Notes under the pieces: model-generated
The model's input: the letters and a program-made list of their open reading frames with translations, nothing else
The model's database searches: none
What the model was told of the DNA's origin: nothing
DNA from: Psammoneis japonica
Lineage: Eukaryota
Length of the DNA: 20,000 bases
Reading direction: 5' to 3'
Assembly: GCA_008632985.1 (NCBI GenBank)
Contig: QPGO01000155.1
Coordinates: 175,444-195,443 of the forward strand
In this document: piece by piece, positions 1 through 20,000 of the stretch
Layout of the letters: each line of letters begins with the position of its first letter
Numbering within the stretch: the first letter of the stretch is position 1
Program-made: the position numbers and the translations under genes

Positions 1-1
1 G

Positions 2-337
2 ACGGATCACCGTGCTTCTGAAAGCGACGATCCTATCCACCAGACGGCGTCAGCAGCGGTGGTACCTTCCACACAGATCCCTTCCAACGACGGTGATGTG
101 AGTCTTCCAGACCAGCACGTTGGTGTAGGGGGGTTGTTGGTCGAGACGGAACAGGCGGAAGAAGAAAACGTTCAAGCACCTGCATCCCTCATTACGGATG
201 GTAGTGCTTCTATCATTCCAAGGCGGTCTGCTCGGCTTAGAGCAGCTTTGGGAAGCGTGTACATCCTCTCTACTGACGGGAGAACTCTTCGAAGGTCCGC
301 TAGAATCTTGAACCGGCGAAATGGCGTCTTGCGGTAG
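2..337 (+). CDS. 3' end of a hypothetical protein (open from the window edge) with an acidic low-complexity stretch and twin RRSAR(L/I) motifs
   Basis: Frame +2 is open from base 2 to TAG at 335-337: ...ETEQAEEENVQ...PRRSARLRAALGSVYILSTDGRTLRRSARILNRRNGVLR*. TpA and CpG content is normal and the Tyr codon is intact. No start is visible. Confidence 0.6.
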   Translation, partial: TDHRASESDDPIHQTASAAVVPSTQIPSNDGDVSLPDQHVGVGGLLVETEQAEEENVQAPASLITDGSASIIPRRSARLRAALGSVYILSTDGRTLRRSARILNRRNGVLR

Positions 338-349
338 TTTGAATGCATG

Positions 350-520
350 CGGGAAAGAATGGGGAAAGGGGAGGGCGGGAATCCGATATAGAAAGAGAGA
401 AACGAGCGGGAGTTAGAGACGGGGAATGGAGTATTTAGAAAAGAGAATACGTCGATTTGTAGAGCGGAAGAAAAAGAATCAGAAAAATGGCGAGGCAGGA
501 AGAAGATTGGGTTCAGGAAG
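350..520 (+). other. Purine (G/A)-rich low-complexity tract downstream of the stop codon
   Basis: gggaaagaatggggaaaggggagggcggga...gaaagagagaaacgag...agcggaagaaaaagaatcagaaaaatgg; strong purine strand bias. Confidence 0.5.
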
Positions 521-807
521 ACCTGTAGGTAGTAACACTCACTCTTGCTATTGTTTGCTTTACCGGTTCCGAATGGATGATTTGAATCTGGCGGCGGGTT
601 TTCTGACCATATGCTGGATCCGTGTGTATGAATAATCATGGTGCAGTTGCTTTCGTGAAAGTGGCGATCGGTAAGTTACGGGTGAGCAGCGATATTCTTT
701 TGACTACAGAATCTTCGTGGCGCCTGCAGTTCGGCACATATCACGCACAGCACGTACCTCTACATTCAACATTGCGGATTCGGCATTGTGGGGATTGAAA
801 ACCCAAT

Positions 808-1280
808 TCCTGATTCAATGATTCCTTGTTAGGACTGAAAAAGCACCATTGGCTGTGGACAGTGTGGCGCTTGCACCGTGGACGGATTCAGCCTTGATTT
901 TGCATGGCGTACTTGACATTTTTTTGATAACTCTACTAGTCGGAACATTTTCTGTTGGGCGTTTCACAACGTAGTATGAATTTTGTTAGGAACACTTGGC
1001 GGGCTTACGGAGAGCATTGAAGAAGATGCACGTTCAAATACATGATGAAAGCTCGTACCTTTACCTAACTCATTCTGCAGGCTTTGTTTATTCAGCGTGT
1101 AGTCTACCAAGCTTTGACTCTGTCCAATGCTAGCGGTTCTCGCCTCTTGCAATTCTTGTTGTTCGATCTTATTGACACTGCTGCTACGGAGTAATTCACG
1201 AAAAAAGTCACAAAAATCTTGTCAATTTCCACTCACAACTCTTCAGAGAGAGGTCACCAATCGTCTTAACCGCAGAGATT
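808..1280 (+). repeat. Copy 1 of a diverged direct (tandem) duplication, offset about 680 nt
   Basis: Blocks cctgattcaatgattcctt / aagcaccattg / ggattcagcctt / tagtcggaac / gtagtatga / aggaacact / aggctttgtttattcagc / gtagtctaccaagc / gttctcgcctct / gcaattcttg / caatcgtc / gcagagatt recur in the same order at 1487-1950. Confidence 0.85.
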
Positions 1281-1486
1281 AAATCTACTTCGACTGACGG
1301 CTATATTTGTGATGTATGGGAGCTGCGATCTGGAATTTCTGCCCCGCGTTAGCTCCACAATCGCTGCCCTGTCGATGGATATTCACCCATTTTCAATACC
1401 TAGACAAAGGCACGGTCCGTTTTGAGCCCTGTAGAAGCATCCTACATGGGTGGTGGCGAATGTCAGTTTGGTCCTACTTGTGGATG

Positions 1487-1950
1487 CCTGATTCGATGAT
1501 TCCTTTTCGAGATTGAAAATAAAGCACTATTGACCATGGACAGTCAGTGTGGCGATTGCACCATGGGCGGATTCAGCCTTTTTTTATGAAGTACTTGGCC
1601 ATCTTTTTTAAATAACGCTATTAGTCGGAACGTTGCTGTTTGGGGTTGCACAAAGTAGTATGATTGTGTAAGGAACACTAGGTAGGCATACGTAGAATGC
1701 ATGGTGAAAGCACATACCTTCAATACACTCGTTCCGTAGGCTTTGTTTATTCAGCATGTACGAGTAGTCTACCAAGCACCAAGCCCAATATAAGTAGTTC
1801 TCGCCTCTCGCAATTCTTGCTGTCAGTCTTGTTGGTCACTGCTTCTACGATTTTTTAGAGCGGGACCAGCAATCGTCGAGATACTACGTACAGGCATCTC
1901 ATAGGTTTCCTGCTCCACCAGAAATTACACCAAAATTGACCAGCAGAGAT
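1487..1950 (+). repeat. Copy 2 of the diverged direct duplication
   Basis: Colinear with 808-1280, with indels and many transition differences. Confidence 0.85.
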
Positions 1951-3377
1951 TCGTGACGCAAGGTGGTTGATGGGCTTGGATCTCAAGCTCCTACAAGAGA
2001 TGTCAAACTGATGCTCGTCATGACTCATGGAGGATGCAACGGTAAAACTTCATGACAGTGCCATCGCGTGGGATCCAACATGGCCTCGTGAACTGGACGT
2101 CAACGTAGGACGGTGCATTTCTCTGAACGACATTCTTGAGTGAAGCGAGCCGGTGAGTTTAGCATCGTTGCACCCAGTTCGCTGCTCGTAATCCCTGCGG
2201 GAGAACTCAAGGGTGGCACATTCTGGATCTTCTGCTTCGACCTGGAGGCCTGAAGGACATATTTTTTTCTTGACGCTAAAAGATCATCTCGACTCGTGCA
2301 ACCGGCAGAGAGCCTTTGCGGGATCGACAAAATACACGAAAGAACTGCACTGGCGAGCGACAGAAAACAGCTTTTCGGCAACCTCAAACCGATGCTCTTC
2401 TTTTGATTTTTGATCAAGTTCTGCAGTTGTACTTCTGTTTCTAAAACCAACATGGACTTAATATTCTAAGACCAAACATGGCTGCTATCCTTCACGACTT
2501 GTTGACTCATCGGTACGCACGCCATTGTGCACTCCGCATTTTTTTTGGGCAGGATGTCGTCAGTCCGTCGCTTCTCCGTCAATTTGAACAATCGCTGTGG
2601 TGCGTGGTGCACAGGCTTGTGCGTGGTGCACGACGCGTGCTGTGGTTACGGAGAACGGTCGCGCATTGTCTGTCGGTGGTTGTAGGAACAGTTGCAGTTG
2701 ACTAGATTGTAAAGAACAACATGGCCAATCAAACCAGGTTGCTTTCTCTAGGGCTGAGTGCTTTTCTGGGGGCTGAAAAGCTCTGCAGCCAATCACCCGA
2801 CTTTTCGAAAAACTCACTCCAAAGAACCCCTCATCTTGTTGGGATGCCAACAATCTGGCGGGTCTGTGACCGCCTGCTGCAATCCGGGCATTTCCTGACT
2901 GTAATCCCAGACAAGTGTCTCTCATTGAGTCAGGTTCTTTTTCATTTCAGTTCAGAACCAATTTGGTTTACAGGCTCCTTGTTTCTAAATTGCACCCTGG
3001 AGCCTGCTTTGAACAGCGGCCATGTTCTTGTGCCTCTGCAACCCCGCGTTTGGCCTTTCTTGACAGTCACTGTGTTTGGTCGCTCCTTCATTTCATCTCA
3101 TGCTGCATGTGATGCAACATCAGCACCTGAAATGTCCTTCTAAATTGCATCCATTTGCAGCCCAACAAACAGCATGGTGAGCTTCTCATTGTCACAATGA
3201 AGCAATTGCAGTCAAAGCAAAACCATGAGACTTGGCAGCCTGCGCACCTTTGCTTCCTGTTGCAACATTCCTGAGGTCTGAAAGCTTGGGGAAGAATCTC
3301 TGCAGCTGTTGGTTTCTCTCTCAAATCATCTGCCAAGGGAAGGCCAAAGGATGCCATTGTGAACAAGTGTCTGGATG

Positions 3378-3655
3378 ACTTGCCTGGCATCAAACAAATG
3401 CGATGGACCTTTGCCTGGCATCAAATGAACACAAGGGACCTTTGCTTGGCATCAAACAGCTGCTGAATGCAGCGGACCTTTGCTTGGTGTCAAACAAATG
3501 CAACCTGCCTGTGCTCAGCATTGAAGAATGAATGTGATGTGCCTTTGCTCAGGATTGAATGAACATGGTGCACCTTTGCTGGGGATCAAATGAGTGCCTC
3601 ACTTTGCTCAGCATCAAATGAATGTGACAGATCTTTGCTCAGAGTCAAATGAGTT
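3378..3655. repeat. Degenerate 31-nt minisatellite, about 9 units
   Basis: Unit resembles ctttgc(c/t)(tg/ca)gcatcaaa(ca/tg)aatg..... The tgc(c/t) anchors fall at 3381, 3412, 3443, 3481, 3512, 3546, 3577, 3605 and 3636 (spacings 31,31,38,31,34,31,28,31). Confidence 0.85.
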
Positions 3656-6600
3656 GAATTTGAATTTCACAATGGAGCATCACAAACGCACTTTGCAGTC
3701 ACTTGGCTCTTCATCTCATCCTTGTTCTTTTCACTTCAAGAACTCTAAAATCAGCACTTTGTCAAACCCAGACTGCATCAGCATGACACATTGTTTTAAG
3801 TTTCTGTTTGCTCTGACTTTTCTGGATCACTGAAACTCAGGCAGGAAGCTTTGGAAGACACTGGACAGAATGGGGCTGGGCTTCCGTTTTCAAAAAACAG
3901 CGAAAGCACTTGCATGCTCTTTTGTCTGCTGTGGCTTTGACTGTTTCAATTTGCCTGTCACCAATCAATTGTTCAACACAACAATTGCCGGCAAGTGCCA
4001 GCGCCCCGTGGACTTTTGACAACAGAATCAAGCAACTTCAATCTTTGAGCTCACAGCTCTGCCCTCTCCAGCAGGGAGCACTGCAGCTTGAGAAACCTGC
4101 TGCATCAGCTGCACACACCAACAAAAGCAAAGCAGGAGTGGCCCTGCACTCTCTGAAGCAGTTGCTGAACAATCTCGCCACTGGGTCCCCACAGGAGCTG
4201 TTTCTGTCATCCAAAGAACCATTCATTGTGCACGACTTCATGTTCTCAAGTGGAGTTTCAAGATTTTGCAAAGTTTGCTGTCACATCCAGCACAAAATGT
4301 CAACCAAAATGTGTGCAAACTGTCTCTTTCCTCATGCATTGCCAGCTCTCAAACTCGTTGGTGTGATGGAGCATTTTGACATGGTTGCCCCATTTCGCCC
4401 ACTGGAAGAACCAACATTTCACACTCCTTTGTTGCTTGTTTGTCTCAAAGATGTGCTCCACTTTTGCAAAAAAATGATCATCATCAAGTCCTTCCCTGAT
4501 GAGGGCTTTGATTGCTCCCTTGCTGAACTTCATGTTGGTCCTGCATTTGACACAACACAGAGCTTGTTCACAAAAAGCAGTTTTGTGGCTTTGATTGTGA
4601 GCACTTGTCAGTCATCAGTGCCACATCATCTCAATGGGCAACAGCAGGCACTGCAGGGTGCTTTGCCACCTCCGGGCACAAGCGCACCCTTGTCATCTTG
4701 GTGCCTCAGTGATGAAGGATGAAATTTCATCTCAGGCTGAAAGCTCAACTTGGTGCTGGTCTTCTTGGAGTGTGAGAACTTGTGGCTTTTGTCATCTCTG
4801 CTGCTGGCAGCAACCACAACTTTGGCCTTGGTCTCCAGGCATTTGGCATTCATCAACTGTGTGAGGCCAGTTTCTGCAAGCACTGAACGCAGCACTTGCA
4901 ACTCTTTGGAGTGAATGTTGAACCCACAAGCCAGTGTTCCCAAAAAGGAATCCTGCCAGGCTTTGTGTGCCTCTTGACACACTTGTCTTGGTTGGTGGCA
5001 GTGGCTGTGGTGTGATGAAAGTTGTCAATGTGAACTTCAATCTTGCGGTGCACAACAGGTGCCCAGTGATGCCAAATGACAAACCAAATGATTCCATCCA
5101 AAGAGCAAGATGAAGCTGAAAGGTGAGAGATCAGCAATGGCGAAACTTTTCCCGGTGGTGCATTGAGGGGGTTGCCCATGGTGCATGAAAGATGCAAAGG
5201 CTTCAGACTTTCTTCTTATCAGCTGCTCACAGCAGTTGTGAAACAGCAGAAAATGAAAACTTGCAAGTGTGTGTGGCAAGAGTGAGCACCACATGATGAT
5301 GGGGCATTGGCAGACAGGGCAACAAGCAGTGGCCTCTGCCAGCCAGTGGCTGTGAAGCAGCAGCACAGCACTCACCAAGGAGGGGACACTGCATCAGTTG
5401 TGGGGCTGCCCAGCAGCAGGGCCATCTGTGTGGCACCATCAAAGCAGCAGCAAAAATCACCAGGCATCCCCACATGTTCCACCAACAAGTCCATCTGAGA
5501 GCAGGTGTTTGTCACAACATCTCAGTGACCATGTCAACATCAGACCATTTGAAGGCCAACAGCTGGGTTTTTGATGACTCAGTCAGGTCAAGGAGGACAA
5601 AGCAGTCTGTTGGGACAAATGCATGCTTTCTCTGCTTCCACCTTCTCAGCTTGCTTTTGCAGCCCAAGAGCTCAGGCTCACAGCACAGCAAGAAAATGAG
5701 GCCACTTCAGATGCAAGGAGTTGTTGAGGCAGAGGGGCAATGTCAACAAAAAAGAGCTCTGGGGTGTCATGTTTTGGCGCAGGCTTGCACTGCCACTGCA
5801 CAAGCTGTGCTGCTGCCTTTGAAAGTCAAAACTGTTGAAACAGCAGCAATTTTGGGCAATCTGGGAGCAGCCATGATCACAGTTGGCATCAACGGCTTTT
5901 CAGTTGCTTGGCATGACATCACTTGAAAGTTGCAGTGTGCTCACTGTCATGACAACAAAGGCAAAGCTTTCCTTGGCTGCACATGGTGTGTGCACCTTGC
6001 TTGGGCACAACAAACATTGCTGGCAATTGTCAACCTCACAAGGAGCACACATGCCCTGCATTGAGAGGCACCCCCAGTCCTTTGCAAGGGTGCAGTTTTG
6101 TGGCTTGTGTTCATTTGCTGTGCAGCTGTTGCTCTTGCACTCATGCATCAGTCTTCATCACAGAGCCAACAGGCTTCAGGCTTTCATGCCTGTTGTGGCC
6201 TGATGCTTGCAGCAACAGTTGTTTCCTTTGCTGAAATGGGGTGGTTGGTGCTGCACCACTGCACTTCAATTCAACGGCATCAAAATGAGAGACAAATCAA
6301 CATCTGAGGCCGTTTGCCCAGTTTTTGATCACTTGCACTAAAAGGGTGTCATTTGCTCTCAACTCAAACACCACTTTCTCATCTGCTGAGCTGCTGTTTG
6401 TGTGTTGGTGCAGCTGGGCTGGCTGCATGTGCTGTCAAGCCAATTTTCTGCCTCAATGGCAAGCTCTTCTTTTTCCCATTGCTTGCCAGTCAGACTGGAA
6501 AATTTGAGAACAACAGCCACCTTTGGCACATCTCCATCAACTGGAGGGGGGCAAGACAGGAAGCATCGCCGCTTTTTTCACTGTCCCAAGAACTGGTGAG

Positions 6601-7225
6601 ATGGTTGTGACAGAGAAGAAGTGCCCATTTGATGGCAGGCACATGCTGCTTTGCCTTCAGCACACATCTGCTGGGCTGCATTTTTTTCTGGCAATGTTGG
6701 CACACTTTCAAGGGCAGCAACATCTGCTCTGCCAATGAAGGCCCCCAGCACCTTCTAAAAAGGCAGCTCTCAAACATGCACAATCTTTGCTGCATCAAGC
6801 ATTTTGGGTGGCTTGGTGGAGGCAAACCAGCTGCAAAACAAAAATGGCTCAGAGCATTGCCAACTGCAAAAGAGCCTCAAATGCACAAAACTTTTTGTTG
6901 TCAAGCTTTTTTGTTGAATCCCAACTGCTTTTGTTCTTTTCAGAATGAAGTCCAGTGTGCACATCTCTGCACTTTGTTGCCATGCCAACAACGTCCAATG
7001 TTGGCACCATCACGGCTCACACACTGCCTCTTTGCAAAGGCATCATCACAAGCAGTGGTGCTGCAGAGTGTTTGCATGATGTCCTCTGTCTGGAAGTCTC
7101 TGTGCTGCTGTGCACAAGGAGCCATGTCTGTGGACAATTTGCAAAAGTCGTGCAGATCAGGGCACATGTGCTGTGCTCTCATGGATCTGAAGACAGCTCT
7201 TGGTGGCACCAATGACCCCCCCCCC

Positions 7226-7422
7226 NNNNNNNNNNNNNNNNNNNNNNNNNNNNNNNNNNNNNNNNNNNNNNNNNNNNNNNNNNNNNNNNNNNNNNNNNNN
7301 NNNNNNNNNNNNNNNNNNNNNNNNNNNNNNNNNNNNNNNNNNNNNNNNNNNNNNNNNNNNNNNNNNNNNNNNNNNNNNNNNNNNNNNNNNNNNNNNNNNN
7401 NNNNNNNNNNNNNNNNNNNNNN
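7226..7422. other. Assembly gap (N run) preceded by a C10 homopolymer
   Basis: N characters at 7226-7422; poly-C at 7216-7225. Confidence 0.99.
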
Positions 7423-10400
7423 GTGCCTGACTGTTCTTTGGTCTTTCATGACATGTTTGTTGCAAACATTGCCAGCTCTCATGTCAAGATGGCATTTCAA
7501 GATGGTGCCATTTGGTTGAGGAGCAAGGGCATCTCACCGCCCATGCTGTGAGCATCATGTGGGGAAGGTGTGCAAATCCAGAGCAAGACAGGGAAGCAAA
7601 TCAGCAGAAGAGCCTCTCATTGTGCAGAGCATGGGTGGCCAAAAGAACCAACTGCTGTGTCAGCTCATTTTCTCCACACAAGGGCAACACCATTGTGGCT
7701 GTGATCCTTGTGAAGAGCCCACCCTTGGTTTCCCAAGTTTTGGTTGTGGATTTTTCATTCTTGATTTTGGTGTGAATTTGCTCAAAATTGTGGTTGACAA
7801 TGTTCCGCCATTGCAGAGAATGTGCAGAGGCTTGTTCTTTGCTTTGCCCAAAGAGGTGCTCACATGAGTGATGACTGCTGGACTGGTGTGAATTGCTTTT
7901 TTGGGGCTTCCCAATGTCCAGCAGTGCGCAAGACTCCTCGAGCAGCGCCAGTTCAGAATCACTGCACATCACAAGAAGTGGGATGTGGCGGTGCTGTTGA
8001 AAATTCTCCAGCCAATCTTGTTCTTCAATGCAACTGGGAGAGTCTGCTTGCATGTCTGGGCAGTTGAGGCTTGGAAGCAGTTGGAAATTAATTTGTCAAG
8101 ACAAAGAAAAAGCACTTCCAAGATTGCTGCAATCAGCTCACAAGTGTTTTTGAAATGGCGGAGGGTTTTGTGGCAGGGTTGTCCCAGAAGAAATTTCCAA
8201 GAAAGGAGATGGGTTTAGCACAGATGCCAATGACACCTGGAAGAAAGAGAGGAACAAGTTGTTGGCAGCACTGTCAATGGAAGGTGTCAAGAAACATTGG
8301 CTTGTCTCAAAAGACCTGTGCTGGCAATTTGCACTGGGATTCACAATTGTCCCATTTTGGCCAAGGAGGCACTGCAGGTGTTGGACACAGGCAGGGCCAA
8401 CAAAAAACCTGAGGGCACAAGTCTTGTGCAAAATGAGAAGAAACAGCTCAAATGCAAAAGGTTGGGCATGTGAAAAAGGACTGTCCTTTGCTCAATGACA
8501 ACAGCGATCATTTGTTGGTGGAGACACATGACATCAGCTGTGGAGAGAAACAAGGCAGTCAATGTGGCACTGGATGGCATGGTTTTCAAGTGTTGTCCTC
8601 CTGCAGCCAGTGTGCATGAGGCCAATCCATTGATGGTGGCTTGTGCAAAGGAGTGTGTTGGAACATTGGGGAGCAAGGCAGTTTTCAACAATTGTGGATG
8701 AGGTGAAGTTGCACTCACATGAACTTTTTGTGAGTTGTGGGTCTTGTGCTCACTTTTCAGCTTTTGCACCTGCTGGCCAACATGGCAACAGTGGCAGCGG
8801 CAATGGAAATGCGGTGTTTGCAATCCACATGCGGCAAGTTTGGGGATCAGTGAGACCAAGTGTGTGCCACATTCAGCAAGCTGTGGAATCACAGCACCGC
8901 TGCAAGACCCCCCTCTGAAGTTTTTTTTGGCACAACAGGCTCCTGCAAAAGGTCAAAAGTGCCCACAAGTGGCCAATCAAGGTCCCACACAGAAAGCATG
9001 CAGGTCCAAGGAAAGGAAGCCATTCTGAACATTTTGGCCCAGTGTCACAAGGCCAATCTCAAAGCCACCAACAGCTGTTCATTTTCACTGTTCCATGCTG
9101 AAATTCACATGTGTGGTGCGTCATCCACAAAAAGGCTGCCCCCACACTTGGAAACCAAAAAGGCATTTTCTGTGCTTGTCATGAGAGAAAAAAAACATGA
9201 TGCTGTTGGTGCGCACACACTTCTTGATGCAGACAATGCTGTCTTGCACCTTGATCAATGGTGCGACAACCAACACATGATCAAAGAACAAGCCCCATGG
9301 CAGAAGATGCAGCATCATTGTTTGTTGTGCAATGTGCATTGCATTGGGCACAATTTCAAGTTGTGACATCATGCACCATGGAAATTTGTGGCTTTTTGTG
9401 CAGTGATGAAGCACAGCACAGTGAACTTGACACCTGCCAAGAAAACAGCAAGCATGCAAGAGCTGCATGTGAGCCCAAGACTCGGCCTCAACTTGCCAGG
9501 ATGTGGTGGTGCAAAGTGCTCAAAGTTGCCACAAGGATGTTCAGATTCTCAGCTTGCCAAAGTGAGGTGACTTTGCCAAATCTGACCTGCCAACCACCTG
9601 GAGAGGCCAGGTGCCACCCTGTCCTCTTCTTGAACAACTCTGAGCTAAAGCCTGCCAGCCAACATGCAAAGGAAAAAGTTGAGAAGGCTGGGTGGTTGTC
9701 TGCCAGGGAGTCTGAGCATCTGATGGCTCAATTGCACAGATGCACCTGCTGCTTGGCTGCTTTAAAAAAGAAAGAGCTGTGCAGAAACAAGTGTGAGACA
9801 ATGAGCATGCTTTTGCGAGATTCTTGCTGGCAATGGCACATGTGCCATGCTGGCAGACACACCAGACAACTTGTCAATCTGCAGAAAAATGCAGCAATTG
9901 GCAAAAGTGCGCCACTCACAAGTGTGCTTGTTTTGTTTGGCAATGGGGCCTGGATTTGACTTCATTCTAGAGTTCCCCAATTTTGCAGCAGAGCTGCAGA
10001 AAGTCTCTCCCACACACACACCAGATGACTTGTTCATTGAACAAAGCAAAGCAAGGGATTTTTTTTCTGACAGAGTGGCAAAATCATGCTCAACAGGAGC
10101 AAAAAAAAGATCCACATGTCTCTCTTTCTTTTTCAACACAGACAAAACCAACAAAAAAGAGGGTGCTGCAGTGTGGCAGTCACCAAGCAAACAATTTTGC
10201 AAAAAGTGTTTCCAAAGAAAGTCTGTTGGGCCTTGTTTGAGCTTTTGAGCAAGGGGGGCTCTGGGGGGCACAATGCAGCAAGAGAAGCAGAGCTGGTTGG
10301 AGGCAGCATGATGATGTGTGTTGTGCAAGCAAGTTTGAGTGGTGGACCTTTCCCCAATTTTTGTTGCTTCTTTTCTCATGTTTGATCATTTTAAAGTGCT

Positions 10401-11077
10401 TGAGCAGTGTGAACAATCTTTAAAAGGTGGTCATTTTTCCTGAAAACAAAGTGACAGGAACAAGCTGCTGTGTGGCTGCCACTGGTTTTGCTGCCTCTTG
10501 GAGCCATTTTTTTTGTCTCTTCTGCTGCATTTGGCTGTTTTTAACAAGAAATGTCAGCATTTTTTACAGTGCAACAAGGAGCTCAGATGCAAAAAGTGAC
10601 TTTCTAACTGAAGTCATTTGGACAGAACAATCAGGAGAGCTGAGTTTTGCTTTTTTTGGTGCACACCATTGGCTGTCAGAAAGACCAAGTGGTGGTTCGC
10701 TGACCTGTGTGGGAGTCTTGTGGGTGATCTGCATGCTGGCATTGAAAAAAGTTTGTTGACTGTGAAGCAACTGTGCAATGTGAAAGACAGCAGAAGAGGT
10801 GACAACAAAATGTTGACAAATTTCAATGCTTGGAAAAGAAGTTTTGCCTCAGACAAGTGAAGCAAAATGGCCACAACATCTGGACATTGCCAATGTTTTT
10901 CATCTGGCTTGCAACATTGGACACTTGTTGCACTTGCCCACGGCATTTTGGTTGTCATGCACCACCAAAGCTGAGTGCAAAATCTCTCTTTTTTGTTTGC
11001 ACAAAAAAAATTGATGTCATCCATGACAGCACAATGCAAAAAATGTGCAAGTGCATGAGTCACCAAGACACTCTCCT

Positions 11078-11146
11078 GTTGTTGTTGTTGTTGTTGTTGT
11101 TGTTGATGTTGATGATGTTGATGATGTTGATGATGACGATGATGTT
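11078..11146. repeat. Compound trinucleotide microsatellite (GTT)9 grading into (GAT/GTT)n
   Basis: gttgttgttgttgttgttgttgttgttgatgttgatgatgttgatgatgttgatgatgacgatgatgtt. Confidence 0.95.
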
Positions 11147-12689
11147 TGCAGCTGGTGCCAAGTTGACAGAGACAAGGGTTGTGAAGAGAAATCTAAAGGA
11201 GTTCCAGAAAGAAAGACACCAAGCATGCAAACATCAGCGAGCTCTCCACAAAACAAAACAAAACAAAGCCACAAAGAGCAACTCAAATTGCAGCCAAATG
11301 ACCAAGTGGGCTGCAGCCTTGGGCTGTTGACCTGTCTTAGAAAATGAAAGTTGCCTTCTCACCTTGGTTGCAACAGCTGTTGGTTCATAAATGGCAGGGT
11401 TCATGGCAGCAGCATGGTGCATTTTGGTGTGCGCAACTTGCAACTTGAGTCACACAAAACACATCATCTTCATTTTGGAGCTCAGCAGTTTTCTTGCGCG
11501 GGTTTGGCACCAAACATGATGCAGAACACACAGAAACAAACCAAAAACCTCATGATTCATTCTAAAGTTTCTCATTTGGAGATCTGTCTGCCCCAGCAGT
11601 GGTGAGCTGCAAGTGGCACAATGCCAGCAAATGGCAGTTCCATGCACAAGCACTGGCCAACCTTTGCGAGACTGGAGGGCTTTGTTGTTTTGCAGCCACG
11701 TTTCTGTGTGAATGTTGGCACAACAAAGTTTGTAAAAATGCCCAGCTGATTGACAAAAACATTGCACACTGCACTCAAAAGTGTGCTGGCTGGCACAACT
11801 GCTGTTGCACTGGATGTTTGCAGGCACTCAGCACACAAGAAAGAGAGGCAAGTTTGGCGCCAATGTTGGCTCCTCCTGTCATGGTGGTGAGTTCCCCCAC
11901 CCAAGCAACCATGGGCTGCTTTGACTGGCAATCATCATGATTTTGCCTCAGTCCAAGTTCCAAAGACACACGCCATCAAACACACACTGGAAACCTGCCT
12001 CTGTTGTGTGGGGCGGGGAAGACCTCACAACAAGAATGACTTGGCTCCGGCAGATCACTCTGATTCGCAATGAGGAAGAGAGGATCCACTCGCCCTTGAC
12101 AGACAACTGAAGTGACCACTGCAATGGTGGCGACAATGTGTTTCAAAGAGTCAAATGGCAATTTTGTGTGCTTTGTGCAACTGACAACTGAGCAAAGTTT
12201 GTCCAGGGTTCAAATGGCACGAGCTCCGAACTCCCGAGACTTCCTTCCTGCAGCTGGATCGCACAACAACAGCACTGCGGTCAGCAAGCAAGACAATGAC
12301 GATGGTGCTTCTGTGTCGCGACGACGACTCTTTGTCTCTTCCTTGGTGACAAACTCATCCATCATGGCTGAGGACAGCACAGTCACAATGCCTCCTTTTG
12401 TCCGTTTGCATGTTCCTTTCATCATGCGTGACAACAACGCATGCCATTGAGCCGGTGCGTTTTGAGGATCTTCTCAGCAATGAAGAACATCGTCATGCAG
12501 CCTCACCACCCTAGACCGAGAGCCCGAAGGATGTGAAAGAACTCTACACAAGTCAGCCATTGGATCACTTTTCTATGGAGGAACTTGTGTCTGACGCTGA
12601 AGGATCTTTGCAGCAGCGGTGCTTCTATTCGGATCGATGCGCAAGGTCATCTTCAACGCATGGAACTTCGTTTTCATCCTTGTGGCAGT

Positions 12690-13545
12690 CTTTGTGGCCC
12701 TGAAAGTGGCGAAGAATGGTCAAGCTTGTACACAACAAGCAGCTGTGGAGATTGGTGTCTTTGGGACTGAGAAAAGACAAGGATTTCTTGGCCATTAACG
12801 TCAAAGCGAAAACCGCAAGATGGTGCACCTGCAATCGTACAGTCCGCATCAGAATCACCTTTGCTTGGTGTTTGAATTGTTGGGGATGAACACACAAGAG
12901 GTTTTGAATCAGCGGCAGTTCAGAGGGTTGCCCTTGACAAAGGTTCGGCCGCTGCTGTTGAAAACAATGGACGGCAGCGTGAAGGAATTGTGTTGGCGAT
13001 CAATTGTTCGACCGAGAAGGATTTTGATTCAAGCAATGTCAAGCCAATTGCTTTCGGTTCGGCTTGCTGTGAAGGACACACGGCTCACACCTACATTCGA
13101 TCTCGGTTTTACCGCAGCCCCAGAAGTTCTTCCACTCAAGGGCCACCCTGCGATTCTGCTTTTTGACATGTGGTCCTTGGGACGCGTGGCGGCAGAACTG
13201 TTCCTCGGATTGTCCATTGCCTCACGGTTATGAACACGATTGGGTGAGGCGAATTTGTGAAACAATTGAACCCATTCCAGACATTGCGCATGCTTGGCGA
13301 AAGGTGCGTGTCATTCTTTTTATTTGATGCTTTCTGTTGAACGGACGCATGTGCTAATTTGTCGTTGCACGCTGCTCGTCGTTGTTCAGTGCTAAATTTG
13401 TCCAAGCACTTTGCAAACTCCATTTCCAAGTCAGAAACTACTTCAACTCCGATGCAGCCACAAACCGGCACAGACAGCGACAAGAAGCCATCATGTTCGC
13501 CTCCACCTAAACAATTGTGGCGCATCAAGACACAGCGAGAATGTG
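12690..13545 (+). pseudogene. YAK1: YAK1/DYRK-family (CMGC) protein kinase pseudogene
   Basis: Motifs across frameshifts: VALKVAKNGQACTQQAAVEIGV (subdomains II-III), HQNHLCLVFELLGMN..EVLNQRQFRGLPL, FGSACCEGHTAHTYIRSRFYRSP/EVL, GHP..DSAF/DMWSLGRVAAELFLGL, YEHDWVRRICETI..IPD, LSKHF, LWRIKTQREC. The HCDLKPEN catalytic loop is deleted or garbled and no glycine-rich loop was found. Confidence 0.88.
13304..13389 (+). other. Spliceosomal intron (86 nt) in the kinase pseudogene
   Basis: AG|GTGCGT donor at 13304, GCTAAT branch-point-like motif at 13353-13358, TTCAG acceptor ending at 13389. Kinase similarity stops and resumes at these points. Confidence 0.7.
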
Positions 13546-13629
13546 TGCGACCCTCTTTTCCGTCAAGAGTTTTCCAATTGCCATTCTTTTTGTCGTCATG
13601 GGTCATGGGTGGTCTGGCACGATTTTGCT

Positions 13630-14332
13630 TTAAAATGCGGCGCCCGTGTTCAACCAAACCCCTTGTTGCTGAGCACGACCTTGGACAAACACATCTTCCA
13701 TGACAGCAGTCACGGCTTCCATTTCAGATGGATCTTCGCTCGCGTCGGAAAAGCTCTTGACAAGGGCGTCCTGAAGTGGTTTGGGCAAGTTCCGGTTGCC
13801 GCGAACGCAAAGCATGCCGTTGGCACGCTCACGCAACAACGACGGGCATCATCGGCAATGGCAACCAAGTCCTGCACGTGTGTCTTGCCGTTCTGAGGCA
13901 TGGCCTGCATCGTCAACAGCATCAGCACAAGGCGACAATGGACAGGTGTTGGCAAAGTGTCGAGTGAGGTGTGCAGTGTCACCTGATCCGACTCAAGCAA
14001 CACCTTCAAGGACGCGTCCTCCTCGGCACCAAATGATTTGTAACTGGCCGCGAGCTTCTTGGGATGCTTTTTTATCCTTTGTCGGGTCCTCAACGATTGT
14101 TGATGTTCTGATGGAGACCGCCCTTGAGATTGTCGACCAAGCCTGAAAACGGGCCTGGTGGATTCGTGCGGCACATGAGATGCTTGATGCTGATGGTCGC
14201 AACCTGTTTGGCAATCTTTGGACAAAGTAGACGCTCTTGACCAACAACCTGGCACTCAATGACAGTCTTAATTACCTCACTTGCACTGTTGGCGGATGAT
14301 TGCAAGTGGACGATGTGAAATCGAGTTTTCAA
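13630..14332 (-). pseudogene. Frameshifted remnant of an unknown protein-coding gene
   Basis: Overlapping minus-strand ORFs read as one helical protein across frames (SANSASEVIKTVIECQVVGQERLL... / IKKHPKKLAASYKSFGAEEDASLKVLLESD... / LPKPLQDALVKSFSDASEDPSEMEAVTAVMEDVF). No family recognised. Confidence 0.35.
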
Positions 14333-14944
14333 AAGCGCGAAAGAGATGTTCTGATTACAGTGCGTTTTCTAATTTTTGTTTTGTTTTCATGATCTTGATC
14401 TGCAGGCCTGACACTCTACAGCGCGCCAACTGATCCCTCTCGAGCCCCAGTCCCAGTCCCATGCCCCATGCCTGCCATGCTAAACCCAACAATCCGTGAG
14501 CTTCTACCCTTGCACGCAAAAAGCCCATCTAATGTTTGTTTCTCGTTTTCTCATTCTATTCCGCCAGTCCTGCAATGGTTTTCGACTTGAACATTGGAAC
14601 AAGTGTTGCTGCTGTTCAACATTGGCTTTCAGAGGCGATCTAGATCTTGCATTCTCTTCGACCGGCACACAAAACCAGTTCCGAAACGGCGGCCAACTCA
14701 CATGTGTCCTCTTGACAATGCATGCCTCAATGCGAGATCTGGACAGCCTCTTCCAACTTTGCTGCTGCAGTTTAAACTCGAGTGCCAAGATGCAAGTGAA
14801 TGCACACCACAAGCTGACATCTGAAACAATTTCTGCCCAACACATCTTCACGACAATGCAGGCCTGAACGAAAAATAAGATGCACAACCACAGACGATCT
14901 TCTCCACCCGCAACAGCAAAAAACTCAGCCTCGTCGCACTCCCC

Positions 14945-16030
14945 CACAACTCGGGAGCCGGACATTCCTCCAGGCACTTGTCAATCGTCTGCCTCTCGCT
15001 CCCATCCATGCATTTAATGTCGCAACACGCCACGAGATCATCATCAAAGTAAACCCTGAGAATCTTGGCCAATGCACGAGTGTTGTTGCGGCAGTGATGC
15101 ACGTCTTGGCCCTTCTCGTACTTGGACGTCGGTTTTTTGGGGGCGGGAGATAGATTCTTTTCTTCTGTCTGTCGCTCTCTGCCGTTGGAGAAGAGGATGG
15201 TGTAGCGCGGAGTTTTGTCGTCAAGGGTGAATGCCAATGATCTTGGCAGAAGCGACGTCGTTGGCATTGCTGTTCGTGCACTTGACGTTCTCACCGACTT
15301 TGCACTGGGGCTTTGGAGGGCTCGGCTTGTGAGGCGATGCTTCAATGTCGTCTTTTTCTGACGTTGGTGTTTTTGGGATGGGCGATGGATTCTTTTCAAC
15401 CGTCTGCCTCTCTCTGTTGTTAGAGAAGAGGACAGTGTAGCATGGAGTTTTGTCGTCGCGGTGAACACTGATGATTTTGGCAGAAGCGACATCGTTCGCA
15501 TTGTTGTTCGTGTGCATGACGTTCTCGCCGATTTTGTGCTGGTGCTTTGAGGGCTCAGCTTGGGAGGCGATGCTGCGATGTCGTCTTTTTCTGACGTTGG
15601 TGTTTTTGGGATGGGCGACAGATTCTTTTCAACCGTCTGCCTCTCTCTGTTGTTAGAGAAGAGGATGGTGTAGTGCGGAGTTTTGTCGTCAAGGTGAATG
15701 CCAATGATCTTGGCAGAAGCGACGTCGTTGGCATTGCTGTTCGTGTACAAAACTCTCTCACCGACTTTGCACTGGTGCTTTGGAGGGCTCGGCTTGACAG
15801 GTGAAGCTTGGACATTGTCTTTTTCTGGTTTGACGTTGCAGTGGCACTTCGGAAGGCTCGGCTTGGGAGGTGAAGCTTTGACGTTGTCTTTTTCTTTAAA
15901 ATCGACGGAGGGTGGGGGGTTGTAGTTTGAAGACGGCTCGTGAGCCACTCCACTGTTGGAAGCAGTGCCGTCAGCAGAGCTGAACGCAAGAAATGGAACA
16001 TCAAAGAAAGAAGGTGACGTTGGAAGCAAG
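14945..16030 (-). pseudogene. Frameshifted gene for a protein with four Tudor/SH3-like repeats joined by Pro/Lys-rich linkers
   Basis: Three near-identical units (x-K-VGE-V-x-TNSNANDVASAKIIGIHLDDKTPxYTILFSNNRERQTVEKNLSP) plus a diverged fourth (YEKGQDVHHCRNNTRALAKILRVYFDDDLVACCDIKCMDGSERQTIDKCL). Linkers are of the EKDxxxASPxKPSPPK type. There is a -1 nt lesion near 15548 and a +1 nt lesion near 15225. The fold assignment is from pattern recognition only. Confidence 0.75.
15130..15830. repeat. Three tandem ~234-nt coding repeats, plus an extra ~66-nt linker repeat to ~15895
   Basis: ggagttttgtcgtc at ~15209, ~15444 and ~15678; ttggcagaagcgac at ~15243, ~15477 and ~15710. Confidence 0.95.
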
Positions 16031-16640
16031 CGTCATGACAACAGGCAGCACAACAAGAGCAACAAAAACTTACGATGCAAATGGCTCATTGACGTCGTAA
16101 CGACACGTCTTGCGTTGCGCCTCCACAAAGTGGCTGCGACGAACGTGGGGAGGCTGGTTAAATTCAGAACAATTCCACCTTGTCTGCTTGGGCAATGCCG
16201 TAGTAAGGATCGCACAGAGCCAGAGGAGAAATGCAACCACAAAGGTTCGGACGATGATCCAGACGTCGATGTTCCTCAACAAGCAACACAAGACGAAGCA
16301 GAGCACCGCGCACACTGGGAACTCTTTAGGATCCCTGCGCAGGCAAGAAATGGCTCGGCCACAGTCACCAATGAGAAACAAAGCGTTCAAGAAGAGGAAA
16401 GCGTACAACATGGTGACATTGTTGATGCGATGCTTTACTTTCTTGCCAGAACTGCGATTGTGAGACGAAGAAAGCACATGGGAAAGTGCGTGCTTGCGCA
16501 CTTCAGATTTTCGCGTGCAGGGAATCGTGCCCGCGAAGTGGCAAGTTGGTTTTGACACAATTTAAACCGGCACTGGGTTTGATCCAAGTAATCATCTCGA
16601 ATCCAAACTCGGAATGCCGCCACAATCTTCATCGTCATGG
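16030..16640 (-). pseudogene. Hydrophobic multi-TM segment, possibly the decayed N-terminal part of the Tudor-like repeat gene
   Basis: Hydrophobic runs MLYAFLFLNALFLIG, AVLCFVLCCLL and IIVRTFVVAFLLWLCAILTT. ORF 16033-16242 is in frame with ORF 14848-16029, separated by one TGA that could derive from CGA. Possible start MTMKIV near 16638. Confidence 0.4.
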
Positions 16641-18109
16641 CCACAGCACTTTTTCTTTGCTCGTTTGCTCCTGACGCGACTTCGCCACAAGTTTGTGAGG
16701 CAACAAATGTGTGTCGTGCTTTCCGTTGACATGCACATGAAAGACACATCATACATTGGTTGTGGGGCTGTTGATGGACAAAATTTTTGTGCTGTTGATT
16801 GATCACTTTTTCGCATGCACTGCCCTGCCAGCGCCTGACCGCACCACAAGACCATGGTCAACACTTTGCTGCTGCGGTCCGGAATCTCTCTCTCAGCAAA
16901 ACCACCTGACACCCTTGCTTTACAATCGCCAGGGGATCGCTGGAAATGACTGTGTCTGGTTTTTTCTCAGATGACCTGCATCCTGTGCAAGGTGGCTCGT
17001 GGAGTGAGTTCCATGCTCTTTGTCCAGCCAGGATGCCAGGAACTTGTGCGATCTGCACGCAATGGTTTCGATCATGCAAGAGCTTCAGAACCATCCCGAT
17101 CACATGGAGATCAGCTTCCAGTCAGAAGAACATTCAAGTCTCCAGATCTGGGGATCTTTCTGAACATGGTTCCACAATCTCCATGGATTGGCTGCTTGTG
17201 CGACGTTGCTTGCTTTGACGGCATCTCCTGTTGCGAGCATGCTGTCAATGCAAAGCTTTGTGGATTCTTTGGATTCTGCTGTTGTTGACCCAACAACAGG
17301 GTCTCATGATTTGACCACTGCACATTGCACCAGTTGCTCAACTTTGTGGAACGAAAAGACCCAGAAACCGGAAATGTCGCTTTTGATGCTGTTCGGACAG
17401 GCATTTTTCGAGATGGGAATGTGGTGCAGTTTGACCCCTTGTCTCCTGCAACGGAACAACCAACATGAGGTGCCTCTGCCTCCTCCCAAAGGTCCAGGTG
17501 GATTGCAGCTGCAGCACCTGAACGGGGCACTGCGTGGCTTCGGATTTGCCCTTTCGGTCATTTTAATTCTTCTTTCCATTGCATTTGGGGTCTGAACCAT
17601 CCGCTGCAGAATGGGCAGAGTCATCAAGGCGTCACAGCCCATTTTCTTGCTTTCAACATGTGGCGGTGTCTTGTCAATGGGGTGGGTCATTCTGTGTGAT
17701 GCTGCAGCCATCTGTGTTTTGCCGCATTGAGTGAAGACAGGGCTCGTGCAATGTTTCCATTGCGCACTCTTGTTTGTGTTGTTGAGGTTGGCCATCATTC
17801 CTTGCATTTCAACATCAAAATTGAGAGCAAAGCGAGATGGATGAGATGTTTCTTCTCAAAGCACACCTTGGCTGTTCATCCTTGGTTTCATTCTTGCGCC
17901 AATGGTCGCTCTCCTGCTTGTTGATGCGGAGACGCTCACAATTTCAATGGGATGGATCTCTTGGCATGGGAGCATGGGCCACTCCAAATGGATGTGTGTG
18001 GGCAGACAGTGGAGACAGGAGGAGCCAGCAAGTCTGACTTGTTTGAAGGGTGCGTGTCTGTGCCAGCCATTGCCAAACACAAGTGAATTGGCAGCAGGGC
18101 TTCCCATGT

Positions 18110-18830
18110 CATCCGGGATGTGGGCAAAACTTTTGTCACTTCTCTCAAATCTTGCGAGTGAGTTTTCAAGTGTTCTGCAACAGGCAAAGTGGAGAGGAGT
18201 GCTTTTCAAGTGCAGAGGAAGTGTGGATTCATTCCAGTTGAGTTTGCCCTGGGCCCGTCTCTTGATCTAGAGAGTGCAGCCAAGGCTGACCCCGAAACCT
18301 TTTCTGAACATCTGTTTGGATCTGCCAGTCGCAGTGATGATGTGCACAAAGATTTTGGATGGAAATCAATTGGGATGCTGAAAGCAATGATTGGGCAGGC
18401 TGCAGGAGGGATGGTGGCTGGGACACAACAAGCAGCAGTGATGACATGGTCGAGAACCATCACATTGAGAGCACTTTGGATCAAAATGTCAAGGAAATGA
18501 ACAAAGAATGCAGTGCCAAAGGAATTGAATGTTGCTGCACATTTTCCAATCTTAGAGGAGATGTGACTTTGATTGCACCTCGCCCAGAGGAGTCTGTCTC
18601 CATTGCTCAGAACATTGGATTCGCGCATCTTGCCAAATGTGTTGAGCAGAGATCCTCAGAAGAGGCAGGAGAGCTGAAGTCTTTGGTTGCAAGAGAGTGT
18701 GATGAGATGCCAATGAAGCACAGGGGCTCAAATCAACTGGCATTCCTGTCCACAACAAATGACTTGGTGGTTCATTTTTGCATTTCCAACTGGAGCAACT
18801 TTCAAAGTGTTGCCACTGTGAAGCATTCTG
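18110..18830 (+). pseudogene. DUF6940-like protein pseudogene
   Basis: Across frames: SEFSSVLQQAKWRGVLFKC, VEFALGPSLDLESAAKADPETFSEHL, TFSNLRGDVTLIAPRP, FAHLAKCVEQRSSEEAGELKSLVA, AFLSTT / LGGSFLHFQLEQLSKCCHCEAF. These match my recollection of the family pattern FEFVL..ADP.AF.EH, F.NLGGDA.L..P, Y.HLA.F, WLSTSGLGV.WLH.RLD..PKYY.Y. Confidence 0.75.
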
Positions 18831-18884
18831 TCTGGCATTGGAATCAGCAAGTGCGTGAGAAAATTTTGTTTGCTCAGCGGCGTG

Positions 18885-19515
18885 ATTCCATCTTGGCATT
18901 GCTCGGTGACATCAGGCTTGTCTCAAACCAATTCACTGCATTTGAAAAGACATTGTTTGTTGTCGGAAATCAGGAGATGTGCAACATCCAAGGCAGGAAA
19001 TCAAGAAGGGTTTCGGGGCAGCGGGGGTGGTGGCTTGCATGCAGAGGAGAACAAGATTTGCTGGAGAAGGAGGCACTGGATGTTTGTGGTGTCCGTGTGT
19101 TGGGAACATCACTGTGGTCAGATGCCGCAGTGCAGGCCGAAATGTCAATGAATGAGCAGCGCGCTTTGTCATTCACCCAAACGGACGATGGCACAGAGCT
19201 TCAAAATTATCAGCAAAAAAGAAACAATTCAATGGTGTCGAGAAAATCTGCAGTGGTTGCGGGATGAATTGGTTGAGGCACCGCATGAAGGGATTCTCAC
19301 CACATGCCTCAATTGGAAGGGACTGGCCATCCCAGGTGTGATGTTGCTTTTCATCCGATTTGACCAAGCTCCTCTCATTCCCAATCAGTCTCCAGAAATG
19401 TGGTCACACCTGCTTCAATTTCATTGGAAACACACATCCACTCTCCAACCAGTGGGGTTGTAAAGCCCATGAGAAGCCTGGTCATTGTACAGATGGTTTG
19501 GTGGTTGGAATCAAC
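18885..19515 (+). pseudogene. Calcineurin-like metallophosphoesterase pseudogene (N-terminally truncated, internally deleted)
   Basis: ILALLGDI (GD motif), FEKTLFVVGNQEMC (GNHEYY-like), LEKEALDVCGVRVLGTSLWS, SMNE, LQWLRDEL, CGHTCFN (GHTH-like), SNQWGC (SNQxGY-like). The first DxH motif is absent and there are several frameshifts. Confidence 0.8.
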
Positions 19516-19619
19516 CAAACCCCAGTGCTGTTGGGGAGGAGACAATGAGTGTGCTGACAGGATTGGAGGTGAAGTTCAGCAGGCACGGTCAAGCTCAGTG
19601 CATCCATTCTGGTTCTGAT

Positions 19620-20000
19620 GTCATGTTGGCTTCTGTGTTGCACATCCTGACTGGGCAATCATCAAGAGATGCTCTTGGAAACTGGATGCATCATGTGCCT
19701 CATGGCGCAACTTCTTCAAACATCTTGCTGCCAACTGAGTGCTGTGCGCAGCTCTTGCCCAAGCCCATGGCATCGGCACACCCGGCATTTGACCAGATAA
19801 ATCCATTGGACAAACAGCGTTGCAATCTCATTGACCGCACTTCATGAGCATCCAAGTTTTGTGCCAAAGCCACCACAACATCAGCTTGCACCTGTGTCTG
19901 TTCCATCATTTCTGCATCGGCTGTGAGGTTCTTGTCATTGCCCATGATGGAGGCCCCTGACTCTGTGCCACAGTCACATGACAAGGCTTGCTTCATTTTG
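19620..20000 (-). pseudogene. Possible decayed coding fragment running off the window edge
   Basis: Protein-like text KNLTADAEMMEQTQVQADVVVALAQNLDAHEVRSMRLQRCLSNGFIWSNAG; no family recognised. Confidence 0.25.

Follow-up and report, generated by a model that had tools for sequence, protein, structure and literature searches.

Hypermutation of the TpA dinucleotide has been described in Bigelowiella natans, where TpA-to-TpG/CpA changes arise de novo in mutation-accumulation lines at ~1,000-fold over background (Mettrop et al., bioRxiv 10.64898/2026.01.13.699255). In the available text of that preprint, 230 of the 231 mutations in two regions are A>G/T>C, every one at TpA; the genome contains 124 TpA-poor, CpA+TpG-rich clusters; and the process hits integrated giant-virus and virophage DNA. 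The authors favor the deamination of adenines preceded by T and name an ADAT2 candidate (Bn78255), and the same text contains no mention of CpG (10.64898/2026.01.13.699255). In diatoms, DNA methylation has been described as mostly CpG methylation over repeat blocks of up to ~30 kb (PMC5124317), and loss of DNMT5a is reported to strip methylation and derepress young transposons in a diatom (PMC9998398). Here we analyze a DNA stretch of 20,000 nucleotides (the window), most of which is nearly devoid of TpA.

Several deaminases provide further points of comparison. Transition hypermutation by deaminases is directed at viral or selfish nucleic acids both in ADAR hyperediting of double-stranded RNA and in APOBEC3 hypermutation of retroelements. 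ADAR favors a 5' U, edits after A almost as well as after U, and favors a 3' G, and APOBEC enzymes give C>T changes. The natural substrate of TadA and ADAT2-ADAT3 is A34 following the invariant U33, with the bacterial TadA reading UAC, and early TadA-derived adenine base editors preferred YAC. We know of no natural TadA/ADAT enzyme that has been shown to edit chromosomal DNA regionally.

Dinucleotide composition of the window

Observed/expected (o/e) dinucleotide ratios were computed separately for the four blocks a, b1, c, and b2 (Table 1). In b1, TpA occurs 21 times against 608.8 expected (o/e 0.03; Poisson log10 P = -226), i.e., at a frequency of 0.0024 (21/8,803). The three longest TA-free runs extend over 1,430, 1,420, and 1,333 nucleotides (nt). 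CpG is likewise scarce in b1 (61 versus 494.2 expected), whereas TpG and CpA reach o/e values of 1.82 and 1.90. The equality of the latter two (1,022 TpG and 1,020 CpA) indicates that the change is strand symmetric, and the combined TA and CG deficit of 1,021 matches a TG and CA excess of 945, with the CpG share counted. The dinucleotides AA and TT are not depleted (o/e ~1.3; AA, 1.33). In b2, there are 7 TpA versus 194 expected and 65 CpG versus 179 expected, and 55 TpA are left in block c. The depletion spans all frames and both strands of noncoding relics.

Table 1. Features of the window with their coordinates, strand, and the evidence on which each is based
Feature	Coordinates	Strand	Evidence
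Block a, ordinary-composition flank (internal control)	1..2700	.	TA o/e 0.62, CG o/e 0.97
Diverged ~680-bp tandem copies in flank	806-1188 and 1484-1849	.	Pairwise comparison
CpG-rich stretch directly before transition zone	2495-2674	.	Contains 19-bp tandem repeat at 2600-2646
Left transition zone, TpA and CpG thinning	2700..3140	.	TA/CG positions, 200-nt counts
Block b1, saturated	3001..12000	.	TpA nearly gone, CpG strongly depleted, TG/CA ~doubled
31-bp tandem array within b1	3379..3632	+	TRF rows 3380-3458, 3574-3654
Assembly gap, 197 N	7226..7422	.	Run of N
Block c, multicopy partly mutated element	12001..17000	.	TA o/e 0.18, CG o/e 0.84, raised X1 word depth
DYRK/YAK1-type protein kinase relic	12691..13282	+	tblastn of homologs, BLASTP to P0011, weak Pkinase match
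233-bp tandem repeat, 3 copies, and 69-bp subrepeat	15125..15895	+	Tandem-repeat detection, copy alignment
Block b2, saturated, leaves window end	17001..20000	.	TA o/e 0.04, CG o/e 0.36
Calcineurin-like metallophosphatase relic	18881..19512	+	DUF6940 match, alignment to P0002

The low TpA is regionally confined: a single boundary within the window, at ~2700-3140, separates it from the normally composed flank. The depleted block measures at least 17 kb and continues past the right end of the window. It is not uniform, as the segment from 12 to 17 kb is a multicopy element that is only partly mutated. CpG is codepleted in the most TA-poor parts, so the block bears two decay processes rather than one, and TA loss and CG loss covary along the window (Spearman rho, 0.66; 39 intervals of 500 nt). 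The CpG component has the signature of ordinary CpG decay, with CG o/e values of 0.12 in b1 and 0.36 in b2 versus 0.97 in the flank and a gain of TpG and CpA. Fungal RIP can be ruled out, as TpA is lost rather than gained and the G+C content is 0.474, against ~0.457 with the changes reverted; for the window as a whole, it is ~0.48. A first-pass annotation made from the sequence alone had argued that neither RIP nor deamination of 5mC could explain the TpA loss, and in this it was right; its by-eye TpA counts (23 in 1-600, 1 in 3800-6335, and 21 in 3100-12000) were exact on recount.

Tandem copies and comparison with a public run

Within the 233-bp repeat, the same dinucleotide reads TA, TG, and CA in the three copies. 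Its alignment has 37 columns with transitions only versus 17 with a transversion; 28 of the 37 lie within pyrimidine-purine dinucleotide pairs, and TG and CA cosegregate in 8 column pairs (shuffle mean, 0.72; 0 of 10,000 shuffles reach 8). The copies of the 31-bp array likewise differ mainly by transitions (RY identity of 0.88 to 0.98 versus plain identity of 0.57 to 0.68), and 4 dinucleotide columns contain both TG and CA (6 of 8 cut copies aligned). Tandem copies also segregate CG, TG, and CA at single dinucleotides. By comparison, in the diverged copies of the flank, which serve as a control, transitions and transversions are equally numerous (60 of each). These copy-specific states, together with the Tyr-to-Cys/His and Arg-to-Gln replacements in the gene relics described below, show that the changes arose in place. 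The TG and CA outcomes are not clustered by strand (runs test z of -1.4 and -0.8, weaker than in control pairs) and hence give no positive indication that single strands were edited processively.

We further compared the window with one public sequencing run (X1), which is not a second sequencing platform and may represent an alternative haplotype or related material rather than an independent line. Its contigs span all 30 depth bins of the window and carry the TG/CA bases with their regional boundaries. Word depth in X1 is 500 to 1,400 over positions 12674-16675 versus ~76 to 130 in unique parts, and a large part of b1 has the depth of single-copy DNA. The window and the X1 contigs diverge by ~0.4 to 0.9% even within the flank, and their 351 differences comprise 276 transitions and 75 transversions. 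Among the 40 differences listed, 4 adjacent doubles are TG<->CA swaps, the window has CG where X1 has TG/CA in 8 cases and the reverse holds in 3, and there is one case each of window TA versus X1 TG and window TG versus X1 TA.

Gene relics

Frameshifts (frames 1, 3, and 2) and an in-frame stop codon interrupt the kinase relic, in which the HCDLKPEN catalytic loop is missing. At four conserved Tyr positions of this relic, the codons are now TGT (C), CAT (H), CAA (Q), and TGC (C); three are retained, and several Arg residues appear as Gln. Among the matches listed for it (at least 120), all 8 of the 8 named organisms are diatoms and none of the proteins is from Bigelowiella; its segment HLCLVFELLGMN is identical to that of Fragilariopsis. 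The metallophosphatase relic runs through frame 2 and then frame 1, matches Pfam DUF6940 (E = 1.3e-7), and has its catalytic GNHE changed to GNQE. None of the 6 Tyr residues of its homolog P0002, a protein with the PF00149 domain, is kept; they appear as C, T, L, F, C, and H.

No viral or transposon family was recovered by Pfam in the 144 open reading frames (ORFs) of at least 70 aa, where heavy decay may mask hallmarks, and the read-through frames of 2701-5700 and 13300-16900 gave no family either. Within b1, no ORF of at least 70 aa has a significant Pfam match to a recognizable gene family. A homolog search with the ORF at 3817-4719 recovered 0 homologs among 1.84 billion representatives, and a search with the ORF at 9255-9956 gave none. 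The relics that can be recognized appear to be of host type (a diatom-type kinase and a metallophosphatase) rather than viral, which argues weakly against viral or foreign DNA as the target here.

These results bear on the remaining claims of the first-pass annotation, which had proposed a regional, strand-symmetric TpA-targeting process over 2700..20000 acting as a genome defense. Both TA>TG and TA>CA indeed occur, as seen in the b1 counts and the TA/TG/CA triads of the tandem copies, and the mass balance, triads, and relic codons bear out a regional process; the block is uneven, and the codepletion of CpG had been overlooked. Of four gene relics said to have Tyr changed to Cys or His, two (the kinase and the metallophosphatase) show the pattern and the other two were not located. 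A role in genome defense finds no support, as the window ORFs of at least 70 aa yielded no viral or transposon hallmark and the relics are of the kinds named above. The annotation also knew of no eukaryotic pathway that leaves such a signature, a view now out of date given the de novo TpA hypermutation reported in the B. natans preprint (10.64898/2026.01.13.699255).

Surviving TpA dinucleotides and relative rates

The TpA dinucleotides that survive in b1 are biased in context: 17 of 21 are Y-TA-R versus 23% in the context pool, and the TAY:TAR ratio is 4:38 versus 125:105 in the flank (Fisher p = 2e-8; survivors, TAA 26, TAG 12, TAT 2, and TAC 2). This suggests T-A-Y as the target, although the bias, seen at 21 sites, could stem from the creation of TpA rather than its removal. 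In block c, TAT is clearly more depleted and TAC is not. From the composition of block c, and assuming flank-like starting values, TA was lost ~9 times faster than CG; if at equilibrium, the rate of TA loss would be ~97 times that of TA re-creation from CA/TG. The strong loss of TA in block c alongside nearly intact CpG makes the two processes separable, and this block is probably younger than the surrounding DNA.

Hyperediting of the ADAR type via RNA copies does not fit the undiminished AA content or the survival of TAA and TAG over TAT and TAC. Moreover, nonretro host gene relics and tandem arrays were mutated in place, which points to DNA as the substrate.

Interpretation and alternatives

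We propose, with a probability of roughly 0.7, that the window takes in the border of a chromosomal block that bears repeats, is in decay, and is probably silenced, and in which two mutational processes, each specific to a sequence context, acted in place. One would be a very fast conversion of TpA to TpG or CpA, amounting to A:T>G:C whichever strand is affected. Its most likely agent would be a candidate TadA/ADAT-like adenine deaminase that acts on DNA and turns A into inosine, to be read as G; the T preceding the target A would parallel U33 ahead of A34 in all tRNA substrates of ADAT/TadA. The first-pass annotation's idea of a TadA/ADAT-like deaminase is the same hypothesis as that of the authors of the B. 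natans preprint. The other process would be the usual decay of methylated CpG to TpG/CpA. TG and CA are doubled because both processes yield the same products, and their effects on G+C would be opposite and almost cancel out.

One alternative that we regard as improbable, though less so than those considered below, is that the window belongs to the 124 TpA-poor clusters of B. natans itself, in which case only the CpG observation would go beyond the preprint. B. natans has a G+C content close to 0.48, near that of the window, and the assembly has scaffold gaps. A subgroup of B. natans coding sequences has, according to the available text of the preprint, a mean TpA frequency of 0.0018, near that of b1. 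Against this origin stand the exclusively diatom organisms named among the listed kinase relatives and the exact Fragilariopsis match. Furthermore, the stretch was found in runs of a single study, though many B. natans runs would be expected, and its divergence from X1 in the flank far exceeds the value of 1.5e-4 reported for T0 against the B. natans reference (10.64898/2026.01.13.699255). An unlikely explanation is that thymine is modified instead, with a TET/JBP-type hydroxylase making 5-hydroxymethyluracil (5hmU) at TpA in silenced DNA that is sometimes read or repaired as C. A T>C change at TpA is an A>G change on the opposite strand, which makes the two indistinguishable by sequence, and older biochemistry indicates that 5hmU prefers TpA. 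However, 5hmU pairs with A, and we know of no instance in which it causes T>C near 100 to 1,000 times background and of no such hydroxylase in diatoms; nor does the Y-TA-R pattern of survivors have a stated link to its chemistry. In dinoflagellates, 5hmU is reported to be of enzymatic origin and to contribute to transposon silencing (PMC11572971).

A single upstream cause would account for the shared blocks of TA and CG loss: T:G mismatches from 5mC deamination might recruit noncanonical mismatch repair, in which an error-prone, Pol eta-like polymerase mutates A:T at TA. This scheme is modeled on phase 2 of antibody hypermutation, in which mutations arise during gap filling. We consider it very unlikely, as the hotspot of Pol eta is WA and such targeting should lower AA, yet AA and TT are in excess in b1; Pol eta also yields many transversions, whereas the differences here are mostly transitions. 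Moreover, block c has lost 82% of its TA with CpG nearly intact, so TA loss need not await CpG deamination, and for the regions mutating at TpA in B. natans the available text reports no CpG component. Least probable of all is foreign or ancient DNA with an inherited or selected TA- and CG-poor composition (e.g., word avoidance), or an artifact of sequencing or assembly. Some viruses do show strong dinucleotide avoidance, but tandem copies in place differ in their TA/TG/CA states, host-type relics are altered at conserved residues, and the depletion affects every frame and both strands of noncoding relics. An artifact of chemistry should affect the whole genome and yield solely C>T, whereas the contigs of the public run share the bases with their regional boundaries. 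The tandem copies and relic codons thus already largely refute this last possibility.

Comparison with known systems

Under the proposed combination of TpA hypermutation and CpG decay, and judging from a single relic gene, with the taxa in the atlas search being mixed, the window probably represents a second lineage with TpA hypermutation, a diatom. If so, it would extend what has been described by a saturated depletion that is coupled to the decay of CpG, by gene relics of host type, and by survivors that are nearly all Y-TA-R. The coupling of TpA and CpG loss is without precedent and could be a coincidental overlap.

Of the systems compared, B. natans shares with this locus both TpA>TpG and TpA>CpA, strand symmetry, regional confinement, and the TpA-poor, CpA+TpG-rich outcome. 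In contrast to it, depletion here is saturated (TA o/e of 0.03 versus 0.45 in its NCLDV region, according to the available text), is coupled with CpG depletion, affects host-type rather than viral relics, and suggests a T-A-Y target. The host is probably a diatom (a stramenopile) rather than a chlorarachniophyte (a rhizarian), and the events, seen arising de novo in B. natans, are known here solely from sequence and the X1 polymorphism. Like RIP in ascomycetes, the process is regional, dinucleotide specific, and transition only, destroys genes that lie in repeats, and leaves a lasting trace in base composition; unlike RIP, which makes TpA from CpA and lowers G+C, it destroys TpA, and no dependence on duplication is evident, with much of b1 at single-copy depth. 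The decay of 5mC in methylated repeats would explain the CpG>TpG/CpA half and the block pattern at tens of kilobases, but it cannot remove TpA. As to the TpA half, the U33-A34, UAC, and YAC preferences of the TadA/ADAT enzymes and base editors resemble the T-A-Y preference suggested here.

Dinucleotide depletion and block structure

A recount of TpA reproduced the tallies of the first-pass annotation exactly (23 at positions 1 to 600, 1 at 3800 to 6335, and 21 at 3100 to 12000), and the observed/expected (o/e) dinucleotide ratios of TpA and CpG differ from block to block (see the table). The left edge of the depleted region lies at about 2700 to 3140, and its right side extends past the end of the window. 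In the long saturated block b1, the Poisson log10 probability for the scarcity of TpA is -226. The longest stretch of the window devoid of TA spans 1,430 nt. CpG, which the first-pass annotation overlooked, is depleted alongside TpA, and the two ratios track each other (Spearman coefficient, 0.66; 39 windows of 500 nt each). The products are in surplus, with 1,022 TG (1.82 times the expected number) and 1,020 CA (1.90 times) in b1, such that a combined TA and CG shortfall of 1,021 roughly equals a TG and CA surplus of 945. AA/TT shows no depletion in the same block (o/e, 1.3). The G+C fraction is now 0.474 and would be about 0.457 with the TA and CG changes reverted; since the two losses push G+C in opposite directions, the composition profile remains flat across the boundary.

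Two side observations concern CpG. A CpG-dense stretch coincides exactly with where the depleted block begins on the left; it is a candidate boundary element or unmethylated island. The CpGs remaining in b1 favor a 5' G or a 3' C (folded 5' neighbors: G, 54; C, 28; A, 20; T, 20), a bias that may reflect a methyltransferase or repair preference.

Table. Blocks, repeats, reading frames, and gene relics in the window
Feature	Positions	TA o/e	CG o/e	Remarks
Block a, normal flank	1-2700	0.62	0.97	
Flank tandem copies	806-1188 and 1484-1849			unit of ~680 bp; 68% identical
CpG-dense stretch	2495-2674			~20 CpG in 180 nt
19-bp tandem repeat	2600-2646			within the CpG-dense stretch
Block b1, saturated	3001-12000	0.03 (21 vs 608.8 expected)	0.12 (61 vs 494.2 expected)	
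31-bp array	3379-3632			
ORF	3817-4719 (+)			301 aa
First multicopy family	7338-9338			
ORF	9255-9956			
TGT/TGA trinucleotide microsatellite	11077-11146			unit TGTTGTTGA
Block c, multicopy	12001-17000	0.18	0.84	
Second multicopy family	12674-16675			
DYRK/YAK1 kinase relic	12691-13282			frameshifted
233-bp repeat	15125-15827			3 copies
Block b2, saturated	17001-20000	0.04	0.36	
Metallophosphatase relic	18881-19512			catalytic motif GNHE now GNQE

Origin of the changes in place

Tandem copies, gene relics, and contigs of X1 (a public sequencing run whose contigs align to the window) establish that the TpA and CpG changes arose within the block. In a MAFFT alignment of all three 233-bp repeat copies, 37 columns vary by transitions only, as against 17 with transversions, and 28 of these 37 sit in pyrimidine-purine dinucleotide pairs. 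TG and CA are both present at eight column pairs, whereas column shuffles gave a mean of 0.72 and none of 10,000 reached eight; two of the eight are complete TA/TG/CA triads (e.g., GATAGA/GATGGA/GACAGA). Likewise, TG versus CA segregates at four dinucleotide columns of the 31-bp array in an alignment of six of the eight cut copies, the two of odd length being left out. The diverged tandem copies of the flank, which served as a control, differ by 60 transitions and 60 transversions.

The X1 contigs span 30 of 30 bins and bear the TG and CA bases of the window; they come from one study, possibly of a haplotype or related material, and do not constitute a second platform. A single study is listed as containing the stretch, with no RNA data set. 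Their divergence from the window is about 0.4 to 0.9%, flank included, and 276 of the 351 differences are transitions. Among the 40 differences listed, four adjacent doubles are TG<->CA swaps, eight are CG in the window against TG or CA in X1, three are the reverse, one is TA in the window against TG in X1, and one is TG in the window against TA in X1. The swaps can be read as two independent opposite-strand hits on one ancestral palindromic dinucleotide, suggesting that the process was active after the sequences separated.

Several further observations concern repeats and copy number. X1 word depth is 500 to 1,400 in block c, as opposed to about 76 to 130 in unique parts of the window, and this range of depths marks two multicopy families. 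The first of these is fully depleted of TA and CG though multicopy at at least 90% likeness, and joints and loose ends are numerous around 8384 to 8772. For the flank tandem copies, word depth is about 330 to 345 across 1 to 1334. An RY-alphabet self-comparison recovered no terminal repeats flanking block c or b1. TG exceeds CA in 15001 to 16000 (52:28 and 59:22 per 500 nt; G-C skew, +0.16 to +0.25), and because this interval overlaps the 233-bp array, duplication has probably amplified the state of a single copy. The microsatellite may have been a TAT/TAA repeat before editing.

Kinetics and sequence context

Block c has lost 82% of its TpA, with 55 remaining, while its CpG is little reduced; assuming flank-like starting values, this contrast implies that TA disappears about nine times as fast as CpG. 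On the assumption that b1 is at equilibrium, TA is lost at about 97 times the rate at which it is re-created from CA or TG. A runs test revealed no strand clustering of TG and CA outcomes (z = -1.4 and -0.8, a weaker signal than control dinucleotide pairs gave), a pattern more consistent with numerous independent hits to both strands than with a small number of long tracts on single strands.

The TpA sites that survive in b1 are skewed in context: 17 of the 21 are flanked by a 5' pyrimidine and a 3' purine, an arrangement that makes up 23% of the context pool, and no survivor is TAY on both strands. The TAY:TAR ratio is 4:38 in b1 versus 125:105 in the flank (Fisher P = 2 × 10−8). This pattern suggests that the editing target is T-A-Y; the sites are few, and a bias in how new TpA arise would be an alternative source of the skew. 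The undepleted AA/TT and the survival of TAG and TAA tell against signatures of the ADAR-like or Pol eta-like (WA) kind.

Gene relics and open reading frames

Four gene relics had been proposed at first pass, of which we located a metallophosphatase and a kinase; Pfam, read-through frames, and ORF homolog searches did not reveal the other two. In the metallophosphatase relic, the positions of six Tyr residues of its sole homolog (P0002, bearing PF00149) now encode C, T, L, F, C, and H. In the kinase relic, conserved Tyr codons now read TGT, CAT, CAA, and TGC, with three retained, and several Arg positions encode Gln. Its motif HLCLVFELLGMN matches Fragilariopsis exactly, and all eight organism names among the 120 relatives listed are diatoms (Thalassiosira, Fragilariopsis, Phaeodactylum, Nitzschia, Seminavis, Attheya, Cylindrotheca, and Skeletonema), with no Bigelowiella protein among these 120. 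A metagenome scan with this relic confirmed no relative. Two atlas searches resolved the family without the taxon, and a cluster look-up of 10 homologs yielded no organism names.

Among 144 ORFs of at least 70 aa, only the DUF6940/metallophosphatase relic exceeded the Pfam cutoff, below which lay weak matches to Pkinase, 7tm_6, polyprenyl synthetase, and DUF families. The read-through frames 12400 to 13601, 2701 to 5702, and 13300 to 16901 yielded no family besides the kinase, Rfam and tRNA scans found nothing, and the ORF at 9255 retrieved no relatives. By our estimate, TGA density alone predicts about 0.2 frames in b1 as long as the 301-aa ORF, which has no Pfam family and no homologs among 1.84 billion representatives. 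A scan of viral contigs found one locus, positions 3001 to 3651 of a 45-kb IMG/VR contig, encoding a 30%-identical relative of P0002, perhaps a hint that the metallophosphatase relic has a viral connection, and of little weight as to origin.

Proposed explanation and its rivals

We favor, with a probability of roughly 0.7, a three-part reading. The window would cross into a repeat-bearing block that is silenced and probably methylated at CpG; this block would be undergoing erasure by TpA editing of the type described in Bigelowiella natans plus 5mC deamination; and the agent of TpA editing would most plausibly be TadA/ADAT-like. Methylation in diatoms is chiefly at CpG, where it blankets stretches of repeats as long as ~30 kb, interspersed with gene-rich DNA that is unmethylated (PMC5124317), and it depends on DNMT5a (PMC9998398); such methylation would account for the CpG part of the signature in a conventional way. 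Taken alone, the step from TpA editing to a putative TadA/ADAT-like deaminase acting on DNA is tentative, its odds falling somewhat short of even. In all known TadA/ADAT substrates the edited A follows a U, and the bacterial enzyme TadA reads UAC.

Among the rivals, a thymine modification at TpA appears improbable. Mismatch-repair-coupled, error-prone synthesis set off by CpG deamination would link the two losses; the absence of AA depletion and a block c whose CpG is almost untouched contradict it, and we consider it very improbable. An inherited composition or an artifact is contradicted by the evidence for changes in place, leaving it a negligible chance. The first-pass interpretation is partly supported: a regional TpA-to-TpG/CpA process stands, and its casting as genome defense finds no support here, as viral or transposon hallmarks were found neither in the ORFs searched with Pfam nor in the read-through frames 2701 to 5702 and 13300 to 16901, and the relics are of host-type genes.

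Implications

The coincidence of TpA editing with CpG decay points to targeting via methylated or silent chromatin. A broader proposition, possible though rather doubtful, is that a diatom has chlorarachniophyte-type TpA editing that prefers T-A-Y, runs to saturation, and is aimed at CpG-methylated silenced chromatin and not at viruses as such. If so, the editing system would be old or recurrent across the SAR supergroup, and it would kill silenced DNA in a manner that is permanent, G+C neutral, and hence easily missed, a functional mirror image of fungal RIP. Its T-A-Y preference would be the anticodon-loop context of TadA/ADAT, and the pattern of survivors focuses the search for the enzyme on TadA/ADAT-like deaminases. 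As the two decays cancel in G+C, composition scans of the ordinary kind miss such blocks, which may be widespread in other genomes. We know of no natural eukaryotic process editing chromosomal adenines that was recognized before 2026. Diatoms are ecologically dominant, and CRISPR and methylome tools exist for them; one with this scar would be a tractable host for enzyme discovery, and a natural DNA adenine deaminase would interest base-editing technology.

Comparison with Bigelowiella natans

The first-pass statement that no eukaryotic pathway with this signature had been described is superseded by a 2026 B. natans preprint. Of the 302 nuclear single-nucleotide mutations in its mutation-accumulation lines, 231 lay in two regions, an integrated giant-virus region and a virophage region; all but one of these 231 (230) were A>G or T>C, every one at TpA, and the rate of ~6 × 10−7 is three orders of magnitude over background (bioRxiv 10.64898/2026.01.13.699255). 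That genome has 124 clusters poor in TpA and rich in CpA and TpG, and the agent proposed in the preprint is an ADAT2-like DNA adenine deaminase, an idea shared with the first-pass annotation. B. natans stocks differ by 1.5 × 10−4, and the gap between X1 and the window is far larger. This gap, the diatom names among the relatives of the kinase relic, its exact match to Fragilariopsis, and the occurrence of the stretch in a single study make a diatom or close relative the likely source and B. natans itself an unlikely one. The preprint text mentions neither CpG nor diatoms, whereas CpG is co-depleted in the window. Our literature searches, whose coverage of subscription journals is thin, found the signature in this preprint alone and none for diatoms. 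So far a single alga underlies the sole report, and finding the scar in another, unrelated lineage would make the mechanism general. The kind of process is thus already known from one preprint; the window probably represents its second lineage and offers three leads beyond that report, namely, the coupling to CpG decay, the T-A-Y motif, and saturation with G+C unchanged.

Follow-up and report, generated by a model that had tools for sequence, protein, structure and literature searches.

Introduction

The process closest to the one considered here is that of Bigelowiella natans, in whose mutation-accumulation lines integrated viral and foreign DNA undergoes TpA>TpG/CpA hypermutation (Mettrop et al., bioRxiv 10.64898/2026.01.13.699255). 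According to the main text of that preprint, 230 of the 231 de novo mutations in hypermutable regions were A>G/T>C, all on TpA, the rate was raised 1000-fold in a region-specific and line-specific manner, and the events arose in integrated DNA present as a single copy, while cells were growing vegetatively; a candidate ADAT2 homologue, Bn78255, is named there on sequence and predicted fold only. Domain-level TpA hypermutation is already published in that work (10.64898/2026.01.13.699255), the main text of which stays at the dinucleotide level and, on a word search, makes no mention of flanking bases or CpG. What is added here is a T-A-Y preference, protection by A-runs, additive behaviour of the two adenines of a site and a lagging loss of CpG.

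Fungal RIP, a comparison also drawn in the preprint (10.64898/2026.01.13.699255), is alike in being a genome defence that introduces transitions in a dinucleotide context across repeated or foreign DNA, but it turns CpA into TpA and yields TpA-rich, AT-rich DNA, the reverse of the TpA to CpA/TpG change described below. Among deaminases, TadA-type pockets touch both flanking bases (PMC10354150), a TadA-8e variant is reported with a YAC preference (review PMC13109818), and amphioxus ADAT2 acting on DNA favours the context GAA when the target is A and TCG when it is C, as far as the available text of these sources goes.

Results

Layout of the window

The window is a stretch of 20,000 nucleotides from Psammoneis japonica (contig QPGO01000155.1, positions 175,444 to 195,443), and its features are collected in Table 1. 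Three sequencing runs of one sample (X1, X2 and X3) were available for comparison. The contigs of X2 skip 327-543, 649-758, 951-1059 and 1635-1718 with CT..AC ends, and these skips therefore correspond to GT..AG introns on the minus strand; X3 contributed no contig to the window.

Table 1. Features of the window, in window coordinates.
Feature	Positions	Strand	Basis or remark
Spliced host gene; undepleted flank used as background	1..2521	minus	intron pattern and dinucleotide ratios
Domain A, almost without TpA, poor in CpG, non-coding-looking	2987..12511		dinucleotide statistics
21 surviving TpA	3141..11734		typically T-run/Y-TA-A-run, e.g. TTCTAAA, TTTAAAA
Half-site TTAT, TTGT in run X1 (G at 5218)	5217..5218	+	TAY adenine apparently converted; single case
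Sub-domain with zero TpA and normal CpG density	11970..12511		12001-12500: 0 TpA, 21 CpG
Domain B, partly depleted, multi-copy repeat	12512..16921		dinucleotides and X1 depth
Tandem repeat, 233-bp unit, 2.9 copies	15125..15827	+	within domain B
Domain C, TpA-depleted, CpG half-depleted	16922..20000		dinucleotide statistics
308-aa open frame, weakly metallophosphoesterase-like	18341..19264	+	within domain C

The background (1-2500) contained 112 TpA, with an observed/expected ratio (o/e) of 0.64 for TpA and 0.94 for CpG. Domain A (9.5 kb; statistics over 3001-12500) contained 21 TpA, where about 700 are expected from base composition (o/e 0.03), together with low CpG (0.16) and elevated CA (1.89) and TG (1.81); about 95% of its TA dinucleotides are gone, turned into TG/CA. 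The nearest flanking TpA at normal density, at 2986 and 12512, define its edges. GC content was about 48%, ranging from about 0.43 to 0.51 across domain A, without AT enrichment. The sequence of domain A was corroborated by independent X1 contigs; the X2 contigs left it uncovered, which is not evidence of silence. Domain B (over 12501-17000) retained 55 TpA (o/e 0.20) and most of its CpG (0.86), with CA at 1.45 and TG at 1.38, and domain C (over 17001-20000) retained 7 TpA (o/e 0.04), with CpG at 0.36, CA at 1.86 and TG at 1.58. Summed X1 depth was 500-1400 in domain B versus about 90-130 in single-copy parts, and marked all of domain B and parts of domain A as multi-copy. The preprint delimits hypermutated clusters as at least three consecutive 1-kb windows having a Rho TpA value ≤0.43 together with a Rho CpA+TpG value ≥1.52 (10.64898/2026.01.13.699255, main text); domains A and C fall within both thresholds, whereas domain B passes that for TpA and fails that for CA+TG. 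As in the preprint's account of B. natans, TA was changed to TG/CA on both strands, in domains that are unannotated and partly repetitive.

Open reading frames of at least 75 aa in domain A matched no family in a Pfam search, and among 130 translations from the window Pfam gave sub-threshold matches and DUF6940 only, with no viral or transposon family. The DUF6940 match belonged to the 308-aa frame (E=1.3e-7; 32.5 bits, the cut-off being 27). One homologue of this frame, P0001, has PF00149 (E=8e-10), and in the Atlas it lies nearest to clusters of calcineurin-like phosphoesterases, with a score of 0.90. As to the origin of the domains, viral-contig scans gave no match and homologue searches none beyond P0001, a weak match. 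An Rfam scan found nothing, no terminal repeats bounding the domains were found, and self-BLAST of the window detected no internal copies apart from the 233-bp tandem repeat and, within the background, a pair that is 70% identical.

The 233-bp repeat displays the hypermutation process between its own copies, although its sites are too few for testing a flanking rule. Twenty YR-step columns vary, 28 of the 37 inter-copy transitions lie in YR steps, and TA is kept in at least one copy at 3 columns; TG in one copy stands against CA in another at 7 columns, which by construction carry no information on preference.

Context of the surviving TpA

An earlier note on this DNA had counted about 21 TpA by eye, most of them YTAR; enumeration of all TpA in 3001-12500 gave exactly 21, with the same positions and tetramers: 17 YTAR, 4 half-matches and no RTAY. 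The YTAR sites (CTAA x8, TTAA x6, TTAG x2, CTAG x1) lie at 3141, 3746, 3797, 6339, 6756, 8089, 8216, 9646, 9763, 9968, 10392, 10421, 10542, 10605, 11194, 11338 and 11563, and the half-matches are TTAT (5217), TTAC (10565), ATAA (11388) and GTAA (11733). Thirteen of the 21 cluster in 9646-11733. A T stands two bases before the T in 16 of 21, and an A two bases after the A in 15 of 21.

The expectation of roughly a quarter YTAR by chance held under four nulls, which gave 20-25%. The probability of at least 17 of 21 was 1.2e-7 under simple chance (25%), 2.5e-9 against the TpA of 1-2500 (22/112, 19.6%), 2.2e-8 against in-domain CA/TG (482/2145, 22.5%) and 2.4e-8 against all in-domain pyrimidine-purine steps (508/2248, 22.6%). 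Survivor classes in domain A also differed strongly from the background (Fisher's test, 1.1e-7), the opposite of the matching contexts that would have spoken against a preference; this background is a single host gene of just 2.5 kb with 112 TpA, which may differ from the ancestral composition of the domains.

Since the YTAR pattern had been picked post hoc, replication in the other domains was needed. Adjacent domain B showed the bias in weaker form, its YTAR/half/RTAY counts being 19/30/6 of 55, against 22/59/31 in the background, with an excess of YTAR (P=0.029) and a deficit of RTAY (P=0.0099). Domain C by itself (3/3/1 of 7) exhibited no significant bias, and B and C pooled differed from the background (chi-square P=0.012). 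Expressed as the TpA fraction of YR steps in YxxR/half/RxxY contexts, the values were 0.156/0.187/0.226 in the background, 0.033/0.003/0 in domain A, 0.073/0.053/0.023 in domain B and 0.016/0.008/0.006 in domain C. Because transitions keep purine/pyrimidine identity, the skeleton of domain A (508/1211/529 by class) indicates that its ancestor was not YTAR-rich; T-versus-C flanks may themselves be altered by hypermutation.

The sites might not be survivors at all, having been newly made after hypermutation or kept by selection for TAA/TAG stops on both strands or for signals such as TTCTAAA. YTAR does place a TAR stop on both strands, TAA occurs on the plus strand in 16 of 21, TTCTAAA occurs three times among the TpA, and the half-sites TTAT and ATAA could come by transversion in T- or A-runs. 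New TpA arising from CA/TG, however, would be YTAR in 22.5% of cases (482/2145; P=2e-8), the open frames of domain A lack a family match, and TGA stops are plentiful; moreover, the graded classes, the recurrence in domain B and the additive fit given below are as expected from differential loss rather than from selection on a few sites. We therefore consider such an origin very improbable for the set as a whole. Some present TpA may be new mutations: position 6916 reads TTGA here and TTAA in X1, a difference that could have arisen in either direction.

Identity of the converted adenine

TAY and RTA are reverse complements, and the earlier note was right that survivors alone cannot separate them. 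A 5'-purine rule, in which the R-T-A adenine is preferred and its 3' neighbour is irrelevant, fits the 17/4/0 classes equally well, and it predicts YCAY/RTGR products at half-sites. The opposite products dominate. YTGY+RCAR outnumbered YCAY+RTGR by 732:423 in domain A, 247:155 in domain B and 179:147 in domain C (background 93:86), which points to the T-A-Y adenine as the target. The excess in domain A was present on both strands (358 and 374 versus 196 and 227), and 16 of the 17 depleted 1-kb windows shared it. Relative to the background, the shift was modest (Fisher's test: P=0.004 for domain A, P=0.036 for B and P=0.58 for C), and the window 2001-3000 already had a ratio of 49:31, so that the intrinsic ratio may exceed 1. 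TGX versus CAX compared with the background for each single 3' base was underpowered (P=0.02-0.8).

The product excess in domain A is confounded with CpG decay; the share of half-site loss passing through the pyrimidine-followed adenine was nevertheless at least 0.58 there at any contribution of CpG decay. Domain B, with CpG intact, gave a share of 1.02 (0.62-1.55; P(≤0.5)=0.006). The products thus favour T-A-Y over R-T-A as the converted adenine, i.e. a 3'-pyrimidine over a 5'-purine rule, the latter being decidedly improbable. Among the 40 of 417 differences between X1 and the window that were listed, one was TA>TG (at 5218) and two were TG/CA doubles, each of which may have arisen in either direction.

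A T immediately precedes the target adenine, the loss being TpA-specific: AA is not depleted (o/e 1.32), and the drop in AT is modest (0.91 to 0.74), as expected with TAT turning into TGT. The TG:CA balance stayed within 0.45-0.55 in all 1-kb windows of domain A, which indicates that both strands were targeted.

With regard to the base that is hit, the products identify, by the Y:R flank, a base pair, an A>G on one strand being a T>C on the other; modification of the T in 5'-R-T-A-3', for example by an oxidation that makes it mispair with G, would leave the same footprint. The earlier note's choice of adenine is in this respect one of two chemistries compatible with the sequence, and the enzyme named for B. 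natans is itself only a candidate ADAT2 homologue (10.64898/2026.01.13.699255, main text). The window offers no positive evidence for thymine chemistry, and adenine deamination, which on the literature available has precedents on DNA, offers a known and simpler way to arrive at A:T>G:C; we regard the thymine alternative as rather improbable.

Rates and ranking of flanking bases

A model in which the two adenines of a site are converted independently reproduced the class counts in domain A (YTAR/half/RTAY expected 17.1/3.7/0.1, observed 17/4/0) and in domain B (expected 20.5/27.0/7.5, observed 19/30/6). Adenines before a pyrimidine were converted at an estimated 4.4 (2.8-9.2) times the rate of those before a purine in domain A, 3.0 (1.5-12.4) times in domain B and 1.6 (0.7-4.2) times in domain C, which fits a conversion 3- to 4-fold faster when the adenine is followed by a pyrimidine. 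About 80% of YTAR sites in domain A have also been lost, so this is a difference in rate and not immunity.

Survival by 3' base (A/G/C/T), as a percentage of the background fraction, was 15.6/5.6/0.8/1.2 in domain A, 46/29/24/10 in domain B and 11/4.2/3.3/3.6 in domain C. The rank A > G > C was common to all three domains, with T roughly equal to C; 3' T was at least as susceptible as 3' C, and in domain B C was about equal to G. Protection extended further downstream. TAAA made up 19 of 26 TAA in domain A, against 388/1226 at other YR-A sites (P=2e-5), and 20 of 40 in domain B, against 157/599 (P=0.0016); survivor adenines had A at +2 in 71% (background 28%) and at +3 in 55% (background 30%). 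Thus, of the motif originally put forward (TAY and/or RTA), the TAY half is favoured by the half-site products, but the purine/pyrimidine rule is a simplification: the main protector is a 3' A, G is intermediate, and protection reaches into A-runs at +2/+3.

This reach also suits an explanation in DNA structure, by which TpA of the RTAY class, lying in alternating purine-pyrimidine sequence, would unstack or flip readily, whereas TpA at a T-run/A-run junction would be shielded by rigid A-tracts. The protection is A-run-specific at +2 and +3, and the order of susceptibility, RYRY > mixed > YYRR, tracks alternation. A pocket reading two or three 3' bases gives an equal pattern, however, and 3' A differs from G, as does 3' C from G in domain A, so that the effect is not purely one of purine versus pyrimidine; on balance we find a structural cause unlikely. 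The suggestion that flanking specificity betrays an enzyme is plausible and fits the rate published for B. natans, while the pattern as such is shared by an enzyme pocket and DNA structure.

ADAR favours a 3' G, whereas here 3' G is only intermediate and 3' T the most susceptible. ADAR-like editing of element dsRNA, fixed into DNA through an RNA intermediate, would share the A>G change and the preferred 5' U/T (U is favoured before the edited A according to the main text of 10.64898/2026.01.13.699255). It would differ in its 3' preference and in its strand behaviour, since TG and CA are balanced in each 1-kb window of domain A and the DNA strands were converted equally; an RNA intermediate is not evident, and the published de novo events in single-copy DNA (10.64898/2026.01.13.699255, main text) also speak against this route, which we hold to be extremely improbable.

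Loss of CpG

The CA+TG excess of about 830 in domain A corresponds to about 400 lost TpA and about 400 lost CpG. CpG is intact where TpA is gone or going, in 12001-12500 and in domain B, and the former, with its 0 TpA and 21 CpG, makes the two losses separable. CpG depletion would thus be a second, slower process trailing the loss of TA, with deamination of methylated cytosine as its simplest probable cause. Such 5-methylcytosine decay agrees with the CpG ratios of domains A and C, with TG/CA products and with CpG transitions accounting for 8 of the 26 X1-versus-window differences in domain A among the differences listed, but it leaves the loss of TpA unexplained. A literature search on cytosine methylation in B. 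natans found nothing relevant.

A dual A/C deaminase with a TCG preference like that of amphioxus ADAT2 was considered for the CpG loss and rejected, as there is no TCG-specific loss: CpG survival in domain A was equal after T (0.026/0.231) and after A (0.028/0.258).

Discussion

We read the window as a normal host gene (1-2521) adjoined by no less than 17 kb of silenced DNA, foreign or repetitive, which has undergone TpA-directed A:T>G:C hypermutation, as measured directly in the B. natans lines, with a flanking rule, and assign this reading a probability of roughly 0.6. The locus carries a context bias that is replicated in a second domain, class counts that fit two additive adenines, and an excess of T-G-Y/R-C-A products. 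The chemistry would be adenine deamination on DNA. A palindromic TpA would offer two adenines, one on each strand, and conversion of either would destroy the site. The chance of conversion would be set by the base after the adenine on the same strand, being highest for T or C, intermediate for G, lowest for A and lower still for AA or AAA. RTAY, with two exposed adenines, would be lost first, and the best survivor would be YTAR, typically as T-run, TA, A-run, because purines follow both of its adenines.

In the tRNA substrate of TadA and ADAT enzymes U33 precedes the target A34, and we know of no natural ADAT2/3 tRNA substrate (A34) with U35, i.e. with a 3' T context. The likeness of T-A-Y to the TadA motif, raised in the earlier note, would on this footing be an analogy: a T/U precedes the target A in both cases, and the 3' pyrimidine would fit U-A-C as well as the YAC of the TadA-8e variant, as described in the available text of the review (PMC13109818), while a 3' T serves here no less well than a 3' C. 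The candidate enzyme would be a deaminase of the TadA/ADAT type that recognizes 5'-T-A-Y-3' in the way that U33-A34-C35 is read by TadA. Compared with amphioxus ADAT2, as far as its available description goes, adenine loss is here at TA and not at GA, and CpG is lost to no greater extent in TCG than in ACG. By analogy, T-A-Y together with A-run protection may speak for a pocket like that of TadA and against both ADAR and the GAA preference of ADAT2. The sole natural ADAT2 known from these sources to edit DNA prefers GAA for adenine and not TA, which counts against an ADAT2-type reading.

A more specific proposal, which we put forward tentatively and with considerable doubt, is a natural DNA adenine-editing defence whose specificity could be read from the remains of a single hypermutated domain; it would act on the strands independently and read at least T(-1), +1 and +2/+3, with T-A-Y favoured and T-A-A-A refractory, and with a separate, slower CpG decay of the silenced DNA to follow.

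Mutational processes are customarily traced to an enzyme by their preference for flanking bases, as with TC for APOBEC3 and WRC for AID. The agent of algal TpA hypermutation having been left open in the published work (10.64898/2026.01.13.699255, main text), the flanking-base rule found here can be checked against the 231 existing de novo mutations and gives an oligonucleotide assay for candidate proteins. It also explains why hypermutated domains are never fully TpA-free, and ranks domains by exposure, TpA loss coming earlier and CpG loss later. If the footprint is that of a TadA/ADAT-derived enzyme on chromosomal DNA, the T-A-Y/A-run rule would be an assay for identifying that enzyme, which would itself be a natural adenine base editor serving eukaryotic genome defence, in a direction opposite to RIP.

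Dinucleotide composition and separate loss of TpA and CpG

The window (20 kb, GC near 48%, with a single gap of N at 7226–7422) contained 204 TpA by dinucleotide count, which were spread very unevenly. In domain A, the observed/expected ratio (o/e) was 0.16 for CpG, 1.89 for CA and 1.81 for TG. The CA+TG surplus of this domain over the flank, ~830 dinucleotides, matched its missing TpA (~400) plus missing CpG (~400), indicating that both were drained by transitions into CA and TG with GC content unchanged. TG and CA were in balance across every 1-kb window of domain A; thus both strands were equally affected. Independent contigs from X1, a DNA sequencing run (X2 being another run of the same sample), spanned domain A at approximately single-copy depth with 0–10 differences per contig, and this agreement shows that the sequence is real. 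Domain A also contains tandem repeats of a degenerate 31-bp unit (CTTTGC..CATCAAA) and an array of TGT/TGA trinucleotides (3380–3654 and 11077–11146).

Features of the window and their TpA and CpG content
Feature	Coordinates	Strand	Description
Flank (undepleted)	1–2500		112 TpA, o/e 0.64; CpG o/e 0.94
Spliced gene	1–2521	-	four X2-contig joints with CT..AC ends (327–543, 649–758, 951–1059, 1635–1718)
Domain A	3001–12500		21 TpA against ~700 predicted from base composition; TpA o/e 0.03
Domain B	12501–17000		55 TpA, o/e 0.20; CpG intact, o/e 0.86
233-bp tandem repeat	15125–15827		domain B; 2.9 copies, ~83% alike
Domain C	17001–20000		7 TpA, o/e 0.04; CpG o/e 0.36
308-aa open frame	18341–19264	+	domain C; DUF6940 match; one PF00149 homologue

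Between 12001 and 12500 there were 0 TpA but 21 CpG, and in domain B 80% of TpA had gone with CpG retained. Since CpG was kept where TpA was gone or going, the two losses are separable, and CpG loss represents a separate, slower process. This decay is still visible in domain A, where 8 of 26 listed differences between X1 and the window were CpG transitions. One listed X1 difference, TTAT>TTGT at 5217–5218, is a converted adenine with a 3′ pyrimidine (TAY). At 5513–5514 and 7812–7813, the window's CA and TG read TG and CA in X1; double differences of this kind are what one would expect had an ancestral TA (or CG) been converted separately in each of two lineages or alleles.

Flanking bases of surviving TpA

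The earlier note had listed the 21 TpA of domain A with their tetramers, every one of which proved correct on exact listing: 17 were YTAR (CTAA ×8, TTAA ×6, TTAG ×2, CTAG ×1), four were half-sites matching on one side, and none was RTAY (17/4/0 in this order). The YTAR share by chance was taken as 19.6% from TpA in the undepleted flank (22/112), as 22.5% from CA/TG within the domain, which applies if the sites were new mutations, or as 22.6% from all pyrimidine-purine steps within the domain. Of these nulls the third serves best: transitions keep purine/pyrimidine identity and the ancestral R/Y skeleton therefore remains readable; this skeleton (508/1211/529) was not YTAR-rich. Depending on the null, the probability of at least 17 YTAR among 21 was between 1.2e-7 and 2.5e-9.

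As the pattern had been chosen post hoc, replication was sought in domains B and C. Domain B, a half-depleted and unrelated sequence, showed 19/30/6 against a background of 22/59/31, with an excess of YTAR (P=0.029) and a deficit of RTAY (P=0.0099). Domains B and C pooled gave P=0.012, and domain C by itself (3/3/1) was not significant. The bias of the survivors was confirmed and is far beyond chance, and the context preference claimed in the earlier note was supported by domain A and by its repetition in domain B. Thirteen of the 21 survivors of domain A fall in 9646–11733, a 2.1-kb stretch that is more AT-rich (GC 0.42–0.44), which suggests a sub-element less exposed or richer in A-runs.

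In each of the three domains, survival by the 3′ base fell in the order A > G > C, T lying close to C (survival as % of the background fraction for A/G/C/T: domain A, 15.6/5.6/0.8/1.2; domain B, 46/29/24/10; domain C, 11/4.2/3.3/3.6); T and C were left unranked, since T/C flanks may have been converted themselves. The flanks of YTAR tetramers cannot have been changed by the process itself, and their estimated survival in domain A was 6/~12 for TTAA, 10/~49 for CTAA/TTAG and 1/~21 for CTAG, the order predicted by additive rates with A below G. The preference extended further 3′: the +2 base of survivor adenines was A in 71%, 47% and 64% in domains A, B and C, respectively, versus 28% in the flank, and the +3 base was A in 55% in domain A versus 30% in the flank. 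TAAA made up 19/26 of TAA in domain A versus 388/1226 at other YR-A sites of the same domain (P=2e-5), and 20/40 versus 157/599 in domain B (P=0.0016), the usual layout being a T-run, TA and an A-run (e.g. TTCTAAA, TTTAAAA). Other dinucleotides shifted in agreement: GC rose from 1.03 to 1.40 while AT and AC fell, as predicted from TAC>TGC and TAT>TGT, and a rise of AA with a fall of GA fits CGA>CAA. Single-base tests of TGX versus CAX against the small flank were individually weak (P=0.02–0.8). With a background of only 2.5 kb and an ancestral sequence readable as its R/Y skeleton, these data support T-A-Y as susceptible and T-A-A(-A) as refractory; a DNA-structure effect is a possible, less likely source of the context bias.

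Additive rates and the converted A:T pair

We modeled the adenine on either strand of a TpA as converted independently of the other, its own context fixing the rate, so that YTAR has two slow adenines, half-sites one slow and one fast, and RTAY two fast ones. Two rates were fitted per domain, with 95% intervals by bootstrap. Expected counts were 17.1/3.7/0.1 in domain A (observed 17/4/0; fast/slow 4.4, 2.8–9.2), 20.5/27.0/7.5 in B (19/30/6; 3.0, 1.5–12.4) and 2.9/3.2/0.9 in C (3/3/1; 1.6, 0.7–4.2). The fit supports additive behavior of both adenines of a TpA, with both strands affected. It also indicates that YTAR, ~80% of which was lost in domain A, is not immune and that the preference amounts to rates differing a few-fold.

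The earlier note correctly held that survivors cannot separate TAY from its reverse complement RTA, an adenine preceded by purine-T, and proposed comparing YTAY>YTGY with YTAY>YCAY. Conversion of the TAY adenine turns YTAY into YTGY, conversion of the opposite-strand RTA adenine turns it into YCAY, and RTAR mirrors this. The ratio of YTGY+RCAR to YCAY+RTGR was 93:86 in the flank and 732:423, 247:155 and 179:147 in domains A, B and C, respectively, and hence favored the 3′-pyrimidine rule. The excess was strand-symmetric in domain A (358 and 374 versus 196 and 227) and present in 16 of 17 depleted 1-kb windows. In domain B, where intact CpG means that CpG decay does not confound the counts, TAY-type products gained 79 against an estimated half-site TpA loss of 77, with no gain of the RTA type; the share of loss through the TAY adenine was 1.02 (0.62–1.55, bootstrap; P(≤0.5)=0.006). 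The share in domain A was at least 0.58 whatever CpG decay added, and 1.13 (0.85–1.50) if CpG decay splits evenly. The product counts thus place the change at the A:T pair adjoining the pyrimidine. The sequence reads alike whether the chemistry acts on this adenine or on the thymine that it pairs with in R-T-A; thymine-directed chemistry is a possible, less likely route.

Genes and repeats in the domains

The spliced gene has at least four GT..AG introns and an internal duplication (806–1188 versus 1484–1849, 70% identical); a search for its protein family found none. Among ORFs of at least 75 aa in the domains, nothing exceeded the Pfam threshold apart from the 308-aa frame, and scans of viral contigs and a further homologue search returned no matches. 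The closest Atlas clusters of this frame were calcineurin-like phosphoesterases, its likeness to metallophosphoesterases being weak, and it may be a leftover gene of an invaded element. Summed X1 depth was 500–1400 at 7338–9338 and 12674–16675 versus ~90–130 elsewhere, indicating that part of domain A and all of domain B belong to multi-copy repeat families. The 233-bp repeat has 20 variable pyrimidine-purine steps, within which 28 of its 37 transitions fall; TA, TG and CA alternatives share columns, and in seven columns one copy carries TG where a different one carries CA. It is a small natural paralog experiment that shows hypermutation between copies.

Relation to known systems

The native site of TadA is U33-A34-C35 and ADAR favors a 3′ G; A34 tRNAs are not known to carry U35. 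From the context rule, it is a reasonable inference that the agent would be a TadA-like adenine deaminase, a better fit than ADAR or the amphioxus enzyme. Amphioxus ADAT2 on DNA is described as preferring GAA when it edits A and TCG when it edits C, and TadA-type pockets as touching both flanking bases (PMC10354150); a review gives YAC as the preference of a TadA-8e variant (PMC13109818).

A preprint on Bigelowiella natans (bioRxiv 10.64898/2026.01.13.699255) describes mutation-accumulation lines in which two integrated viral regions mutate ~1000-fold above the rest of the genome, with 230 of 231 changes being A>G/T>C, every one at a TpA and in some lines only. It reports 124 genomic clusters of 1-kb windows with lowered TpA and raised CpA+TpG, and proposes an ADAT2 homologue as the candidate enzyme. 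Domain A passes its TpA-cluster thresholds, so the phenomenon has already been described at the domain level. The preprint's main text stays at the dinucleotide level, a term search of it finding no mention of flanking bases or CpG, and its ‘specific mutation motif’ (Figure 2B) and Table S2 may bear on this. The window represents a further example of a newly described type of system, to which the context rule adds a new, readily testable detail.

Follow-up and report, generated by a model that had tools for sequence, protein, structure and literature searches.

The analysed stretch of 20,000 nucleotides (hereafter the window) consists of a flank of normal composition and a long TpA-depleted tract that continues past the end of the window, and two recognisable genes are located within this tract: a pseudogene fragment of a YAK1/DYRK-type protein kinase and an array of tandem repeats on the minus strand (Table 1). 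The array was detected by Tandem Repeats Finder at 15125-15796 with a period of 233 nt, 2.9 copies and 83% matches, and within each unit a stretch of about 56 residues precedes a Pro/Lys-rich linker (example: CKVGERVLYTNSNANDVASAKIIGIHLDDKTPHYTILFSNNRERQTVEKNLSP). Unit 1 contains a 1-nt deletion near 15549/15550 (CCCT-CAAAG) that causes a frameshift, and a 1-nt insertion at about 15227 in unit 3 (CACCCTTGAC) returns the reading to the frame of unit 1, leaving unit 2 and the first third of unit 3 out of frame with the remaining repeats; because of these two frameshifts, the full protein cannot be made from this copy. The candidate start codon may be joined in frame to the repeats via several short introns (GT..AG) that end at 15980; both this start and the first intron are putative, as several donors fit.

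Table 1. Features of the window, with positions counted from its first nucleotide; TA and CG are dinucleotide counts, and rho was calculated according to our own reading of the formula in the Methods of a recent preprint (bioRxiv 10.64898/2026.01.13.699255), so that the values may differ slightly.
Feature	Position	Strand	Remarks
Normal-composition flank	1-2700		TA 115, CG 148
TpA-depleted tract	2750..20000	.	83 TA in 17 kb vs 121 TA in the first 3 kb
Sub-tract	3001..12000	.	TA 21, rho 0.00-0.07; CG 61, rho 0.04-0.21
Sub-tract	12001..17000	.	TA 55, CG 264; TpA rho 0.11-0.23, CpG rho 0.68-0.98
Sub-tract	17001-20000		TA 7, CG 65
YAK1/DYRK-type protein kinase pseudogene fragment	12799..13230	+	parts in different frames; weak Pfam match
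Unit 4 (U4)	14953..15120	-	diverged copy
Unit 3 (U3)	15121..15304	-	184 nt; short linker
Unit 2 (U2)	15305..15538	-	234 nt; out of frame vs unit 1
Unit 1 (U1)	15539..15771	-	233 nt; Tudor-like domain and Pro/Lys-rich linker
69-nt linker-only repeats	15763..15895	-	upstream of unit 1 (Tandem Repeats Finder)
Candidate start codon	16087..16089	-	MSHLHRKFLLLLLCCLL...; putative

The AlphaFold model of unit 1, based on a 10-sequence alignment (pLDDT 91.9), is a five-stranded barrel that Foldseek aligned to solved Tudor domains with TM-scores of 0.74-0.84; the top neighbours were ERCC6L2 (6hq9_B, 0.84) and PHF20 (3qii, 0.80), followed by TDRD3 (3pmt) and SMN (1g5v), with a best E-value of 2.6e-3 and none at or below 0.001. 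Judging from this predicted structure, the units encode a Tudor-like barrel, and their conserved aromatic residues occupy what we take to be the position of the Tudor aromatic cage. Although the barrel of these Tudor and chromo-barrel domains is superposable on the model of unit 1, the units differ from them in lacking a match to a curated sequence model: no Pfam family reached its cut-off (DUF1918, with a cut-off of 24 bits, scored 14.8-16.4), and one homologue reached 23.5 bits for Tudor-knot without any single stretch passing. A search with unit 1 of 1.84 billion representative proteins yielded 38 matches that are 34-51% identical. Among the 20 of these 38 that were looked up, the named matches belong to diatoms (Cylindrotheca closterium, C. 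fusiformis, a Bacillariaceae MAG and Thalassiosira punctigera), with the exception of one Blastocystis protein that has 19 copies, and arrays of the family range from 2 to 19 copies among these named diatom and Blastocystis matches. When a unit was searched together with the upstream part of the gene (88-282 aa) against a set of 5.8 billion proteins, nothing was found. As part of the overall explanation favoured below, the three units and the diverged fourth are, with good probability, repeats of a Tudor-like domain in a gene copy that is undergoing decay.

For the kinase fragment, the named homologues (names are available for part of the matches) are all from diatoms, being identified in Attheya, Thalassiosira, Fragilariopsis, Phaeodactylum, Cylindrotheca, Nitzschia, Skeletonema and Seminavis, and alignment of the fragment to two homologues revealed too many changes of frame for a clean count of altered TA steps. 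Among the 86 open reading frames (ORFs) of at least 90 aa in the window, Pfam gave the weak kinase match, DUF6940 at 18341-19264 and otherwise matches at the level of chance; neither viral nor transposon domains were detected in this set, and heavy mutation may mask the origin of such sequences. The ORF matching DUF6940 has in addition one match in ENA and metallophosphatase-like neighbours in the Atlas (scores 0.89-0.90), which provide a lead only. Comparison of the window with a phage collection gave no match, and Rfam and tRNA scans of the window returned nothing.

Over the whole window, the observed/expected (o/e) ratios are 0.15 for TpA, 0.47 for CpG, 1.69 for CA and 1.57 for TG, and these averages conceal a strong regional structure. 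The first 2 kb have a TpA rho of 0.63-0.77, the change from normal to depleted composition occurs at about 2.7-3.1 kb, and four GT-AG-bounded skipped segments in the flank, which are taken to be introns, have 6-11 TA each. The deepest depletion is found at 3001-12000, where no recognisable gene was identified and where TG and CA occur 1022 and 1020 times, respectively, an excess that has loss of CpG as its second source. As TAA and TAG have been lost from this sub-tract and only TGA stops are left in numbers, many long ORFs are present in all six frames. CpG decay is operating in the same 3-12 kb. The sub-tract at 12-17 kb, in which both recognisable genes are located, has lost its TA while keeping its CG, and TpA loss is thereby shown to be separable from CpG decay.

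Within the array, homologous positions of the units alternate between TG and CA. The initial annotation had listed 13 minus-strand codons at four such sites, and all 13 were recovered exactly as cited: TAC/CAC/TGC at V-x-Y-T (site 1), TAC/TGC/TGC/CAC at the repeat start (site 2), CTA/CTG/CCA at KN-L-SP (site 3) and CAC/TGC/CGC at TP-x-Y (site 4). These four sites hold, but their number was an undercount, as seven are present in the 180 columns common to units 1-3, with the three additional ones being located at alignment columns 68-69, 71-72 and 105-106. Four of the seven are purely TG/CA, two also have TA and one also has CG; when the alignment columns were shuffled, such sites numbered 0.67 on average and never more than 5, and seven was reached in none of 20,000 shuffles. 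TGC/CAC alternation was observed in the 69-nt linker repeats as well.

Unit 2 has CAC at its start, CAC at Y11, TGC at Y35 and CCA at L53, and the corresponding codons of unit 3 are TGC, TGC, CGC and CTA. Unit 4 has retained TAC at the repeat start, and its V-x-Y and P-Y-Y motifs have become V-H-H (CAT CAC) and A-C-C (TGT TGC), respectively. Among the 16 conserved Tyr codons of the four units, 5 still encode Tyr, 6 have become Cys (TG), 4 His (CA) and 1 Arg (CG), so that 11 of 16 have been lost from the gene copy; the second Tyr of P-Y-Y has its TA intact in all three units. Synonymous TA steps were altered as well, for instance ACT|ATC to ACC|ATC, TCT|AAC to TCC|AAC and CTA to CTG. The CpGs of the same units are largely preserved, in agreement with the initial description of many of them as intact (o/e over 15121-15771 is 1.09 for CpG vs 0.20 for TpA).

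Since a single step leads from TA, and likewise from CG, to either TG or CA, the three copies alone give no direction of change, and a model with CG as the ancestor fits the DNA of the three units about as well (25 transitions in 108 nucleotide-copies). As the polarity of the units is undecided by their own DNA, an outgroup profile of 97 domain instances in 37 proteins was built from the matches of unit 1; the polarity is thus derived from the protein profile of homologues with only 34-51% identity. In this outgroup, the repeat start is mostly Phe or Tyr (F51 Y35), the V-x-Y site is Tyr in 92 of 94, the first Tyr of P-Y-Y is Y51 F31 with R2, the second is Y93 F4, and the KN-L-SP site is L82 I11 of 94, Pro being absent. 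At a fifth TG/CA site (Y-T-I/V), the residues are I78 V19, in better agreement with ACT|ATC than with ACC|GTC. These five sites, being Tyr/Phe, Tyr, Tyr/Phe, Ile and Leu in the outgroup, imply the ancestral states TAC, TAC, TAC, xxT|ATC and CTA, while the doublets at columns 68-69 and 71-72 receive no polarity from the outgroup. The view that TA and not CG was ancestral is therefore supported, the protein outgroup and the regional loss of TpA being all that decides it, and under this polarity the CGC at site 4 of unit 3 is a double change of TAC. The direction of mutation proposed in the initial annotation is upheld by the Tyr/Phe, Tyr, Tyr/Phe and Leu of the 97 homologous domains; the PYY motif that it had assumed is indeed the outgroup motif; and the homologues do not have the Arg, His or Cys that it had named as the evidence that would speak against it, Arg being found in only 0-2 of 94.

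To count substitutions, the five sites polarised by the outgroup were assigned TA as their ancestral state, majority rule was applied elsewhere, and the two unpolarised doublets were excluded. The 42 nucleotide-copies at TA positions show 15 transitions and no transversion (transition rate 0.357), whereas the respective numbers are 3 and 2 for the 66 nucleotide-copies at CpG positions (transition rate 0.045) and 13 and 10 for the 420 at all other unit positions (0.031); CpG and the remaining positions taken together thus account for 16 transitions and 12 transversions. The difference between TA and the other positions is significant with outgroup polarisation (Fisher p = 3e-10, a value that overstates independence) and also by majority rule without the outgroup (5/24 vs 26/516, p = 0.009). 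Outside TA, transitions affected A/T in 8 of 240 and G/C in 8 of 246 nucleotide-copies. Even though these numbers are small, the claim that TA mutates above background stands, with about 11-fold more change than A/T elsewhere or CpG (15/42 vs 8/240 and 3/66). On the coding strand, the changes at TA comprise 8 T>C and 7 A>G. The process visible here acts at the level of DNA, symmetrically on the two strands, regionally and on TA in particular, without transversions at TA, and CpG is not its source in the units.

The units themselves are mosaic, with unit 1 resembling unit 3 in its 5' half (7 substitutions in columns 0-116) and unit 2 in its 3' half (7 substitutions from column 108 to the end). 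Units 1 and 3 share the same outcome at all five sites altered in both, and together with the mosaic structure this means that the counts above are not independent and the Fisher p-values are overstated. The initial proposal of independent changes after the duplication therefore holds for part of the changes, as seen in the 3' halves of units 1 and 2, and fails as a general statement, given the outcomes shared by units 1 and 3. In these near-identical 3' halves, which are the youngest pair, two of the seven differences are TG vs CA at a Leu codon that is still CTA in unit 3, and on this comparison some changes clearly postdate the last duplication or conversion. Other changes predate it and were inherited or spread by conversion, so that episodes of hypermutation alternated with duplication.

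The surviving TA steps of the tract are not a random sample. At 3001-12000, 20 of 21 lie in TAA/TTA, compared with 39 of 115 at 1-2700; with both strands counted, the A of TA is followed by another A in 26 of 42 vs 43 of 230 cases and by a pyrimidine in 4 of 42 vs 125 of 230, respectively. Regeneration of the survivors from TG or CA was considered and ruled out, as TG in the tract is mostly followed by C or T. Within the repeat units, the least-altered unconstrained TA is C-TA-A, which is changed in one of three copies, and in this copy the A of the altered strand precedes G. For this one window, such a pattern suggests that TA steps may have been lost in the order TAY, then TAG, then TAA.

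Additional evidence on the tract comes from the public run X1, which is possibly the assembly's own data. Its contigs exactly match TA-free stretches of the window, such as 4707-5093, and 1311 contig pieces align to the window at 90% identity or above, 920 of them below 99%; diverged look-alikes are found chiefly over 7.3-9.3 kb and 12.7-16.7 kb, and their summed depth is not to be read as copy number. Copies of the family at 12.7-16.7 kb with roughly 92% identity occur in a further run, X2. Among the 40 listed of 417 differences between X1 and the window, 27 are located at 3.9-9.2 kb, and these 27 include 8 CpG<>TG/CA changes, 2 TA<>TG changes and 3 adjacent TG<>CA doublets (5513-14, 7702-03 and 7812-13). 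Such classes are as expected from two hypermutable intermediates, CG and TA.

Taken together, it is probable, and we hold this with considerable confidence, that TpA-specific A:T>G:C hypermutation of DNA across a tract of at least 17 kb produced the TG/CA alternation in the decaying Tudor-repeat copy. As TA is palindromic, the A of either strand (or, equivalently, the T opposite to it) would be changed to give TG or CA, and homologous TA steps in the paralogous units would independently become TG, CA or, after two changes, CG. The agent could be a DNA adenine deaminase of the ADAT2/TadA type or, alternatively, a mutagenic modification of T in TpA; since both give identical products, they cannot be separated by sequence. 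The tract was probably marked for this treatment as duplicated, silenced or foreign DNA.

A competitor of TpA hypermutation is CpG decay, under which the sites were once CGC, CCG and the like, methyl-cytosine deamination led to TG or CA, and TA arose later. The single-step relationship of CG to both products, the CGC at site 4 of unit 3, and the 25 transitions in 108 nucleotide-copies required by a CG ancestor all agree with such a course, and CpG is hypermutable elsewhere in the window, given a rho of 0.04-0.21 at 3-12 kb and its involvement in 8 of the 27 listed X1 differences. However, the relevant sites are occupied in the homologues by Tyr/Phe, Tyr, Tyr/Phe and Leu, with Arg in 0-2 of 94 and Pro in 0 of 94, the CpGs of the units are stable (3 transitions in 66 nucleotide-copies; o/e 1.09), and seven hypermutable CpGs would have to lie next to eleven inert ones, which makes this explanation very unlikely. 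The reverse polarity, in which C>T changes at CpA/TpG as in repeat-induced point mutation (RIP) made TA from CA or TG, is scarcely credible: TA, TG and CA do lie on one two-step path for which parsimony with three copies allows any root, and the region is repeated, but enrichment of TpA is predicted whereas its rho is 0.00-0.23 over 17 kb, and Tyr and Leu are ancestral in the outgroup. It is also quite improbable that TA was removed by selection as a harmful step (a nuclease or transposase target, or a cause of mRNA instability) rather than by faster mutation. TpA is mildly under-represented in most genomes and phages provide known examples of short-word avoidance; here, however, conserved aromatic residues were destroyed in a copy already frameshifted, the strongest depletion is in DNA without a recognisable gene, introns nearby have normal TA, and equal TG and CA without transversions are not expected from avoidance.

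A role for RNA has to be considered as well, because ADAR-like A-to-I editing has a 5'-U neighbour preference that fits UA (cited in bioRxiv 10.64898/2026.01.13.699255), and edited transcripts of a family with many look-alike contigs may have been retrocopied into the genome. Editing of one strand should nevertheless leave sense TG only, in contrast to the 8 T>C and 7 A>G in the units and the nearly equal TG and CA at 3-12 kb, and the copies are in tandem within one gene, whose region has retained intron-like sequence; we regard this scenario as very doubtful. Sequencing or assembly error, either as miscalls at a modified base or as paralogues collapsed in the array, finds some basis in the location of both frameshifts in short C runs, in a gap of 197 N at 7226-7422 and in the many diverged contigs that repeats attract. 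It is highly improbable, however, since the bias is limited to part of the window and is missing from 1-2700, X1 contigs are identical over TA-free stretches (with the reservation that X1 may be the assembly's own data), and miscalls would not follow codon homology over four units. Long-read miscalls at modified bases were set aside in particular on account of the regional bias and of the N gap, whose length would be an estimated and not a fixed one. Finally, the mosaic units indicate that conversion or unequal exchange does occur among the repeats, but GC-biased gene conversion predicts a general excess of AT>GC changes, which is absent outside TA (A/T 8/240, G/C 8/246), and it is therefore extremely unlikely as the source of the alternation.

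A more far-reaching proposal can be made tentatively, and we consider it possible but rather unlikely: TpA hypermutation, rather than being peculiar to one chlorarachniophyte, may represent a regional silencing system shared by distant SAR algae, in this case a diatom-like stramenopile, in which TpA would carry a symmetric heritable mark comparable to CpG methylation, with mutation as its by-product. TAY would be lost first and TAA last, duplicated or foreign genes would be killed through their Tyr codons and through the loss of TAA and TAG, and in old tracts the process, together with CpG decay, would finally leave nothing but TG and CA. Apart from this proposal, a regional mutation process that targets A:T at one dinucleotide opposes the usual bias from GC to AT. 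Its direction is documented here by independent evidence internal to the sequence, namely paralogous copies polarised by a protein outgroup; the end state is visible in the window as the erasure of both TA and CG over 9 kb; and the surviving TA hint at an extended target motif. The process is probably to be placed in the diatom lineage, which comprises major marine primary producers. For the annotation of such tracts, long ORFs in six frames are not genes, and replacements of Tyr by His or Cys and of Leu by Pro should not be taken as adaptive.

Among known systems, RIP of ascomycete fungi changes C to T at CpA in repeats and enriches TpA. The window is similar to RIP in that a regional and context-specific transition hypermutation of DNA destroys duplicated sequences and can be recognised by a dinucleotide signature, and it is opposite in chemistry and direction, as A>G at TpA removes TpA. 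With the decay of methylated CpG it shares a palindromic step that gives TG and CA, the alternation of TG and CA between paralogues and the doublets between alleles; it differs in that CpG is stable and TA labile in the repeat units.

A much closer counterpart has been described by Mettrop et al. (bioRxiv 10.64898/2026.01.13.699255) for integrated viral and other foreign sequences of Bigelowiella natans. According to the available text of this preprint, two integrated viral regions in mutation-accumulation lines have a mutation rate of about 6e-7 per site and generation, the rate in the tracts being raised about 1000-fold; 230 of 231 mutations in these regions were A>G or T>C, all on TpA; the genome has 124 clusters of TpA-poor, CpA+TpG-rich windows; and an ADAT2-like deaminase was proposed as the agent. 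Both systems exhibit transitions at TpA only, on both strands, with raised CpA+TpG, and in both the effect is confined to tracts that adjoin normal DNA. Apart from a demonstrable foreign origin, the window agrees with the B. natans description in every feature compared. The B. natans cluster thresholds, as given in the preprint, identify 13 of the 20 1-kb windows of our sequence (10 consecutive ones at 3001-13000 and three at 17001-20000). The TpA frequency of 0.000-0.005 at 3-12 kb is similar to that of the low-TpA subgroup of B. natans coding sequences (mean 0.0018), and the depletion is far deeper than in the active NCLDV region of that genome (rho 0.45).

Several differences are apparent. 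The targets in the window are host-type pseudogenes (Tudor repeats and the YAK1-type kinase) without recognisable virus or transposon genes, unlike those reported for B. natans; CpG has also been lost over half of the tract, and the surviving TA have a 3'-neighbour pattern, neither of which is described in the preprint text available. Moreover, the signature in the window is read from sequence, whereas the rate in B. natans was measured in lines. For both recognisable genes, the closest homologues that carry a name are from diatoms, and Bigelowiella is absent among the matches listed. With names available for part of the matches, a diatom-like stramenopile is the likely source of the window and B. 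natans an improbable one; if the source were B. natans, the tract could be among the 124 clusters already reported there. A dinoflagellate, suggested by the 5-hydroxymethyluracil at TpA of that group, was rejected as the source, since the spliced-leader motif was not found at up to 3 mismatches and the named homologues are from diatoms. In the literature sources accessible to our search, a TpA hypermutation signature was not reported for diatoms, the B. natans preprint being the nearest work, and a term search of diatom transposon papers found no mention of hypermutation, dinucleotides or deamination in the text covered. On the basis of its signature, the window represents another case of the TpA>TpG/CpA hypermutation whose kind has been described only in the 2026 preprint, most likely in a new lineage.

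Both palindromic steps have been lost from positions 3001-12000 of the window, where 8.8 kb of sequence retains 21 TA and 61 CG, with equal counts of TG and CA (1022 and 1020, respectively). Among the listed differences between the window and matching contigs of the public sequencing run X1, three are adjacent TG<>CA doublets (5513-14, 7702-03 and 7812-13). This pattern would be expected from CG and TA both acting as transient intermediates. The TA steps that remain across 3001-20000 are found almost exclusively in the context TAA/TTA (20 of 21 cases in 3-12 kb), and there are nearly no survivors in which TA is followed by C or T. These contexts suggest a 3'-neighbour rule for the hypermutation of TpA to TpG/CpA.

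In 3001-12000 and 17001-20000, TAA and TAG are nearly absent from the plus strand (19 and 5 occurrences, respectively), and thus TGA alone terminates reading frames. The long ORFs carried by all six frames in these two stretches are not to be taken for genes. The ORF with a DUF6940 match lies within the TA-free tract and probably represents what mutation has left of a metallophosphatase; one ENA homologue, with a calcineurin-like phosphoesterase domain, was identified for it. For the kinase pseudogene, the closest named homologues are diatom kinases, with 43-59% identity over parts of the query.

The minus-strand locus at 758-2521 is of normal composition, and no long ORF was seen there. Contigs of X2, another public run, skip four segments, three of which fall in a single contig that spans this locus and resembles a spliced transcript.

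Features located in and around the TpA-depleted tract
Feature	Position	Strand	Remarks
Skipped segments in X2 contigs	328-542, 650-757, 952-1058, 1636-1717	-	GT..AG bounds
Internal duplication	1037-1188 vs 1696-1849		within 758-2521 locus; copies ~660 nt apart
Two 31-nt tandem repeat arrays	3380-3654		just within TA-free tract
Assembly gap	7226-7422		197 N
TGT/TGTTGA microsatellite	11077-11146
YAK1/DYRK-type protein kinase pseudogene	12100-13300	+	conserved blocks in different frames
ORF with DUF6940 match	18341-19264	+	E = 1.3e-7

The Tudor-like domain of the homologue set P0001-P0038, retrieved with repeat unit U1, makes up a family that has no Pfam model and shows the motif Y-x-x-G-x-x-V-x-Y ... 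H-L-D-D-x-x-P-Y-Y-x-I ... G-x-E-K-Q-T. In this set the domain occurs in 97 instances in 37 proteins, with arrays of up to 19 copies, and its sources are diatoms, Blastocystis and metagenomes.
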